Virus record (IMG/VR): IMGVR_UViG_3300020183_000010 | Reading direction: 5' to 3' (one strand) | Source: a virus | DNA: 64,000 bases | Shown here: piece by piece, positions 1-64,000 of the stretch | How the letters are laid out: the number at the start of each line of letters is the position of its first letter | Numbering within the stretch: the stretch's first letter is position 1 | Position numbers and translations under genes: made by a program | The notes under the pieces: generated by a model | The model's database searches: none | Told to the model about the DNA's origin: nothing | What the model saw: only the letters and a program-made list of their open reading frames with translations

Positions 1-1529
1 GCGGCTGCATCTGCTTTATCGTCCTTAGCTCTAAGTCTATCAAATACGTTTTGCTCGTCAAGTTTTTTGAAAGAATAAGATTCTTCTATCACCGAGTAGA
101 AATCTTCGAATGATAAAACGGAAGATCCTTTTATTTCCTCTCTTTCTTGTATTTTTTGGTCAACGTCCATTTCTTCGAAATCGTCGAAGTAATAAGTATT
201 GTTATAACCTTCTATAATTATTGAAGTGACATCAACATCAGCATCAGTTAGAGCCATTATTGCATCGTACATAGGTTCACTAAGTTCGGAAGTTAGTGCC
301 TGCCCACTTTGTCCAGATAAATAACCCCAAACAATATTACTTACTGCTGCTGTTCCCTTTCCGTATACTTTATCTTGTCCACCGAATTTTGCTAAATAAG
401 TTTTAGCCGATGGGATAAGATCCATTAGTTTTTTCTGTAATTCTCCTACTTGTGTACATTTTTTATTCAATACAATAGGGAATGTACATTCTTTAACAGG
501 AGTAGGAGTAGGAGTAGGCTTAGGCTTAGGCTTATTTTCTTGCTTAACTACATCAACACATTTTCCTAGTGCTTTATCGTAAACTTGTCCAGGTCCACAC
601 ACTGGATCAGTAACAACCTCCTGCGCTGGTATTTTTAATAAAGATGCCTTAAGTCTTTCATATTCTTTTTTCTGACGAATAATCTCATTTATAAGATCAT
701 CTTGCTTTCTTTTATATTCTTTTGCTTTAAATTCACCTGTTGGTGTAACTATTTTACCTCCAAGAGCTCCAGCTCTGTCGATCATTTGTAAATCTTGAGA
801 TTTTTTATATAATGAATCTGCTATCTCTTTATATCTTTTTACGTCAGAGTTGTCTTTTAGTGTAGGAACATACTTATCTCTATCAACCATACCAACAAAA
901 GAATTAGCAGCATCTAAAGACTCTTTTGATTTATTAAAAGCTTGACCTCTAAATTCTGCATCAGTTGTGTCAGTTTCGTCTCCGGTTTTTCTTTTTTCTG
1001 ATAACCCCTCTTTTACAACCAATCCTTTTTTAACAACTTCACCAAAAAGTTTAGGGTTTGTTTTTTTCATCTGTGCTTCCCTATCTCTAAGGTCATTAGT
1101 AAAGTTTTCAAGAATTTTAGCTATTGTATCATTCTTTAAACTTTTAAACATTTTAGGATCTCCTAAAACTGCCTCGACGTCTCCGCTTAATATTGAGTTA
1201 ATCATTTTTATGTTTCCTTCGTAAGAAACCTTTTGAGCTGGATCAAGAACAGATAACGATTCAATAAACGAAAGAACATATTGTCTGAAAGCTCCAAAAT
1301 TGTCAGCGCTTAATATCTTATTTTTTATAGATTCAAAACCCCTTACCGTTTTAGCATCTTCCATTTTAGATGAAAGTAGTAAACTAAACATAGTATTTAG
1401 TGTGGTAACAACAGCAGTTATTGTGTCTATTGCTCTCTCTTTTCTGGATGATCTGTCCTCTTCGTTTAGAAGAGAATTTTTCATGCTTTCGAAAATGGGA
1501 TTAAATCCCCCGTAGATGTCTTTTTTCAT
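1..1529 (-). CDS. Large late/virion protein with a PG-binding-like motif; 3' end runs off the window (missing from the ORF track)
   Basis: Read by hand: ATG at 1529, MKKDIYGGFNPIFES..., open to position 3. Has a PK/PT linker, then VGELQKKL...DKVYGKGTAAV, resembling PG_binding_1. Late-type motifs at 1547-1554 and 1591-1598. Confidence 0.75.
   Translation of the reverse strand, partial: MKKDIYGGFNPIFESMKNSLLNEEDRSSRKERAIDTITAVVTTLNTMFSLLLSSKMEDAKTVRGFESIKNKILSADNFGAFRQYVLSFIESLSVLDPAQKVSYEGNIKMINSILSGDVEAVLGDPKMFKSLKNDTIAKILENFTNDLRDREAQMKKTNPKLFGEVVKKGLVVKEGLSEKRKTGDETDTTDAEFRGQAFNKSKESLDAANSFVGMVDRDKYVPTLKDNSDVKRYKEIADSLYKKSQDLQMIDRAGALGGKIVTPTGEFKAKEYKRKQDDLINEIIRQKKEYERLKASLLKIPAQEVVTDPVCGPGQVYDKALGKCVDVVKQENKPKPKPTPTPTPVKECTFPIVLNKKCTQVGELQKKLMDLIPSAKTYLAKFGGQDKVYGKGTAAVSNIVWGYLSGQSGQALTSELSEPMYDAIMALTDADVDVTSIIIEGYNNTYYFDDFEEMDVDQKIQEREEIKGSSVLSFEDFYSVIEESYSFKKLDEQNVFDRLRAKDDKADAA
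498..533 (-). repeat. 6-nt tandem repeats encoding a KPKPKPTPTPTP linker
   Basis: (aggagt)x3 followed by (aggctt)x3 on the + strand. Confidence 0.9.
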
Positions 1530-1536
1530 GTTATTA

Positions 1537-2331
1537 TTATTCATTATATATATTTGAATATGCTTTAGAGATTAACTCTATTATCTTTTCTATATATCCT
1601 TCGTTTCTTAATTTTTTAAATGCTAAGTTTTCGACTGAAAATTCGCCTTCTCTTTCTAATCCCTCTTTTCGCATCCTCATTATTTTTTTCTTTATTTCTA
1701 AAGCATGGTTGTAAATTTCAATCTCTGTAGCTGTTGAAAAATCAGATGATGCCATTATATTTTCCATTTTTAGTATATCGGATACTATTCCTTGGAATTT
1801 TAGATCTACGTCTTTATAATCTATCTCAGGCGGATTGTATTTAGGTACTCTTATCCATTCATTTTTTAATAAAGAGTATAGTCCGGATGCAGTATGAGGC
1901 TCATTGATATCCTGAACATATAGTTCTACATCATATCCTCTTATTTTTATTTTGTGTCTAAGATTCCATATAAATCTTACCCCATCAACAGCTTTTTTAA
2001 CAAGCGGAAAGTTTTCGTCTATTTCAGTAAAATCTATTAAGACGTGGACATCTAGATCTGATTTGTCAGTCCAATTATAATTAGCTAAAGAACCAGTTAA
2101 TTGGATATCACTTATTTCTGGTTCAAATCCTAGAGATGAATAGAAATCTTCTGCTAATTCTAGAAGTTTTTTTCTTAGTTCCGGATCAAATTCGTAATTC
2201 TCTGCTCCTGCGCTTTCTGGTAGATCATCACTAATTTTTTTCCAGAAGGATGTATTTAATTCTTTCTTGTAAAAATCGTCTCTTTCCTCTTTCTCTAAGA
2301 CCCAAGAGTAAAAATTTAAAATATTCTTCAA
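1537..2331 (-). CDS. Pol-beta superfamily nucleotidyltransferase
   Basis: LTGSLANYNWTDKSDLDVHV = GS...DxD motif; third acidic residue in YDVELY; TTG start. Confidence 0.8.
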   Translation of the reverse strand: MKNILNFYSWVLEKEERDDFYKKELNTSFWKKISDDLPESAGAENYEFDPELRKKLLELAEDFYSSLGFEPEISDIQLTGSLANYNWTDKSDLDVHVLIDFTEIDENFPLVKKAVDGVRFIWNLRHKIKIRGYDVELYVQDINEPHTASGLYSLLKNEWIRVPKYNPPEIDYKDVDLKFQGIVSDILKMENIMASSDFSTATEIEIYNHALEIKKKIMRMRKEGLEREGEFSVENLAFKKLRNEGYIEKIIELISKAYSNIYNE

Positions 2332-2351
2332 ATCTGGATATTACTTTAACG

Positions 2352-2359
2352 TATATATC
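2352..2359 (-). promoter_or_regulatory. Late-type promoter motif GATATATA (representative copy)
   Basis: Exact copies shortly upstream of starts at 2352, 3071(+), 10719, 24044, 32399, 36402, 38765, 50012, 54820, 56441 and 63836(+); analogous to T4 TATAAATA. Confidence 0.75.
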
Positions 2360-2374
2360 CAGATGTGATATCTA

Positions 2375-3070
2375 TTACGACGTCATTCTCTTAAAACAAT
2401 TCATAGTACAAACTACATCTTGCTCGCAATATGATTTTATTTCTTCAGATCTTCCTTCCCAATAAAATTCATGAACTTGAGAACCCTCCATATTATCCTT
2501 AGAAGTTGGTATACCTAAAACATGAGATATTAGATCTAGGGATGAAAAAGTTTGTCCCCAAGCTCCAAATGCAAATATTTCAGCAAGGTCCAAAAATGAT
2601 GTCTCCCATGGTTTTTTATTCCAGGTCTGTATTATAGGGTCTGGTGTTAATCCATTTATTATCATTCTTTTTCCTAGATACGGGACGTCAAAGTTTTTTA
2701 TATTTTGGCCTGCTAGTTTATAAGATTTAGATCTGGAATTTGCTAAAACTTTATTTGTTTTTTCTAATATATCTTTCTCGTCGTCTCCATAAAAGCTTGT
2801 TAGTCTTTCTAATCCCTCTGGAGTAAAAACTCCGAAAGTTACGCAGACTACTCTTCCAAACTCAGGATGTAAAGAAGACCTGTTGATCCATAAATCGCTG
2901 GGATCAGTTGATTCACCAGGTTCCACTTGCTTTTGAAGCCATTTACATCTTTTAATCCATAATTCTGCTAAATGTGGATCTTTGTTTTTTAGCTCGTCTA
3001 ATGTGGGGTGTAGTCCAGCTGTTTCAATATCGAAAAAGATGGATCCATCTAGTATTCCTTGGTGTAACAT
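2375..3070 (-). CDS. DEDD 3'-5' exonuclease (PolB-exo2-like)
   Basis: FFDIET (ExoI), GQNIKNFDVPYL (ExoII), YCEQDV (ExoIII); LHPEFGRVVC and KKPWE typical of this family. Confidence 0.85.
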   Translation of the reverse strand: MLHQGILDGSIFFDIETAGLHPTLDELKNKDPHLAELWIKRCKWLQKQVEPGESTDPSDLWINRSSLHPEFGRVVCVTFGVFTPEGLERLTSFYGDDEKDILEKTNKVLANSRSKSYKLAGQNIKNFDVPYLGKRMIINGLTPDPIIQTWNKKPWETSFLDLAEIFAFGAWGQTFSSLDLISHVLGIPTSKDNMEGSQVHEFYWEGRSEEIKSYCEQDVVCTMNCFKRMTS

Positions 3071-3084
3071 GATATATAGTTTAT

Positions 3085-3351
3085 ATGGAAAAATACGGTT
3101 ATAAAAACATAAGCTCTAGAAACGAGTTTGAAAAAGCTGCTAAGGGAGACGGTCGAGTAGATCATGGTCCTGTAGTGGGGGACGAGCTTACAACTTATGA
3201 TTTTGTAGATCTTAAGAAAAAAGGTGACTGGGGAATGCCAGGACAAACTAGATACTATGTTAAAACCATCGAGGATCTCATAAAAGCAAATGATAAAATG
3301 AGTAAATCTATTACTAATCAAAGAAAGCCTAAGGGTTATGTTGCTTGGTAA
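3085..3351 (+). CDS. Hypothetical late protein
   Basis: 88-aa ORF filling a gap; GATATATA motif at 3071-3078 just upstream. Confidence 0.65.
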   Translation: MEKYGYKNISSRNEFEKAAKGDGRVDHGPVVGDELTTYDFVDLKKKGDWGMPGQTRYYVKTIEDLIKANDKMSKSITNQRKPKGYVAW

Positions 3352-3383
3352 AAAGTAATACATATATCAAAAATAATAATATT

Positions 3384-4136
3384 CTATTTAGGTTCTGGTA
3401 AATTGTTATCGAAAGCAACGTCAATTATTAAATTGTAGGGATTAAGATCCTTGATAGTTATCGTTTCCTCTTGATTGGAAGGACAATAAAACATAATAGG
3501 ATTGGATCTTTCAGCCCAAGTAGAAGCAGCAAGAAAGAGACTTTCTTTATATGTTAAACCTCCTTGATTAGTTCTGTGTGATCCGGTTCGGAATATTATA
3601 GGAATCTTCTTTTCTATGTAAGTAACAGAAAGCAAATCCTTAACAGAGAAAAGACTAGGTTTTTCATCATTTATTATTGCTATTTGTTTTTGTATCCTCC
3701 ACGGAAGGGTATCAAAGAATTTGCAGAAATCATACATACTTTTTCTTCTATTCCCATTTGCTCCCCCTATGTGGCATATAAGGGGGATATCAAATCTTCC
3801 GGCGTCTATCTCCTCTATGAATTTACCTATTCTTATAATTTCATTTTTAGCATTTTTTCTTGATTCTGAATCGTTAGAAACTATATGATTTTTACTTTTT
3901 ATATAAAAAGCTATCCTTATATTTAAATCATCCAAATAATGAAAAAATCTTTCCTTTTCTGATTCTGTAACTTCAATTGAAAATTCTATATCTTTTTCCG
4001 ATAGTTCTACTATAAAAAGCTTATATCCAACGCTTAAATAACTTTTAATTCTGTCACATATAATTCTAGCTAAAGAATTTTCTCTTAAATTTCCCTCTGG
4101 AATTCTTATGACAAATCCGTTTCTTATTGTCTCCAT
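3384..4136 (-). CDS. UV-damage endonuclease (UvsE/UvdE)-like protein, probably catalytically degenerate
   Basis: HIGG, INDEKPSLFSVKDLL, IPIIF..., GGLTYKESLFLAASTW resemble UvsE; metal-ligand motifs are altered. Confidence 0.65.
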   Translation of the reverse strand: METIRNGFVIRIPEGNLRENSLARIICDRIKSYLSVGYKLFIVELSEKDIEFSIEVTESEKERFFHYLDDLNIRIAFYIKSKNHIVSNDSESRKNAKNEIIRIGKFIEEIDAGRFDIPLICHIGGANGNRRKSMYDFCKFFDTLPWRIQKQIAIINDEKPSLFSVKDLLSVTYIEKKIPIIFRTGSHRTNQGGLTYKESLFLAASTWAERSNPIMFYCPSNQEETITIKDLNPYNLIIDVAFDNNLPEPK

Positions 4137-4168
4137 ATTATTTTTATAGATAAAAATGAATAAGTTTC

Positions 4169-4960
4169 TTATAGGGGATCAAATTCCTCTAAGCCCATTT
4201 TAGGCCAAGATGATAGAAGACTTATAGGAGAAAGATTTGCAACTTTTACTCCTCTGCTCTCCAAATTATTTTTTAGAACAAAATACTCCTGGTCTATATT
4301 TTTTACGTGTTTAGAAAGCTTATGCGAACCTGTATTTGCAAAAAAATGGTCCTGAGTAAAGTCTACTCCAACCATTCCAATTTTAGTAGCACCCAATTGA
4401 TATGCTATTATAGCAGCCATGTATGGTGAGTTCATAGTGTAATCCACTACTGTAAGATTGTCTAGGTTAGGACTGTTTCTAGATCCTGTTTTTATTTTTG
4501 CTATATGTGAAGACCTTGTAATTGGACCAGGATCATCTAAATGTGTAAATATAACAGGACTCATTGATTCTCTAACATACTCCCATCTACCTCTCATGAA
4601 TGTTCTATAGTCATTTACAACTACTAAAAAATCAGGGGTTAATATTCTTTCTATATCATTAACTCCTATTACGTAGTATTTACTAAAATCATCGTATAGA
4701 TTAATAGATGATCCACATCCTGCTACTATAAAAGTAGATCCTCTAAATTTGTTTATGTAACTAGGATACAAAGAATTGCCAAGATATGATGATTTTATCT
4801 CTGTTTTTATCCTCTTATCATTTGTGTAATTAACCTCTTTTTTTTCCTCTTCTTCAAGGGTAACTTTAATATCGTTTTTTTCGTTTCCTTGAGGCTTTAT
4901 TGCGTTTATAAATCTTTCTCTGCTAACCCTTAACAAATTTCTTTTTCTTTCTATAGACAT
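4169..4960 (-). CDS. DUF115/MptE-like (Maf or sialyltransferase-like) glycosyltransferase fold
   Basis: FIVAGCGSSI, VIGVND, PDFLVVVND, AYQLGATKIGMVGVDF. Confidence 0.65.
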   Translation of the reverse strand: MSIERKRNLLRVSRERFINAIKPQGNEKNDIKVTLEEEEKKEVNYTNDKRIKTEIKSSYLGNSLYPSYINKFRGSTFIVAGCGSSINLYDDFSKYYVIGVNDIERILTPDFLVVVNDYRTFMRGRWEYVRESMSPVIFTHLDDPGPITRSSHIAKIKTGSRNSPNLDNLTVVDYTMNSPYMAAIIAYQLGATKIGMVGVDFTQDHFFANTGSHKLSKHVKNIDQEYFVLKNNLESRGVKVANLSPISLLSSWPKMGLEEFDPL

Positions 4961-5832
4961 TACAAAAATCGGTTTATGATTTCCCTTGCTTTTTCTATAT
5001 TTTCGTCTTTCGATTCTCCATAAGACTTATTACAAAGTGAAGGGAAATGTTGTATGACATGTTTTTTAGGTTCCAATTCATTTTTTAATTCTAAAAATAA
5101 AATTGAAAGGAGTGCTTTTAGATCCATGGGTTCTTCAGAAAGTTCTGGGTGATAACAGAAATAACAGAATGCCTCTGCTGCTTTTAAAATGTCTTTAAAA
5201 GCATTATTCATAGCAGATCTAGAGAAATGTATAATATTACCTTCTGGTGACGGTAAAACTGAATTAAATAGCAAATCCTCTTCTGGTAGATCCTCTGAAA
5301 ATTGGATCTTCCATCCCGTTCCCATTGGTCCCTCAACTGCTTCCCCGTCTAAATCTAGATATGGATGTTCTAATACCTTATTTTCCAAAGAACCCCATAT
5401 AACATTTCCCCCGTTATACTTAAGATTCTGTGCGTTCTTTTCTCTTGAGTCTATCCCCATTCCCATAACATTCTTTGAATTACCTCTATCTTCACAGAAC
5501 TCTATAGATCCTGGGATTAGCGTGTAATTTTTTTTATTTTTTAGAGATTGTATTTTTATTATATAAGATTTCCCATCAGTAGATTTGGATGTCTCTATTA
5601 TCTCACCTTCTATCTTTTTGGTTGATCCTTTAACTTTTCCCTTTACTATATCACCAACTTGAAAAACTGAATCTTTTACTAATAAACTAGGATCTGCATC
5701 TCTACCTACCGCAATAGAAAGATCTGAGTATGCCTTATAGTTAACCTTAAAAACACCATTGGAGCTATTAAAACCATCTCCGTTTAATGATTGTGCAAAC
5801 TGTTCGTTTATTAGTTTAATTCTTCTTTTCAT
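4960..5832 (-). CDS. Hypothetical protein (possible SH3/KOW-like domain; probably late)
   Basis: 290-aa ORF; FQVGDIVKGK segment; N-terminus MKRRIKLINE. Confidence 0.6.
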   Translation of the reverse strand: MKRRIKLINEQFAQSLNGDGFNSSNGVFKVNYKAYSDLSIAVGRDADPSLLVKDSVFQVGDIVKGKVKGSTKKIEGEIIETSKSTDGKSYIIKIQSLKNKKNYTLIPGSIEFCEDRGNSKNVMGMGIDSREKNAQNLKYNGGNVIWGSLENKVLEHPYLDLDGEAVEGPMGTGWKIQFSEDLPEEDLLFNSVLPSPEGNIIHFSRSAMNNAFKDILKAAEAFCYFCYHPELSEEPMDLKALLSILFLELKNELEPKKHVIQHFPSLCNKSYGESKDENIEKAREIINRFL

Positions 5833-6371
5833 TTTTGTTTCTTATATACTTCAATCAGATCTCTAAGTTTTGAAGCTAACTCATAATTCTCGTCGCTTAA
5901 AGCTTTTTCTAATTGTCTTTGAAGGTCGACGGTTTCGGGTTTTTCGTCTACTTCATCATCAGTTAAAACCGTTTCTCTTGAAACAACTACCATTGGTGAA
6001 AAATAAACCTCTAACATTGACTCAATTATAGGAATAAATGTGCTTTCTCCGTTTTCTATCTCTTCCCCATTCTCGTCAGTCTCTGGTATTTCCATTTCCC
6101 ATTCTCCGTTAACCCATATAACATTCCATGGACCATACATGAATTGTGAGATGTCATTTTCAACCACGTGATTTACTACATGGAGGACCTCTTCCTTTAT
6201 GTGGTCGTCGGTCATTTTTGTTTTTTTGTCGAGTTTTTTTATTCCTGGGATCTGAGTAGTTTCAGTCCCTATTGTCCTTCCCACTAACTTATAAAACTTA
6301 TGGATTAAAGGCCAATCGATAGTATCTATTACCCTATTTATTAGCACCTTGTTCTTTTCCGATATTACCAT
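5829..6371 (-). CDS. Protein with C-terminal UVR (UvrB/UvrC) coiled-coil motif
   Basis: LQRQLEKALSDENYELASKLRDLI. Confidence 0.75.
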   Translation of the reverse strand: MVISEKNKVLINRVIDTIDWPLIHKFYKLVGRTIGTETTQIPGIKKLDKKTKMTDDHIKEEVLHVVNHVVENDISQFMYGPWNVIWVNGEWEMEIPETDENGEEIENGESTFIPIIESMLEVYFSPMVVVSRETVLTDDEVDEKPETVDLQRQLEKALSDENYELASKLRDLIEVYKKQK

Positions 6372-6425
6372 TTGTCCTTTATTATTTTTAGAGTGTTTCT
6401 TTATAAATGTTCCATCGATATATTA

Positions 6426-6926
6426 TCACAATCTATTTATGGAATCTGCTATGGACTTTACTCCTTTTATTTCTTGGTAATAGTCAAGGTTTTTTCTACC
6501 GTATGAGTTTTTAATCTCCTCGTGCAAAAATCTTTTTTCGACCATTATTTGTATAATAATAGATAGGCTAGATCGTCCATCTGAAGGGGCCTTTGCTTTC
6601 GATTCCTGAGAAATTTCTTCGCTGGCTTTTCCTTTTAGTTCTGATATTATTTTTTCTGTTATCCCACCTTTAGTAATGGAATCATTATAATTTAGATACT
6701 CTTTATTTTTATCATCTATATTTTGTCTTAGAACATCTATTTTTTTTTTGTCATTCTCGTTATCACTATTTTTTAAAGAATTTATTTCTCTGTTTATCGA
6801 GTTAATAGATTCGGTAATACCCCTAAATTCTTTAACTTTGGAATTTATTGATTTTTCTATCAGTGAAAGCTGTATAAGATCGCTTGATATGTTTGCGTAA
6901 CTGTGTATTTTTCTAGACTCTGCCAT
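6426..6926 (-). CDS. Hypothetical coiled-coil protein
   Basis: 166-aa ORF in the operon. Confidence 0.6.
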   Translation of the reverse strand: MAESRKIHSYANISSDLIQLSLIEKSINSKVKEFRGITESINSINREINSLKNSDNENDKKKIDVLRQNIDDKNKEYLNYNDSITKGGITEKIISELKGKASEEISQESKAKAPSDGRSSLSIIIQIMVEKRFLHEEIKNSYGRKNLDYYQEIKGVKSIADSINRL

Positions 6927-6940
6927 TTTTTAATTTATTT

Positions 6941-9900
6941 CTATTGTAAAGGATCTACTATTTGTATTGAAGGAGCTGAATCAACAAACATGAGTTTTAA
7001 ATTACCATTCTCGTCTCCTATTATAGTACAGGTGTAAGGTTTATAAACGTGAGTTGGATAAGGACTTAAATTAACGAAATCTACTCCTAAAACTGGATAT
7101 TGTGAAGTGTTGTACTGAAAATCTGGTCCTATGGTATTTCCTGAAAAGTCTACTGATAGATTATTGTTATTAAACCCGGTGTCTATTACGTTCCCTGAAG
7201 CGTGATCAGAAAATTTGTTATCGTAAGCCCCATCAGCTATTGTATTTCCACCAAAGAAAAAATCACCAAAGAAATTTCCACATTTATTGTGATTAAAATT
7301 AACTCCTATTTCATTAAACCAAGATAGATCTCCTATAGTATTAGAGGATGAGTTATCTCCTACAATATTTACGTTAAAGAAAAATCCTATGTTGTTAGAC
7401 GAAAAATATGAACTTAAAACGTTGTATTGAAAAAGGTCTCCAATCCTGTTATAATTAAATCCATCAGCTATTATATTATTATTAAAAGCCCATCCTATAG
7501 CATTGTTGTAGTATCCCCCTCCTGACGTATCCACTGTAGTATTATATGTAAAACTGTCACCTATATAATTTTCTACAAAATTACTTCTTATTATGTTACC
7601 ACCCTCCGCTAATGAAGGCGTCTCCGCATCTATACCAAAGTAGTTACCTATAACATTTCCTCTAAAGTCATCTAAAATAATATTAGATATTCCATCAGCT
7701 CCAGTATTACCGAAATAGTTGCCTATCTTATTATTATTAAAATTTAATCCTATTTGATTATTTATGAAATAATCTCCTATTACATTATTTAAAAAATTAG
7801 ATTCTTTCGCAGGTAATGTGTCTATATAATCGAAAATCGCATCAACACCGTTTCCGTTATCTAGTGTGTCTCCAAAAGTAAATGATCCTATTAATACATT
7901 TACTGTCATGGAAGAAGAACCAGGATCATCAACAAGAACCTCACAGGTATCTCCTAGCCCATTATCTAAGACGTCTCCTGGGTTGAATGAATTTATAGTG
8001 GAAATATCAAAGGTAGCATCGTTTCCTCCCCCCGATATGATTATACTATCACCGACACTGTAATAAGTACCAGGGGTATTAATTGATATTGACGTTATTA
8101 AACCAAATCCATCAGTAACAATATCAACAGTTAATCCAGATCCAGATCCGCCTACAGTAGCAACATTGGTAGTGTCTGAATAACCGCTTCCTCCGTTAGT
8201 TAAAGATATTCCAGATGGTATCCCTCTCAACGTATTATAATATATAGTATTTTCTACACCTATATTGTTACCCCCTTTACTTTTACCAAGATCGCAACCA
8301 AAGAAATCTCCTATTTTGTTATTTTTAAATGAACCTCCTATTATATTAGGAATAGACCCGTTCCCAAAGAAATTACCTATATCGTTGCTCTGAAAGTATG
8401 GACCTAATATATTTAATTTAAAATCATTTTTTATGTAATTGCTGGCGAATCCTACATCTATGATATTTTTATCCATTCCATTTCCTATAGAGTTGCTCCA
8501 GAAATTATTGATAATTGTGTTGGAATAAAATTCATCACCAATTACATTACCTAATAAAATTTTACCATCTGCCCCAAAGTTATCTCCTATTACATTACTA
8601 TCGAAATTATTACCTATTTTGTTATAGCCAAAATTTTGTCCATGATTTCCTGTTGTGTATATGGAATTCCATTCAGTATTTGCTGGACTAGTTGAGCTCC
8701 ACGATCCTTCAACAGCAGAATTATAAATTCCGCCGCTGTTATCTCTAGATATTTCTAATATCCCTGGTATTATTATATCGACCTCGTTTCCGTAGTTTGT
8801 TCTTGTGAAATAGATATCTGGTCCTATATCATTACCTGCTGAATCTATTTCAGTTCTTCTATACGAAAATGCTCCACCTCCAGTTCCCGCAGGGGTCCAT
8901 TGTAAAAAAGTTATTCTAAAGAACATTTCAGGACTCCCCTGGAATCTCATAATAAGAGGCATTTCTAATATTAAAGATTCCGATGATATGGAGTTATACA
9001 TCGTATCATAAGATCTATCCAATAAGGTAGATAAATCATTAAAAGAAAAATATTGGTAATTATATGGTTGGTTGGCATTAAATCCAGAGCCTATTTGATT
9101 ATTAAAGAAATTATTAGCAGTAATGTTACCAGAAAAATCTGTTCCTATATTATTATAATAAAAATTATCATAAGTGTAATTTTTTGAAAAATGACCTGAT
9201 ATATCGTTTCCGTAAAAATTGTAACTTATTATATTATATGAAAAACTGTACCCTATCGTGTTTTGGTAAAAATCTCCATTAATTAAGCATCCTACAAAGT
9301 TGTTAGCTATTTGATTCTCGTAAAAATCCCTTCTTATTATGGTTTTCTGTAGGGAATTATTTATAGTATTATTAAAAAAACTGAAGCTATTATCTATATT
9401 AGAATAATCGCCTATAAAATTACCTTTAAAATAATCTCCTATAGCATTTTGGTAAAAATTCATATAGATGGTATTGCTATTAAAAGAATTTTCTATTCTA
9501 TTATCAGAGAAAGAATTTCCGTTTTCCGATAGTAATGAATTACTATCAAATCCATTACCTATATTATTATTCTGTAAATTCGTGTTTATGATATTTCTAG
9601 TAAAATAATCCCCTATAAAGTTTTCGTCCATGTCATTAGACGATGCGTTTTCGTAGCAAAAATTCCCGAATGTATTGTTTGAATTATCTGTTCCGAATGT
9701 ATTATTATAGCAAAAATTCCCTAGTTTATTGTTTTGATATTCACCCTCTAAAAATACATTATTAGACAACATAAACGTAAATCCTTGGTTGGAGTAATCG
9801 TTTACATAATCTCCTACATAGTTGTTTACTGCATAGTTTGATAATAGAGCATCCCCGAATGTGGTATATTCTTGGTAGTCGTCAGTTTTAACGTTAGTCC

Positions 9901-10699
9901 TTTTATAGCTAAAATATCCACTTCCGTTAGTAATCTCTATAGTTCTAAAAAAGTTAGCCCCTGTTGCCGGAGATATAACGTCCCCTATAACGGTCATTGT
10001 GGAATCGTCTGTTATATTAGATATCTCATAGTAACTTGGTGTGGTGTCTATATAAATAATGTCTCCCACAGATAGATCGGTAAATTTTGTGTCTGTACCG
10101 TTTACCGTACCATCAAAAAGAAGATCTACTGTTCCGTTTATTCTTAAGCTGTTTTCTAGAGTGCATGTGTATAATCTATATCTCTTAAAAAGAATATTTC
10201 TATGGTCGTAATCTGTTCTATTGTTCCATTCATCTATTCTTTCCTTTATCCTTCCGTAAGCATCCCCGCCTGTTACCTCGGTAGTAGAATATGTCCAGTC
10301 GTATTTTATTTTATCGCTGGGATAATCTGGTTGATAAGCATCTTCACTTATTGTATTAGAGCTAGTTGCAAAAACCATTATAGGTTCAACTGAAGAATCT
10401 TTATAGTTACTACCTGTTATAGGATTATTGTCATAATCAAAATCTGGTTGATCGTAACAGGTCTTAAAATCTGTTATTAGATAATAGGATCCCTCTATTA
10501 AAGAGTTTGATCCTATATCAGAAACTAATTCTGCATAAGTAACATTGGTAACTCCAGCACCTGCTGGACCAGTGGGGCCAACAGCATAATCAGGACCTAT
10601 AAAATCCCAAGCATATCCATTCCATTCCCATTTTTTTCCGTTGGGAGCTGTGTATATTTCACCTATATATGAAGGTATCGGCCAATTTATCTGAGACAT
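6941..10699 (-). CDS. Tail fibre/spike-like protein with Asn-rich beta-helix repeats
   Basis: N-terminal INWP...YTAPNGKKWEWNG fibre motif, short GPTGPAG, dozens of NxIGxxF repeats, an inserted TNGGSGYS module; GATATATA upstream. Confidence 0.7.
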   Translation of the reverse strand: MSQINWPIPSYIGEIYTAPNGKKWEWNGYAWDFIGPDYAVGPTGPAGAGVTNVTYAELVSDIGSNSLIEGSYYLITDFKTCYDQPDFDYDNNPITGSNYKDSSVEPIMVFATSSNTISEDAYQPDYPSDKIKYDWTYSTTEVTGGDAYGRIKERIDEWNNRTDYDHRNILFKRYRLYTCTLENSLRINGTVDLLFDGTVNGTDTKFTDLSVGDIIYIDTTPSYYEISNITDDSTMTVIGDVISPATGANFFRTIEITNGSGYFSYKRTNVKTDDYQEYTTFGDALLSNYAVNNYVGDYVNDYSNQGFTFMLSNNVFLEGEYQNNKLGNFCYNNTFGTDNSNNTFGNFCYENASSNDMDENFIGDYFTRNIINTNLQNNNIGNGFDSNSLLSENGNSFSDNRIENSFNSNTIYMNFYQNAIGDYFKGNFIGDYSNIDNSFSFFNNTINNSLQKTIIRRDFYENQIANNFVGCLINGDFYQNTIGYSFSYNIISYNFYGNDISGHFSKNYTYDNFYYNNIGTDFSGNITANNFFNNQIGSGFNANQPYNYQYFSFNDLSTLLDRSYDTMYNSISSESLILEMPLIMRFQGSPEMFFRITFLQWTPAGTGGGAFSYRRTEIDSAGNDIGPDIYFTRTNYGNEVDIIIPGILEISRDNSGGIYNSAVEGSWSSTSPANTEWNSIYTTGNHGQNFGYNKIGNNFDSNVIGDNFGADGKILLGNVIGDEFYSNTIINNFWSNSIGNGMDKNIIDVGFASNYIKNDFKLNILGPYFQSNDIGNFFGNGSIPNIIGGSFKNNKIGDFFGCDLGKSKGGNNIGVENTIYYNTLRGIPSGISLTNGGSGYSDTTNVATVGGSGSGLTVDIVTDGFGLITSISINTPGTYYSVGDSIIISGGGNDATFDISTINSFNPGDVLDNGLGDTCEVLVDDPGSSSMTVNVLIGSFTFGDTLDNGNGVDAIFDYIDTLPAKESNFLNNVIGDYFINNQIGLNFNNNKIGNYFGNTGADGISNIILDDFRGNVIGNYFGIDAETPSLAEGGNIIRSNFVENYIGDSFTYNTTVDTSGGGYYNNAIGWAFNNNIIADGFNYNRIGDLFQYNVLSSYFSSNNIGFFFNVNIVGDNSSSNTIGDLSWFNEIGVNFNHNKCGNFFGDFFFGGNTIADGAYDNKFSDHASGNVIDTGFNNNNLSVDFSGNTIGPDFQYNTSQYPVLGVDFVNLSPYPTHVYKPYTCTIIGDENGNLKLMFVDSAPSIQIVDPLQ

Positions 10700-10717
10700 C
10701 TATAATACTTATATGTA

Positions 10718-11212
10718 CTATATATCCTCGACCTCTGATCTTAATATAGACATTATAATGGAATCTACATATCCATCTTTTTTTAGTATTTCCTCTCTCT
10801 TTATACCTTCTATTTTAAATCCCAATTTTTTGTAAAGATTCAATGCAATCTGATTTGTAGAAAGAACCTCTAAGCTTATCTTATTTAAAAATCTTTCCCT
10901 AAATAAAATACCCATGAATTCTTTGTAAGCATTAGAAGCTAAACCATTTCCCTTAAATTCTGGATGTATATCTGCTCCTATATACAGATTTTTATTTTCT
11001 TCTGAATAGTTAGATATTCTAAAATATCCTATTTTTTGGTCGTTGTAAAATATTATATGATAGTCAGGAGAGTATTTTTTGAACCACTCGATAGTTTGTG
11101 AAATGCTGAATTGTCTGGAGTCGTGTAAAAATTCTTGTGCGTATTGATTTCTTATAGAATTTAAAAATTCCAGATCCTCTAATTGTATTTTTTTAAATCT
11201 ATACATTACCAC
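10718..11212 (-). CDS. GNAT N-acetyltransferase (PseH/RimJ-like)
   Basis: IHPEFKGNGLA, LEVLSTNQIALNLYKKLGFKIEG. Confidence 0.85.
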   Translation of the reverse strand: MVMYRFKKIQLEDLEFLNSIRNQYAQEFLHDSRQFSISQTIEWFKKYSPDYHIIFYNDQKIGYFRISNYSEENKNLYIGADIHPEFKGNGLASNAYKEFMGILFRERFLNKISLEVLSTNQIALNLYKKLGFKIEGIKREEILKKDGYVDSIIMSILRSEVEDI

Positions 11213-12357
11213 CCCTTCTTAATACAATCTACGATGTATTCTCTATCTTCCTGGTTTACCCACCACCCAACAGGAATAGAAACAACATTAGGTATAGTTC
11301 TGTCTAATGTTGGTAATGGCGATACGTGGTCTTTTACACAAGTGTGCTTATCATTTCTTTCGTGGACCTGGCTTACTGATATTCCCTTTTCTTTCATATA
11401 TTTCATGAAAGAATCTCTTTTCTCTACTAATATACTATAAATCCAGAAAGATGACTCGAATCCATCCTCTCTTACTAAAGGGGTTAAACCTTGTATATCA
11501 TTTAGATTGGAATCGTAGTAATTCCCATTTTCTTTGTGTGCACCTATTATTTTTTCTACATCTTTTAAATTTTCTATACCTACGGTAGCAGAGACGTCGT
11601 TCATATGAAATTTAAATCCCCATTCTTCCACGTCTGCTTCGCACCTGAAATCTTTTCGGTCGCCCTCTCTGTCTATTCCATACCACCTTAAGAGTTTACC
11701 CCTATTAAATAGATCCTTATTAGGTACCATTAAAACCCCTCCGTCAACCGATGTAATGTGTTTTATTGCTTGTAAGCTAAAAGTGCATATATTTCCATGA
11801 TTTCCTAATAATTCCCCCTTGTACTTTGTTCCAAACGAGTGTGCACAATCTTCTATTACTGCAGGACTAAATCCATACAGATCTTTACATTTAGCTTGTA
11901 TCTTTTTTATTCTATCTAGATCATTAGGATATCCTCCCCAATGGACAAGCATTATAACTTTAGTTCTGTGAGATATTTTTCTTTCAAGATCATCTAGATC
12001 CATGTTGAGTGTTCTACTATCTATATCAACCCATTTTATCTTCATCCCATTAGCTAAAATAGGCCAATTAGATGCTGTACACGTTAAAGAAGTGCAAAGA
12101 GCTTCGTCGCCATCCTGTATACCTGGCCAGCTATCTTTTTTCTTTTTTAACATATGAATAGCTAGATGCTCTGCTGATGTTGCAGAATTAAGCGTCATTA
12201 AATAATCCTGATTAAAATAATCTCTAAGATTACTTTCAAACTCTTCTACTTTAGGTCCTTGTCCTATGTAACCGCTGTTAAGAACCTTAGCAACCTCAGG
12301 TGCTGCATTAGGTGACATGTAAACTTTAAATAACGGTATATTCTTTACGTTTTTCAT
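11206..12357 (-). CDS. DegT/DnrJ/EryC1/StrS PLP-dependent nucleotide-sugar aminotransferase
   Basis: GPKVEEFE, NSATSA, VHWGG, IEDCAHSFG, FSLQAIKHITSVDGG (PLP lysine). Confidence 0.92.
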   Translation of the reverse strand: MKNVKNIPLFKVYMSPNAAPEVAKVLNSGYIGQGPKVEEFESNLRDYFNQDYLMTLNSATSAEHLAIHMLKKKKDSWPGIQDGDEALCTSLTCTASNWPILANGMKIKWVDIDSRTLNMDLDDLERKISHRTKVIMLVHWGGYPNDLDRIKKIQAKCKDLYGFSPAVIEDCAHSFGTKYKGELLGNHGNICTFSLQAIKHITSVDGGVLMVPNKDLFNRGKLLRWYGIDREGDRKDFRCEADVEEWGFKFHMNDVSATVGIENLKDVEKIIGAHKENGNYYDSNLNDIQGLTPLVREDGFESSFWIYSILVEKRDSFMKYMKEKGISVSQVHERNDKHTCVKDHVSPLPTLDRTIPNVVSIPVGWWVNQEDREYIVDCIKKGW

Positions 12358-15300
12358 TTTCTATAATTCTTTGCGTTGGTACTATTATTTCATCCTTATT
12401 ATCTGTAAATAGTTTTTCGTATCCGCCATCAGGATGTAGATGGTAAATAAAATAATAATCTCTTATATCAAAAACAGAAAATCCCATATTATGTATTACG
12501 TGAGTCTGATCTATCTGTCCGTTGCTTTCTTCATCTCTGTATTCTCCAAAGTTTTCCTCATTATGTGGTAACTTATTATATTTAGAAAAAACAGCTTCTA
12601 GAGCTAAAGAAGATGCAACACCTATACTGTTTCCTGCATGAACAGGAAATCCTTCTTTTTCGTCTCTTACTATTCCGCAAAGATATCCTGGATTATCTTT
12701 AGTGTTTAATATATGGATCATCTCCGAATCGAAATAATCAATATTAAATAAATAATCATCCTCTACAAAGAAATAGTAGTCAAATTCTTTTCTATATTTT
12801 TCGTAAACTGAAGAGAATGCACCATAACTCATTCCAATATTTTTTCTTAGCATTATTTCAGTGGTTGCATTTTGAATCCTGTCTGGAATAATCTCTTTTG
12901 CTTTTTTTATTAGTTCTATATAAGGTACCGTATTATCCATATTTATTGAGAAAATAATATGGTCGATGTTATGTTTATTTTTAGAAAGATATTCTATTTG
13001 TTTTTTAATAAAAAATAGTTTATCTCCTTTATATTCGTCCATCATAATTCTTCTCTCTCCGAAGTAGTTGTGTATCATCATACAGGATTTATATTTTTTA
13101 TTTTGTATAAATCCGATTCCCCCGAAGTTTGATTCTTCATCTATAAAATCGATCTTATTGCCTTTCATTTCATTCCATAGCTTGTCAACTCTACAGTTTG
13201 CGTTTCTGTGATATTCTGTGTCTTTAGTATCGTGAAATCCTATCCATCCTCCATCTTTTACAAATTCCTTATACATGTGGTAATCCTTCTTAACGCCTTC
13301 ATAGGTATGATCCCCGTCTATAAATAAAAAATCTAGAAGGTCCCCATCTAATATCGATTTAACATTTTCTTTTATGTTTTCATCATGAGAACTCCCGTGA
13401 ATTGTAGTAACATTATTTCCTAGGGATTTCAGGTAGAAATCTCTTTCGTTTACGTTATAAGTATTAACGCCATATGGTCCGTGTGGAAGATCAACAGATA
13501 TTCTTTTTCCATTCTCCGATAATTTACTCCAGATCGCAAATGTACCTCCTTGATCTGTTCCAATCTCCATAAAATTTTTGACTCCTAATGTTTTAAAGAA
13601 TTTAGCTGCTTCGTATATCTCTTTATGGTTTTGTACCATCCCTAGTGAGTATGATTCCCTAACAGCTGCATCAATATCGATGTTTTCATTATCCTTCTCT
13701 AGATATTCCTTAATTTTTTCTATAACATAGCTAGATGATATAGATTTAGTGCATTCAAATTGTCTATCCGTACCTTTTAGATCTGGACACCAATTCCAGT
13801 CACCGGCATCTAATCTTTCTCTATTAAAGCAACTGTTACATACATTTGAATTGAATATTCTAATTACGTTATCACCAGAAAATTCAGTGGTCGGATTGCT
13901 GAATCCTGATATAACAACAGTTGGTACATCCAATGACCACGAAAGCCAGCTTAAACCGGATCCTATACCTATGAACATCTCGCAGTTTTTTAAATAAGTT
14001 ATTGCCCTATCTAATGTTTTTTCTCCTTCCACGTATATTACACCTTCCGGATTTTTGTTCCCCATGTATCCATTTTCTTCTAAGCTAAGTAAAACTACTT
14101 TATTACCTGATTCATTAAGCCATTTAACAAGATCATTCCATCCTTCAGGATTATTCCAATATTTAGCTTGTGCTGTGGAGTGTACTGCTATACAAACATA
14201 TTTCTCTTCTATTGGTCTATCTGTTTCTTTAACTACTATATCAGCTCTTAGATCCGTATGAGGAAGTCCTAGTATATCAGTAGTTGTTGCCTGCATCGGA
14301 ATGTTTTTAAAATCCCTAGGATGACAGTCTTTATTAAATTCATTACCATTGTAAAACCATCCTATTCTATAAATAGCATACAGGTTATTTACTATTTGAC
14401 CAGGAGTAACGAATCTTATTTCTGGATAGTTTTTTTCGAATAGTTCATTTTTAAATGTGCTAACTATAACTTCACATCCATGTTTTTTTCTGAATTTTTC
14501 TATATGTGGAAACCAAGCAATAGAATCTCCTAGTGACGAGGACTCGAGAGATATTAATACTCTCTTCTCTTTTAGATCAATACTCTCCTCATACGTCTCC
14601 CCTGTTGATTTATCAATTATTTTTATTAGCCAATCCTTATAATATTTTATTGAGCACCTTGCCCATGTATTATTTTCTAACTCGCACGAATAATAAACAT
14701 TATTGTTAGATTTGTCTATAAATAAAACATCAAAGATTCTACCCTCAGCATTTTTTATTTCTATAAATGCACCGTCGATAAAATTAATATTAAAAGTAGG
14801 CCTGGCTGATTGTTTGTTAAGATTTAGAATAAGATCCTTATTTCTTATTATTATTGATGCCTTTTTAGTTTTTTTATCGTATTTAAATATCTGATTGTAT
14901 TTAGGGATCATTACTACAACCCCCCTATCCAGTTCAGAATCACTTATAGGATAAAAATTCATAGGATATGCTCCAACGGAGAAATCGAAAGATGAATCAC
15001 CTTTTATTATTTTTCCTTCCAAAGGCTCTTCGTTTCCTATAGCACATATATAATTTTTTCCGTCGTTAAGTTCTGTTCCTAAATACAGGTAGCTATTTTT
15101 TCCGTTCTTAGTTTTTATTTGTGGATAAGTTGGAAGTGTTATAGAGTTAAGTATATTCTTTTTAGAAATGTCGTGAGACATCCTCGTGTACATTTTTAAT
15201 CCTCCCTCATCAAAGCATTCATATAGGAAATCCTCCAATATAACAATACCTGGATATTTAAAATAGCTTTGTTTTGAATTTATTGGTTCGATTACTCTTA

Positions 15301-16999
15301 AGATGTCATCACTTAAACCAGAAAAGAATGCGGAGTTTATAGATTTTTCCTGATTCCATTTGTATGCAACTATTGAATTTTCGTTCAATAATTTTGAATG
15401 CTCTAAGAGTGTGTTTTCGTCGTCTATAACGTAATCATAGTTAACAAAATGTGTTTTATTAAATCCACACGATTTAGCTACTCTAGCACCATTTAAAATT
15501 AGTCTAAGAGCAGCGTATCCGTGATTAAAATCGAAAGAATAAGAAACCTCAAAATCAGGATATCTTAAATAGTGAACAGGAACTGTGTTCGATAAACTAC
15601 CATACTCTTCATGTGTAACTATAGGATTGTCGGTCTCGCATATAAAGTAATCGCATATTTTTAATATGTCTTCTGGTATTGAGATATGTGATGATATTAT
15701 TGTGAAATATCCCTGTCTTTTTAATGCTAATAAGCTTCTTTTTAGTGTTGATATCTTATCTGGTGTATCTGCGTGTGATAATATAACTGCTGCATCTTCC
15801 TTGTCATATTTTTCGAGTTGTAAATCACTAACACTTAATAAAGCTTTGTATCCTTGCTTTCCTATATTTTCCCATGAATAATTTTTTATTATTTCTTTAG
15901 CCTTTTCTTCTGCAGATATTTTTTTAGACTCGTAATTAAAATAACAATCCCTTAAAACTTCTATTAGATTGTCATAATCAGGTTCTGCATAAAGTCCTGG
16001 TGTACGTCCAGCAAATCCCAAGTCTGCTCCTATCGAAGCTGGTAATTCTTCCTTTATTCTAACTGGAGATCCTTTACCACTTGCAAACTCTAACTGAGCT
16101 CCCCAGTTAGAGTATATTGTAGGAGTACCCGCTGCCATTGTCTCTATTAGAGGTATGTTCCATCCTTCGCTTCTTGCGCAGGTAACAAGTACATTTCCTT
16201 TCTTTATATAAGAAATATACTCATCCCTAGATACAAAATGCTTTACCTTTATTCTTGGGTCATTAAATCCATAGAATGATAGTCTTTCTTCTGTGCTATT
16301 CATTCCGTCTACCGAATATGGGTTGTCTGCACTTAGTATAAGATCTATTGGTTCATTATTAGGAAAAGCTTTAATAAATGAATCTATTATTTCGGGGACA
16401 GATTTTCTATAATCCCATCTTCCAAAGAAAATAAATTTAAATCTATTGTTTCTATATTCTTCTGGTTCGTTTCTCTCTAATCCATCAAAGAATTCCTTAT
16501 TTACTCCTTCGTTTACTACAAATATCCTATGATTGGGATATCCTTGTTTCATTGCCATTTCTCTGTGCCATTCAGTAACGACCCATAGATAGTCAAATTT
16601 TAGTAACTGATTAAAGAAATTTTCAGGTAGCTCTGTACTTTCCCATACTGTATATGCTATCTTTATCTTTGAATTGTATTCTTCGTAAAAATAATGATGA
16701 TCCATATCCATTAGAACTATATCAACATCTGGGTTAAAATCGTTATTTATTTTTTTCCATTTGATGTTCGGAAATGAATGCGATATAGGATAATCTGAAG
16801 TTCCTCCGTCGGGATTAGTTAGAGTTATTTTGTCTATTATATTGGTATCCCTTTCGTCTAGATATTCTGGATTAGAATCCCACGTAAAATTCCGTACCCT
16901 TAAATCTACGTGATTTGAAAGTTCCCTAAAAAATTCTCTTGCGTGAGATGAGTATCCTGTTTTACCTAAATAACAAGTGTGTGCTCTTACTTTTAACAT
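12326..16999 (-). CDS. Multidomain glycosyltransferase: GT4-like, unknown GT-A-like, TibC/Aah-type heptosyltransferase, SAM methyltransferase, GT2-like
   Basis: GT4: GRWDYRKS, RSEGWNIPLIETMAAGTP. TibC-like: SSSLGDSIAWFP and CNSC...WNWCP...RQFEC. MTase: EIGTDQGG, FIDGDHTYEGVKKD, GGWIGFHD. C-terminal RKNIGMSYGA, FFVEDDY. Confidence 0.85.
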   Translation of the reverse strand: MLKVRAHTCYLGKTGYSSHAREFFRELSNHVDLRVRNFTWDSNPEYLDERDTNIIDKITLTNPDGGTSDYPISHSFPNIKWKKINNDFNPDVDIVLMDMDHHYFYEEYNSKIKIAYTVWESTELPENFFNQLLKFDYLWVVTEWHREMAMKQGYPNHRIFVVNEGVNKEFFDGLERNEPEEYRNNRFKFIFFGRWDYRKSVPEIIDSFIKAFPNNEPIDLILSADNPYSVDGMNSTEERLSFYGFNDPRIKVKHFVSRDEYISYIKKGNVLVTCARSEGWNIPLIETMAAGTPTIYSNWGAQLEFASGKGSPVRIKEELPASIGADLGFAGRTPGLYAEPDYDNLIEVLRDCYFNYESKKISAEEKAKEIIKNYSWENIGKQGYKALLSVSDLQLEKYDKEDAAVILSHADTPDKISTLKRSLLALKRQGYFTIISSHISIPEDILKICDYFICETDNPIVTHEEYGSLSNTVPVHYLRYPDFEVSYSFDFNHGYAALRLILNGARVAKSCGFNKTHFVNYDYVIDDENTLLEHSKLLNENSIVAYKWNQEKSINSAFFSGLSDDILRVIEPINSKQSYFKYPGIVILEDFLYECFDEGGLKMYTRMSHDISKKNILNSITLPTYPQIKTKNGKNSYLYLGTELNDGKNYICAIGNEEPLEGKIIKGDSSFDFSVGAYPMNFYPISDSELDRGVVVMIPKYNQIFKYDKKTKKASIIIRNKDLILNLNKQSARPTFNINFIDGAFIEIKNAEGRIFDVLFIDKSNNNVYYSCELENNTWARCSIKYYKDWLIKIIDKSTGETYEESIDLKEKRVLISLESSSLGDSIAWFPHIEKFRKKHGCEVIVSTFKNELFEKNYPEIRFVTPGQIVNNLYAIYRIGWFYNGNEFNKDCHPRDFKNIPMQATTTDILGLPHTDLRADIVVKETDRPIEEKYVCIAVHSTAQAKYWNNPEGWNDLVKWLNESGNKVVLLSLEENGYMGNKNPEGVIYVEGEKTLDRAITYLKNCEMFIGIGSGLSWLSWSLDVPTVVISGFSNPTTEFSGDNVIRIFNSNVCNSCFNRERLDAGDWNWCPDLKGTDRQFECTKSISSSYVIEKIKEYLEKDNENIDIDAAVRESYSLGMVQNHKEIYEAAKFFKTLGVKNFMEIGTDQGGTFAIWSKLSENGKRISVDLPHGPYGVNTYNVNERDFYLKSLGNNVTTIHGSSHDENIKENVKSILDGDLLDFLFIDGDHTYEGVKKDYHMYKEFVKDGGWIGFHDTKDTEYHRNANCRVDKLWNEMKGNKIDFIDEESNFGGIGFIQNKKYKSCMMIHNYFGERRIMMDEYKGDKLFFIKKQIEYLSKNKHNIDHIIFSINMDNTVPYIELIKKAKEIIPDRIQNATTEIMLRKNIGMSYGAFSSVYEKYRKEFDYYFFVEDDYLFNIDYFDSEMIHILNTKDNPGYLCGIVRDEKEGFPVHAGNSIGVASSLALEAVFSKYNKLPHNEENFGEYRDEESNGQIDQTHVIHNMGFSVFDIRDYYFIYHLHPDGGYEKLFTDNKDEIIVPTQRIIENEKRKEYTVI

Positions 17000-17027
17000 A
17001 AGGATAATAAGATTTCATTTATCTAAA

Positions 17028-17053
17028 TTATAGAATGAAATTTGATTATGTTT
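17028..17053 (-). promoter_or_regulatory. AAAC-N17-TATAA promoter motif (representative copy)
   Basis: Also at 29056-29081, 63098-63123, 40583-40608 (TAAC) and 63802-63827 (AAAT); spacer variants at 39346-39372 and 4144-4167. Confidence 0.65.
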
Positions 17054-17061
17054 CCCTATTT

Positions 17062-20000
17062 TTAATCAGGAACCCCGTTTGATAATGCTAAAAATTCAAG
17101 CTTACTTACCCAGTTTATATTAGTTGCAGCTACACCTGTTACTCTAAGCAATATATTAGCCCCACTTTGACCAAATGAAACTGTAGGAGTACCTGTCATA
17201 CCCTCTTGTGCAACCAAAGAAACTGTAACACCTTGCTGAGTAAGAGCCCCTGCGTTATTAGTAAAAACTGCTGATATTTCCCATCCCCCTCCAGTACTTG
17301 TTACTGAAGTAGGTGTTGCAACTACTATACCTTTAACGTAATAAGTGTATGCTGTATTTGTAGCTAGAGTTATAACTGTAGTAATTGTAGCATTAGTTGT
17401 TTGTGTTATTGTTGTCCCTCCTATAGTAGTATAAGTTCCATAGGTATTGTATCCAGTACCACCTATTACCAAAGCGCTATTTACTGAATCTACTTGGACA
17501 TATGATTCTCCTTGTATTAAACCAGAAGTACCAGTAGCAGTTAGTACGTAGTTATTTATGTTATTGTTAATAGATAATATTCCTGATGTTCCTGAAGATC
17601 CACTAGTTCCTGAAGTTCCATCCTTACCGTCATAAACCCATGATATTGTATATGTTTTACCCGAAGTAAGAGTACCATTAGCAACAACGTTAGTAACTCT
17701 TAAGTTATAATATGTTGTATTATTTACAGCAGATCCAGCTGAAAAGATACCTATAACATTATTACTTCCTAATTCTGTTATTTGTAAATAAACAACATTA
17801 CCGTTACTTATAATAGTTGATAATGCAGAAAGCCACGGTGCATAGTTAGTACCTGCATAGTCTGTTACGCTAATATTCATATTGGCGATAGCAGATATAG
17901 TGGAGCTTGCAGCGTTAAAGTCGTTTGCTGTAGGGTCACTAGGGTAAGCTGGTGAAGTTGTATAGAGCCATCTACCACTATTTGATCCGTCGTTTCCTGC
18001 AGTTCCACTAGTTCCAGAAGATCCAGATGTTCCAGAGCTTCCACTAGTTCCTGAAGTTCCCCTAGTTCCTGAAGATCCCGAGGTTCCCGAAGATCCACTG
18101 GTTCCTCTAGTTCCAGAAGATCCAGATGTTCCAGAGCTTCCACTAGTTCCTGATGATCCAGATGTTCCAGAGCTTCCCCTAGTTCCTGATGATCCAGATG
18201 TTCCAGAGCTTCCACTAGTTCCTGAAGTTCCCCTAGTTCCTGAAGTTCCAGAAGATCCACTAGTTCCTGAAGATCCACTAGTTCCAGAAGTACCATGTGT
18301 TCCTATTCCGCTAGTACCTGAAGTTCCCCCTGTTCCTTGATCCCCTGTTTTACTGAATACTAATACACAAGGCTCTGCATTAGAAGGTATAGTACCCGAT
18401 AGATACGTTACACCAAAAGTAAACCATCCAGTATTGTTAGTTACTGATGTTATTGCGAATGATGTAAATGTGGTATCTGTATTATTATTAGAATTAACTA
18501 GTAAATATCCTTTAATTGAATTAGTACCAGTTCCCCAACTTGTGAACGTTGCCGAGAAATCAACCGAGTTTATGTCTAATATGTCTATGTATATAGAAGT
18601 AATAGAACCAGGAGTTGCAGAATTGTATCTAAATAATCCAGTACCTGGATCTGCACTTAGAGTATTTGTGTCGAAATTATATCTTAATCCAGCACCATCT
18701 CCTTGTAATCCGCTGGTACCCGATGTTCCGTGAGTACCTATTCCGCTTGTTCCAGAAGATCCTGATGTCCCTCTAGTACCTGACGTACCTGATGTTCCAG
18801 AAGTACCAGCATCACCTTTATCACCAGTTCTATAGAATGTAATAACACATTCTTCTAAGTTTGTTGGAATTGTACCACTTATACCAATAACTGTAAGACT
18901 AAACCAACCAATATTTTGAACTAAAGATAATAATTGGAATTGATTGAATGTTGTATCAGAATTTAAATTTGATTTAATCTCAATAATACCCTTAACTGTA
19001 CTAGTACTATTATCCCAAGAACCAATTGATGTTACAAAACCTTGACCATTAACATCTGATGAACTAATAGCAATTGTTGCTGTAGTACCAACACTTGTTG
19101 TATCATATCTAAAATTACCTTGACCTGGATCAACAGAAACCCCTGTTGATGAATCAAAATTAAACCTAATACCTGCAGATTCTCCTTGTGCACCTCTAGT
19201 TCCACTTGTACCGGATGATCCCGAAGTTCCTCTTGTACCAGATGATCCAGATGTGCCGGATGATCCAGATGTACCTGAAGATCCACTAGTTCCTGATGTT
19301 CCACTGGTTCCTCTAGTTCCAGAAGATCCTGATGTTCCAGAAGATCCACTAGTTCCAGAAGATCCACTAGTTCCTGAAGATCCTGACGTTCCTGAGCTTC
19401 CACTAGTTCCAGAAGATCCTGATGTTCCAGAAGATCCTGATGTTCCACTAGTTCCTGACGTTCCACTAGTTCCTGAGGATCCACTAGTTCCAGAAGACCC
19501 TGACGTTCCACTAGTTCCAGAAGATCCACTAGTTCCAGAAGATCCACTAGTTCCTGATGTTCCATTTCCACTAGTTCCTGATGTTCCATTTCCACTAGTT
19601 CCTGATGTTCCAGAAGATCCACTAGTTCCTGATGTTCCAGAAGATCCTGATGTTCCAGAAGATCCACTAGTTCCAGAAGATCCACTAGTTCCTGATGTTC
19701 CATTTCCACTAGTTCCTGATGTTCCAGAAGATCCACTAGTTCCTGAAGATCCTGACGTTCCTGAGCTTCCACTAGTTCCAGAAGATCCTGATGTTCCACT
19801 AGTTCCTGAAGATCCACTAGTTCCAGAAGATCCACTAGTTCCCGAGGTTCCATTTCCGCTAGTTCCTGAAGATCCTGACGTTCCACTAGTTCCTGAAGAT
19901 CCACTAGTTCCTGAAGATCCTGACGTTCCACTAGTTCCTGAAGATCCTGACGTTCCACTAGTTCCAGAAGATCCACTAGTTCCAGAAGATCCACTAGTTC

Positions 20001-21333
20001 CTGATGTTCCACTAGTTCCTGATGTTCCAGAAGATCCACTAGTTCCTGATGTTCCATTTCCACTAGTTCCTGAAGATCCACTAGTTCCTGAGGTTCCATT
20101 TCCACTAGTTCCTGAAGATCCACTAGTTCCTGAAGATCCACTAGTTCCTGAAGATCCACTAGTTCCAGAGGTTCCATTTCCACTAGTTCCTGATGTTCCA
20201 GAAGATCCACTAGTTCCTGATGTTCCACTAGTTCCTGATGTTCCACTAGTTCCTGATGTTCCACTAGATCCACTAGTTCCCGAAGATCCACTAGTTCCTG
20301 ATGTTCCACTAGATCCACTAGTTCCTGATGTTCCACTAGATCCACTAGTTCCTGATGTTCCACTAGATCCACTAGTTCCCGAGGTCCCACTAGATCCGCT
20401 AGTTCCTGAAGTACCATCTATTCCACTAGTTCCTGAAGTACCACTAGTCCCCGCTCCTCCACTACCTGAGCCCTGAGCTGGATAAAGATATGATCCTGTA
20501 TTATCGCTAATTTTTATGTATACCGGAATTGGATTGGTTAAAGGTTTTATGTTAGTTACATAGGAAGGTGCCTGTGTGTTGTCAAAATATAAAACATCTC
20601 CAATGCTACCAGGAAGAACAAAAGGAGTAGTAACTATTCTTCCAAAGGGCCTGACGTTTATATTGCCTATCTCAGGCTCATCTATTGATGTAATAACACC
20701 AAATGCTTTTTCAACCTCTGTAGTTATAGAAGTGTTTACTATATTAAAAACCCCGTAAGGATCTAGATAAACTACCTGTCCTATGTTGTATGTAGAATAA
20801 ACCGTATTAGGTGAGTAGATATTAGCATAGCTAGATTTTACTATATTTCTGTATTGGAACCTAGCAAAAGCATCATCTATCCAATAACCGTTATCGTCCA
20901 AGTTTGAGGATAAAGCAGTAGCGATAAGAGCAGGTATCGGTGCTCCATCTTCAGATATCGGTATTGTTATACCATTTATTCCCTCTGTTGGGTAATTATT
21001 ACCTGAAACCGTATAATCGCTTATAAGATTATATAGATCAATATCTTTTAGTGTTACAGAAGCTTCTAAATTATTATTTACAGTAATTGAGGTAATTAGA
21101 AAAGCATTTCCGTTAGGCTGTAAAAGCCACATTCCCTCTTGTAAATCGTTTGCATCGAATAAAAAGTCTGGCTCCTGTGACGTTGGGGTAGCAATTATAT
21201 CCAATATACAACTAAAGGAATATGGATAATTGTTCCATACACTCGAGGGATTATTATAATAACTATCAACAACAACTGACCCAGTCCTCACTCTGGCAAT
21301 CATTGTTATTGGTAATAATGGGATTTGAGCCAT
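17062..21333 (-). CDS. Fibre-like virion protein with long Gly-Thr/Ser-Ser repeat tracts
   Basis: About 400 aa of GTS/GSS triplets plus shorter tracts separating repeated globular modules (RFNFD..DPG.G.FRY twice). Confidence 0.8.
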   Translation of the reverse strand: MAQIPLLPITMIARVRTGSVVVDSYYNNPSSVWNNYPYSFSCILDIIATPTSQEPDFLFDANDLQEGMWLLQPNGNAFLITSITVNNNLEASVTLKDIDLYNLISDYTVSGNNYPTEGINGITIPISEDGAPIPALIATALSSNLDDNGYWIDDAFARFQYRNIVKSSYANIYSPNTVYSTYNIGQVVYLDPYGVFNIVNTSITTEVEKAFGVITSIDEPEIGNINVRPFGRIVTTPFVLPGSIGDVLYFDNTQAPSYVTNIKPLTNPIPVYIKISDNTGSYLYPAQGSGSGGAGTSGTSGTSGIDGTSGTSGSSGTSGTSGSSGTSGTSGSSGTSGTSGSSGTSGTSGSSGTSGSSGTSGTSGTSGTSGTSGTSGSSGTSGTSGNGTSGTSGSSGTSGSSGTSGSSGTSGNGTSGTSGSSGTSGNGTSGTSGSSGTSGTSGTSGTSGSSGTSGSSGTSGTSGSSGTSGTSGSSGTSGSSGTSGTSGSSGTSGNGTSGTSGSSGTSGSSGTSGTSGSSGTSGSSGTSGSSGTSGSSGTSGTSGNGTSGTSGSSGTSGSSGTSGSSGTSGTSGSSGTSGTSGNGTSGTSGNGTSGTSGSSGTSGSSGTSGTSGSSGTSGSSGTSGTSGTSGTSGSSGTSGSSGTSGSSGTSGSSGTSGSSGTSGSSGTSGSSGTRGTSGTSGTSGSSGTSGSSGTSGSSGTRGTSGSSGTSGTRGAQGESAGIRFNFDSSTGVSVDPGQGNFRYDTTSVGTTATIAISSSDVNGQGFVTSIGSWDNSTSTVKGIIEIKSNLNSDTTFNQFQLLSLVQNIGWFSLTVIGISGTIPTNLEECVITFYRTGDKGDAGTSGTSGTSGTRGTSGSSGTSGIGTHGTSGTSGLQGDGAGLRYNFDTNTLSADPGTGLFRYNSATPGSITSIYIDILDINSVDFSATFTSWGTGTNSIKGYLLVNSNNNTDTTFTSFAITSVTNNTGWFTFGVTYLSGTIPSNAEPCVLVFSKTGDQGTGGTSGTSGIGTHGTSGTSGSSGTSGSSGTSGTRGTSGTSGSSGTSGSSGTRGSSGTSGSSGTSGSSGTSGSSGTRGTSGSSGTSGSSGTRGTSGTSGSSGTSGSSGTSGTAGNDGSNSGRWLYTTSPAYPSDPTANDFNAASSTISAIANMNISVTDYAGTNYAPWLSALSTIISNGNVVYLQITELGSNNVIGIFSAGSAVNNTTYYNLRVTNVVANGTLTSGKTYTISWVYDGKDGTSGTSGSSGTSGILSINNNINNYVLTATGTSGLIQGESYVQVDSVNSALVIGGTGYNTYGTYTTIGGTTITQTTNATITTVITLATNTAYTYYVKGIVVATPTSVTSTGGGWEISAVFTNNAGALTQQGVTVSLVAQEGMTGTPTVSFGQSGANILLRVTGVAATNINWVSKLEFLALSNGVPD
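19195..20455 (-). repeat. Degenerate 9-nt tandem repeat array (GTS/GSS codons); further blocks at about 17995-18330 and 18715-18810
   Basis: Units such as ccactagtt, cctgatgtt, ccagaagat repeated on the + strand. Confidence 0.95.
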
Positions 21334-21349
21334 CTATTTTTTTTAATTT

Positions 21350-24022
<2,673 letters not shown>

Positions 24023-24069
24023 CCCGGAATATTATGTTTAGAATATATATCCGGAATTTAATTATCAAT

Positions 24070-24471
24070 CTAACTTATAAGCGTTTCGATCTCCTTATAA
24101 AAATTATTGAATTTAGTTGGATAAAAGGTTTTTAGCTCCTCTATTTCTCTATTTGATATCTGATACCTGTCTTTTATAAAGTTTATTACTTCCTCCTTAT
24201 ATTCTTTTTTCTTTTCATCTTTCTCTTTCTTTTGAGTCTTTGTCCATATCCAAGGCGGAACAGTTTTATGCTTACTGGTTATAAAAACTTTCCAAAAATC
24301 AACAACCTTATCCGGATTTATCTTTATGTTATTAAAAGAATTTGCTTGTAAAGGATAAGCTATTGAACATATCCTGTTAATCATAAATAAATTTCTAGAT
24401 TTGTCCCTATCGTTTATTTTATTCCACGATTTAGAATAAAAAGATTTTATTATATCAAATGGATTATTCAT
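24070..24471 (-). CDS. Clamp loader small subunit (T4 gp62-like)
   Basis: NPFDII, FMINR..S and DRYQISNRE resemble gp62; lies near the gp44-like gene. Confidence 0.6.
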   Translation of the reverse strand: MNNPFDIIKSFYSKSWNKINDRDKSRNLFMINRICSIAYPLQANSFNNIKINPDKVVDFWKVFITSKHKTVPPWIWTKTQKKEKDEKKKEYKEEVINFIKDRYQISNREIEELKTFYPTKFNNFYKEIETLIS

Positions 24472-25601
24472 TAGTTAAATAGTTCAAATGGATCAAATCC
24501 TTTAGGTGGCTTAGCTTCACTAGCCCATGGTGATTTTTCAATCATTTCTTTTTTATCCATATTTAGCAAAAGTCTTTCCTTTATATCTAATTCCTGTACA
24601 TGATTTCTTAATCCCTCTACCATATTTCTAGGCAGTGCTCTTGAATTTAGCCAAACCAATCTAGCATTCTCCTCATAGAATTTTTTAAATTTCTCCCTGT
24701 TTTCTGAATTATCCGTTTGTGAAACAAGTCTCAATGATAATCCAGATATCCAGCCTAGAAAGTCGTCATTATCCCAAAGATACTCCATGGAATAATCTCT
24801 CCATTCAGACTCTAGGTAAAGCCCCCATATTTTATTAGCTTTCCCTTCTGCTATGTTAGAATTTTTACCATTTTTAGTTTGGTGAGGAAATACTCCAGGA
24901 ACATCATCCTTTTTATCTCCCATTAGGATTTTCTTAAAAATATATTCTTTTGTGTTGATCTTTTCCAAAGTACACGAAGATAATAGTTTTTCCATTTTTG
25001 ATGAATTAGAACCAGACATAGGATCCACATCAAATATAGTGGTTTCTGTTTCTAACTCACCTTTCCAGTTTTCAGAAACTATTAATTTGTTGTTTTTGGA
25101 ATTACTGTTCCATATACCCACCCACGATGAATCATCGTACCTAACAAGTTGGTGCATATCCTTGTCACCACTTATTACTATTACAGATTCTCCCTTTTCT
25201 GATAGGTGCTCGCACCATGCCCATATCAAGTCATCCCCCTCCGCTCCTTGGTACGAACTATAAATAAAACCATTAGATTCTAAATATTCAGAAAATTCAT
25301 CCATGAGTTTAAAAAAAGATCCCCAATCTACACCTTCTCCTTTTACTCTGCTTTCTTTATATACACTCCTGGTAATTTTATAATCTTTTCTCCATGATCT
25401 AGAGTCTTTACAAAATATCACTTGCTTTACATCAGGTATCTGTTTTAAAGCATAACACAAGTCTGTAATTACTTTTCTTACAAACATATTTCTTTCGGCA
25501 TCTGATGATAAAATGTCACCCGGATTCTTTGATCCAAATCCTGAAAATATTCCAAATGTTTTATGGAAAATATAGTTTCCATCTACACAAACTGTTATCA
25601 T
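24471..25601 (-). CDS. rnh: 5'-3' exonuclease / T4 RNase H-like
   Basis: VDGN, SWRKDY, YKESR, EGDDLI, ISGDKDMHQL, LMGDKKDDVPG. Confidence 0.88.
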   Translation of the reverse strand: MITVCVDGNYIFHKTFGIFSGFGSKNPGDILSSDAERNMFVRKVITDLCYALKQIPDVKQVIFCKDSRSWRKDYKITRSVYKESRVKGEGVDWGSFFKLMDEFSEYLESNGFIYSSYQGAEGDDLIWAWCEHLSEKGESVIVISGDKDMHQLVRYDDSSWVGIWNSNSKNNKLIVSENWKGELETETTIFDVDPMSGSNSSKMEKLLSSCTLEKINTKEYIFKKILMGDKKDDVPGVFPHQTKNGKNSNIAEGKANKIWGLYLESEWRDYSMEYLWDNDDFLGWISGLSLRLVSQTDNSENREKFKKFYEENARLVWLNSRALPRNMVEGLRNHVQELDIKERLLLNMDKKEMIEKSPWASEAKPPKGFDPFELFN

Positions 25602-26071
25602 TAAAAATCTTCGTTAGTTATCATTATATCATAGTCAGAAAATTGAAAAAAATCCTCCCGGTCTGCTATTAATCTTCTTTCGACGCTATCAGCATCATTT
25701 CTGCTTTTCAATCTCTCTATTCTTGTTTCTTCTGAAGGATTCAAATAAATAACAAAAGATTCATCTCTAAATGATTTAGGTAAGCTTCTAAGACCTGCAG
25801 GACTAAGAATAAAAAGATTTTTTACCGAGAATTCATCTTTAGATATTCCGTACTCCCATCCATTAAATTCTTGGAGCTCTAGAAAAATATCGGAATTAAA
25901 ATTGAAGAAATTCTCATCTCTGTAGTAATAATCTACTCCTTCCAACTCTCCATCTCTAGGAGGTCTGCTAGTAAAAGATACTCCATATTCGAATCCCCTC
26001 TCTGCCATTTTTTTTCTTAAGAAGTCTTTTCCTGATCCTCCGGGACCTACTATGATTATCTTTGCCTTCAT
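25601..26071 (-). CDS. gmk: Guanylate kinase-like protein (start likely at MKAKII, 26071)
   Basis: GPGGSGKD P-loop, TSRPPRDGELEGVDYYY, EFNGWEYG. Confidence 0.85.
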   Translation of the reverse strand: MKAKIIIVGPGGSGKDFLRKKMAERGFEYGVSFTSRPPRDGELEGVDYYYRDENFFNFNSDIFLELQEFNGWEYGISKDEFSVKNLFILSPAGLRSLPKSFRDESFVIYLNPSEETRIERLKSRNDADSVERRLIADREDFFQFSDYDIMITNEDF

Positions 26072-26135
26072 GTTATTATTGTATATTATATTAAGCATTA
26101 TGTATAATTTACGTATTAAATGCCTAGTATACTTA

Positions 26136-27083
26136 TCATTTATTTACTATTTGTTGTAGAGAAAATATACAAGCAGATAGACTAAGTGCTGGATCTATAA
26201 CAAGGTTTCTTTCAGATTGATACTTAGCAACGGTAATTATAATAGCTGGTATTGTATTCATCTTATCTGGACGTTTTTCAGATATCCAGTTTATAAATTC
26301 AGATCCAAGAGAAGATAGGACCTCATCCACTTTACCTGAATATTGACCCATGATTAAGCTATAGTTTTCCATAGGTCCTTTAGAATTAAATATTATATCA
26401 AATATCTCTTCATTATTCCAGACAACCTCATTTATTTTTTGTTCAGTAAGATCTGTAACACCATCTATATTCCATCTTTGTATAGTGTTCAAAACTGATC
26501 TCATATCGGGGAAGTATTTTTTAGTAAAACTCTCCAGAACATGAATGTCATGATTTATTCCCATAAGATCTAATATTTTACCAACTCTATCCTTCCATTG
26601 AGATTTTATTTCGTTTTCCTCGCCTTTATCAATAGGATCAAAATCATATGTTTGGAATCTTGATCTGATAGCATCAGGAATTTTATTAATATAATTGCAC
26701 GTAGCTATAAATCTGGTAGTCTTTGCATATTTCTCTATAGTTCCTCTTAAAGCTTTGTAAAACTGATCTGATGCTCCGTCAAACTCATCTAGAACAACTA
26801 TCTTTATCATATTTTCTCCGTCTAGTATAGAAACGGTAGAACAGAAGTCATGTATTTTTGTTCTTATTGTTTCAACTGAACTTTCGTCAGATACATTTAT
26901 AAATATGTGCGGATGTCCTTTTATTAGAATTTTAGCCATACTGGTTTTACCAGATCCAGGAGATCCCGATAATAATACATTTTGTTGTAGACCATCATCA
27001 AAGGAAGCCTTTATCCTTTGTGGAAGTATCATATGTTTTAATTCCCTCGGTCTTAATTTTTCAGTTAATAGTTCTTGTATCAT
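26136..27083 (-). CDS. Clamp loader large subunit (T4 gp44/RFC)
   Basis: EKLRP, GSPGSGKT, VLDEFD, FIATCN, AIRSR. Confidence 0.92.
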   Translation of the reverse strand: MIQELLTEKLRPRELKHMILPQRIKASFDDGLQQNVLLSGSPGSGKTSMAKILIKGHPHIFINVSDESSVETIRTKIHDFCSTVSILDGENMIKIVVLDEFDGASDQFYKALRGTIEKYAKTTRFIATCNYINKIPDAIRSRFQTYDFDPIDKGEENEIKSQWKDRVGKILDLMGINHDIHVLESFTKKYFPDMRSVLNTIQRWNIDGVTDLTEQKINEVVWNNEEIFDIIFNSKGPMENYSLIMGQYSGKVDEVLSSLGSEFINWISEKRPDKMNTIPAIIITVAKYQSERNLVIDPALSLSACIFSLQQIVNK

Positions 27084-27655
27084 TTTATATTTTTTAATAT
27101 TCTTTCCATCTCAGCATTAACAACTACCTGAGCTATCTTTTTATACTCATCTCTTATTATAGATTTCTGTTGTTCCGTTGCAGAGCGCATGTTATGAGAC
27201 TTAAGATGCCTCCATTTGACCATTACGGAAGCTCTATATATTTCATAACTTTTTAGTTCATTCCTTTTTGCATTTATAAGAATTTTAAATATTTTTTCCT
27301 TTGTAGGATTTTCTATTTTTATAAGTTTAGTGGGAATTTTTTTAAGAGAAATTTTAGATACTATTTCTTCTATGTATGTTCCAAAATTTTTATTGAAATT
27401 TTCATTTCTCTCTATAGTTTTTTGCCTACTAATTTCCTTTGCTCTTTCTGAGTGGTATTTTATCTTCTCTGGATTTTTTGCCACATACTCAATCTGATAC
27501 TTTCTTGTTTTTTCTCTGTTATTAGATTTCCATTCTTTTGATTTTTGTTTAGCACATATAACACACTTATAAGGCTTTAACCCATCAATATAGAAATCGA
27601 TATACCCATGAATTTTACATTTCCATTTAACAAATTTTGTTTTCTTTACCTCCAT
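27080..27655 (-). CDS. Basic hypothetical protein with N-terminal Zn-ribbon
   Basis: CKIHG...KCVIC followed by a Lys-rich helix. Confidence 0.55.
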   Translation of the reverse strand: MEVKKTKFVKWKCKIHGYIDFYIDGLKPYKCVICAKQKSKEWKSNNREKTRKYQIEYVAKNPEKIKYHSERAKEISRQKTIERNENFNKNFGTYIEEIVSKISLKKIPTKLIKIENPTKEKIFKILINAKRNELKSYEIYRASVMVKWRHLKSHNMRSATEQQKSIIRDEYKKIAQVVVNAEMERILKNIK

Positions 27656-27672
27656 ATATTACTAAAATTAAA

Positions 27673-28998
27673 CTATTTACACAAACCACTCATATCATCA
27701 CCCAGGTCCTTATCATTTCTTATTTCTATAAATCTAGGTAAGAACAAAGACCAATTATCATTTTTATCGTTAATAATAACATTATACTGTATAGCACACA
27801 CTTTACCAATCTGAGAATCTGGATTATCGCTAAGATCCTTAAGATCCTGATCTGTAAAACCTGCACCCACCTTAACTTTAACTGTCCCAGATGAATCTTC
27901 ACAATAAAATCCGCCAATAAGTCCTTCCCTCTTTCCCTCTCCTGGATACCAGCCAGTAATTATTAGATCACAATCGTTAACCTCCTTAAGTTTTATCCAA
28001 TTTTTTGATCTTTTACACTCGTATACATGTTCGGGATTTTTGAGTATTACTCCTTCTCCACCTCTAGCAACTATTTTATTATAGTAAGCGTAGATGTCTT
28101 CTTTTTCAGTAGTCAAGAAAGAATCTGCAAGCGTAAGGGAAGTCGTGTTATATGTACTAAAAACACCTTCTAATGTACTTCTTCTCACATCAAAAGGTAT
28201 GATTCCTTTTCCAGTTTTTAGTGTGTCTGCATCCTCGAGATCAAAAACGTTATAAAGAAGATCGTCTCCAATAGAATCAGAAGGCTTACCTTTTAGCATT
28301 TGTGTCACTTTACCAGAAACACTCTTTCTATTTAGGTCCGTAAGTTCTCCATCAAAAAACCATTCTCCTTTTAACCCCGAATTTTTAATTAGGGTCAAGC
28401 ATTCGTCTGAAATCTTCTTTAAATATTGATTAGGTATCTCGTTGAAGGCTCTTGTGTAAAATTTTACCTCCTCACCAACAACAAATGCAATTACCCTTAC
28501 TCCGTCATATTTTTCTTCACAGACTATAGAATCCCATTTTTTTATCTCGTCTTCGTCGTCTTGTGCAAGCATCAAGCTAGGATCTGGTATGACCTCTTTG
28601 TTAAAAGATTTGTTTATTAACTTAGCACCAATTCCTATATTTAATCTTTTCGTTAAAACCTTAGCAAGTATTTTTCTTTCGTCCTCCGATAGGGGATAAC
28701 AGTTAATAATTTCAAAAGCTTCTTCCCTTAATTTGTCATTTGCAGCTGGAGCATAGAAAAGTTTTTCTGTTAGATTTTTAAATCTATCAAAAATATCTTC
28801 GCTTTCTACAATGTAGGGAGATTCAGAAAGTATTGGAAGTTTATGTAATTTAGTTGTTAGAAAAGGATCTAGTGCGACTTTTAAAAGATACTCCAATTCC
28901 TTAGAGTAGTTATTTTTTATAAGATCCTGTTTTATTTTTTGTGATCCATTGCCTGTCGTGTTCTCTATTTCTAATAGAATCCTTAGTTCTTTTTGCAT
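27673..28998 (-). CDS. ATP-dependent DNA ligase
   Basis: EEKYDGVR (adenylated lysine), FDGEL, EGVILK, KRSKNWIKLK, SLFLPRF. Confidence 0.95.
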   Translation of the reverse strand: MQKELRILLEIENTTGNGSQKIKQDLIKNNYSKELEYLLKVALDPFLTTKLHKLPILSESPYIVESEDIFDRFKNLTEKLFYAPAANDKLREEAFEIINCYPLSEDERKILAKVLTKRLNIGIGAKLINKSFNKEVIPDPSLMLAQDDEDEIKKWDSIVCEEKYDGVRVIAFVVGEEVKFYTRAFNEIPNQYLKKISDECLTLIKNSGLKGEWFFDGELTDLNRKSVSGKVTQMLKGKPSDSIGDDLLYNVFDLEDADTLKTGKGIIPFDVRRSTLEGVFSTYNTTSLTLADSFLTTEKEDIYAYYNKIVARGGEGVILKNPEHVYECKRSKNWIKLKEVNDCDLIITGWYPGEGKREGLIGGFYCEDSSGTVKVKVGAGFTDQDLKDLSDNPDSQIGKVCAIQYNVIINDKNDNWSLFLPRFIEIRNDKDLGDDMSGLCK

Positions 28999-29085
28999 GA
29001 ATGTATTTTTAGCTAATATAGAAATCCATTTTAAATAATAAAAAGGATTCTTATATTATACTAAATAAAAGTAATAAGTTTTCGA

Positions 29086-30753
29086 TTAGATTTCCGCTGC
29101 TGCTTCCCCGCCTGCTGCTGCGTCTCCACCTGCTGCTGCGTCTCCGCCTGCTGCTGCGTCTCCACCTGCTGCTGCTGCGTCTCCTCCGGTAGCTCCGGTA
29201 GCTCCAGCTTTTCCTTCCTCTTCCGCTTTTTTCACATAGGACTTATTTAACTGTATATCCTCATAAGATAGATCTAGCCATCTTTCTATCATAAAGTCCT
29301 GGTCGAAGAACTGAACCTCTTCCTCATTTACTGTTTCTTTGACTTCCCCTAGTGCAGTAATAAAATCAATTCTTTTTATTAACTGCTCTATCTCTCTTGA
29401 TTCACCAAATAAATTATCGCTTTCAAACTTAACACCTATTTGACTTCTAAATTCAGAATCATTCTTAAGGTCTGGAAAATCTAGACACATTTGAATCCAA
29501 AGAGGCTTAACTATTATTTCTTGGAATATTGATCTTAGCCTAGTTATAAACTTAGCAAATCTTACCTCGTCTCTTTCCGCTCCGTCAGCACCTGTTTTAA
29601 AAACGTTATTTGATCCAACACCAAATCTAGAAGAAAATCTGTTGTAAGGTATTTTAGAATCTTGTCTTAACTTGTTGTAAAAATAAACAACTGAATCCAT
29701 AATGTTTAAATTCGGACCTTGTGCGTTAAGTGTTTCGATTTTAACAGATTCACCTCCCTGCTGCGGGAATAAATAATTTTTATAAAATTGTATATCCGGC
29801 CTACCATTTATTGATAATTCACCGGAAGTTGTATCTAATTTAATATCTTCTTTATACACAGACATTAATTCCCCTAAGGTTTCTTTAGCTTTTTGTGGTG
29901 CTTTGCTACCAATAGGAACAGTCATTTTAATTCTGTATTGTGCATTCATGACATTCCATATTATTCTAGAATGCTCCATAATTTTTAGTAGGTTATAAGA
30001 TCTTATTAATCTTTCTGTATAAGAAACCCTAGATACGGTGTTTGCTTTAGCATATGATATGTAGATAACCTGTGCATCTAAAAGTTTTCTTTGTCTAACA
30101 GTTTCTCCGTAATACTGCCACCAAATTGTTTCTCTAGTTCCGCCCGGTTTCTTTTCGACCGCTGGGGTTAAACTCACTGGGTCTAATTCCTTAAATCCTA
30201 TTATTTCTTTCCCGTCGTTTGAATAGATTATTTCAAAAGCTAAAAATCCCTCTACTACTAATTGTCTAAAGTATTGCCAAGCAGTTAAGCCATTAGCAAA
30301 ATTGTGTAAAACATATAGCTTTCTGAAATTTTTTCTCATAGCTTTTATGACGTCATCTTTGAGATCCATGCTCATTAGAGCTGGATGACAAAAGAAATTC
30401 TTTTCGTCATAAACTATAGCTTCGTCACATATTGTATCTAAAATATATTCGATCTCAGCGTTTAAAGCAAAGGTTCTAAGAAAATCTCTCTTGAATGGGT
30501 AATCCTTATCGAAATATGCTATATATTTTCTATTAGATGTATCCTGTGCTGCTATACTGTATATAAAATCCTCGTCCGAATCTGTAAATCCGAACCTTTC
30601 TCTCATATTAGCTTCAGATACACCTATTGCCATAGAGTCTTGGATAACCATATCCTTATACTCCATACCAAAAGATCCAAGACCACTAATAGTTTTTAAT
30701 ATCCTTGAGATATTGGGATTTATTTTTCCTAAGTTGTCTAAAAATCCAGCCAT
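29086..30753 (-). CDS. Portal protein (T4 gp20-like), copy 2
   Basis: EIEYILDTICDEAIVYD, YNLLKIMEHSRIIW, SKIPYNRF, ERDEVRFAKFITRLRSIF. Confidence 0.88.
   Translation of the reverse strand: MAGFLDNLGKINPNISRILKTISGLGSFGMEYKDMVIQDSMAIGVSEANMRERFGFTDSDEDFIYSIAAQDTSNRKYIAYFDKDYPFKRDFLRTFALNAEIEYILDTICDEAIVYDEKNFFCHPALMSMDLKDDVIKAMRKNFRKLYVLHNFANGLTAWQYFRQLVVEGFLAFEIIYSNDGKEIIGFKELDPVSLTPAVEKKPGGTRETIWWQYYGETVRQRKLLDAQVIYISYAKANTVSRVSYTERLIRSYNLLKIMEHSRIIWNVMNAQYRIKMTVPIGSKAPQKAKETLGELMSVYKEDIKLDTTSGELSINGRPDIQFYKNYLFPQQGGESVKIETLNAQGPNLNIMDSVVYFYNKLRQDSKIPYNRFSSRFGVGSNNVFKTGADGAERDEVRFAKFITRLRSIFQEIIVKPLWIQMCLDFPDLKNDSEFRSQIGVKFESDNLFGESREIEQLIKRIDFITALGEVKETVNEEEVQFFDQDFMIERWLDLSYEDIQLNKSYVKKAEEEGKAGATGATGGDAAAAGGDAAAGGDAAAGGDAAAGGEAAAEI
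29095..29205 (-). repeat. About 18-nt tandem repeats encoding the GATGATGG(DAAAGG)n portal tail
   Basis: cctgctgctgcgtctcc[ag] repeated about four times. Confidence 0.85.
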
Positions 30754-30759
30754 TTTATT

Positions 30760-32379
30760 TTATAGTGTAAATTCGTCTCCTCCTGTAGCTCCTTCAGCTC
30801 CTGTAGCTCCCTCTGCTCCGGTAGCACCTGCTTCAGCTTCAGCTGCTTTTTTCTTTTCCTCAGCTGCTTTTTCTTTAAATTTCCTGTTAGTTGTTAAATC
30901 TTGTCCTTTAACACCTAACCATCTATCTACTAAGAAATCCATACTGAAGTATTTTTTCCCTTGAGAGTTCATTAGAGCAGATATTTTAATTATTTGATCC
31001 TTTCTAGCTGTTAGAACCTCCATTTCTTTTGCTTCTCTGAACATGTTCTCTTTAACATAATCCAAACCAAACTCTGACTTTATTAAATAATCTTTTTTAA
31101 GATGTGGAAAATCCAAACAGAATTGAACCCATAAAGGCTTCATTAGTATCTCTTGATATATTGATCTTAACCTGTTTATAAATTTACCGAACCTAACCTC
31201 CTCTTGATCTAATCCCTCTGCGGTAAAAGTAATTGTTCCTTCGGATCCTGACTCCTCTCTACCGAATCTAGTAGCAGGTATTTTTGAATCCATTCTAAGT
31301 TTATTTGCAAAGTACTTAAGAACTGTTGTATCAGAGAATGCTGTAGCATCTCCTCCACCTGGTAAAGGTTGTATATCTGGGGTTCCGTTAGGAGAGGAAG
31401 GCATTAAATAGTTCTTAAAAAATTGAATCTTTGGTCTTCCGTCTACACTTAATTCCCCACTATCTGTATTAAGTCTTATATCCTCTTTATATATGGACAT
31501 TAGTTCTCCTAATGTCTGTTTAGCTTTTTGTGGGGATCTCGTACCAATAGGAACCGTCATTGCCATCCTGTATGATGAGTTCATTACGTTCCATATAATT
31601 CTGGTGTGCTCCATTATTCTAAGTAGATTAAATGATCTAATCATTCTTTCACAATAACTAACTCTGGATGATGTTCCTCCACCTTTAGCATAACTTATAT
31701 AAATTATCTGCGAATCATATAATTTTCTAGTTAATGATGGATTATCCGGATATTGTATCCATATATCGGTAAAACTCCCGTCAGGTTGTGATTCTACTGT
31801 TGGTATTAGTGACCAGGGATCTAATTCTTTAAACCCTACAATATTTTTACCTTTCTTGTCAAATACTATCTCAAAAGCTATATTTCCGTCTACTAGAAAT
31901 TTTCTGAATAAATGCCAAGCTGATATATCTTGATTAAATCCGAAAAGATTGTAGATCTCCTTATATCTTTTTTGGACTTTCTCATATGTTTCATCGTCGA
32001 CATCGTCATGCTGCATAAAAGAAAAATAAGCCCAGAAATTCTTTTCGTCATAAACTATTGACTCGTCGCATATAGTATCTAAAATAAATTCTATTTCTGG
32101 GTTTTGTGAAAATCCTTGGAGATAATGTCTTTTATTTTTATAATCCTTATCGAAATAAGCTATATACTGTTTAGTGGTTGTATCTGCTCTTCTTAAACCA
32201 AATAAGAAAGATTCGTCTTTTATACCACCTTTTTGTAGGAACTGAGCTTCTGTTATACCTACCGCTTGTGAGTTTTTTATGACAAGATCCTCGTAGGCCA
32301 TACCAAAACTGCCCACTTTCTTTATATTATCTATAATAGAACTAAAGAATGATTTTTTTTCGTCAGTAAATCCAGCCAT
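30760..32379 (-). CDS. Portal protein (T4 gp20-like), copy 1
   Basis: PEIEFILDTICDESIVYD, FNLLRIMEHTRIIW, SKIPATRF, EEVRFGKFINRLRSIY. Confidence 0.88.
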   Translation of the reverse strand: MAGFTDEKKSFFSSIIDNIKKVGSFGMAYEDLVIKNSQAVGITEAQFLQKGGIKDESFLFGLRRADTTTKQYIAYFDKDYKNKRHYLQGFSQNPEIEFILDTICDESIVYDEKNFWAYFSFMQHDDVDDETYEKVQKRYKEIYNLFGFNQDISAWHLFRKFLVDGNIAFEIVFDKKGKNIVGFKELDPWSLIPTVESQPDGSFTDIWIQYPDNPSLTRKLYDSQIIYISYAKGGGTSSRVSYCERMIRSFNLLRIMEHTRIIWNVMNSSYRMAMTVPIGTRSPQKAKQTLGELMSIYKEDIRLNTDSGELSVDGRPKIQFFKNYLMPSSPNGTPDIQPLPGGGDATAFSDTTVLKYFANKLRMDSKIPATRFGREESGSEGTITFTAEGLDQEEVRFGKFINRLRSIYQEILMKPLWVQFCLDFPHLKKDYLIKSEFGLDYVKENMFREAKEMEVLTARKDQIIKISALMNSQGKKYFSMDFLVDRWLGVKGQDLTTNRKFKEKAAEEKKKAAEAEAGATGAEGATGAEGATGGDEFTL

Positions 32380-32975
32380 TAGACTTTTGAATTTTTATTA
32401 TATATCTCATTTAACTGGGTCCCTTCAATTGACCTAGTATCCAGATATATTATTCTAGTCCAATCTTCGAAAGGAATTTCCACAACATCACGAACTTTTT
32501 TTAAATCCCATGATCTATATGCGTGTTTATATGGTATTCCCTTCAGTATGATATCCATTGTTTGATAATCTGTTTTAAAAGGAATCTGATCCCTGCCCTC
32601 ACCTCTTTCTTGCCTTTGTATATTTTTTTCTAACTGATCCTGAAATACACTTTGTACCCTCTCAAAAAATGATAATCTAAATACTGGGGGAATAAGTATT
32701 AAATCTAATCCGTTAAAAAGATTTTTCTTTTCGTAATTATCATATCCAGTGAAAAAAATTACGGGTCTTTTGTTTATGAATTTCTTACCATCTTCTAATT
32801 TGTCGTTGTACGCAAAAGAATAAACCTTTCCTTGTAAAAAGTTTAATGGGTTAAATTGTGAGTTTTTATTTACATAATTTTTTACCCAGTGCATAAATGC
32901 CTCTTCTGGTAAAGAAGTTAGCCCAGAAACAGAAAATTTATATTCCTCGAATTTTTTTCTAAATGGCTGTATCAT
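32379..32975 (-). CDS. DNA end protector (T4 gp2-like)
   Basis: GKVYSFAY...RPVIFF...GLDLILIPPVFR...EIPFEDW. Confidence 0.7.
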   Translation of the reverse strand: MIQPFRKKFEEYKFSVSGLTSLPEEAFMHWVKNYVNKNSQFNPLNFLQGKVYSFAYNDKLEDGKKFINKRPVIFFTGYDNYEKKNLFNGLDLILIPPVFRLSFFERVQSVFQDQLEKNIQRQERGEGRDQIPFKTDYQTMDIILKGIPYKHAYRSWDLKKVRDVVEIPFEDWTRIIYLDTRSIEGTQLNEIYNKNSKV

Positions 32976-33457
32976 CTCATTATAAAGCTTTCGTTGATAG
33001 CACCGAATTTATATCCTCTAGATTCAGCAAATCTAGTTGCTGCTTCAAACTTAGCTCTATTTGTTATCCACGTCTTAAGTTTTTCGTTATAAGATCTTAT
33101 CTTTTTTTCTGTTAGATTTCCGACGGGCTCTTTGGGTCTTTTATGAAGTGCATACTGATCTTCTGGTTTTATTTCTATTAACCAGTTTTCTAAAATTTCG
33201 CCCTTCTGTACTTGTATGTAGTAATCTACAAAATATTTGTGCTCTTTTTTGTCTATAGGACTCCAATAGGGAATTCCTGTTGGTTCTGAACTCCATTTTG
33301 TTATGTTGGGATTAATATCACAATATTGACAAAATTTCCTTTCCCAGGAGCTTCTATATATTATATTATATATGTCCCCAATATACTTTTCCGGATTAAC
33401 TGGGGAATACTTACCAGATTTCCAGTTCCCATTGGGCTTTAGTTTTTTTATGTCCAC
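32972..33457 (-). CDS. Head completion nuclease (T4 gp4-like, TnsA fold)
   Basis: NPEKYIGD, IYRSSWERKF, WSSE, YFVDY, LIEIKP, NRAKFEAA. Confidence 0.9.
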   Translation of the reverse strand: MDIKKLKPNGNWKSGKYSPVNPEKYIGDIYNIIYRSSWERKFCQYCDINPNITKWSSEPTGIPYWSPIDKKEHKYFVDYYIQVQKGEILENWLIEIKPEDQYALHKRPKEPVGNLTEKKIRSYNEKLKTWITNRAKFEAATRFAESRGYKFGAINESFIMR

Positions 33458-33459
33458 AA

Positions 33460-33816
33460 TTATACATTATAATTGGAATTCTCCTCTCTTACTATTCTAG
33501 AAAAAGGAATAGTCTTAGGGGATTTTGGTGGATGTATTTTTTTCCATCCTTTTTTCATTCCATTGTGTGCTATCTGGGATATAAAAGCAAAAGGATTATC
33601 AGACTTAGCTGGATCATATCGATTCCAATATTTAACTAAGTCTTCCAGTCCTGAAGATATGCAATCTTCTCTGTCTTCATTATCTCGGTAGGAATGTGTC
33701 TTGGACATACCGTTTACTATGAGAGTAAACATCTTAACGGTCTCATCTGTTAATTGACCTTTTTCTTTGCTTTCTAGAAGAGCTCTTTTTAGCTCTTTGT
33801 TTTTTACGTATATCAT
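33460..33816 (-). CDS. Late sigma factor (T4 gp55-like)
   Basis: YVKNKEL, YDPAKSDNPFAFISQIAHN. Confidence 0.8.
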   Translation of the reverse strand: MIYVKNKELKRALLESKEKGQLTDETVKMFTLIVNGMSKTHSYRDNEDREDCISSGLEDLVKYWNRYDPAKSDNPFAFISQIAHNGMKKGWKKIHPPKSPKTIPFSRIVREENSNYNV

Positions 33817-34067
33817 TCTTGTTCGGGAATATTATTTTGGAGCTTTTCTATCTGTTGTTCTAAATTAACCCTTAATTCTTCCAAATTTTTCCTCGAATTT
33901 CTAATTGTGTCTATACCTATCTTACCGTTTTCTTCACTAGAAGTTTCTAATTCTTTAATCTTTTCTAGACAATTTTTCAAATCATCTAAAACAAAATTGA
34001 GTCTATTGCCAACCCCCTCGTCTGGGTCTTTGGCAACAGACTCATTTATTGATTCCTTAATTACTAC
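33813..34067 (-). CDS. 84-aa ATG-less ORF in the -1 frame of the 772-aa gene (putative frameshift extension; missing from the ORF track)
   Basis: VVIKESINESVAKDPDEGVGNRLNFVLDDLKNCLEKIKELE...IPEQE*. Begins at the A AAA AAG site; its TGA overlaps the gp55 ATG (ATGA). Confidence 0.75.
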   Translation of the reverse strand, partial: VVIKESINESVAKDPDEGVGNRLNFVLDDLKNCLEKIKELETSSEENGKIGIDTIRNSRKNLEELRVNLEQQIEKLQNNIPEQE

Positions 34068-36382
34068 TTTTTTTTTGTTTTAGGAGCGGAAGCAAATCCT
34101 GCTACAGAATCTTTCTCTGCAAATCTTTTCCCGTTCTTTTTGCTGTTTCCGTGTGCGTCTGCGAAGTTAAAGTCGTCTTCATCCTCCATAAACTTTTTAG
34201 ATTTTTCAGCTTTACCCTTAGGAGCTTTTTCTATGTGAGAATTTTTTTGGCTTTCCTTAAGAGTAGCTAAATTCATATTTTTAAGATCCTGGATAAATTT
34301 AGCTGATCCTTTTAATGATGCACTTGGTGCTTTAGCTAAATCAAGATTTTCTAAATCGTCTATGAATTTTTTTCCACTTCCACCTTTTCCTTTGCTAGGA
34401 AGATCTGCCATATTAGCAGTTTTTGATTTAACCCCCCTTCCTGTTAAAGGAGCCGATTTACCGCTCTTAGGTAAACCTGCCATAGTTCCTTTATCGTTGT
34501 TTATAAACTTAGGAGAGGATCCAGTTTTTTTGTCTGGAGCTTGGGCCATATGTTTTTTAGAGAGACTCTCAATTCTAGAATCTTTGTGAGATCCCCCTCT
34601 ATTTCCTGGAGCGTTTGCAAAGTTCTGGTTAGACTCGTTTGTGTATTCTAAATCCAAGTCTGGGGCTTTAATATCGTAACGATCAATCTCATCCTCTAAA
34701 TCTTCAACATCTGAGAAGAAGTATTCCCCGGTTTTACCTTCTTTGAAAAGGATAGTATATGTTTTAGAGCTTCCGTCTACTCCAATAACTCTACCTTTGT
34801 TACCGTTTCTTTTAATTCTAACCTCTGTATCGATAGGATAACCAAGATCTTCATTAACTGAAGGAATTTCTTTTGCTTTATTTTCAAATCTAGATATCTC
34901 TAGATTTATTTGATTCCATCTATCTTGAAGAGAAGATATCTCATCATGTATACTTTCTTCTAAAGCTACAAGTTCTTGCGATTTAGTAAGTAAAGGATTT
35001 TCCTTCTTAGCTATATCTAATTTTCTAAGTTGGTTTTCTAGAATTTCTACGTTTTTAATGATCTCATTTTTATCATTCTTCATAACGCTTAAGAAAGCTT
35101 GTTCTCCTTCTAAGAATTCTGTTAATGATTCAGAAATATCATATTTAATAAAATCTTTAATGATATTAATTGCTTGCGTTGCGTTAGCTTCGTAGATTTT
35201 GTTTAATCTCATAGCTGGATTAACTGTTTGTACATAAATTCCAGACTCAGTTTTAAAGATATTAGCTTCTACGTTTTCGTATACCTTAGATCTTATTTTC
35301 TTTCCAAAATCTATATCAACAATATTATCAGCATTCTTAGCTACGAAGACAGCTTTATTGATTTTGTGATTAGAGCTTTCTAATAGGTTATTAGTACTAA
35401 CACTAACAGCAACAGGAAGATCTGATTCATTTATTCTTTTTCCGTCAAAATAAACCTCCTTAGATTCATTAGTAAATACAATCTCTACCTTATTATTTCC
35501 TATGTTTAATGAAATCTTATTGTTATCTATTTTAACGTCTCTATCGCTAATTATTTGAGCTTGATCTGCAAGTTCGTCTGGTACTTCGTCCATGTTACAT
35601 TCTTGTAGAACACCAGACTCGTGATCAATCTTCAGGAATTTGCCAGAAGAATAAAATAATGTTTCACTTTCGTTAACCGTTATAGGTGAGTAAAGGTTGT
35701 CTATTTTACAAACATTGTTATCAAACCCAACGTGGAACTTACTAGAGTTATCATTTTCGTAAAGAGATAAAAAGCTAACTAAATTTCTAACTAAAGGATT
35801 AAATCCAAAGCTTTTTAATCCATGGATAAGAGTGTCACTAGATTTATTTTCAGAAAGTAACCAGTTTTTCATTTGTCCAGTAGCATCGGAAAAAAGCTCT
35901 CTCCCTGGTGCATTTTTAATGGATTCATATGCTTTAACGACTTCGATTTCTCTTCTTCTATTTTCGAAAATAGTATTTAGATTTTCTAAAACAGGAGCTA
36001 CTGAATTTTCCCAAGAGAAAGATTTAAGATCGTTAAATAGCCCTTCGATTATAAAAGCTTCAGAAATACCTTTTCCTAATAGTAAGTGCTCGTATTTTTC
36101 AAGTAAGATCTTACCTGCTGGAAGATCTCCTAGTGAAGAATTTTTTAAAGCTGAAACCGTATTAACTAGTCCAAAACTAAAAACAACGTTGTTTTTTGGC
36201 TTTGTTGAAATGTCAGGCATTTGTGATTCTTTAAGCATTTGAGCTGTTGAACCGCTAAGGAAAGAAGATGCAACAGGTTTTTTCTCTGACCCTAAACCAG
36301 CCCATTCTCTAAGAGAATCTGCAGCGTTTTTAGAAGTCTCCATATTTAATCTATTGATCTCTGGATTAATATTTTTTTCCAT
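34064..36382 (-). CDS. Large late protein, possibly prohead core/internal protein
   Basis: GATATATA upstream; many [ILV]-x-E-S sites like prohead-protease targets; coiled coil, SH3-like segment and C-terminal basic A.AP...KF repeats. Confidence 0.55.
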   Translation of the reverse strand: MEKNINPEINRLNMETSKNAADSLREWAGLGSEKKPVASSFLSGSTAQMLKESQMPDISTKPKNNVVFSFGLVNTVSALKNSSLGDLPAGKILLEKYEHLLLGKGISEAFIIEGLFNDLKSFSWENSVAPVLENLNTIFENRRREIEVVKAYESIKNAPGRELFSDATGQMKNWLLSENKSSDTLIHGLKSFGFNPLVRNLVSFLSLYENDNSSKFHVGFDNNVCKIDNLYSPITVNESETLFYSSGKFLKIDHESGVLQECNMDEVPDELADQAQIISDRDVKIDNNKISLNIGNNKVEIVFTNESKEVYFDGKRINESDLPVAVSVSTNNLLESSNHKINKAVFVAKNADNIVDIDFGKKIRSKVYENVEANIFKTESGIYVQTVNPAMRLNKIYEANATQAINIIKDFIKYDISESLTEFLEGEQAFLSVMKNDKNEIIKNVEILENQLRKLDIAKKENPLLTKSQELVALEESIHDEISSLQDRWNQINLEISRFENKAKEIPSVNEDLGYPIDTEVRIKRNGNKGRVIGVDGSSKTYTILFKEGKTGEYFFSDVEDLEDEIDRYDIKAPDLDLEYTNESNQNFANAPGNRGGSHKDSRIESLSKKHMAQAPDKKTGSSPKFINNDKGTMAGLPKSGKSAPLTGRGVKSKTANMADLPSKGKGGSGKKFIDDLENLDLAKAPSASLKGSAKFIQDLKNMNLATLKESQKNSHIEKAPKGKAEKSKKFMEDEDDFNFADAHGNSKKNGKRFAEKDSVAGFASAPKTKKK

Positions 36383-36443
36383 TTGTAATTCGCTTTTTTA
36401 GTATATATCTTACTTAATTAAACTTTCTATGTATTTTTATCTC

Positions 36444-36935
36444 TCATTGAATACTCCCGCCTAAAATAACATCCACGTTTACTCTAACCGAATGCGGATT
36501 ATAAAGAATCATCCCTCCATTGCTAAAAAATGGTGATTCTATGTCGCTACCGTTCGGATCTAAGTCCCATCCCCTGTTATTCGTATATGGTGATAAATCG
36601 GAAGGATTTCCTGTTAATATAGTAAGATTTGACATAGGAAGGTATGCACCATTGTATATTATGTTTATAAATCTACTAGAAACTGGTAGTGTAGTAGGAT
36701 ATGATGCTTTAATCATTATAAAACAGAGTTCCCCCATTCCCTCAGAGTTTAAAACTAGACTTGAATTTCCGTACACACATCCACTAAAACTTGAGTAATT
36801 TCCAATTTCGATGATTGTATCACAGAGGCTCATCTCTTTAATAACAGTTGTTCCTCTAATAACCTGAAGATTACATCTTTGAAAAATAGCTCCTTCAAAT
36901 TGGATTGGATCACATACTAGGGGTGGTGTAGCCAT
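36444..36935 (-). CDS. Hypothetical structural protein, paralog of 36935..37519
   Basis: Shared FQ.CNL.V, LCD, L..LTG, GWDL and GG...NP motifs. Confidence 0.65.
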   Translation of the reverse strand: MATPPLVCDPIQFEGAIFQRCNLQVIRGTTVIKEMSLCDTIIEIGNYSSFSGCVYGNSSLVLNSEGMGELCFIMIKASYPTTLPVSSRFINIIYNGAYLPMSNLTILTGNPSDLSPYTNNRGWDLDPNGSDIESPFFSNGGMILYNPHSVRVNVDVILGGSIQ

Positions 36936-37519
36936 TAGTTAAAAATAAATATTTCTAGTTCAGCACTTTTTGAATCATTGGGATTGCTGAAAAGTATTCC
37001 CCCAAAAGAAAGATTGGGTGAAGTTATTACTGGGTATGGCTGAGGACTAAAATCTGGGCTAGGTGGGTTATTTGAATAATAGCTAAGATCCCATCCTTGC
37101 CATGGTATTTCTGCCTCAGTTCTTCCGGTTAGCACCATCAAGGTGTGCAAAGGATATATGTTTCCTTTGTATTCCCAGTTTAAATATCTTTCCTCTTCTA
37201 CCCATGATTTTTCATACCTGACTTTAACTACTATCATTTGCACTTCTCCTTGTGCTTGCCCAATTTCAGGAGCGGTTAACGTGTATGTTCCTAATGGACC
37301 TAAAGTTGCAGTTTTTTTACCAGATCCCCCACATCCACCTAATTCTGAGCTTCCTAGCGATTCTAGTTTAAAATCACAGAGGGGGACAGTGGTAAGAATA
37401 TTCGAACCCTCTTTTACGTCTAAATTACAAGACTGGAAATAAACCATCCTATAAACAGCAGGATTGCATTCTAGATATTTTACATACCTTTGATCTGTTG
37501 TATAAACTTTACCAATCAT
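36935..37519 (-). CDS. Hypothetical structural protein, paralog of 36444..36935
   Basis: Same shared motifs as the neighbouring gene. Confidence 0.65.
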   Translation of the reverse strand: MIGKVYTTDQRYVKYLECNPAVYRMVYFQSCNLDVKEGSNILTTVPLCDFKLESLGSSELGGCGGSGKKTATLGPLGTYTLTAPEIGQAQGEVQMIVVKVRYEKSWVEEERYLNWEYKGNIYPLHTLMVLTGRTEAEIPWQGWDLSYYSNNPPSPDFSPQPYPVITSPNLSFGGILFSNPNDSKSAELEIFIFN

Positions 37520-38757
37520 CTTAAATTTAAGGGATTTGAATCCCCTAGGTTATTTCTAAGGCCTTCTCTAGAGTTCTTTACGTCGGGATTTCCCCTGAAT
37601 TTATCTCTAACACTCTTTAATCTGTTCGGAACTGATGAAGGCTTATTGTATTTATCCGGATTCTCTACTTTATTCTCCTCTTTTTCTGTATCTTCTAATA
37701 CTTCTATAGAATTTTCTTTTTCTTGGTATTCTTCCTTCTCTTCTACAGATTTATAATCCTCATTAGATACGATATTGACATTGTCCAGGGTCTCTTCTTT
37801 TTCTTCTATAGGATCATCAATTACTGGGGGAACTCCTTGGGTATCCTCCTTTTTGTTTAACTTATCTTCATTTTTATTAAACAAAGATATCCTATTCCAT
37901 AATTTTTTAATAGAATTTTCTTTTTCTTCCATCTTTTCTTCTTTCTCTTTTTTATTTTCTTTTTCGTTCATTTCAAATGCAAAGTTAGCAGCTATTACTA
38001 AAGCAATAGCCAAAGGATCGAATACTAGCATTAGAATTATTATGTACCAATTAACTACTCTATCAATGCTGCTGCCGGTTAATGTAGCAATATATTTTAG
38101 TGGGCCAACCTCCTTTGCTAAATCAGCATTAGAAGAAACACCAAATTTTTGTTGCTCTATGGACGATATTCTTGTATTTTTAGATGATATAGAATCATTT
38201 AAAATTGATATCTCTGAGTCCATCCTTTTTATTTCCGAGTCAATATCTTTTATTTGCTGTCTTACTGCAGTTGTAGATTTAGACTTCTCTATAAGAACAT
38301 CTTGTGTGGATTGAAGATTTGTTCTTATTGTAGTTAATTGTCCTAGCCTATCGCTTTTTTGTTTTATCTGTGATTCGAAGTTTTTAATCTCAGTTTTTAC
38401 TATATAAATATTTTTATCGAGTATTTCTATATTTTTATCCTGGTTCTGTACTTTAAATGAGGTTTCCTGATAAGCTGAGGATAAAAATCCATATATTCCA
38501 GCGGATGTTATTATTATCAATATTAAAGTTGCAATTGAAAGGTATAATTTTAATCCAAGATTTAACTTCTTCCAGTATTGATATAAGAGTGAAGCAGTAA
38601 CAAGTTTAGCAAATTCTAAACTACCTGCTAAAACCATTACTTGTAATGATGCACCGGCAAACATTTTACCAAGTCCTGTAACGGAATAGAAAGCTGCGGA
38701 TCCAGAAACAGATAATGCTGATAGGGATATTATCCAGGGCAATAATTTCTTTTTCAT
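37516..38757 (-). CDS. Membrane protein with 3+1 TM helices and a long coiled coil (start likely at MKKKLL, 38757)
   Basis: Hydrophobic N-terminus (AAFYSVTGL, LEFAKLVTASLLY, TSAGIYGFLS), coiled coil, EVGPLKYIA, LVFDPLAIALV; GATATATA at 38765. Confidence 0.75.
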   Translation of the reverse strand: MKKKLLPWIISLSALSVSGSAAFYSVTGLGKMFAGASLQVMVLAGSLEFAKLVTASLLYQYWKKLNLGLKLYLSIATLILIIITSAGIYGFLSSAYQETSFKVQNQDKNIEILDKNIYIVKTEIKNFESQIKQKSDRLGQLTTIRTNLQSTQDVLIEKSKSTTAVRQQIKDIDSEIKRMDSEISILNDSISSKNTRISSIEQQKFGVSSNADLAKEVGPLKYIATLTGSSIDRVVNWYIIILMLVFDPLAIALVIAANFAFEMNEKENKKEKEEKMEEKENSIKKLWNRISLFNKNEDKLNKKEDTQGVPPVIDDPIEEKEETLDNVNIVSNEDYKSVEEKEEYQEKENSIEVLEDTEKEENKVENPDKYNKPSSVPNRLKSVRDKFRGNPDVKNSREGLRNNLGDSNPLNLR

Positions 38758-38775
38758 ACTTAAGTATATATCCAC

Positions 38776-38806
38776 AAAAAAAGACTGACGTTAATGCCAG
38801 TCTTTT
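38776..38806 (-). terminator. Intrinsic terminator
   Basis: aaaaagactggc-attaac-gtcagtc followed by a T-run on the minus strand. Confidence 0.75.
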
Positions 38807-38827
38807 TAGTAGTATAGGTATAGAATA

Positions 38828-39331
38828 TTATTCTAATTCAATTCCTTGCTCTGCAGCAGCTAATTGTTTTTCTAGATCTTTTAAAACAGTATTGTCTTGC
38901 TGGATAAGAACTAAGCTTTCTTCAAAAGTTTTCCAAAGAGTAATAAATGAGCTGATTTCTGAATCTCCTTTTCCTGCCCATTTCATTAAAAAGTAATGAG
39001 ATGCCTCAACCTCTAGGTTTGTGAAATAAACCACTCCACTCTTGATGCCTTCATTTTTAATAGCTTGGATTCTTTTTAGAATTTCGGTAACACCTAAAGC
39101 TTCTTTAGATCTCCACTCTACTTCCTCTTTCATATACTGCTCGAATCTTTTTAAAAGATCCTTGTCCATTCTAACAGCATATTCCTTATCCTTTAAACTA
39201 TTTTTGTAGTTTTCTAAATCTTTCTTAATGGATTCTACCTTCTCATTATCAACCTTACTTATAAATTTTTCAAGTACTGCTTCATTTTGAGCTTCCATTA
39301 CTTCTGGCTCTGATTGTGATTTTTTTCCCAT
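38828..39331 (-). CDS. Hypothetical protein
   Basis: 167-aa ORF with its own AAAC-N18-TATAA motif. Confidence 0.7.
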   Translation of the reverse strand: MGKKSQSEPEVMEAQNEAVLEKFISKVDNEKVESIKKDLENYKNSLKDKEYAVRMDKDLLKRFEQYMKEEVEWRSKEALGVTEILKRIQAIKNEGIKSGVVYFTNLEVEASHYFLMKWAGKGDSEISSFITLWKTFEESLVLIQQDNTVLKDLEKQLAAAEQGIELE

Positions 39332-39373
39332 TTTAATTTTTTATTTTATATCGGTTATTATTGAATAAGTTTC

Positions 39374-40174
39374 TTATATTCCATTAATTTCCCTGAATTT
39401 TTTGGCAAGATCTATAAATTGACCTAGATAATCTTTTAGTTCATAATCATGAACAATAAACGTTTGAATATCTGAAGTTTGCTCATTAGCGATTCTAATC
39501 CTACCTAATTTTGGTACTTCATTATATTTCTCTGCACACATAAACATATATGCAGATATTTGTAATTTATAGCTTAATATATCTTCCTCGTCTTTAAGTG
39601 AGGTTGATGATTTAAAATCGTCAACTATTAAATAGTGTTCTTTATTTCGGTAAACGAAGTCACACGCTCCTGCCCATCCTCCTTTAAATGTTGTATAAAG
39701 AAAAGCCTCATTATCTACTACCTCTTCTATTTCCTCCCAAAAATTAGTATGATAAAAATTCCAAAATAGATCCCTTCCCTTGTTTACGTATTTAGCATAC
39801 TTTCCTTCGTCTCTCCTAGATTCCTCGATAGCAAATATTTGTGCTTTTTTTAAAGATCTATCAACGTCACCCTCTTTTGCCCATTCTAGAAGAAATAATT
39901 CAAGCATCCGGTGCATAACTGTTCCTCTTTCTGCTGCATCGTATAATATTTTATTCCATCTATCTTCTCCGAATTGAAGCTTTAGCGCTTCGTATTTTTC
40001 ATTCTTTACTAACTTTAATATGGTTGTAACAGAGGGTAAAATTAAAGGAGCTTCACCAGCTCCTTCTACCACGTAAGCTCTCCCCCAAGGAAATGCCTGC
40101 CTATTTATTTGTATATCAGAAGATAACATTCCATAAATATTTAATCCCTCCCATAGACCAACTAATAAATCCAA
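39374..40174 (-). CDS. PD-(D/E)XK exonuclease (start may be 40129, MLSSD)
   Basis: LPSVTTIL, AAERGTVMH, AGACDF, DDFKSS, YKLQISAY. Confidence 0.85.
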   Translation of the reverse strand: MDLLVGLWEGLNIYGMLSSDIQINRQAFPWGRAYVVEGAGEAPLILPSVTTILKLVKNEKYEALKLQFGEDRWNKILYDAAERGTVMHRMLELFLLEWAKEGDVDRSLKKAQIFAIEESRRDEGKYAKYVNKGRDLFWNFYHTNFWEEIEEVVDNEAFLYTTFKGGWAGACDFVYRNKEHYLIVDDFKSSTSLKDEEDILSYKLQISAYMFMCAEKYNEVPKLGRIRIANEQTSDIQTFIVHDYELKDYLGQFIDLAKKFREINGI

Positions 40175-40577
40175 ACTTATATTGAAGCCAAAGAAGAAAA
40201 AGGATTAAAATTATTCTGTAGATGATCCATCTAATCGATAGTCTCTGGAAATATGGACTATATACTATAAGATAAGAAACCGATTCAGGAATAGGGGATA
40301 TCTTTGGCATTATTACCTCCTGTAGATTTAATTTAGTAAGATATTCGTTCAAAGGTCTTGATTCCTCTAGAATATAAGCTGGTCTAATTTCTTCAGGAGA
40401 ATCAGGAGAGTAAATAACCTCCGGAGGAAGATTGACCACTGTGTATATTCTACCAATCCAATCGACTCTTAATTTAAATCTATCCCAATCTATAGATCCT
40501 ATGTTTTTCTTTATAGTTCTTCTTATAAAGAAGTAGTTCCTAATGTCCGTTATAACACGTTTAAATGGATATTTCAT
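40116..40577 (-). CDS. Hypothetical protein with C-terminal TM helix
   Basis: 153-aa ORF; IIYRIILILFLLWL. Confidence 0.65.
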   Translation of the reverse strand: MKYPFKRVITDIRNYFFIRRTIKKNIGSIDWDRFKLRVDWIGRIYTVVNLPPEVIYSPDSPEEIRPAYILEESRPLNEYLTKLNLQEVIMPKISPIPESVSYLIVYSPYFQRLSIRWIIYRIILILFLLWLQYKFGFISWSMGGIKYLWNVIF

Positions 40578-40611
40578 ATCAATTATATCTATATATTAGG
40601 AAAAGTTACAA

Positions 40612-41235
40612 TCAATCATTAAAAGTTAAATTAACACCAGGAAACATCTCCCTAACTTTTAATCTTGCTCTCCTAATTCTTGTAGCTATAGCTCTTTTTT
40701 TCATTCCGTACTTATCAGCTATCTCTTGATATTTCATTCTTAATATCTCCCTATCAAAAAGAATATCTTTATAAATTTCTGGTAGGTCTTTCATCTTTTC
40801 GATGACATTTTCATACAAATCTTCCATTTCGTCGTTTTCAGTTGTTATATAATCAAATTCCGCTTCTAAAGTTACAGGAGATGAGCTTATAGTTGGATAT
40901 ACAGATTCTTCCGATTCATCATTACTCCTTACTACTTCCTGTATAATTGGTAAATATCGATCCTCGTTCTTTTTAATTCCCAAAGATTCATTTCTTGCTA
41001 TATTATAAACCCATGTAGAAAAATTACCCCTTGAAGGATCATATTGGGATATCTTTGTCCATATCTTTGCCATAGTGTTGGAAACTGCATCCTCTGCTGA
41101 TTCTTGCTCTATCAATATAGATTTACAATGATTTATTAATCCTGGTTTAATCCTTTTGTATAATTCAACGAAGTCTTTCTCCGATGATGTTCTCATAAAA
41201 CTCTCTGCCAATTCCTGAATATTTTTTACTGCCAT
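40612..41235 (-). CDS. ECF-type sigma-70 factor
   Basis: AEDAV, YDPSRGNFSTWVYNIARN (region 2); LPEIYK..., MKYQEIADKYG...TRIRRAR (region 4). Confidence 0.9.
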   Translation of the reverse strand: MAVKNIQELAESFMRTSSEKDFVELYKRIKPGLINHCKSILIEQESAEDAVSNTMAKIWTKISQYDPSRGNFSTWVYNIARNESLGIKKNEDRYLPIIQEVVRSNDESEESVYPTISSSPVTLEAEFDYITTENDEMEDLYENVIEKMKDLPEIYKDILFDREILRMKYQEIADKYGMKKRAIATRIRRARLKVREMFPGVNLTFND

Positions 41236-41248
41236 AATTATTATTTTT

Positions 41249-41686
41249 TTAAATGTTTATTTTTTTAATTTCTATACCTGCTTCTTCGAAAAGTTTAAAA
41301 GAATCTATTTTTCTGTATGTTTCAGAATAAACTATTCTTTTTATTCCCGCTTGGATGATAAGTTTTGCACAATCAAAACAAGGGGACAGAGTGACATAGA
41401 GGGTTGAACCCTCCGCACTGTTAGTGCTCTTAGCTATTTTAGTTATGGCATTTGCTTCTGCGTGTAAAACAGTTGGAAGTGTATTATTATCGCAGTCCTC
41501 ACACTCATTGGAAAATCCAGAGGGAGTACCGTTATATCCATCAGATATTATTTGACGGTCTTTTACAATTAAGCATCCAACTTTGTTTCTCTTACAATGA
41601 GAGTTTTCAGACCAGACATTGGCCATTCTTAAATAAAGTGAGTCTATTTTATCCTGCTTGTGATGCGGTAGGTTCTGGTTGCTCAT
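41249..41686 (-). CDS. dCMP deaminase
   Basis: GYNGTP, HAEANAI, TLSPCFDC. Confidence 0.93.
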   Translation of the reverse strand: MSNQNLPHHKQDKIDSLYLRMANVWSENSHCKRNKVGCLIVKDRQIISDGYNGTPSGFSNECEDCDNNTLPTVLHAEANAITKIAKSTNSAEGSTLYVTLSPCFDCAKLIIQAGIKRIVYSETYRKIDSFKLFEEAGIEIKKINI

Positions 41687-41924
41687 CAGATTCTTGGGAT
41701 TTAAGAGGTGTTACTTCTATTTTAAATCTCTCTACTATATGGAATGTATCCATTAGTCTAAATACCCCAAGAAGATTAAGTACTTGATTTACTTCTTCCT
41801 CGGTGAAATCATTTTTTTCTTCATTCCCCAAAATTTCCAAACATTCTTTGTAGCCTCCATAGGCATTCAGAAACTCAATCACTGTAGATCTGAGCTCCTT
41901 TGTAATTTCATAAGTTTTACTCAT
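41649..41924 (-). CDS. Hypothetical protein
   Basis: 91-aa ORF heading the deaminase/sigma operon. Confidence 0.65.
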   Translation of the reverse strand: MSKTYEITKELRSTVIEFLNAYGGYKECLEILGNEEKNDFTEEEVNQVLNLLGVFRLMDTFHIVERFKIEVTPLKSQESDEQPEPTASQAG

Positions 41925-41951
41925 AATTTATTATTTAGGTTTTATTTTACA

Positions 41952-41982
41952 CAAATATATTAAATCTATATTAAAAAGTAAA
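41952..41982 (-). promoter_or_regulatory. Bacteroidota-type sigma-A promoter
   Basis: TTTA-N19-TATATTTG on the minus strand (consensus TTTG-N19-21-TAnnTTTG), upstream of 41924. Confidence 0.55.
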
Positions 41983-41985
41983 TCC

Positions 41986-43758
41986 CTAATGAAACTTTTT
42001 TCCGTTAGGAATAACAATTAGGGGATTTTTTAACGTATTATTCAGCTGAGTTAGTAATGTAACCATAGATTTCATGTTATCTCCTAGCTCTTTCATAGCT
42101 TTATCTTGCCCCTCACTTTTTTCTTTGTTTTCCGTTTCGTTCTGTTGTGTTCCTTCGGTTTTTACCTCTGAAGATGCCTCCGTTTTTTTGTCTTCTGTTT
42201 TATTCTGGGTAGTAGTTGGTGAAGATGTATTTGTCTCGCTCTTCTTTTCCTCAGTTTTATCAGTAGTCGGAGTATTTACACTAGATAAATTTTGTGTTGT
42301 TGTTTCTTTTATAGGCGTATTAGTGGTAGAAGTTTCAGTTTTTTTATCAGTATTTGTAGAAACTTTCTCATCCAGCTTAGTTTCTTTCTTCTCTGTCTTA
42401 GATTTATTTCCAGTATTTCCCTTTCCTTTTGTGTCGGTAGACTCTTCTTTTGGTTTTGTAAATCCTAGTTCTTCTAGGTTCTTATCTACTGCGGCACTTC
42501 CTGTTGTTATACCTTTTCCTTTTCCTTTATCTTTTTCGTCCCCACCCTCTCCTTCTTTTTTGTCTCCTTCTTTAGCCGGCATTTTTAATCCCAGCATTTC
42601 TAGTATTCCTTTATTTGATTCGCTAAGAGCTGGTGTTGTATCTTTACCTTTTTTACCTTTATTGTCCCCTGTTTTTACATCTTCCGCTTTTCCTTTGGCT
42701 TCATCTTTTTTCTCTTCCGGTTTTTTCTCCTCTAATTTTTGTTCTGCTGTTTTAACTTCAGCCCCTTTAGTCTCTTCTGTCTTTTTAGTCTCTTCTGTCT
42801 TTTTTTCTTCGACTTTTGCTTCTTCTTTTTTTTCCTCTGGCTTAGGAAGATCTCCTGTCTTTTTTTCTTCGACTTTTGCTTCTTCTTTTTTTTCCTCTAT
42901 TTTAGTTTCTTCTGTTTTTGTCTTCGCCTCTTCTTTTTTTGCCTCTTGTGCAGCATCTTTTATTACATCCTCCGCTTTTTTCCCTTCTTTTTTTTCTATT
43001 AGCTTTTTTATGTTATCATCATATGCTTTTGCCATTTTGGTAACACTCTCATTGGTAAATCCTTCTGCTTCTAAAACTTTCGCTAAAGCAGAAATTATAG
43101 CCATATTTTCTGGGGTATATAAAATAGGAGCATATTGGCTAGCAAGTGTGGATTCCTTAACAGTAAAATACTGTAATAATTTAGAAAAATTATCAAGAAG
43201 TGGCTCGAATTTATTTTTTTCGTCCTTTATCTTACTATTAAAATCGCTTTTAACATCTTCATATAAGTCAAAATTCTTTACGTCACTAATACCTAAATTG
43301 TCTACTATATCGGTAACCCTACCGTCTCTAAGTACTAGTGCATTACCTATCTTATTCTCAGCAGCTTCCTTAGACATTTCAAAAATCTCCTTGCCGTCTA
43401 TACTTTCCCCCTTTTCTAATTTCCTTCTTATTTTGTCTTTATTTGATCCTCCGTCTGAATAAGCTTCCGAATAATAGATAAGGCTTGGATCATAAGCAGG
43501 ATCTAATCCTTTTACGTTTTTTTCAAATGAATCGTCGTAAAATTTATTAGCTTCTTTTATAACTTGATCCGCTGATTTTTTTTTCTTTACTAAATCCTCG
43601 TCTATTTCTTTTCCTGTAGCCCTCGCAGTTACCCCGTCACTTTCGATCATTGCTTTTTCCTGTTCCTTGTATTTAGCTCTATCAAAAGCACCTTCGGATG
43701 ATTTAAATACCGGAAATTCGGATCCTGTTCCCTCTTTATTATCTTTTTCTTCTGCCAA
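41986..43758 (-). CDS. Lys/Glu/Thr-rich low-complexity protein at the tape-measure/hub position
   Basis: Follows the gp26/gp51-like genes; internal duplicate EEKKEEAKVEEKKT; TTG start. Confidence 0.5.
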   Translation of the reverse strand: MAEEKDNKEGTGSEFPVFKSSEGAFDRAKYKEQEKAMIESDGVTARATGKEIDEDLVKKKKSADQVIKEANKFYDDSFEKNVKGLDPAYDPSLIYYSEAYSDGGSNKDKIRRKLEKGESIDGKEIFEMSKEAAENKIGNALVLRDGRVTDIVDNLGISDVKNFDLYEDVKSDFNSKIKDEKNKFEPLLDNFSKLLQYFTVKESTLASQYAPILYTPENMAIISALAKVLEAEGFTNESVTKMAKAYDDNIKKLIEKKEGKKAEDVIKDAAQEAKKEEAKTKTEETKIEEKKEEAKVEEKKTGDLPKPEEKKEEAKVEEKKTEETKKTEETKGAEVKTAEQKLEEKKPEEKKDEAKGKAEDVKTGDNKGKKGKDTTPALSESNKGILEMLGLKMPAKEGDKKEGEGGDEKDKGKGKGITTGSAAVDKNLEELGFTKPKEESTDTKGKGNTGNKSKTEKKETKLDEKVSTNTDKKTETSTTNTPIKETTTQNLSSVNTPTTDKTEEKKSETNTSSPTTTQNKTEDKKTEASSEVKTEGTQQNETENKEKSEGQDKAMKELGDNMKSMVTLLTQLNNTLKNPLIVIPNGKKFH

Positions 43759-43780
43759 AATAATTTTTATTTATATACCT

Positions 43781-43811
43781 AAAAAGCCAAAAAGGTTATC
43801 TTTTTGGCTTT
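43781..43811 (-). terminator. Intrinsic terminator, 12-bp perfect stem
   Basis: aaagccaaaaag-N5-ctttttggcttt followed by tt; the loop holds the gp51-like stop codon. Confidence 0.75.
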
Positions 43812-44010
43812 GAAAATGCGAATGCTTCTACCATTTCGCCTTGTTCTACTTTTTTATTTTCTCTTTCTATCTTTTCATTTAGCTTATCTATAAATAATTG
43901 GTATTCATAGAAGGGAAGATTTTCTAAGTGATCTATAGACAACTTAAATTCTTCCCATAGTCTAAACTTAATATCAAAGTAATTGGCTAAAGATATCTGA
44001 AATAACGAAA
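43796..44010 (-). CDS. gp51-like baseplate hub/tail assembly protein (no clean ATG; 5' end uncertain)
   Basis: SLANYFDIKFRL...SIDHLENLPFYEYQLFIDKL resembles T4-like gp51; overlaps the 3' end of the gp26-like gene in the +1 frame. Confidence 0.6.
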
Positions 44011-45011
44011 AGAGATCTGTACCCTCCGGGAAATGATATATCTGCTGTGACCCCCCCCTCACAGCTTTCACATTTACTATAGATTCTTGATTTGGTAGCA
44101 AAATTTATCTTCTCGGTGATCTGATCTGCTATGGAAAATTGTAGGGGTGACCATTCATTAGAAGCTCTTTCATATTGATCATAAACAGATTCGTCTAATC
44201 CTCTCCAATCTGGTATTATAAAAGAAGCCACTTTAGCAAAACTTTCATCGAAAGATTTACCTTTTCTTCTTTTGTCTGCTAATATTTTTCTACATAGTGT
44301 AGTAACACCGACAGTAGGGATATAAAGGTCCATTTCAGGACTTCCGTCTTTCGGTACAAATTTAAATGAGTAAGTTTCCCTATTATATCTTTTAAGAATT
44401 TCTGGGTCTACTACGAAACTATCTAATAGATTAGATCTTAGTTCTAACATATCAGGAACATTACAATCAGGTTTTGTACAGTTCTTAGTTACTGGAAGTA
44501 ATATTTTATTTTCTCCCCTTAAGAATGTCATATCTCTAATTGACATTATAATATAAAATCTGTCTTCGTACCAAAGATCATATGGTTCTAAAAATCCGCC
44601 ATTCCATCTTATCTTCATACATTTAGATAAGATCGTATTTAATTTATCGTCTAGATCTATTCTATCGTCATCGTCAACGGTAGAGAACTGTCTAATTTCT
44701 CTAACCCCTGATGCTTTTATAGCAACTTCAAAGCCTTCTGGGTATCCAAATCCTTTAGAAGGAAGATTTTCAGATGGTATATTCTTCCAGTCATTCTCTA
44801 ATCCTATAGGTGTCCTAGTAACATTTACTTTACCTAAGTTATTTGTTTGATTTTGAACCGGTTGAGGATTTTGTTGGGCATTTGCTTCTTTATCTATCCA
44901 CTCAGGTATTGAGTACGATCCAACATCAGGATCTTGGTCATACTGAAATTTAGATTCCACTTCTTTTCTTTTAAGCTGGTTAAGCAATTCGTCGTCCATA
45001 TTCTGTTCCAT
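43974..45011 (-). CDS. gp26-like baseplate hub subunit/tail assembly chaperone
   Basis: LPSKGFGY, DRFYIIMSIR, C..PDC and CESC Zn motifs; downstream of the tube genes. Confidence 0.65.
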   Translation of the reverse strand: MEQNMDDELLNQLKRKEVESKFQYDQDPDVGSYSIPEWIDKEANAQQNPQPVQNQTNNLGKVNVTRTPIGLENDWKNIPSENLPSKGFGYPEGFEVAIKASGVREIRQFSTVDDDDRIDLDDKLNTILSKCMKIRWNGGFLEPYDLWYEDRFYIIMSIRDMTFLRGENKILLPVTKNCTKPDCNVPDMLELRSNLLDSFVVDPEILKRYNRETYSFKFVPKDGSPEMDLYIPTVGVTTLCRKILADKRRKGKSFDESFAKVASFIIPDWRGLDESVYDQYERASNEWSPLQFSIADQITEKINFATKSRIYSKCESCEGGVTADISFPGGYRSLFVISDIFSQLL

Positions 45012-45019
45012 ACTATTTC

Positions 45020-45247
45020 TTATATCTCTTTTACTTCTTCTTTTCTTTTTAGTTTCCTATTTGATGACAAAAAGAAATAAAATCCAAAGAAAAGAGCCGA
45101 AAGGAAGTAGAAAATTGCTACTGTATGCCAATAGGAATTTGTCCATTTCATTATCGTTGCAAAAAGGATATCGAATCCGAAGGGATTGAAGAAAGTTGCT
45201 AAAACTAAACAGACTGAAGCTATTCTTGTTCTTCTTTTCTGATTCAC
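45020..45247 (-). CDS. Small two-TM membrane protein (GTG start)
   Basis: CLVLATFFNPFGFDILF...SYWHTVAIFYFLSALFFGFYFFL. Confidence 0.55.
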   Translation of the reverse strand: MNQKRRTRIASVCLVLATFFNPFGFDILFATIMKWTNSYWHTVAIFYFLSALFFGFYFFLSSNRKLKRKEEVKEI

Positions 45248-45291
45248 AATCGTCGTCCATATTATTTTAATTTAACATTCTAAGTTTTAAC

Positions 45292-45329
45292 AAAAAACAA
45301 AAAATGGAGACTTTGTTGAGCCTCCATTT
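45292..45329 (-). terminator. Intrinsic terminator after the tube genes
   Basis: atggaggct-caacaa-agtctccat followed by a T-run. Confidence 0.75.
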
Positions 45330-45349
45330 ATATATTAAGCTAAATAAAA

Positions 45350-45928
45350 TTAATTGAAAACGTCTTCGAAATAATCCGCTCTGAAAGATAAAGCTATTTT
45401 ATAAGGTGTTGTACCGTTAGTGTAATCAAGATCTAAAGATTTGATCTGGTCAACAGGAAAGCAGTTTAATAATTTAATCCTTCTAAACACGTCTCCTTGC
45501 TTATTAAATATAGAGATAAGTATGTAAGTTCCTCCAGCATAATTGGATTTTATTCCCATAGCACCTGTTAATGGATTATAAACTAAATCCGACCACTGAC
45601 GTAGGGTTTTAAAAACGTAGTTGCTGTTATTGTCGTTAAGGTTTGTTTCAAATTCAATTCTTACCTTAATACCAGTATCATCTACTACACCACCCGCATA
45701 TCTTCTTTTAGTAAATTTATATCTTTGCTCTGCTGGTGCTGGGTTTTTGTCTACTGTTAAACCAGTAACTGATAGAACGTTTTCTACTAGGAGACTACGT
45801 CCTCCGTTTCCTTGTTCTAGAGCAACCCCAGCAGGCGGCTGTATAATAACCTCAAACTGATTAAGATATACTGGTTCGTACAATTGTACTGCTGCTTTTG
45901 CCGATGTAAAATGTGGTAATCCTGCCAT
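45350..45928 (-). CDS. Tail tube protein (gp19-like), copy 2
   Basis: MAGLPHF, EPVYLNQFEV, LRQWSDLVYNPLTG, NCFP; follows the sheath. Confidence 0.85.
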   Translation of the reverse strand: MAGLPHFTSAKAAVQLYEPVYLNQFEVIIQPPAGVALEQGNGGRSLLVENVLSVTGLTVDKNPAPAEQRYKFTKRRYAGGVVDDTGIKVRIEFETNLNDNNSNYVFKTLRQWSDLVYNPLTGAMGIKSNYAGGTYILISIFNKQGDVFRRIKLLNCFPVDQIKSLDLDYTNGTTPYKIALSFRADYFEDVFN

Positions 45929-45938
45929 TTTTTATTTT

Positions 45939-46511
45939 TTATATAAACACGTCTTCGAAATAATCAACTGCCCATTGCAGAGTCAATTTATATATGGATG
46001 TTTGAGTGTAGTTCAATCCCATTTCGTTAATAGCAGTCATAGGGAAGCAATCTCTAAGATTTATTTTTCTAAAAATATCTCCTTGCTTATTGAATACATT
46101 AACTAGAATATTTCCAGTGTAATCTTTTTTAAGCCCCATAGCTCCAGTTAAAGGATTATAAATTAAATCCGACCACTGGCGAAGAGTTTTAAAAACATAC
46201 ATAGAGTTGTTTTCGTTTAGGTTTATCTCAAATTCCATATCAACATCTAAACCTGTTCTTGATGGAGCAGCACCAGAGTAATATCTCTTAGCAAATTTAT
46301 ATTGCTGAGTTATTTCTCCTGGGTTCTGATCAACTTGTAATCCAGATATTCTAGTTACTTGTTCTAGCAATATATTAGAACTCCCTGGATTTCCAGCCTG
46401 AACTGGAATAGCAGCCGGAGGAGTAATAATAACCTCAAACTGGTTGAGAAAAACAGGTTCGAACTTGTTAACCGAAGCCTTAGAACTTGTATAATGTGGT
46501 AATCCTGCCAT
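45939..46511 (-). CDS. Tail tube protein (gp19-like), copy 1
   Basis: MAGLPHY, EPVFLNQFEV, LRQWSDLIYNPLTG, DCFP. Confidence 0.85.
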   Translation of the reverse strand: MAGLPHYTSSKASVNKFEPVFLNQFEVIITPPAAIPVQAGNPGSSNILLEQVTRISGLQVDQNPGEITQQYKFAKRYYSGAAPSRTGLDVDMEFEINLNENNSMYVFKTLRQWSDLIYNPLTGAMGLKKDYTGNILVNVFNKQGDIFRKINLRDCFPMTAINEMGLNYTQTSIYKLTLQWAVDYFEDVFI

Positions 46512-46556
46512 GTTTTTATTTTATATATTTACATTCAAGAATTCTCTACAAATTTA

Positions 46557-49500
46557 TTAGCTAAATTGAATGAATCCTCCTGAAGCAATACCGCCTGTTC
46601 TAGTAACTGTCATTCTATTGATGAACTTATGAATACCTCTTGCAGGTTCGATTATTACATCGATAATACCGATATTTTGATCTATTATTGCAGGAGTGTT
46701 GTTCGAAGAGTCCATAATAGTTAAGTAGTTATAGATACCTCCAACAGATCTTACTCCGGTTAAGTAGTTGTCTACTAATGTTTTAATTTCAAGTCTAACA
46801 TTGTCTTCGTTGAAATCAAATACGTAGTTAGAAAGAATCTCTTCGATTGCACTTTCTACTGTGATTAGTAAATCTCTAACATGTAAGTTGTTGAATGCTG
46901 AGTTAGTTCTTTGGTAGCTTGTTTGGTTACCGTAAATTACTATACCAACACCTCTCTTACGTATGATAGGGTTAATACCGAATGGTTCTAGATATTCTCT
47001 ATCCTGTATATCAAAGTCGTATTCTAATCCTACTAGGTTGCTAGCAGAGATAATACCTCTCTTAAGACCTGCTACGATTGAATAAGGCTCACCTGTAATA
47101 AACTTACGTATAAAGTTATTAGAAACGTAAGGTGAAGGTGGTACGTCTAGATTTTTGTTGTTTTCTCTAATTGTTAAGAAAGGTGCAAAGAATCCAGAGA
47201 ATTTAGCTCCTAAATCTTCATCAGGAAGTGAGAAAGTAAACGAAGGATTCAAACTTAAATTACCCCCCTCTGCAATGTATCTAGCTTGTAAAAGCGGAGC
47301 TGGGTCTGTTGCAGTAGGTGCAGATGTAAATCTTGGATCCACTGATTCTGAAAACTTCTTCATAGAAGGTACGTTACAGATTGCTAAACATTTTTGTCTG
47401 TTTTTAGCAAGCTTAGTGAATTGATATTTACAGTTTGGCTGAACCCCACCATCAAATGTATCAACGATATATCTGAAAGTGATTACGTCTGTATCTGCTA
47501 ATGTTCTAGCAAGATTAGTGTTGTAAAGAACATCTAAGATTTCATTCATTCTTGTGTCTGTTCCGTTAGGCATAGAAGCAGCCTTGATATCAGCACCAGG
47601 AAGATAAGTGAAATTAAAAGATCTAACAAACTCTTGTATATTTTTAAATTTCCAAACTCTAGTAGTTGTTCCAGGATATAGTTTAATTGGTCTTTCAGTT
47701 TTAACCTGTACTGTGTAAACCCCAGGTGAAGTTGCAGAAGATACTGTTTTAACCTCTAATACTCTTGTTAATCTAGATTGAAGATTCTCAGTTAGAGGGT
47801 TGTCGTATATCTGAACGTCCGTTGATACAAGTAGATCTCCTACTTTTATACCAGAAGAATTAGCAACTGCTGTAGATAGCTCAATAACATTAGGTTGTAG
47901 CTGAGTTATAATATCTACATAGTCACTTATATTACCTGCAGTTGATACTATATTAAAGCTTTCGCCTGTTGTTTGATTTGTTCCTATTGGTAAAGAACTT
48001 ATATAAGTAGTATCCCATGTTGCAATAGCTTCAGGAGTTGTGAATGTGTCATCTGCAAAAGCTCTACAAACTAAGATATTGTACCCGTCTCTATCTACAT
48101 TAACCTCAAATTTTAAGTATTGTAGTAGTGATCCTGAATCATCTTTCCAGTCAATATCCCCGTCTCCGATGTTACCTTTAACCCAGTCTCTGTACATTTC
48201 AGAGTTCTCGTATGCTAAGTAAGAGTCAGTTCCTACCGGAATATCAGGAGAGAAATAAACATCATCATTATCAAAGTAATCTGGATTACCTATTTGATAA
48301 GCTGCAGAAGTACTTTTGTTAGTAATGTCATAAGGCTCAACATAAGTTGTAGAAGGAGTAGCTCCTACTAGAGGATGTTTTAATTTTAATCTCAACTGAG
48401 GTCTAATTCCAACAGGAAGTGTAGAATTTGTAATATTTTTAGATTCTACGATTTTTAATTTAACTAAATCTCCCTCATAGAATCCAAGATATCCTGGGGT
48501 AGGAAGGTTTGAAGTTACCTTACCAAGTACCCATCTAGCTGCAGGTGCATTATTAGAAACCCCCACGAAACTATCCAAAGTAGTAATTTGGTCATCGTGT
48601 AAAGTTGGAGATGTAAATAGAGTATCTATATAAATAGCACCTCCGTCTCTAGCAGCAGGATTGTAAGTATCCCAAAGTGAAGTAGGAATACCTGCGTCTC
48701 CAGTTGCATTATATAAACTGTCAATAAGAAGAGTACCTGTTTCAGGAAGAAGATCCATTCCAGGATTAGATGGTGAAAGATTATCTTGAATCTCTGTACC
48801 TCCTGTTGATCCATCTATATTCTTATAGTATGTGTAATCTGCGAAAAGATTTTGGCTATAAGAAAGGAAGTTAAGATTTTTTGGAACAGAATTAATATCT
48901 GCATCTGAACCTATTTCATCTACTAAGTGGTGGCCAACTAGGTCAAATACTGATGAGTTATCTATAAGATCGTCCAAAGCCTCCTCGTTAACAGCACAGA
49001 AGATACCTGTTGTTGGCGTTTGGTTATTAATTAGCGTTTGAATGTATCTTAGAGTTCCATTTTGGTCAGTAAAGTTAGGTATGATTGTACCAGTTACAGT
49101 TAATGATATATTAACACCGTCAAGAGCCAAGAAGTTATCTATTTGAGATTTAATAAATCCTTTAGAAGTAAAGTATTGGCTGTAAACAGGGTCGTTTGAA
49201 AGTGCTTGATAATCCGTCCAGTTACCACTTACTGCAATTACATCTATAAACCAATCTGAAAGATAGTCATACTGATTCATATAAGAAGGAACGTTATCTG
49301 GACCGAAGTATTCTCTTGCGGTAATATCGAATCCTCTTAGAGGAAATCTTGAGTCTAATGATTTTCTTACTATTATACTTACTGGATTTTGTCCAAGGTT
49401 AACTAAGCTAAATAGTTTTCTTGAATCTGGCTGAGCACCAGAATTATCCTCTGTAGCTAATAAGTATGTAGTGTCTGGGAACCAGAACTTCTCTTTGTTG

Positions 49501-49958
49501 TAGTAAGACGATAATAATTTATCTTGTTTTGTTAAAGGATCGGAATATCCACCTGTAGCATTAGCTCCGTTTTGCTCTTCTGTATCCATAGAGAAAGCTC
49601 TGTATCTAGCTACATCAGCTCCTGATGCGTAATCTGGATCTCCATTTTCGTCTACGGTATTATTTAAAAGTCTTAAATTAAGAGCAAATATAGGTCCGCT
49701 TTGTAGACATACTAAGCAAGATCTGTGGAAGAAAGATCCTTTCTTTTCCATAGTTTTCTCTATTCCCCCAAATACTGATTGGAAAGTCGTAATATCCGGA
49801 CAATAAACTGGAGTATTGAAAGGGCCAACGCTAGAATAACCTACCACTAATCTAATCGTAGAAGGGTTAATTATAATGTTCTCACTAGCATCGAATTCCA
49901 ATGTATAAACACCAGATGCTTTAAATTGGGATAAATCAAGTTTGACTTGTTTTGCCAT
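46557..49958 (-). CDS. Contractile tail sheath (gp18-like), enlarged
   Basis: SGVYTLEFD, GPFNTP, AGLKRG, GINPI, IYGNQT, LHVRDLL, FDFNEDNVR, NNTPAIIDQN. Confidence 0.93.
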   Translation of the reverse strand: MAKQVKLDLSQFKASGVYTLEFDASENIIINPSTIRLVVGYSSVGPFNTPVYCPDITTFQSVFGGIEKTMEKKGSFFHRSCLVCLQSGPIFALNLRLLNNTVDENGDPDYASGADVARYRAFSMDTEEQNGANATGGYSDPLTKQDKLLSSYYNKEKFWFPDTTYLLATEDNSGAQPDSRKLFSLVNLGQNPVSIIVRKSLDSRFPLRGFDITAREYFGPDNVPSYMNQYDYLSDWFIDVIAVSGNWTDYQALSNDPVYSQYFTSKGFIKSQIDNFLALDGVNISLTVTGTIIPNFTDQNGTLRYIQTLINNQTPTTGIFCAVNEEALDDLIDNSSVFDLVGHHLVDEIGSDADINSVPKNLNFLSYSQNLFADYTYYKNIDGSTGGTEIQDNLSPSNPGMDLLPETGTLLIDSLYNATGDAGIPTSLWDTYNPAARDGGAIYIDTLFTSPTLHDDQITTLDSFVGVSNNAPAARWVLGKVTSNLPTPGYLGFYEGDLVKLKIVESKNITNSTLPVGIRPQLRLKLKHPLVGATPSTTYVEPYDITNKSTSAAYQIGNPDYFDNDDVYFSPDIPVGTDSYLAYENSEMYRDWVKGNIGDGDIDWKDDSGSLLQYLKFEVNVDRDGYNILVCRAFADDTFTTPEAIATWDTTYISSLPIGTNQTTGESFNIVSTAGNISDYVDIITQLQPNVIELSTAVANSSGIKVGDLLVSTDVQIYDNPLTENLQSRLTRVLEVKTVSSATSPGVYTVQVKTERPIKLYPGTTTRVWKFKNIQEFVRSFNFTYLPGADIKAASMPNGTDTRMNEILDVLYNTNLARTLADTDVITFRYIVDTFDGGVQPNCKYQFTKLAKNRQKCLAICNVPSMKKFSESVDPRFTSAPTATDPAPLLQARYIAEGGNLSLNPSFTFSLPDEDLGAKFSGFFAPFLTIRENNKNLDVPPSPYVSNNFIRKFITGEPYSIVAGLKRGIISASNLVGLEYDFDIQDREYLEPFGINPIIRKRGVGIVIYGNQTSYQRTNSAFNNLHVRDLLITVESAIEEILSNYVFDFNEDNVRLEIKTLVDNYLTGVRSVGGIYNYLTIMDSSNNTPAIIDQNIGIIDVIIEPARGIHKFINRMTVTRTGGIASGGFIQFS

Positions 49959-50028
49959 TTTTAATTTTTATTTATATTCTAAGAAGTTATCCTTTGACTT
50001 CTTTTTCTATGTATATATCATTCTTCCT

Positions 50029-51834
50029 CTAAGAATCAAGGAGTCCGTTTAAGAAAGTATAGTTTGATAGATCGCTAGTTTTATTTTGAGAGGCTTCCGT
50101 ATTTTCTGAAAGTCTATCTTCTATCATTTTTCTGAACTTTTCTGGGATGATATCATATAAATCCATAACGGTTTCTTGAAAATCCCCTCCATCAAAAACA
50201 CAATTTATGTTAACGAGTGTCATTGCTTCATCGTCTTTACCTATCTGACTAGAGAAACTCCCGTTTGGATTTATACCAAAGTTGGCTAGCTCGTGTATTC
50301 CGTTCTTGTTTGATGGGATTATTCTATAAGACCTAGTGTTTATTTTTAAATCGTAGCAGAATTTTTCTTTATTTTTAACAGTAAGTTTAACTCCGGGCTT
50401 CAATTTAGTGCTAGCTTCAGAGTGCTTAGTGTAAACAAACATCTCATCAAATAAATCTTCCGAATCTAATAATTTGTCCATTAACATTTCACCTTTGTGG
50501 TCTAACTCAAGTACTATTCTTGTGTTATCAACACCTAGCACTTCAACGATGAGTATTTCTAAAAATGCTTTAAATTCGTCTATTTCTATAACGTTGGATC
50601 TAAAAATACCAACTTGAAGTAAGCAAAAGAAGTCGCTTTCGTCTTCAAAAAATCTTTTATTTTTTATTGCGCTACTTGGCATTGGTGCAACTTTAAAAAT
50701 ATTTGCTACAGAATAATCACCTCCTCCACCACTAGCAGTATCTATTGAAATATAAAATTTCTGTCCATCCTTCTCAAATACTGATGTTGGGTCAAACTTA
50801 GGGTGCCATAATAAATTAGAATAATCTATAGGACTTTGTTCGAATGGGGATAATTCATGAAAAACAAATTGCTCTTCTGTGCTTTTTAATCTTTTTAATG
50901 TGTTAGAATCAAGTAAAAGTCTTGACGAAGAAAGAAACTGACACCCATATTCTTGATTAAAGTCCTCCTCAGACCCAAGAGCTGCGATTTCTTTTCTCTT
51001 CCATTCTTCATCTCTTCCCGGTACTTGCCACCATTCAACTCTAATCGGATTAAATTCGTTCTCACCCTCTACAGCTCCCTTGTAAATCTCAAAGAATTTA
51101 TTCATTCCATTTGGTGTGGATGTTATAATAACCCTCGAAATTTGTGAAGATGATATAGTGGGGTAAACAGATTTAAAGAACTGATTTATAAAGTTGGGGT
51201 TAATGTGTGCAAACTCATCCATGTATAACATGTGAATTGTATAACCGATTGAGGAAGTTTTAGTAGTTGTTTTAGCCATTATACGACATCCGTTGTCAAA
51301 CTTCATGGTCATTACATTGTAAACAACTAATCCAGGTTTTAAAAAGAAAGGAAGCCCCTTCATGATAACCTTAATCTTATCCATTAATTCAGCTGCTGTG
51401 TCTCCGATATTAGCCATAATCATGGCATTTTTTTCAAAATTAAATAGAAGATACCACAAAAGAAATATAGAAGAGGTAATTGTTTTTCCCGACTGTCTAG
51501 GGGAAACGAAAACATTTTTTCTGTGATATTGATACTGATTTAATATCTGAACCTGGTAATCTCTGAGCAATATTTGCCTAATCCCTTCATCAGTCATAAC
51601 GTGGCAGTATGTATTAGCAAAATATACTACATCCGCAGCACATTTTTGTATCTCTTCCAATTCCCATTCAGTGTATTCAAAAAGAATATTGCCCTTTCTT
51701 AATTCCGGATCATTCTCGTGGAACGGATTATCTACGTCCTTGTAATCTATACCGTTCTCTTCTGCATCATATACTAATTGGTCAACTTTCGCAGTGGACC
51801 AAAAATTACTGAATTTTTCTTCCTTAGCAGCCAT
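50029..51834 (-). CDS. terL: Terminase large subunit (gp17-like)
   Basis: LRDYQ, SPRQSGKT, YMDEFA, TSTPNG, QEYGCQF, IDTASGGGGDYS, KDDEAM. Confidence 0.95.
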   Translation of the reverse strand: MAAKEEKFSNFWSTAKVDQLVYDAEENGIDYKDVDNPFHENDPELRKGNILFEYTEWELEEIQKCAADVVYFANTYCHVMTDEGIRQILLRDYQVQILNQYQYHRKNVFVSPRQSGKTITSSIFLLWYLLFNFEKNAMIMANIGDTAAELMDKIKVIMKGLPFFLKPGLVVYNVMTMKFDNGCRIMAKTTTKTSSIGYTIHMLYMDEFAHINPNFINQFFKSVYPTISSSQISRVIITSTPNGMNKFFEIYKGAVEGENEFNPIRVEWWQVPGRDEEWKRKEIAALGSEEDFNQEYGCQFLSSSRLLLDSNTLKRLKSTEEQFVFHELSPFEQSPIDYSNLLWHPKFDPTSVFEKDGQKFYISIDTASGGGGDYSVANIFKVAPMPSSAIKNKRFFEDESDFFCLLQVGIFRSNVIEIDEFKAFLEILIVEVLGVDNTRIVLELDHKGEMLMDKLLDSEDLFDEMFVYTKHSEASTKLKPGVKLTVKNKEKFCYDLKINTRSYRIIPSNKNGIHELANFGINPNGSFSSQIGKDDEAMTLVNINCVFDGGDFQETVMDLYDIIPEKFRKMIEDRLSENTEASQNKTSDLSNYTFLNGLLDS

Positions 51835-51836
51835 AA

Positions 51837-52607
51837 TTATTCGAATATATCGTCGTCTAGTTCAAAATCAGAATCATCGTCGGATCCTCCTAATAGATCA
51901 GTTGTACCCCCGAATTTTGTTTTGGGGTTTATTAAGCTGTCGTCTGGAGTAACTATTTCGGCGTCTTTTATCATATTTCCATTCTTCATTACATTTTGAA
52001 GATTTTCCATAAGACTTCTTGTTCCTCTGGCTTTTAATAAATCCTCATTTTCTTTGGATTGTATTATGTTTCCATTCTCGTCAAACTGTATATCACCGCC
52101 ACCTCTTTTTATCTCCTCTCCCTCAGCTTTTAATTGTTTGTAATTTTTTTCCATCTGTGTCATATAGGATGAAAAATTCTTAGGCATTTGCATTATCTGA
52201 TTTTGTAGCTGTGCTAGAACCTCAAAAAGTCTTGGCTCAACTCTACCTGAATCTATCTCCTCTATTATTTTAGCTATGGCATGCTGTGCTGTCCTTATTT
52301 GGAAAGCCATAGTGGAAATACTCATAGCATCTATTTTCTGCTTGTGCTTTACATATGAATCTTCTGAGATATTATCAACATCATTATAAAATTTAGATAA
52401 AGATTCTAGTATAGCCCTAGCCTCCATTTCCACCTCACTTTTTACAGTGTCTATTTTTAGTTCTCTGTGAGCTTTTATAGGTGGAATATCTGGTGTACTT
52501 AGGCCAGAAAGCATCTCGTCTGCTAGTATAATACTGTCTAATTTATCCTTAAGGTTAAGTTCCTGCTCTTTGGATAAATTCGGTTTTTTTGGTTTTCTTC
52601 TTGGCAT
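51837..52607 (-). CDS. Terminase small subunit-like (gp16-like)
   Basis: Directly upstream of terL; EPRLFEVLAQL resembles the gp16 PRxYEV motif. Confidence 0.55.
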   Translation of the reverse strand: MPRRKPKKPNLSKEQELNLKDKLDSIILADEMLSGLSTPDIPPIKAHRELKIDTVKSEVEMEARAILESLSKFYNDVDNISEDSYVKHKQKIDAMSISTMAFQIRTAQHAIAKIIEEIDSGRVEPRLFEVLAQLQNQIMQMPKNFSSYMTQMEKNYKQLKAEGEEIKRGGGDIQFDENGNIIQSKENEDLLKARGTRSLMENLQNVMKNGNMIKDAEIVTPDDSLINPKTKFGGTTDLLGGSDDDSDFELDDDIFE

Positions 52608-52610
52608 AAA

Positions 52611-54800
52611 TTATCTGTTTCTGGCAACTTTTGGAAGTTTTAATACTGGCTTAGCATTATCTATTATAATAGCAAGCTGAGCATCCCCAACTATATTTTG
52701 ATTCAATAAAGTTGATTGTTTTTCCTCTTCTACCATTTGTTTAAAAAATCTATAATTAGTTGCCCATAATGGACACGATCTTGTTTTATATGAGTAATTA
52801 TTAGTCCCGTAAAATGGACTATCATAATTTTCCTCTATTACTGGAGGAATATTAAATGTATAAGCTTGATTAGTAACTCCATCAAGTGAATGGATTAAAC
52901 TTAAATCTGAAGTTTGTGTTGCTGGATTGTCAGGGTCATAAGTTAATCTCCAGACCTTAATTGAGTATTGTCTAAATATATTCGAGAAATTAAAAACGAA
53001 TCCGTACCAATCATCAGTAGTTGGTATAAACTCACCAAGAGTGCTAGATATACCAGATCCAAATGGGGAGTATATTTCTAGATCGTTTATTTTTATTCTA
53101 AAACTTCCAGTTTGAATATAGCTATTATCAACTGGGCTAGTAACAGCATTAGATCCACTCCATATAATATCTATTAGAATTCCTTGACCTCCATAATATC
53201 CGTCGAAAAGGGTTCTAGCCTGTGCTTTTTGAACTTTCCATCCCGCTGTTGTTGGAGGTGCAGGAGCTCCTTCGTCCTTTATTGTAAATCTAAACTGGTC
53301 ATCAACTGATATTAGTTCAAATCCTCCGGATCTTGTTCCGTCAGCTAGTATTGAAACAAAACCATTAGGGTTTTCTCCCATACTTAACTTATGTGGTAGT
53401 GGATAAGTACTATAAGTTATTTGTCCAGTTCCTATATTATCTATTGTAATAGGTAGCTTAGAAGCTGGTTTAGGAACTAATTTACTTCTGTCCAGGTAAT
53501 TCCTGATTCTAAACCAGCAAAGAAAAGATCTTTCCTCATTTTCTGTTAATATCGGATCTTCTTTCCATCTAACTGCGTCTCTTTCTATAACTAATAATGC
53601 AGGGGATGCTGGATCAACCTGAGCTTGTGAATCAATAAAAATTCTGTCTAAATCATAATAATTATTAAAAACTATAGTCCAGTTGTTATTAAGATCGTAT
53701 TCTATTATAGGAAGATCTTTATTTATGTAAGATCTTATCGGATCCTCTAGTCTTCTTTGTGATGTTATTGCATACTGCTGAGGTTTAGTTAGTTCTATTT
53801 CTTCATTTTTTACTTCCTCCCCAAATAGTTCTTTTGTGTTGACTGTATAATCCAATAAAGCAGATTCTGCCTGAGGATCTACAAATGTTGTATTTTTCTT
53901 GACCTCGTATTTAGTAAGTTGTATCTTAAAATATACTGGGTAATTATTTATGTCTCTAAAAACATACATAGAATCTATTTGATAAATTCTATTAGTAATT
54001 GGGAAATAAATTATGTCTCTTTTTCTTGGCTGAGAGCCTTTACCAAAGATGCTTTCGAAATATTTTCTATCTATGTGTATTTCAAATGGCTGATTAAAGT
54101 TTAATCCCCAAGAATCGAAAGTAAGAGCTGCATCCGGGAATTGGTTGTTTGGAACCATAACCTTAACACATTTTTCATCTACAACATTAAATAAGTTATA
54201 TTCCTTAAGCACAACATCTTTTCCCCTACCTTGTGGTTGTACAGAGTAATAAATAACCTCGTGTCCGAATACATTATTTACTATTTTGCTAAGATCCTGA
54301 TACATGTTTATGGATCTATTGATGTCATACGGTCTGAAGGTAAAATCACAATCGGAAAAAACTATCGGGTAATTGGTTAGTTCTTTACTACATAGAGGAG
54401 CTGGAGGATTTGTCATTAAATCCCTTGGATCAATTGTTTTATATTGTAGATCTAATTCAAAATCTAATAATACTATTGGAGGATTCAATGTGGTTCCTGG
54501 AGGATAATAAGGACTAGAATCCTCACTAGAAACTGCAGTTAATCTTATTTCTATCCAGAAAGGATTATCGGATGAAATAGGAATATCACCTATTGATTCT
54601 TGAGTTAGATGACTCCACAAAGACCAATTTGATCCATTGATGCTCCATCTATATTCAAGATAAAGATATGAGTGTGGAGGATTTTCTCCACTGGTATCTA
54701 TTACCCATCCATTAAAAGATTCTACGTTTCTGAATGGTTCTGACCAGGATATAATTCTATAATTCCCTATTGCAGAAAAATCTATTGGGCTATCTGCCAT
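52611..54800 (-). CDS. Neck protein (gp14-like) with extra N- and C-terminal domains
   Basis: FGHEVIYY, FEIHIDRKYF, PRKRDIIYFP...IYQI; GATATATA upstream. Confidence 0.65.
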   Translation of the reverse strand: MADSPIDFSAIGNYRIISWSEPFRNVESFNGWVIDTSGENPPHSYLYLEYRWSINGSNWSLWSHLTQESIGDIPISSDNPFWIEIRLTAVSSEDSSPYYPPGTTLNPPIVLLDFELDLQYKTIDPRDLMTNPPAPLCSKELTNYPIVFSDCDFTFRPYDINRSINMYQDLSKIVNNVFGHEVIYYSVQPQGRGKDVVLKEYNLFNVVDEKCVKVMVPNNQFPDAALTFDSWGLNFNQPFEIHIDRKYFESIFGKGSQPRKRDIIYFPITNRIYQIDSMYVFRDINNYPVYFKIQLTKYEVKKNTTFVDPQAESALLDYTVNTKELFGEEVKNEEIELTKPQQYAITSQRRLEDPIRSYINKDLPIIEYDLNNNWTIVFNNYYDLDRIFIDSQAQVDPASPALLVIERDAVRWKEDPILTENEERSFLCWFRIRNYLDRSKLVPKPASKLPITIDNIGTGQITYSTYPLPHKLSMGENPNGFVSILADGTRSGGFELISVDDQFRFTIKDEGAPAPPTTAGWKVQKAQARTLFDGYYGGQGILIDIIWSGSNAVTSPVDNSYIQTGSFRIKINDLEIYSPFGSGISSTLGEFIPTTDDWYGFVFNFSNIFRQYSIKVWRLTYDPDNPATQTSDLSLIHSLDGVTNQAYTFNIPPVIEENYDSPFYGTNNYSYKTRSCPLWATNYRFFKQMVEEEKQSTLLNQNIVGDAQLAIIIDNAKPVLKLPKVARNR

Positions 54801-54839
54801 TTTGGAGCAATGTTTTTAATATATATCAGAAAAAAGTAT

Positions 54840-55169
54840 ATGAAAAAATTTAGAGCTACTATGGAGAAGTTTAGTTTTGCACAACTTACTTCAAATGCAG
54901 ACGGTAAAACATCAGGAAGCGGTACTGCAGGTTTATACGTCGTTTTTATAGGAGGTATATGCTTTCTATTGGGATGTATAGATAAAATGTTCTTAGGAAA
55001 TAGCGTAGATATTCTTACACAATCTATAATATTCGTAACAATTGGAGCTACGCTATTAGGATATAGAAAATCTAAAGATTCTGGAATTACGGAGCTTGAA
55101 TCGGAAGAGGTAAAAGTTGAAGATATTAAGCCAGAAGAATACACAGAGGATCAGCCTCTAAATTCTTAA
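54840..55169 (+). CDS. Holin-like two-TM membrane protein
   Basis: GKTSGSG, then two hydrophobic helices and an acidic tail; the only plus-strand gene in the structural block. Confidence 0.5.
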   Translation: MKKFRATMEKFSFAQLTSNADGKTSGSGTAGLYVVFIGGICFLLGCIDKMFLGNSVDILTQSIIFVTIGATLLGYRKSKDSGITELESEEVKVEDIKPEEYTEDQPLNS

Positions 55170-56002
55170 GGATTAGACGGGGCTTCTCCAGTTGCACCAG
55201 TTGCACCTGTAATATCTTTTTTGATATCATATATTCCAAGACCAGATATTATTTTACTATTATCTGGAGGAGCTGTTCCTAATTCAACATTAAGTTTTAT
55301 TCCCCCCTGCATTAGATTTCCTCTAAATCTTTCAGTAGTTTGATCTATATCAGGTAGATAAGTTTCAAGTTCCATAGAGAAACTTAGAGTTATAGCTTCT
55401 CCCCTTTGTGATCCATATGACATCTGGAAATTGTTTGGCTGTTTATCGGGGGGAGCATCACCTAAACTAACTTGGACAGGAATTCTAAATCCTTTATAGT
55501 AAAAATAATAAACAAATCTTTTATAAATTATTTCAAGAACGCTTTGTTGTATTTTAAAAGCATCTAATGTTGTATCCGCTTTTATTTTTGCATTAATACT
55601 AATACCTAAAGGAATAGGATAGAAATATGATGAATAAGTAACCATTTCACTCCCGTGATCTTTTTCTATCTCCTTAGCGTAAGAACCTCTAACGAACTTA
55701 GTGGTAGCAGATCCAGTATCTATTCTTATAGCTCCCATTTCCAAAACACCTCTTGGTATTACATCATAGTTTCCTTCTGCAAAAGCAGGTTTACCGTCAC
55801 AATCTTCATAAGATAAATAAAAATCCTGTAGGAATGGCTCATCCCCTACCATAGAATAGAAGAACGGAATGTATATTTGAGATACATTCTGATCGTTATC
55901 TACTTGCTCGTAAGTTATAACCTCATTTAGTTTACTCAAAAGACCTATTATTATCCCTCTGAAAAAAACATCATCGGTATTATATTTTTCTAAAAAATTC
56001 AT
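55166..56002 (-). CDS. Tail completion/terminator (gp15-like)
   Basis: QIYIPFFY, IPRG, PIPLGISI, LSFSMELETYLP; next to the neck gene. Confidence 0.6.
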   Translation of the reverse strand: MNFLEKYNTDDVFFRGIIIGLLSKLNEVITYEQVDNDQNVSQIYIPFFYSMVGDEPFLQDFYLSYEDCDGKPAFAEGNYDVIPRGVLEMGAIRIDTGSATTKFVRGSYAKEIEKDHGSEMVTYSSYFYPIPLGISINAKIKADTTLDAFKIQQSVLEIIYKRFVYYFYYKGFRIPVQVSLGDAPPDKQPNNFQMSYGSQRGEAITLSFSMELETYLPDIDQTTERFRGNLMQGGIKLNVELGTAPPDNSKIISGLGIYDIKKDITGATGATGEAPSNP

Positions 56003-56436
56003 AATTGCGGGTTGTTATCTATTATGACTGATGTCTTATCTCTTATTATAGGTTTACTTCCGTACTGATATGGATCTTTATTTAGATCTATTACTCTTAT
56101 TTGAGATTGAATATAAATAGGAATCTCCCTCATTTTAAATCTAAGGGGTTGTTTTACAGAGTTTTTATAATCTGGATGATAAAAATCACCGGTAGCGTAT
56201 TCGAGGTCAGTTAGCTCTCTGCACTCATAAACAAAAGAAGTGTCAACAAATTTAAAGTATTTTTTAAGCTGAGAAATTCCATCTTTTTTGTTTACTGGCA
56301 CTTTAAATCTATAAACAAAGTATTCTTTTTGTGGTATATCATCAACTAATGAATCCCCTTTAACTACAAGAAAATAGTTAAAAGTAGGGGTGAGATTTCT
56401 TATTGATTCTGTTCCAGCTGGAAATATTTCTGCCAT
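55999..56436 (-). CDS. Hypothetical late protein
   Basis: 145-aa ORF; GATATATA at 56441. Confidence 0.65.
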   Translation of the reverse strand: MAEIFPAGTESIRNLTPTFNYFLVVKGDSLVDDIPQKEYFVYRFKVPVNKKDGISQLKKYFKFVDTSFVYECRELTDLEYATGDFYHPDYKNSVKQPLRFKMREIPIYIQSQIRVIDLNKDPYQYGSKPIIRDKTSVIIDNNPQL

Positions 56437-56448
56437 GTTTTATATATC

Positions 56449-58116
56449 CTATGACAATTTATCGAACGCAATATCAGAAAAATTATTCTTCTTCGATATC
56501 TCGATCTTATAATCGAATATCTCAGTAGGCATCGGTGCATGATTTATTACGAATATATTCATACTAAGATCATCGGAAAGCTTTCTCAAAGTAGTAAGTA
56601 TGCTGTGTACACCATCAGGATCTACCGAACTAAAGATCTCGTCTAGAAAAAGTATGTTTACTGACGAGAATCTAATCTTCATTAGTTTTATCACTGCAAT
56701 AAGTACCGCAAAATCAACTTTTTTCATTTCGCCAGTTGACAATGTCTGTGGAGATATTTCTTCCCCTAGATGGAATATTTGTGCATTAAATTCCTCATTA
56801 AAAACAACTTTATATGGAAGATGTAAAGAAAGGAGTGTATTCAATATCTCATTATTTAATGATGGAAGTATTGATTTTATAGCAAGTTGTTTTACTCCCT
56901 TTTCACTTAGTACATCATCTAGAGTTTTTATCCATCCCTGTTTTTCCTCAAATATTGACTTCTCTTGGTTAAAAGAAGTTAGATCATCATTAGCTTGAGA
57001 AAGAAGCTTCCTTATAGAATTAGCCTCGTCATTGTTTTTAGCTGTTTTAAGGTCCTTTATTTTATTTTGTAGGGTTTTTATACCAGTTTCTATTTTACTT
57101 CCTTTAGAGAAAAGATCGTTCTTCGTTTCTACTATTTTATTTTGTGCCCTTTTAGCTTCTTCATAATTCTCTTTTAGCTTTTTTAAATTATCCTGAGATT
57201 TTTCTTTTAACTTACAGAGATCATCGAATATCGATTTATGAAATTCAGTAGAAAGATCAGAAGTGCACGTTGGACACTTATCCTGGTTATATAGATTTAT
57301 TTTAGAATCCAGTTCTTTAATTTTAGAACCCAGATCGCTGTATTTTTCGTAAGCGTCTGTAACAGATTTATTAACCTGACTCTCTTTAGTTCTAAATGAC
57401 TTTATTTTTTCTGTGTGTAATTCTAATAGTGATTTATAATTGTCTAACTGCTCTTGTGTTTTTTCTATTTGTGTTCCAGAATTTTCAACAATTTTTTGTT
57501 GAAGCTCCTCTAGTTCTTTTTGCGATGCAGCTATAGATCTTCCCGTTGCAAATATCTCACCGGTTAATTGGTCTATCTGTGACTTAATACTCTTATTTTC
57601 CTCCTTCAGTATATCCCGCATTTCGTTCAGGATATAAAATCCAAATATCTTATCAATAATAAGCTTCTTATCTGCTGTGCTCATTTTCAGAAAGCTTTTA
57701 AAATCGTTTATCGATAAAGATATCGTATTATTAAAAACGTAGTAAGGTATCTTTAATATATCATCTGTTAGATAATCCTGCACATTATTTTTACCTGCTT
57801 GATCGTAGATATTACCATCTATAGATATTTGGAAATGTGAAGGCTCTAATCCCCTCTCAACCTCGTAAGTTTTACCATCCTGTTCGAAAGTTATTTTCAT
57901 CCAGGAATTTTTATTAGATCTGTTAGGTATGTCCTTTAATTTCTTTCCCTCTAGCTTTCCGTAAAGACCAAATGTTATAACATCTGATATAGTTGATTTG
58001 CCAACACCGTTCTCCCCAACAACTTGTATTAATCCTGCTTTTTCTGGTAATTCTAATCTTTGTATTTTATTACCATACGAGGCAACGTTTCTCCATTCAA
58101 TTTTCTTGATCTTCAT
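56449..58116 (-). CDS. Recombination exonuclease ATPase subunit (gp46/Rad50)
   Basis: GENGVGKS, CPTC zinc hook, LSTGE, FLDEIFSSVD, VINH. Confidence 0.93.
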   Translation of the reverse strand: MKIKKIEWRNVASYGNKIQRLELPEKAGLIQVVGENGVGKSTISDVITFGLYGKLEGKKLKDIPNRSNKNSWMKITFEQDGKTYEVERGLEPSHFQISIDGNIYDQAGKNNVQDYLTDDILKIPYYVFNNTISLSINDFKSFLKMSTADKKLIIDKIFGFYILNEMRDILKEENKSIKSQIDQLTGEIFATGRSIAASQKELEELQQKIVENSGTQIEKTQEQLDNYKSLLELHTEKIKSFRTKESQVNKSVTDAYEKYSDLGSKIKELDSKINLYNQDKCPTCTSDLSTEFHKSIFDDLCKLKEKSQDNLKKLKENYEEAKRAQNKIVETKNDLFSKGSKIETGIKTLQNKIKDLKTAKNNDEANSIRKLLSQANDDLTSFNQEKSIFEEKQGWIKTLDDVLSEKGVKQLAIKSILPSLNNEILNTLLSLHLPYKVVFNEEFNAQIFHLGEEISPQTLSTGEMKKVDFAVLIAVIKLMKIRFSSVNILFLDEIFSSVDPDGVHSILTTLRKLSDDLSMNIFVINHAPMPTEIFDYKIEISKKNNFSDIAFDKLS

Positions 58117-59209
58117 CTTCTTTAACTTGTACAGATATTTTATGTAGTAACTTTTCTATAGCATTATAGATTTTAGTTTTCTTCTCCTCCTCGTAGTTGC
58201 ATTTTTCTAGATATAATTTAGTGAGGTCAAGAATGGAAAAATTCTTACCTTCTAGATCATGAAATCCTTCATCAACTACTTCCTGGTCTGGATTTGTTAT
58301 TGGAGTAAATGATATTTTTAATGGAGGGTTAACATATTCTGTTAATAATCCTAATGGAGCTTTTACTGCTAATTCTGGATCGACTAATATGTCTATAAAA
58401 TTATTTATAAATATAGGATTAAGTTCATCGGGTGTAGAATTCAAGACTTTTTCAAAAGTCATCCTCACAAATCTCGGTGAATAATCATTGTCATAGTAAT
58501 CCTCATATCCAGTTTCTAAATCTAGAACAGTTATTCCCTTAGGATTATCTGTATCTGATCTAGTAAGCTGATAAGGAGAACCTAGCATTCTCATTTTACC
58601 AAAAGTCTGTGAATAGTGTATATGTCCAGAATATACCCTGTCAAATTTATCTATATCGGTGTATTCTAGTCCCTCGTCAATTCTAACAAACTTATTAAAC
58701 ATTAGGCCCTTTAAATCTGTATGACATAACATGTAATCGTGTGCATCTTTTACTGAATTTAATGTTTCTCTTTCAGCATCATGATCCTTTCTCCATGGCA
58801 TAAGAAAAACTTTCCTATCCCCCATTAAAATAGATTCAGGTTCTTCGTATATTTTTATTCTAGGTATCCATTTTAATGATTTAAGGGAATTAACCTCGTT
58901 GGTATTTTTTCCATAAATGTCATGGTTACCACATATTATAAAAATACCATCCTTAAATATTCCGGAGAGCTCTTCGAATATTTCTATACCAAGATTTAGA
59001 ACTCTAAGATTTAATGATTGTCTACTATCATAAACATCACCTAAATGAACAAGACAGTCCCCCGGCTTGTATATTCTTTTGCAAAGAGGTATAAACCAAT
59101 TCTTAAAATAATTTTCGTGTATTTCTATCCAATCATTAGAATTATTCCTAACCCCTAGATGGGTATCCGTAATAAATATTATTCTTTTAATATTTGGAAA
59201 TTTCTCCAT
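58097..59209 (-). CDS. Recombination nuclease subunit (gp47/Mre11)
   Basis: TDTHLG, LGDVYD, GNHD, SGHIH. Confidence 0.93.
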   Translation of the reverse strand: MEKFPNIKRIIFITDTHLGVRNNSNDWIEIHENYFKNWFIPLCKRIYKPGDCLVHLGDVYDSRQSLNLRVLNLGIEIFEELSGIFKDGIFIICGNHDIYGKNTNEVNSLKSLKWIPRIKIYEEPESILMGDRKVFLMPWRKDHDAERETLNSVKDAHDYMLCHTDLKGLMFNKFVRIDEGLEYTDIDKFDRVYSGHIHYSQTFGKMRMLGSPYQLTRSDTDNPKGITVLDLETGYEDYYDNDYSPRFVRMTFEKVLNSTPDELNPIFINNFIDILVDPELAVKAPLGLLTEYVNPPLKISFTPITNPDQEVVDEGFHDLEGKNFSILDLTKLYLEKCNYEEEKKTKIYNAIEKLLHKISVQVKEDEDQEN

Positions 59210-59682
59210 TAAAATATCTTTTTGATTCCTTTCTTACCTAAAATCCCGTATTTTTGGTCCATTTCTTGGACTATAAGCTCTTTATATTTCATGTGTATAG
59301 ATTCATAAGCTTTTTGATAATTTATTGCAGTATAGTCACAAATAGCAACAAATTTTTCAACCATACTAAATTCTGTTGACTCTAATTCTTTTAGTATATC
59401 TTGGAAGATAAGAGGTATAAGATCCTTCGGTATTTTTTTACTCGGACTTATTACTGTCCATCTTGATGCTTGAAATATCTCATCTATTTTATCGTTCAAA
59501 TTACAAGAATATATGTAATCCTCATCCTCGTATGTAACAACAGAATGTAAACTTCTGTAATCTAAGCTAGGATCTATCTCAAAATCTTCATCAGTTGATT
59601 CATCTTTTGTAGACTCTTCTAATTCCCCATCTATATTAGGGTCATCTTTTTCATCTTCGATCAGTTTTTTTTGCTTTTTCAT
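59209..59682 (-). CDS. Hypothetical protein; C-terminus weakly resembles gp33 late co-activator
   Basis: Acidic N-terminus, then SMVEKFVAICDY...YKELIVQE helical pattern. Confidence 0.35.
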   Translation of the reverse strand: MKKQKKLIEDEKDDPNIDGELEESTKDESTDEDFEIDPSLDYRSLHSVVTYEDEDYIYSCNLNDKIDEIFQASRWTVISPSKKIPKDLIPLIFQDILKELESTEFSMVEKFVAICDYTAINYQKAYESIHMKYKELIVQEMDQKYGILGKKGIKKIF

Positions 59683-60983
59683 TAATCATTCATTATTTGG
59701 GAATTAGGATCTTCTGAAATTCTCATATAGTTATAATCAACTAAAAATTTCTTATAGGAGTTTTTATACCCCTCGTCCCTATTTGCTAGTAGCTTTAGCT
59801 TATATTCATTATTTGTGTACATTAGTGGATCTTGTATAATCCCGAACATACCATCAACAGTAGCAACTAATCCGGATGATTCAGAAGCTGAATTCATACT
59901 TAGATCTGTAGCATCGAACTCACTTTGTTTAGTTTGTGTAGCAGTAACTATAGCCCAATGGTTCCTTTGTGCTGCTGCTCTTAAATCCTCCGCTATCTGT
60001 TTGATCTTCATGTATGTATTTTCAGAATTGGGATTTCTCCAGTTCTTCATAATGTTGATGTAGTCGATAATTACAATCTTAAATTTTATTCCTAAAATCT
60101 GTTCGACCTTAGTTAGCCAGTTTTCTACATCTATAGCAGATGCTTGTGATGTTGGAAATTCCTTAACTACTAATTCTCCAGGGGTTCTAAGATTTTCGAA
60201 AGCTAGATTTGTAATCTTCTTTTTTATTAGCGCATCATTTTCTGCACTATCCTTATATTCTGACATCCTTATACCCAATAGATTAGATCCTAATCTCTTC
60301 ATATATTTTCTGTCTCCTAATTCTAGAGTTATAATGGCCACGTTATTAGAAGCTCTGATTGCCTGAGTTGCTATATTACCAAGCCATAATGTTTTACCAA
60401 CTTTGGGTTGTCCTAGCAAAACATATAATCCCTTGGCGGAAAAACCTCCGCCTAAACAGAAATCTATATAGTCGTAACCACTTGAGAATGTTAGATTGCT
60501 CGGTTGTTTATGAGCTTCTGGATCTCTGAAATTAAGTCCCATATCAAAAGAAAAGTCGACCTTATTTCTGTCGACTACTATAGATTTATAGGTATTAATA
60601 ACATCCTTGATATTATCTGGTGTTACGTCAGTACTTCTTATATAGTTTATAGAATCAACTGCACTTTTTTCTAGTGTTTTCCATTCAATCCATGATTCTA
60701 CATTTTGTTGAAGCCATTCAACGTCATAATCCTCGAGATTTATCATCCACATAGAATCTAGCAAAGAATCGTGTAGCTTGTCATCTATTTTTAAAAGCTT
60801 AGCAGATTCCCTTACTTGTACCTTGCTGGGTATTTGTTGATACTTTTTCCAGAAAGATTTTATCACTTTAAATGCTTCCTGATAGTCTGTATTTTTAAAA
60901 AAGCTAATGTCAGTAGCATCTATATAAGCAGGGTTTTCTATTACTGCTCTAAACCAAATATTTTCTAAGTGTTGATTCTGCAT
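59682..60983 (-). CDS. Replicative helicase (gp41/DnaB-like)
   Basis: GQPKVGKT, ITLE, KEFPT, IDYINIM, IAEDLR, TATQT. Confidence 0.93.
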   Translation of the reverse strand: MQNQHLENIWFRAVIENPAYIDATDISFFKNTDYQEAFKVIKSFWKKYQQIPSKVQVRESAKLLKIDDKLHDSLLDSMWMINLEDYDVEWLQQNVESWIEWKTLEKSAVDSINYIRSTDVTPDNIKDVINTYKSIVVDRNKVDFSFDMGLNFRDPEAHKQPSNLTFSSGYDYIDFCLGGGFSAKGLYVLLGQPKVGKTLWLGNIATQAIRASNNVAIITLELGDRKYMKRLGSNLLGIRMSEYKDSAENDALIKKKITNLAFENLRTPGELVVKEFPTSQASAIDVENWLTKVEQILGIKFKIVIIDYINIMKNWRNPNSENTYMKIKQIAEDLRAAAQRNHWAIVTATQTKQSEFDATDLSMNSASESSGLVATVDGMFGIIQDPLMYTNNEYKLKLLANRDEGYKNSYKKFLVDYNYMRISEDPNSQIMND

Positions 60984-60986
60984 TTT

Positions 60987-61280
60987 CTAATAATGTGGAT
61001 TATCCTTTATTTTGTACCAATTTTTGTTTCCTATACTTTTTTCTGATTTCTCAAATACTCCAGTTTCTATTAATTCTTTTACTAATTTTCCATGATTAGT
61101 TTTCTTCCAATTTGATTCTAGAAAGGAATTAAAAGTTTGATCCGAAAATTCCCCATCTGGTCTTCCATCTCTGACCAAATAAGAATTTAGCTCATAGATT
61201 ATATCTTCTTTAGTTGGATACTCTGGAAGATCCTTCCATATACCGAGGAGATATTTTAATTTAAGCTTGTTCTTCTCCAT
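60987..61280 (-). CDS. Small hypothetical protein (winged-helix-like)
   Basis: 97 aa; VKELIETGVFEK...NWYKI. Confidence 0.55.
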   Translation of the reverse strand: MEKNKLKLKYLLGIWKDLPEYPTKEDIIYELNSYLVRDGRPDGEFSDQTFNSFLESNWKKTNHGKLVKELIETGVFEKSEKSIGNKNWYKIKDNPHY

Positions 61281-62442
61281 TATCCTCTACTTCTACTTCT
61301 TCGTTTTCTGGATTAGCTAATTCATCTAATTCCGTTTCATCAAAAAGATCTGGTAATAAGAAATGTGGTTTAATAGCTTTTTCGTCGATCATATGTAGTA
61401 CCTCGTCGGTAAATATTTCCGAGCTAAATAATTGTGATGAGGTAACAGTTTTTCCTAAGTGCTTAATTGCCCATCTGGTAGAAGAAGCATTAGGTGTAAA
61501 TTCCACCTCACCTGTTTTTTTATCAACTTCTAATTTACCTCTTTCGATACCACAAATGTCCCATGATACAAAATCCTGTAAGCCTACATAGGGATTCATA
61601 CCATTCATAAAAGAGATATGAAATTTAACTGCATAAGGTCTGGTAAATCTTGCCTTTTTAGGGGTAGATGTTACGACAATACCAGTTCTTGTATTATCAC
61701 TTCCCTCTTTTAACTGTGCTTTAGAAAGCATAATAACGTTACTCATTGAAAAGATTGGTCCATCACCACCTGCTGCTTCTTTAGTTGGCATAAATCCACC
61801 AATGTTACCGGTTGTTGTATGGTTTGTACAAATTAAAGGAATCTTAACCGCAGTAAGGTCCAGAGTAATTACACGAAATAAAGATCTTAATTCTTTAGAT
61901 CTAATCCCCATATCCATTGCACTTTTACCTTTTAATGCGTCTCCAGTTTCTTTGTCTGTTGATAACATACCTAAAGAATCTAGAATAAGAGCAATTTTAG
62001 GATCTGCCCCTTCTTTTCTATATGTTTTGATCTTGTCTACTAAATTAGCAACAAATACCTTGAAATCTGAAATAGTTTTAATAGGTTGATAACGTACTGT
62101 ATTAGTATCGATACCGAATTTTTTTGCTCCTGATTTATCAATAGCACCTTCAGTATCACAATAAATTACGTTGTAACCTTTTTTCTGAGCCTCTCTTACT
62201 ATGTTCATACACAAGAAAGATTTACCAGTCTGCGGATCTCCTGCAATGCCCATTGATCTATTGTTTGCAATACCCCCAAATAGAGTACCAGATAACTGTG
62301 CGTTTAGTAAATAGTTACCAGTAGGGATCCAATCTCCGACTTCGGAGAAATCGTTGTTTTCTAAAATTGAACCCATTTCAAATCCTTCTATCTTAGATAG
62401 TGATTTGTCTAATTCTGCGAACGAAAATTCTTTTTTTGCCAT
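61261..62442 (-). CDS. uvsX: RecA/UvsX recombinase
   Basis: IPTGNYLLN, GDPQTGKS, YCDTEGA, LDSLGML, TNHT, AGGDG. Confidence 0.93.
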   Translation of the reverse strand: MAKKEFSFAELDKSLSKIEGFEMGSILENNDFSEVGDWIPTGNYLLNAQLSGTLFGGIANNRSMGIAGDPQTGKSFLCMNIVREAQKKGYNVIYCDTEGAIDKSGAKKFGIDTNTVRYQPIKTISDFKVFVANLVDKIKTYRKEGADPKIALILDSLGMLSTDKETGDALKGKSAMDMGIRSKELRSLFRVITLDLTAVKIPLICTNHTTTGNIGGFMPTKEAAGGDGPIFSMSNVIMLSKAQLKEGSDNTRTGIVVTSTPKKARFTRPYAVKFHISFMNGMNPYVGLQDFVSWDICGIERGKLEVDKKTGEVEFTPNASSTRWAIKHLGKTVTSSQLFSSEIFTDEVLHMIDEKAIKPHFLLPDLFDETELDELANPENEEVEVEDNGEEQA

Positions 62443-62452
62443 CTTATTTTTC

Positions 62453-62797
62453 TTATTTAGTTATTTTACACATTGCTCTAGTAATAATTTCAGAATCTTT
62501 TAATTCTTCATTCCCGAATCTCCCGTCCATCTCTCTAAGAATGTATAGATCCTTTCCTATTTCTCTTGCTATATTTTCTAATTGTTCCTTATCTTTAGTG
62601 ACGTCTATGTCACCATACCAAATTTTACCCTCTCCTAAAACAAAAATATTTGCATTAAAATAAACTTCATTATCCGGAAATCTGTCTCTATATCCAGATT
62701 TAGAAAATGAAATCATTCTACCTAAATTAAGACCCTCATTATTAAAAAAATTTTCCATAATATCGATTTTAAATTTCATATAGATATTATAGACCAT
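62453..62797 (-). CDS. Hypothetical phage protein
   Basis: GRMISFSKSGY...FNANIF...KIWYGDID. Confidence 0.65.
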   Translation of the reverse strand: MVYNIYMKFKIDIMENFFNNEGLNLGRMISFSKSGYRDRFPDNEVYFNANIFVLGEGKIWYGDIDVTKDKEQLENIAREIGKDLYILREMDGRFGNEELKDSEIITRAMCKITK

Positions 62798-62833
62798 TTT
62801 TTTGTTTTGGTCCGAAAATCTTTAAAAAATAGA

Positions 62834-63091
62834 TTATTTTATATTATTTTTTAGACAAAGAAGCTTTGAACAGAATTCGAAATTGTTATTTATTTCGTTC
62901 CATTTTATTAGATAATCCAATGTTTTAATTGTTTTTTCTGGATCTTCTTTTAGTGACTCGTCAAGAAGGTAAGGAGAGCAAAGCCATAATTTACTTTTCT
63001 TTTCTGGGTCTATAGAGTACTCAGGTTCCTCTATATGCAAAAAAAATCTGCCATTAGCAGATTTTTTGATATATCTTCTTCCCTTTCCCAT
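62834..63091 (-). CDS. Small protein with degenerate UVR-like C-terminus
   Basis: NNFEFCSKLL. Confidence 0.55.
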   Translation of the reverse strand: MGKGRRYIKKSANGRFFLHIEEPEYSIDPEKKSKLWLCSPYLLDESLKEDPEKTIKTLDYLIKWNEINNNFEFCSKLLCLKNNIK

Positions 63092-63128
63092 ATTATATTA
63101 TATGGGAAAGTTCAATAAAGTTTCTAAT

Positions 63129-63386
63129 TTATATAGTTTTTTCTTTTATTTTTTGTGACAATTTTAGAACAAATGCACATTTTTCGTATTCCTCTGTTGA
63201 TTCAAAATGTGATATCAATCTTTCGAAAAGGTCTGTATTGATAAATTTATAAAGGGGGCTTTCTTTTACAAAAGCTTTTTCACCTTCCCTCTCCATATAT
63301 GAGTAAAGCTTTCTAGATTGCTCATCATACATTCTATCGATTTCTTCTTCGAAATTTAAGTGTTTTTTTATTTCTTCTGGGTCCAT
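63129..63386 (-). CDS. Small protein with UVR-like C-terminus
   Basis: HFESTEEYEKCAFVLKL. Confidence 0.6.
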   Translation of the reverse strand: MDPEEIKKHLNFEEEIDRMYDEQSRKLYSYMEREGEKAFVKESPLYKFINTDLFERLISHFESTEEYEKCAFVLKLSQKIKEKTI

Positions 63387-63451
63387 TTTATTTTATTTTA
63401 TTTTTATATACCAAATGTAGAGTATAAACTCTTTTTTAAAAAACGATTCTA

Positions 63452-63796
63452 TTAATATTTTTGATAATTTGTAAATATTTCTTCTCCTATTTCTATATCC
63501 CGTATTGCAAAGAATATTAGCTTGTCTTTCTTGGTGTCAGTTTGCCAATCTGCATTACTATTATCCGAATGATTAAATATACTTCCATATCCTAAACATA
63601 TAACTAATCCCATTTCTCCTTTAGGCCAACTAAAAAAATGATTATTCAATATTTCAGGGTATCCAATACCTTCTGGGACTTTTATGTAGTGGCATTCTTC
63701 TAGTATTTCTCCAGACTTTATTCTTTCTGAAGCAAAAACACCTCTCCCGTGAACGGGGGAATCATCTACAAATATTTTACTCGATCTATAAAGCAT
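63452..63796 (-). CDS. SET-domain protein (lysine methyltransferase fold)
   Basis: HGRGVFA...GE, IFNHS..SN, AIRDIEIGEEIFTNY. Confidence 0.9.
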   Translation of the reverse strand: MLYRSSKIFVDDSPVHGRGVFASERIKSGEILEECHYIKVPEGIGYPEILNNHFFSWPKGEMGLVICLGYGSIFNHSDNSNADWQTDTKKDKLIFFAIRDIEIGEEIFTNYQKY

Positions 63797-63855
63797 ATCA
63801 CTTATACAATTTAAGAATTAAAAATTTCATAGACGGATATATACAATAAAAAAAT

Positions 63856-64000
63856 ATGAATAACATTCTTTCATTAGAGGATTATTTATTCGAGAATGAA
63901 TCCCCTATATTTTTTACGAATGAGCAAATCAATGAATCATTAGAATATCTTAGTTCAGAGGATCCAGCATTAATGGAAGCTTGGTATAATACAGTTTTAG
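63856..64000 (+). CDS. 5' end of a late protein (truncated by the window)
   Basis: MNNILSLEDYLFENESP...; GATATATA at 63836-63843. Confidence 0.65.
   Translation, partial: MNNILSLEDYLFENESPIFFTNEQINESLEYLSSEDPALMEAWYNTVL

Follow-up and report, generated by a model that had tools for sequence, protein, structure and literature searches.

Two diverged and equally preserved portal genes in an uncultured jumbo-phage clade suggest a DNA-entry ring of two subunit kinds

Portal genes of T4-like phages and of the locus

Among the machines of tailed phages and herpesviruses, the portal is conserved best, and it is regarded as a homo-dodecamer. Current ideas on how its 12-fold symmetry is mismatched to that of the 5-fold capsid vertex, of the pentameric motor of the terminase, and of the 6-fold tail rest on this assumption. 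To our knowledge, a heteromeric portal has been described in no tailed phage or herpesvirus, and the prior for a ring of mixed composition is therefore low. T4 encodes its portal protein gp20 (PF07230; PDB 3JA7, 6UZC, 9MKB, and 9LU6/9LU7) in one gene, and the product forms a homo-dodecamer. The virus described here shares this family and fold, but carries two conserved portal paralogs, termed A and B.

T4 has structural genes that were duplicated and whose two products both belong to the virion, namely gp23/gp24 (capsid protein of hexamers versus vertices) and gp19/gp3. These paralogs fill geometrically distinct positions, and the portal is not involved. For the second pair, gp3 was reported to have the gp19 fold (PMC12929629); the two proteins are about 22% identical and form separate rings. 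The tube protein pb6 of T5 holds a fused duplication of the tube domain and assembles into pseudo-hexameric trimers.

The closest relatives of A and B (35–48% identity) are the portals of huge phages (LR756500–LR756504, LR745206, and Lak phages) and of the IMG/VR lineages P0123/P0124. These phages have huge or jumbo genomes, as does the clade studied here, with complete genomes of about 250–373 kb, but their records hold one portal and one tail-tube gene and branch outside the A+B clade. Searches matched 1,105 phage records with A as the query and 2,082 with B. A second place in the same record appeared only in LR756501, as a 58-residue fragment, and in LR756503, where the coordinates were identical. 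A literature search for two portal genes or portal paralogs in phages, incomplete in its coverage, returned nothing relevant.

The window, i.e., the whole stretch of 64,000 nt analyzed from IMG/VR record IMGVR_UViG_3300020183_000010, contains exactly two portal genes, both full-length, instead of the usual one per genome. Their neighborhood is T4-like: genes resembling gp55, gp4, and gp2 lie upstream, and the window also has genes for sheath, tube, large terminase (TerL), and a neck-like protein.

33460..33816, minus strand: gp55-like late sigma factor (PHROG 234, E 3e-16; Sigma70_r2)
32972..33457, minus strand: gp4-like head-completion (head closure) nuclease (PHROG 218, E 1e-45; PF08722)
32379..32975, minus strand: gp2-like DNA end protector (PHROG 429, E 8e-11), its stop overlapping the start of A
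30760..32379, minus strand: A, a full-length portal paralog of the T4 gp20 type (539 aa)
30754..30759, minus strand: spacer AATAAA, 6 nt, from the TAA stop of A to the ATG of B
29086..30753, minus strand: B, a full-length portal paralog of the T4 gp20 type (555 aa)

The initial annotation had described A and B as intact, collinear tandem genes. The ORF list confirmed their positions on the minus strand, and BLASTP aligned the two proteins at 49% identity across 519 aa (E = 0). The motifs quoted as common to both (MAGF, YIAYFDKDY, ILDTICDE, and others) were found in A as well as in B. Both proteins matched the Pfam profile PF07230 (Portal_T4), which has a curated cut-off of 22.9 bits, over profile positions 9–429/431 of 433 (A: 207 bits, E 5.4e-61; B: 206.7 bits, E 7e-61), and both matched the portal family PHROG 213.

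AlphaFold2 models were obtained with a pLDDT of 81.3 for A and 77.1 for B. The best Foldseek matches of both were T4 gp20 (A: E 1e-20, TMt ≤0.70; B: E 3e-20, TMt ≤0.71). For the two models together, gp20 chains ranged from E 1e-20 to 1e-16 with TMt values of 0.54–0.71, followed by other phage portals. Wing, stem, clip, and crown, the parts of the portal fold, are present in the predicted structures of both proteins. By family profile and modeled fold, A and B are thus both T4-type portal proteins. In structural alignments they are 16–21% identical to gp20, with the stem helices and the clip-tip helix conserved, but both have long, acidic C-terminal tails of low complexity that are absent from gp20.

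The stop codon of the gp2-like gene overlaps the start codon of A in the sequence TAATG. The late promoter placed at position 32399 in the initial annotation found no support, as the exact T4 late-promoter consensus TATAAATA is absent there; furthermore, this consensus is not enriched across the window (16 found versus 15.1 expected). Scans for sigma-70-like promoters and for terminators gave background levels only, and no terminator-like site was detected on the coding strand at the A–B junction. With the TAATG overlap, no promoter consensus at 32399, and no terminator-like site between A and B, the pair looks like the tail of a gp55-like/gp4-like/gp2-like/A/B gene string without a promoter of its own. 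Given the 6-nt gap, A and B are likely co-transcribed.

Retention, phylogeny, and selection of the two copies

Retention was counted in related IMG/VR loci with room to show both genes. The order A then B was found in 78/78 such loci around the lineage of the window and likewise in 78/78 loci of a deeper sub-lineage. The spacer between the genes ranged from 2 to 11 nt across relatives and always consisted of a TAA stop followed by an ATG start. Complete genomes of 290–373 kb are among the loci and have exactly two portal genes, as was counted in each of the complete genomes G011–G014, and two full-length portal genes were present in all ten long or complete in-group records (10/10). Loss of either copy was not seen among about 150 metagenomic loci. 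In every genome, A and B were full-length and had the four portal domains, with orthologue identities down to 53–55% across the two deep sub-lineages. A natural A–B fusion was not found in a weak search for longer homologous proteins; the candidate P0251 (1,059 aa) was rejected, as it is a single portal with an insert of ~470 aa.

The phylogeny suggested as a check in the initial annotation recovered an A clade and a B clade, both kept in all relatives. The two clades are each monophyletic and sister to one another (SH-aLRT 99 and 98; joint clade 99), with symmetric stem branches of 0.13 and 0.14 after the split. In the nearest outgroup lineages, the portal gene is single and lies at equal distance from A and B (48/48 or 44/44% identity). 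Sister clades, symmetric stems, and single-copy equidistant outgroups point to one duplication within the lineage and not to an acquisition. As A and B are only 49% identical, this duplication is old.

Relaxed selection in one copy, named beforehand in the initial annotation as a sign against its proposal, was not seen (omega 0.018 for A and 0.032 for B). A regression of dN(B) on dN(A) had a slope of 1.03 (r 0.985). On these estimates, purifying selection is strong on A and on B, and the two evolve at equal rates. Retention of both paralogs in all members with similar constraint is what would be looked for if paralogs made up a hetero-oligomeric ring. The combination of equal constraint with close linkage would, however, also agree with two separate homo-dodecamers, each of them essential.

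The pair might also be without functional meaning, either as a redundant copy that is neutral or recent or as an artefact of assembly. Tandem duplicates arise easily, and in a 5-kb contig (L052) codon 328 of A is an in-frame TAG, a nonsense codon that also counts against the mixed ring discussed below. Such a reading is very improbable in view of the age implied by 49% identity, the recovery of the pair from ~150 independent loci in metagenomes, spread over two deep sub-lineages, and omega values of 0.02–0.03 in both copies with no loss seen. From this sequence record, we regard it as effectively refuted.

Domain pattern of divergence and composition of the ring

The divergence between A and B follows the portal domains. 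Stem helices a5 and a7 are 83% and 82% identical between the paralogs, and the outer clip, with its helix for docking of terminase and neck, is 72% identical. In both proteins, the clip-tip helix that corresponds to gp20 residues N291–K296 is conserved. The tunnel loop (32%) and the crown (31%) differ more strongly. The N-terminal arm, which T4 head initiation needs, is 45% identical between A and B and conserved within each paralog. Only 13% identity was found for the inner clip and channel loop, where conservation within each paralog is 0.83 and 0.89. A slow stem and a fast channel loop were also observed in single-copy relatives; general rate differences thus account for part of the pattern.

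31315..31404, minus strand: inner clip and channel loop of A, codons 326–355 (~ T4 gp20 337–363)

This stretch of A is the one most diverged from B. Two residues are inserted in it, and its residue 338 is Pro (Pro338) as opposed to the Thr of B and T4. The functions of the equivalent elements in T4 and SPP1 have been described, and the position of T4 T349/SPP1 T319 matters for packaging (PMC4493910). At this position B retains the Thr, together with an outgroup-like channel loop. At seven other fixed sites the outgroup state is kept by A, and B is derived; in total, 27 fixed differences separate the two paralogs. Derived states were assigned to 7 sites in B and 3 in A, and the two paralogs appear to have kept ancestral states in a complementary way.

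The derived inner clip and channel loop, with its Pro and insertion, may mean that A is less competent in DNA translocation. One copy might then serve as the portal while the other was co-opted as a chaperone or nucleator, as a stacked internal ring, or as a host-defence decoy; duplicated virion genes do specialize, as T4 gp24 did from gp23 and gp3 from gp19. We consider this unlikely. Co-option usually results in asymmetric divergence or a changed rate, whereas here the stems measure 0.13 and 0.14 and the slope is 1.03. Moreover, the derived states are spread over both paralogs (3 versus 7 sites), the exposed clip-tip helix is nearly unchanged in both (outer clip 72%), and both copies are full-length with all four domains in every genome.

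The reading we prefer, with a probability of about 0.5, is that A and B form one hetero-oligomeric ring, probably 6+6, at the packaging vertex. According to this proposal, one tandem portal duplication at the base of an uncultured jumbo-phage clade would have yielded two proteins that both remain true portal subunits and are translated from one transcript. A and B would co-assemble into a single dodecameric ring, probably in alternating 6+6 order, and alternation would turn a C12 ring into a C6 one. Ring cohesion and docking of the terminase and neck would rest on parts kept in both, namely the stem helices and the helix of the outer clip; the channel-lining loops (inner clip, channel, and tunnel), the crown, and the N-terminal arm would exist in two different fixed versions. 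A common scaffold that carries alternative channel loops agrees with two kinds of subunit in the same ring. Duplication, retention, equal constraint, operon linkage, and the domain-wise divergence are shown by the sequences; we infer co-assembly, stoichiometry, and arrangement of A and B.

In T4, the neck breaks C12 to C6 with gp20 x12, gp13 x12, and gp14 x6 (PMC12929629), and the T4 portal structures 9LU6/9LU7 were solved in C6. This break would render alternate portal positions non-equivalent, so that duplicates could specialize on them. In the obligate form of the mixed ring considered below, the conformational symmetry break of the T4 neck would be hard-wired genetically, possibly alongside a two-subunit tail tube. 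A complex prediction for A residues 75–505 and B residues 80–512, run from separate alignments, reached a best score of 0.24 against a mark of 0.32, which counts neither for nor against contact between A and B.

Hetero-oligomers that evolved from homomeric ancestors by duplication include the alpha/beta rings of the thermosome and the proteolipid ring of the fungal V-ATPase. Their logic resembles that of the proposed portal: duplication, symmetric divergence, complementary ancestral features, and indispensability of both copies. These systems are cellular and unrelated in sequence, and their co-assembly has been shown in experiments, whereas A and B are known here from genes.

Separate A12 and B12 homo-dodecamers would be used in different particles or stages, such as two classes of capsid or proheads initiated under differing conditions, or at distinct packaging and ejection vertices of one capsid. 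Each paralog keeps a complete portal fold and the docking clip helix and could in principle form a working ring; likewise, the different N-terminal arms could mean two initiation contexts. We nevertheless judge separate rings unlikely, because the genes are spaced by 2–11 nt in one operon at ~150 loci with no obvious separate regulation, their rates are equal, and their divergence is symmetric. Furthermore, the window showed a single gene for the large terminase. For two specialized vertices in particular, no specific support was found. T4-like prohead assembly starts on a single portal, and we know of no tailed phage with two portal vertices.

The C-terminal tips also bear on separate rings. 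The last 6–10 residues of A and B are identical in 14 of the 52 deep-lineage genomes and in 2 of the 43 window-lineage genomes (7% in the cross-genome control), although the proteins as a whole are only about 49% identical. These identical tips count against separate rings and suggest that the tails of A and B may serve the same partner. A hydrophobic EF[TK]L tip on one paralog only, amounting to six tethered peptides per ring, was considered and rejected: the tip occurs mostly on A in the lineage of the window and on B or both in the deeper lineage, and the single-copy outgroups carry similar tips.

The mixed ring may be specified further as an obligate A6B6 portal with a C6 channel, in which two sets of loops (channel, tunnel, and crown) alternate; it would be the first heteromeric portal in tailed viruses. 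This stricter form is tentative, its chances lying somewhat below even. A portal pair kept for long across a clade under equal constraint would offer a natural experiment on symmetry mismatches. A mixed ring would show which portal surfaces tolerate no difference (stem and outer clip) and which parts can be divided between subunits (channel-lining loops, crown, and N-terminal arm); with separate rings, the presence of two portals in one phage would be just as much without precedent. Annotation pipelines and portal phylogenies built on a single portal per genome would double-count or mis-pair these phages.

Other tandem gene pairs in the window

A tandem pair at 36444–36935 and 36935–37519, the third in the window, had no match in PHROGs or Pfam and no usable Atlas lead. 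The remaining pair encodes tail-tube paralogs:

45939..46511, minus strand: tail-tube paralog T1, 190 aa (PHROG 32623, 3629)
45350..45928, minus strand: tail-tube paralog T2, 192 aa (PHROG 32623, 3629)

T1 and T2 are 58% identical. Two tandem tail-tube genes were present in 10/10 in-group records and one in 5/5 outgroup records. The doubling of the tail-tube gene is a single event co-occurring with that of the portal, and the two products could simply act as tube and tube terminator, like gp19 and gp3 of T4.

The portal genes and their neighbourhood

Two adjacent, intact portal ORFs are present on the minus strand, exactly where the initial annotation had placed them. A precedes B in the direction of transcription.

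30760-32379, minus strand: portal A, intact ORF, 539 aa
29086-30753, minus strand: portal B, intact ORF, 555 aa

Their collinearity was likewise borne out, with 49% identity across 519 residues. Both proteins matched PF07230 (T4 gp20 portal) over nearly the whole profile (E ~1e-61 each) and PHROG 213 'portal protein'. AF2 models were built from alignments of 86 (A) and 88 (B) sequences and reached mean pLDDT values of 81 and 77, with the secondary-structure elements in identical order. For both models, the top Foldseek matches were the T4 gp20 chains 9MKB, 6UZC, 9LU7, and 3JA7 (E 1e-20 to 1e-16, TMt up to 0.70-0.71), followed by further phage portals. No third portal copy was found elsewhere in the 64-kb window.

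The pair is embedded in a T4-like gene neighbourhood:

Immediately upstream of A: gp55-like late sigma factor, gp4-like head-completion nuclease, gp2-like DNA end protector
Downstream of the pair: DNA ligase and clamp loader
13-20 kb from the pair: tail sheath, two tube-like genes, large terminase

Nearly every gene of the window is on the minus strand, and no tRNA was detected in its 64 kb. The late promoter previously proposed at 32399 could not be upheld: the position lacks TATAAATA, a motif with no enrichment across the window (observed, 16; expected, 15.1), and consensus scans gave nothing over background. The stop codon of the gp2-like gene and the start codon of A share a TAATG, 6 nt separate the TAA stop of A from the start of B, and the coding strand carries no terminator-like site between A and B, which makes co-transcription of A and B likely.

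Conservation and origin of the pair

A search with A as query retrieved 80 IMG/VR loci with A orthologues 97% down to 55% identical. B followed downstream on the same strand in all 78 loci with room for it; the other two end inside A. B identity tracked A identity across loci, from 97/97 through 69/67 to 55/54; identity between A and B stayed at 47-52%. The spacer always consisted of TAA, then 2-11 nt, then ATG. Seeding a further scan with P0109, a deep-branching protein of the A type, yielded 80 more loci and the same arrangement (78/78 with room, the remaining two truncated). Whole-record searches found exactly two portal genes in each of ten long records of the two-portal clade (in-group), four of which are 92-100% complete according to CheckV (250-373 kb), one with direct terminal repeats. 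The sole defect seen was in the 5-kb IMG/VR contig L052, where codon 328 of A reads TAG in frame, as against TCR in the closest relatives. The remainder of the gene (L052:1542-3170) is intact; the TAG may stem from a sequencing error, mark a defective variant or have arisen by recent mutation.

A maximum-likelihood tree was calculated from 104 sequences, comprising A and B from nine loci, further A-type proteins, and 75 full-length representatives of a library clustered at 50%. As the initial annotation had suggested checking, both clades are kept throughout the related loci. The A and B clades (SH-aLRT 99 and 98; stem branches 0.13 and 0.14) are sisters within a joint clade (SH-aLRT 99). The nearest other lineages, around the portals P0123 and P0124, are at the same distance from either paralog (48/48 or 44/44%). 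They carry one portal within 5 kb on each side, and five of their whole records (134-254 kb) contain one apiece. Sister clades next to equidistant, single-portal lineages support the view that the portal gene was tandemly duplicated once, at the root of the clade, rather than that a foreign portal was acquired.

Relaxed selection in one copy, which the initial annotation had said would refute its proposals for the portal, was not seen. Nei-Gojobori omega was determined on 43 non-identical genomes; the medians, from 46 pairs with unsaturated dS, were low in both copies (0.018 for A, 0.032 for B), and dN(B) on dN(A) had a slope of 1.03 (r 0.985, all 903 pairs). A and B are established as an ancient duplicate pair, universally retained, tightly linked, under equal and strong constraint, and both still complete portals; that it is a meaningless duplicate is highly improbable.

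No nucleotide match to the window was found among 50,697 GenBank phage records. At the portal-protein level, the closest records belong to uncultured huge phages, namely LR756500 (43-46% identity), LR756501-4 and LR745206 (34-38%), and Lak phages (36%), with a single full-length portal each. No GenBank phage record matched by protein showed two full-length copies. A second portal-matching place occurred in two records only: in LR756501 (a 735-kb huge phage) it is a 58-residue fragment (15166-15351 of LR756501.1), ~57 kb from the full portal, that matches the C-terminal end of the profile. In LR756503 it has identical coordinates, the fragment having been read in LR756501 alone. Full-text literature searches for two, duplicated or paralogous phage portal genes returned nothing relevant, and a comparative overview of jumbo phages counts one gp20 orthologue as the portal. 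The pair represents a known protein family in a stable two-gene form, a form undescribed in the literature searched.

Domain differences and the possible composition of the portal ring

For the domain comparison, 54 A, 43 B, and 19 sequences from the nearest single-portal lineages (outgroup) were aligned, with limits set from HMMER alignments to gp20 and published gp20 limits (PMC4493910).

Identity between A and B by domain
Stem a5: 83%
Stem a7: 82%
Outer clip, including the helix aligned to gp20 N291-K296: 72%
Wing, second part: 60%
Wing, first part: 50%
N-terminal arm: 45%
Tunnel loop: 32%
Crown: 31%
Inner clip loop and channel loop, A 326-355 (gp20 337-363): 13%

In T4, the N291-K296 helix docks gp17, and the N-terminal 73 residues of gp20 are needed for head assembly and dispensable for ring formation (PMC4493910). 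Some of this domain pattern is general rate heterogeneity, since single-copy relatives likewise have a slowly evolving stem and a rapidly evolving channel loop. Within each paralog, the A 326-355 segment and its B counterpart are conserved (0.83 and 0.89) on par with the rest of the protein. The B segment is outgroup-like, with Thr at the position of gp20 T349 and SPP1 T319, where mutation of the SPP1 residue impairs ATPase stimulation and packaging (PMC4493910); A has Pro at this position and a two-residue insertion. A and B are fixed for different residues at 27 sites; the outgroup state is found in A at 7 of these and in B at 3, and 17 are not polarisable.

We consider it about an even chance (roughly 0.5) that A and B co-assemble as one heteromeric ring, as the initial annotation had proposed, most simply alternating 6+6. 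The parts that form the ring and dock partners are kept alike, and the channel-lining loops, crown, and N-terminal arm are present in two fixed versions. The T4 neck combines gp20 and gp13 dodecamers with a gp14 hexamer (PMC12929629), and PDB 9LU6/9LU7 were solved in C6. This shows that alternate T4 portal positions are non-equivalent at the neck, so that paralogs would have something to specialise on. Separate A12 and B12 homo-rings are unlikely, and co-option of the second copy is an equally doubtful explanation: symmetric divergence, equal rates, a clip tip conserved in both paralogs, and the lack of separate regulation all argue against the two, although not decisively. Co-assembly in a single ring would be the most economical mechanism. 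No natural A-B fusion was found among the longer homologous proteins searched.

Both proteins end in E/G/A/T/P-rich low-complexity tails of variable length. A hydrophobic C-terminal tip kept by one paralog only was considered and rejected on comparison of the tails. Among 52 deep-lineage genomes, 14 have identical last 6-10 residues in A and B, as do 2 among 43 of the window lineage (cross-genome control, 7%). This indicates that the tips recurrently undergo gene conversion or are under shared selection, and the tails therefore probably have a common partner. Loci with identical tips include L021/L066, L129, L136, L140, L160, L164, L167, and L170, at ~49% identity overall.

P0251, a distantly related T4-type portal (1,059 aa) from outside the window, has a ~470-aa insert after the channel-loop 'LPGG' that begins with Cys and looks like an intein inside the portal gene.

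Other tandem pairs and further features

All-against-all ORF comparison revealed three tandem paralog pairs in the window, namely the portals and the following:

45939-46511 and 45350-45928, minus strand: tail-tube paralogs, 58% identical, both beginning MAGLPH
36935-37519 (194 aa) and 36444-36935 (163 aa), minus strand: unannotated pair, 28% identical, stop/start overlap

The tube pair was present in 10/10 long in-group records, while 5/5 single-portal outgroup records had one tube gene (40-47% identity to either paralog); the portal and tube doublings thus share one distribution. As support for the portal reading this is suggestive only, because it is effectively one evolutionary event and the second tube-fold protein could be a terminator, the role of gp3 in T4 (PMC12929629). 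The paralogs could form a two-subunit tube, or a tube with a terminator or initiator. The unannotated pair sits between the gp55-like block and unannotated genes, and matched nothing in Pfam or PHROG; the Atlas gave no useful lead either.

Exact copies of the T4-type late-promoter motif TATAAATA lie at 49969-49976, just upstream of the sheath gene, and at 43768-43775, 10 nt upstream of the start of a 590-aa protein. Further features are:

41986-43758, minus strand: 590-aa protein, its long middle part K/E/T-rich and of low complexity
17062-21333 (1,423 aa) and 21350-24022 (890 aa), minus strand: two large collagen-repeat tail-fibre-like proteins
10718-16999, minus strand: sugar-modification block (acetyltransferase, aminotransferase, 1,557-aa protein)
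4169-4960: sialyltransferase-like gene

The 590-aa protein is a candidate scaffold, core or internal head protein; its low-complexity middle accounts both for a spurious antisense ORF of 462 aa and for the dip in AT skew between 42 and 44 kb. Window G+C is 30-35%, except at 18-24 kb, where the two collagen-repeat genes raise it to 0.40-0.42 and their repeats incidentally create long ORFs in other frames. The 1,557-aa protein joins a glycosyltransferase to a methyltransferase-like region.

Follow-up and report, generated by a model that had tools for sequence, protein, structure and literature searches.

Runs of nine A or T have the length at which slippage by the bacterial RNA polymerase has been shown to be efficient (PMC5009743), and in the tssM1 gene of Citrobacter rodentium, a poly-A tract directly before the stop codon gives rise to two length variants through transcriptional slippage (PMC4256274). 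Among sites of ribosomal frameshifting, some proven ones, such as IS1 with its A_AAA_AAC, lack an established stimulator (PMC4066793), and a 3' stimulator is therefore not obligatory. Here, we describe a viral locus that shares elements with both. It lies in a window of 64 kb, by which we mean the whole stretch of DNA analysed (64,000 nt), and consists of a long late gene whose 3' end is formed by a run of nine A's, one further base, and a stop codon. Comparison with related sequences makes it probable that the A run is a site of programmed recoding and that a hairpin shortly beyond it acts as an intrinsic terminator. A minor long isoform with a C-terminal extension is very likely made; its share relative to the short form is, like the isoform itself, something that we infer from the DNA.

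All coordinates of the recoding locus refer to the minus strand. The late ORF (P0001, 34064..36382) encodes, as its short 0-frame isoform, a protein of 772 aa with no assigned function, and its 3' end reads ACA AAA AAA AAG TAG TAA. The A9 run (34068..34076), the putative recoding site, holds both A_AAA_AAA and A_AAA_AAG in phase, the former overlapping the latter heptamer (34067..34073), and directly after the run and its single following base stand the tandem 0-frame stops TAG and TAA (34061..34066; 34066-34064 and 34063-34061, respectively). Just 5' of the run, a TAA (34080..34082) closes the -1 frame and delimits the shift window, so that entry into this frame is limited to 34079-34064, essentially the A run; the same layout is seen in several relatives. 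In the upstream GCTCCTAAAACA, an SD-like element is absent. Beyond the run, the -1 frame continues through 84 codons plus TGA (33813..34067), from a GTA at 34067 to the TGA at 33815-33813, which overlaps the ATG of the following gene (33816-33814) to form ATGA, and the predicted long isoform has ~856 aa. This extension contains no ATG or GTG in the window, and in-frame TTGs are found only at its codons 30 and 62. Inside it lies a terminator-like hairpin of 15 bp, one of them G-U (33998..34044; 34044-34030 pairing with 34012-33998), with the U tract UUUUGUUUU (33988..33996) directly 3' of the stem. Every sequence feature that a first-pass annotation of this DNA had named at the slip site, the -1 ORF and the hairpin was found to be present.

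The gene on whose start the extension ends encodes a gp55-like small sigma factor of 118 aa (33460..33816; PHROG 234, E 3e-16; Pfam Sigma70_r2), and downstream of it, in the same orientation, are the genes for a gp4-like head-completion protein and a gp2-like DNA-end protector (32379..33457). The order of the big gene, gp55, gp4 and gp2 is preserved across all clades, and every gene caller leaves a 'gap' of 250 nt between the first two unannotated. The motif GATATATA (36402..36409), a putative late promoter, precedes the 772-aa ORF by about 20 nt. The 64-kb window has 12 matches to this motif, 10 of which are on the coding strand; the counts of GATATATA and of AAAC-N16-18-TATAA in the window are both within the shuffled expectation, and the promoters are therefore assigned by position only. 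An SD-like motif was found in 3/52 ORFs of the window, and genes without SD indicate a Bacteroidota-type host; no tRNA gene lies within the 64 kb. The phages are abundant, uncultured, freshwater jumbo viruses of the T4-like kind, and their hosts are probably Bacteroidota.

The first-pass annotation had called the 772-aa product a head protein, a label that finds no backing in any family or fold match. Pfam and PHROGs hold no family for it, a PDB profile search gives only hits of E>0.1, Foldseek against the PDB returns nothing at E<=1e-3, and the ESM Atlas offers no usable match; Foldseek and VIA-align produce only generic matches to coiled-coil (helical) hairpins and Tudor/KOW-like barrels, and the BFVD matches are all uncharacterised, one of them coming from Tenacibaculum phage PTm1. 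Among GenBank phages, blastn finds no match and tblastn a single weak one, in an unannotated 462-kb uncultured phage. The protein has >120 homologues, those of clade I being nearly all 760-785 aa in length. The AF2 model has a folded part at residues 65-565, with helical domains, beta domains, a coiled-coil hairpin (415-505) and a Tudor/SH3/KOW-like barrel (514-566), and residues 570-772 form a disordered, Lys-rich region with repeated x-A-P-x motifs.

The case for a minor extended isoform made by recoding at the A run, as the first-pass annotation had proposed, comes from relatives, in which the run, the adjacent stop and the start-less -1 ORF are conserved jointly and lost jointly. In 42/42 clade-I loci, a run of A9 or A10 leads through one free base into TAA, TAG or TGA, and the -1 ORF beyond is open; these loci represent 23 distinct junctions, with extensions that are 93-45% identical, and beyond them, there are five more distinct loci (~28 in total) and five metagenome contigs. 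Clade II, ~30% identical to clade I, has A9-N-stop in ~28 distinct loci. Its extension of 50-59 aa (LSRNFYFAPK…KAPTGK…acidic tail) is unrelated to that of clade I, and BLAST and HMM searches with the clade-I extension found no homologue at the clade-II loci. Across ~60 distinct recoding loci, the run is nine A's long, or ten in one subclade, and never shorter than nine. At every locus, its 5'-most A occupies the synonymous third position of a T, S, A, R, V or L codon, and the base after the run may be G, C or A. The heptamer is in phase at nearly all loci. Only one lineage, L080/L087, lacks the adjacent stop, and it is also the only one to retain A9 in a different codon phase; a slippery heptamer of the X_XXY_YYZ type nevertheless stands in the 0-frame phase in L080, too. 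The first codon of the extension has an invariant A in its third position (GTA, CTA or ATA), which holds the adjacent 0-frame stop.

In two lineages, that of P0098 (L104-106) and that of P0093 (L125), the A run is broken and the homologous region downstream contains stops in all three frames. Both are nested in the tree among relatives that end in KKK; the extension has thus been lost at least twice and must be dispensable in some lineages. Discordant cases, with the run lost and the extension intact or the reverse, were not seen among the loci compared, which include P0093 as L125 and have P0121 and P0119 (protein ends DDKY) outside the DNA-level comparison. Simple fusions did not turn up either: no in-frame fused homologue was found, the clade-I homologues having ~770 aa, and a search for longer proteins carrying the extension, in itself weak evidence, found none.

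Without having a conserved start codon, the extension is conserved as a protein down to 45% identity, and its C-terminal part has a pN/pS of 0.36. The linker varies, yet it never gains a stop, and its indels are multiples of three. According to the AF2 model, the disordered linker leads into a helical hairpin (H19-47/H52-78, pLDDT 76), much as the coiled-coil tail of the first reading had suggested; in Pfam and PHROGs, the extension matches no family.

As a stimulator of the frameshift, the hairpin finds no support. In the window, the nearest stem begins 22 nt past the heptamer, and at bacterial -1 frameshift sites, the 3' structure lies ~5-9 nt past it; across clade I, the stem begins 16-19 nt past the stop. 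A segment of 111 nt folds at -35.5 kcal/mol (z = -5.7 versus shuffles), and no other combination of hairpin and U tract that the 64-kb window has on its coding strand is as strong (-28.5 versus -10 to -16 kcal/mol for the others); intergenic terminators of the same design are found at 45302 and 38781. The MFE fold of the window also pairs the A run with the U tract over 11 bp, which has no covariation support in relatives and which we regard as incidental. Conservation of the hairpin was judged by folding each sequence separately and by an explicit count of the structure; from the raw MAFFT alignment, in which L037 and the indel-bearing rows are misaligned, RNAalifold recovers the outer 8 bp only. 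In the structure count, 92.9% of cells are paired, against 21-38% with the partner slid, and two stem pairs show compensation between GC and AU. L037 retains the architecture of the hairpin with a different sequence, a U-rich tract is present in every clade-I locus, including this one (CUUUUUUUG), and in the arms of the hairpin, 21/22 and 23/23 sequences have atypical codons (GAG, CTC). Lineages in which recoding has been lost still have the hairpin. In clade II, on the other hand, no structure lies closer than 90 nt to the A run (z about 0), and a canonical terminator comes right after the extension; in L049, the big gene and gp55 are separated by terminators, and elements in the equivalent position are found behind the big gene in clade II, L049, L104 and L125. 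Because the hairpin covaries and persists without recoding, and because clade II lacks a hairpin near the run, we interpret it as a terminator and not as a stimulator, which leaves standing the fallback of the first-pass annotation, a terminator or attenuator.

Under the explanation that we favour, standard decoding would end the late protein at 772 aa (…TKKK), and a minority of the product would continue from A9 in the -1 frame, through a short linker and a two-helix hairpin, to ~856 aa, with the stop of the long isoform overlapping the start of gp55. The change of frame would come from RNA polymerase slipping on A9, so that some of the transcripts gain one extra A. The hairpin and the U tract would end the late transcription unit as its intrinsic terminator, placed in clade I inside the extension ORF, and synthesis of the long isoform would then depend on transcripts extending past it; were the terminator efficient, little long isoform could result. 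Regarding the route, we lean slightly towards RNA-polymerase slippage, which the sequence comparison leaves with about an even chance of being correct: transcriptional slippage is associated with A/T homopolymers of at least nine, which can span the RNA-DNA hybrid (threshold from PMC5009743), and the A9 run has that length. A route other than slippage by the polymerase or the ribosome seems unlikely, and the two could act together.

A purely ribosomal -1 frameshift is the leading alternative and only somewhat less probable. In this scheme, tRNA-Lys would slip on A_AAA_AAG or A_AAA_AAA with the stop in the A site, a 'shifty stop', and no structure would act as stimulator. In E. coli, Z_ZZN tetramers and X_XXZ_ZZN heptamers are sufficient -1 motifs (PMC4066793). 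At our loci, the in-phase heptamer is of the classic kind, and a shifty stop would directly explain the invariant synonymous A (GTA/CTA) that keeps the 0-frame stop adjacent. Two further in-frame A9/A10 runs are tolerated inside ordinary ORFs of the window, so A9 is not obviously harmful here. However, the heptamer needs only six or seven A's, and yet, 0/~60 distinct loci have fewer than nine; the extra 5' A sits at a synonymous site, and the last base of the heptamer is free to vary. The lineage of L080/L087, with its run in another phase and no adjacent stop, fits the ribosomal route poorly. The stops, moreover, are mostly UAA, an efficient terminator that is ill-suited to a mechanism relying on slow termination, and the site has neither a 5' SD-like element nor a 3' stimulator. 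Of the ribosomal frameshift originally proposed, the recoding at the A run stands, but the ribosome is not the sole mechanism that fits, the strict length of at least nine suiting polymerase slippage at least equally well.

More doubtful is the idea that recoding gates antitermination. A ribosome in the -1 frame would follow RNA polymerase through the stem, and the rate of recoding would set the expression of gp55, gp4 and gp2; a ribosome stopping at the TAG would, just as doubtfully, leave the terminator free to form. In its favour is the layout in clade I: the distance from stop to stem places the stem just outside the footprint of a terminating ribosome, the terminator is within the -1 ORF, and the stop of the extension overlaps the start of gp55 (ATGA, TAATG or TGATG) in 23/23 distinct junctions. 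The first GATATATA downstream of 36402 (32406-32399) precedes the first portal gene, and the stretch between the two copies contains no such late-promoter motif. Clade II, however, has its terminator after the extension and a free-standing gp55, and the lineages without recoding retain both the terminator and gp55, from which it follows that expression of gp55 is not shift-dependent; gating would further presume a coupling of transcription and translation that is unproven in the host. The earlier claim that only shifted ribosomes reach gp55 is contradicted by the same loci: in clade II and in the lineages without the extension, gp55 stands alone and must therefore initiate by itself. The full form of the idea we consider rather unlikely: only translation that has moved into the -1 frame would cross the embedded terminator, where it would suppress termination and bring ribosomes to the gp55 start that overlaps the stop of the extension, and the slippage rate would set the isoform ratio and, by feed-forward, the dose of late sigma, gp4 and gp2.

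Recoding at the A run, by whichever form of slippage, also fares better than explanations that place the change in the DNA or separate the two ORFs. Phase variation, in which A9 would change length during replication and A10 subpopulations would encode a fused 856-aa gene, is very unlikely: homopolymer tracts are mutational hot spots and contigs are blind to minor variants, but the fused A10 genotype appears in 0/~60 distinct loci and 0/>120 protein clusters, and those loci that do have A10 (L025-27, L074) keep their stop in frame. It is highly improbable that the small ORF is an independent gene with a non-canonical or internal start, the A run being incidental. The first-pass annotation had pointed to the internal TTG, and in-frame TTGs are indeed present in a genome whose Bacteroidota-type initiation needs no SD; the TTG of codon 30, however, is TTA or CTT in 9/23 distinct sequences, conservation is likewise missing for any other start, the conserved upstream residues E-S…P-x-E-G-x-G-N-R-L-x-F would stay untranslated, and decay of the ORF is seen in precisely those lineages that have lost the A run. 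Finally, although homopolymers are error-prone on some platforms, the chance that a simple 856-aa ORF is hidden by an error of sequencing or assembly, or has recently become a pseudogene, is negligible, as the same configuration recurs in two deep clades and in dozens of assemblies made independently from many samples, and as independent Logan contigs from four lake-water runs, assemblies in which a minor A10 species would be invisible, are identical at the junction and, together with A9/A10 in ~60 distinct related loci, indicate that A9 is not an assembly slip.

Overall, our analyses point to a recoding event that is deeply conserved and has been overlooked in current annotation. Its natural variation, in which one slip signal serves two unrelated extensions, signal and extension have been lost together twice independently, and one lineage differs in phase, makes it an unusually clean system for separating polymerase slippage from ribosomal slippage in SD-independent hosts, and the combination of A9-N-stop with a long, start-less -1 ORF may be a useful pattern in the search for similar sites. 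We found no earlier description of a terminator inside a recoded ORF that ends on the start of a sigma factor. If recoding did gate antitermination, a single poly-A tract would tune both the isoforms of a late protein and the dose of the late sigma.

Of the known systems, C. rodentium tssM1 (PMC4256274) and Thermus thermophilus dnaX (PMC5009743) resemble the recoding proposed here in giving two length variants with a common N-terminus and in needing no RNA-structure stimulator. As here, a homopolymer of at least nine A's is found at the end of the short ORF, A11 directly before the stop in tssM1 and A9 in T. thermophilus dnaX, but slippage truncates the dnaX product and would extend ours. The present site differs from both in belonging to a phage late gene and a very deep family with two unrelated extension modules, and its slippage is a putative one. 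E. coli dnaX and elements of the IS3/IS911 type have the identical in-phase A_AAA_AAG and, as here, an alternative C-terminus in the -1 frame. E. coli dnaX, however, is equipped with an upstream SD-like element, which is missing here, and with a hairpin ~6 nt downstream, whereas the only hairpin at our site is 22 nt off, is followed by a U tract, outlives recoding and is missing in clade II; moreover, the conserved unit here is nine A's and not the seven of the E. coli dnaX/IS type.

The hairpin itself is more reminiscent of trp-type attenuators and intrinsic terminators, having a G+C-containing stem, an A-rich 5' flank and a 3' U tract just past a stop, and the geometry, like that of the trp type, would let translation influence whether the hairpin forms. 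Whereas those attenuators belong to a leader, the element here is embedded in a recoded ORF at the 3' terminus of a long gene; no alternative antiterminator structure was identified here, and regulation by translation is hypothetical. T7 gene 10A/10B and lambda G/GT provide an analogy in terms of product, a major short form and a minor extended form made from one late locus and conserved, the long form in our case being a predicted one. The family is a different one, with no homology to the capsid or tail-chaperone proteins, and so is the slip signal; in contrast to the T7 and lambda genes, the extension ORF here spans a terminator and ends on the start codon of a sigma factor.

The 772-aa ORF (36382..34064, minus strand) ends ACA AAA AAA AAG TAG TAA, with nine A's at 34076-34068, and the -1 frame beyond them is open for 84 codons (34067-33813, minus strand), its terminal TGA overlapping the ATG of the gp55-like sigma gene as ATGA. 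All this reads as the first-pass annotation had it, as do the stem at 34044-34030/34012-33998 and the UUUUGUUUU that follows. The -1 frame is shut by a TAA at 34082-34080, just 5' of the A run, and entry into it is thus confined to 34079-34064. As for the length of the run in the underlying data, four independent Logan assemblies carry the identical, unaltered junction.

With the 772-aa protein as query, we recovered more than 120 protein clusters and 48 IMG/VR loci, 42 of which contain the gene's 3' end. The nine-A run is present in all 42 (ten A's in L025-27); in every one it is followed by a single variable base (G, C or A) and at once by a 0-frame stop, and the -1 frame encodes a conserved peptide. 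These loci represent 23 distinct junctions, with extension identity falling from 93% to 45%, and the same signal appears in five further distinct loci and in five contigs from metagenomes. No start codon is conserved in the extension; the TTG at codon 30 is TTA or CTT in 9 of the 23 sequences. Its first eight or so linker codons are freely variable, yet never a stop; length differences among these relatives (clade I) are multiples of three, and pN/pS in the helical part is 0.36.

Clade II, about 30% identical to clade I and with an additional N-terminal region, retains A9-(C/G/A)-TAA/TGA in about 28 distinct loci and has a different -1 extension of 50-59 aa, consisting of two more x-A-P-x repeats, as in the disordered tail of the main protein, and an acidic end; BLAST and HMM searches did not find the clade-I extension in clade-II loci. 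A clade-II variant (L080:3650-3800 and L087, same sequence) has A9 in another codon phase (GAA AAA AAA ACC), with the 0-frame stop 12 codons downstream rather than adjacent and the -1 extension intact.

In the maximum-likelihood tree, proteins ending KKK or KKN lie on either side of the deepest split and the exceptions are nested within them. The gene ends GGA AAG AAA AAG AGT AAG TAA in one protein-cluster lineage (P0098; L104-106, 14 contigs) and …AAA AAT AAA TTA AAA TAA in another (P0093; L125); in both, stops interrupt each of the three frames of the homologous downstream DNA, where remnants such as 'NLETS' and 'IGI' can still be recognised, and the gp55-like gene is free-standing. The P0109/P0110 lineage (L049) has neither A run nor extension. 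Among the relatives compared, no intact extension occurs without an A run, and no A run without a -1 ORF; the homologues and longer proteins searched included no in-frame fusion of the two. Such joint presence and loss is the pattern expected if the extension were translated only via the A run. With no discordant locus and no fusion, it disposes of the alternatives that the first-pass annotation had named: a sequencing error in the A run, homologues that are simple fusions, and independent initiation of the small ORF.

On the nature of the slipping machine, we put RNA polymerase, at about an even chance, slightly ahead of the ribosome. The run is never shorter than nine in any recoding locus of either clade; its 5'-most A is invariant even though it falls on a synonymous third position (in T, S, A, R, V or L codons); the base 3' of the run is free to vary; and we found no SD-like or 3' stimulator at the slip site. 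These features, together with the phase of the run in L080/L087, favour polymerase slippage. Ribosomal -1 slippage is an only slightly less probable explanation: A_AAA_AAG and A_AAA_AAA are both in phase and the adjacent stop is held by the invariant synonymous A of the first extension codon, whereas L080/L087 have the run in another phase and lack that stop. Also on the ribosomal side, ordinary ORFs of the window hold two further in-frame runs on the minus strand, A9 at 43576-43584 (…VKKKKSADQ…, ORF 41986..43758) and A10 at 6740-6749 (…DKKKIDVL…, ORF 6426..6926), neither with a recoding signature; if RNA polymerase slips efficiently on A9, both ORFs should give some truncated product.

We read the hairpin as a transcription terminator rather than a frameshift stimulator. 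The 111-nt segment with the stem has a fold z of -5.7, and no other hairpin plus U tract on the coding strand of the 64-kb window comes near it in strength; the other intergenic terminators of the window share the design. The same stem folds in every clade-I locus, with 92.9% of cells pairing vs 21-38% once the 3' partner is shifted along; two stem pairs alternate between G-C and A-U via G-U, and the arms contain the codons GAG and CTC, unusual in this genome, in 21 of 22 and 23 of 23 sequences. In L037, a comparable stem with U7 is built from different sequence encoding different residues. Clade II has no significant structure within 90 nt 3' of the A run (z about 0) and a canonical 11-17-bp terminator with U7-8 directly 3' of the extension stop, and the lineages without recoding retain hairpin and U tract 20-28 nt past the stop. 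The stimulator role first proposed fails on the bare A run of clade II and on the retention of the hairpin where recoding was lost; the alternative, an attenuator, is supported in its terminator part by stem conservation, the U tract and that same retention. With such an element in all three groups, the locus consistently has a terminator between the big late gene and gp55, and the -1 ORF passes through it in clade I only.

Extension residues 6-9 (about 34041-34052, minus strand), about nine residues past the slip site, form a conserved (I/L/V)-x-E-S tetrapeptide, seen as INES, IIES, ISES or LAES and, in the same column of L037, as ISEH. It resembles L/I-x-E, the cleavage motif of the T4 prohead protease. 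The conservation may act at the RNA level, since the E-S codons double as the 5' arm of the hairpin.

A late-promoter-like motif, GATATATA, stands some 20 nt 5' of the 772-aa ORF, and its next copy precedes the portal gene; the lack of one in between would leave gp55, gp4 and gp2 dependent on terminator read-through or a further promoter. Within the ORF, about 430 nt 5' of the A run, an AAAC-N17-TATAA match (34501-34527, minus strand) could allow gp55 to be transcribed without the putative late promoter; the motif's count in the window is not above chance. Of the coupling by which only shifted ribosomes would reach gp55, a part survives: the stop/start overlap is retained in 23 of 23 distinct clade-I junctions, making some termination-reinitiation onto gp55 plausible. 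Yet in clade II, L049 and the recoding-loss lineages gp55 is free-standing, and its expression cannot generally depend on shifted ribosomes. Gated antitermination at the embedded terminator is an attractive, hypothetical minority reading that we consider unlikely.

As modelled by AF2 (pLDDT 69), the 772-aa protein has a folded core (residues 65-565), which includes a coiled-coil hairpin and a Tudor/SH3/KOW-like barrel, and a disordered, Lys-rich repeat tail (residues 570-772). The tail (about 34064-34670, minus strand) has a recurring hydrophobic-x-A-P-x-(G/K)…K-F-I motif, and the short isoform terminates within such a repeat (…FASAPKTKKK). No family or solved fold assigns the protein a function, which leaves the label of head protein unsupported; a role in the virion or its assembly is no more than plausible, given the late-promoter-like motif and the head-completion and portal genes nearby. 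The model of the extension shows a flexible linker and a two-helix hairpin (pLDDT 76), in agreement with the helical tail proposed for it.

The window is AT-rich (33.6% G+C), with all genes on the minus strand, and encodes T4-like core proteins (two tandem gp20 portals, gp4, gp2, the gp55-like sigma, sheath, terminase, clamp loader and ligase) as well as collagen-like fibres and an ECF-type sigma. The portals are full-length, diverged paralogues of 539 and 555 aa (29086-32379, minus strand; both Pfam Portal_T4, E ~1e-61), and a portal gene directly follows gp2 in relatives too. The second sigma factor (207 aa; 40612-41235, minus strand; PHROG 1740, ECF-like), present besides the gp55-like one, hints at a multi-step transcription cascade. 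The relatives come from lake-water metagenomes, with contigs of up to about 430 kb. An SD-like motif precedes just 3 of the window's 52 ORFs of at least 100 aa; upstream regions are A/T-rich, and in many cases a TATATA-like motif lies 15-25 nt 5' of the ATG. Together these suggest a Bacteroidota-type host and short leaders. Fold-level relatives of the 772-aa protein occur in Tenacibaculum phages and, with the scarcity of SD-like motifs, likewise point to such a host; Bacteroidota ribosomes are reported to disregard SD sequences (PMC10798248).

Slippage by RNA polymerase, the reading we slightly prefer, can be set beside known systems. Efficient slippage of the bacterial enzyme has been shown at a run of nine A/T (PMC5009743), and in tssM1 of C. 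rodentium, a proven case, a poly-A run directly 5' of a stop gives two required length variants (PMC4256274). Our locus shares with tssM1 the poly-A run directly 5' of a stop and, as predicted from sequence, the two length variants.
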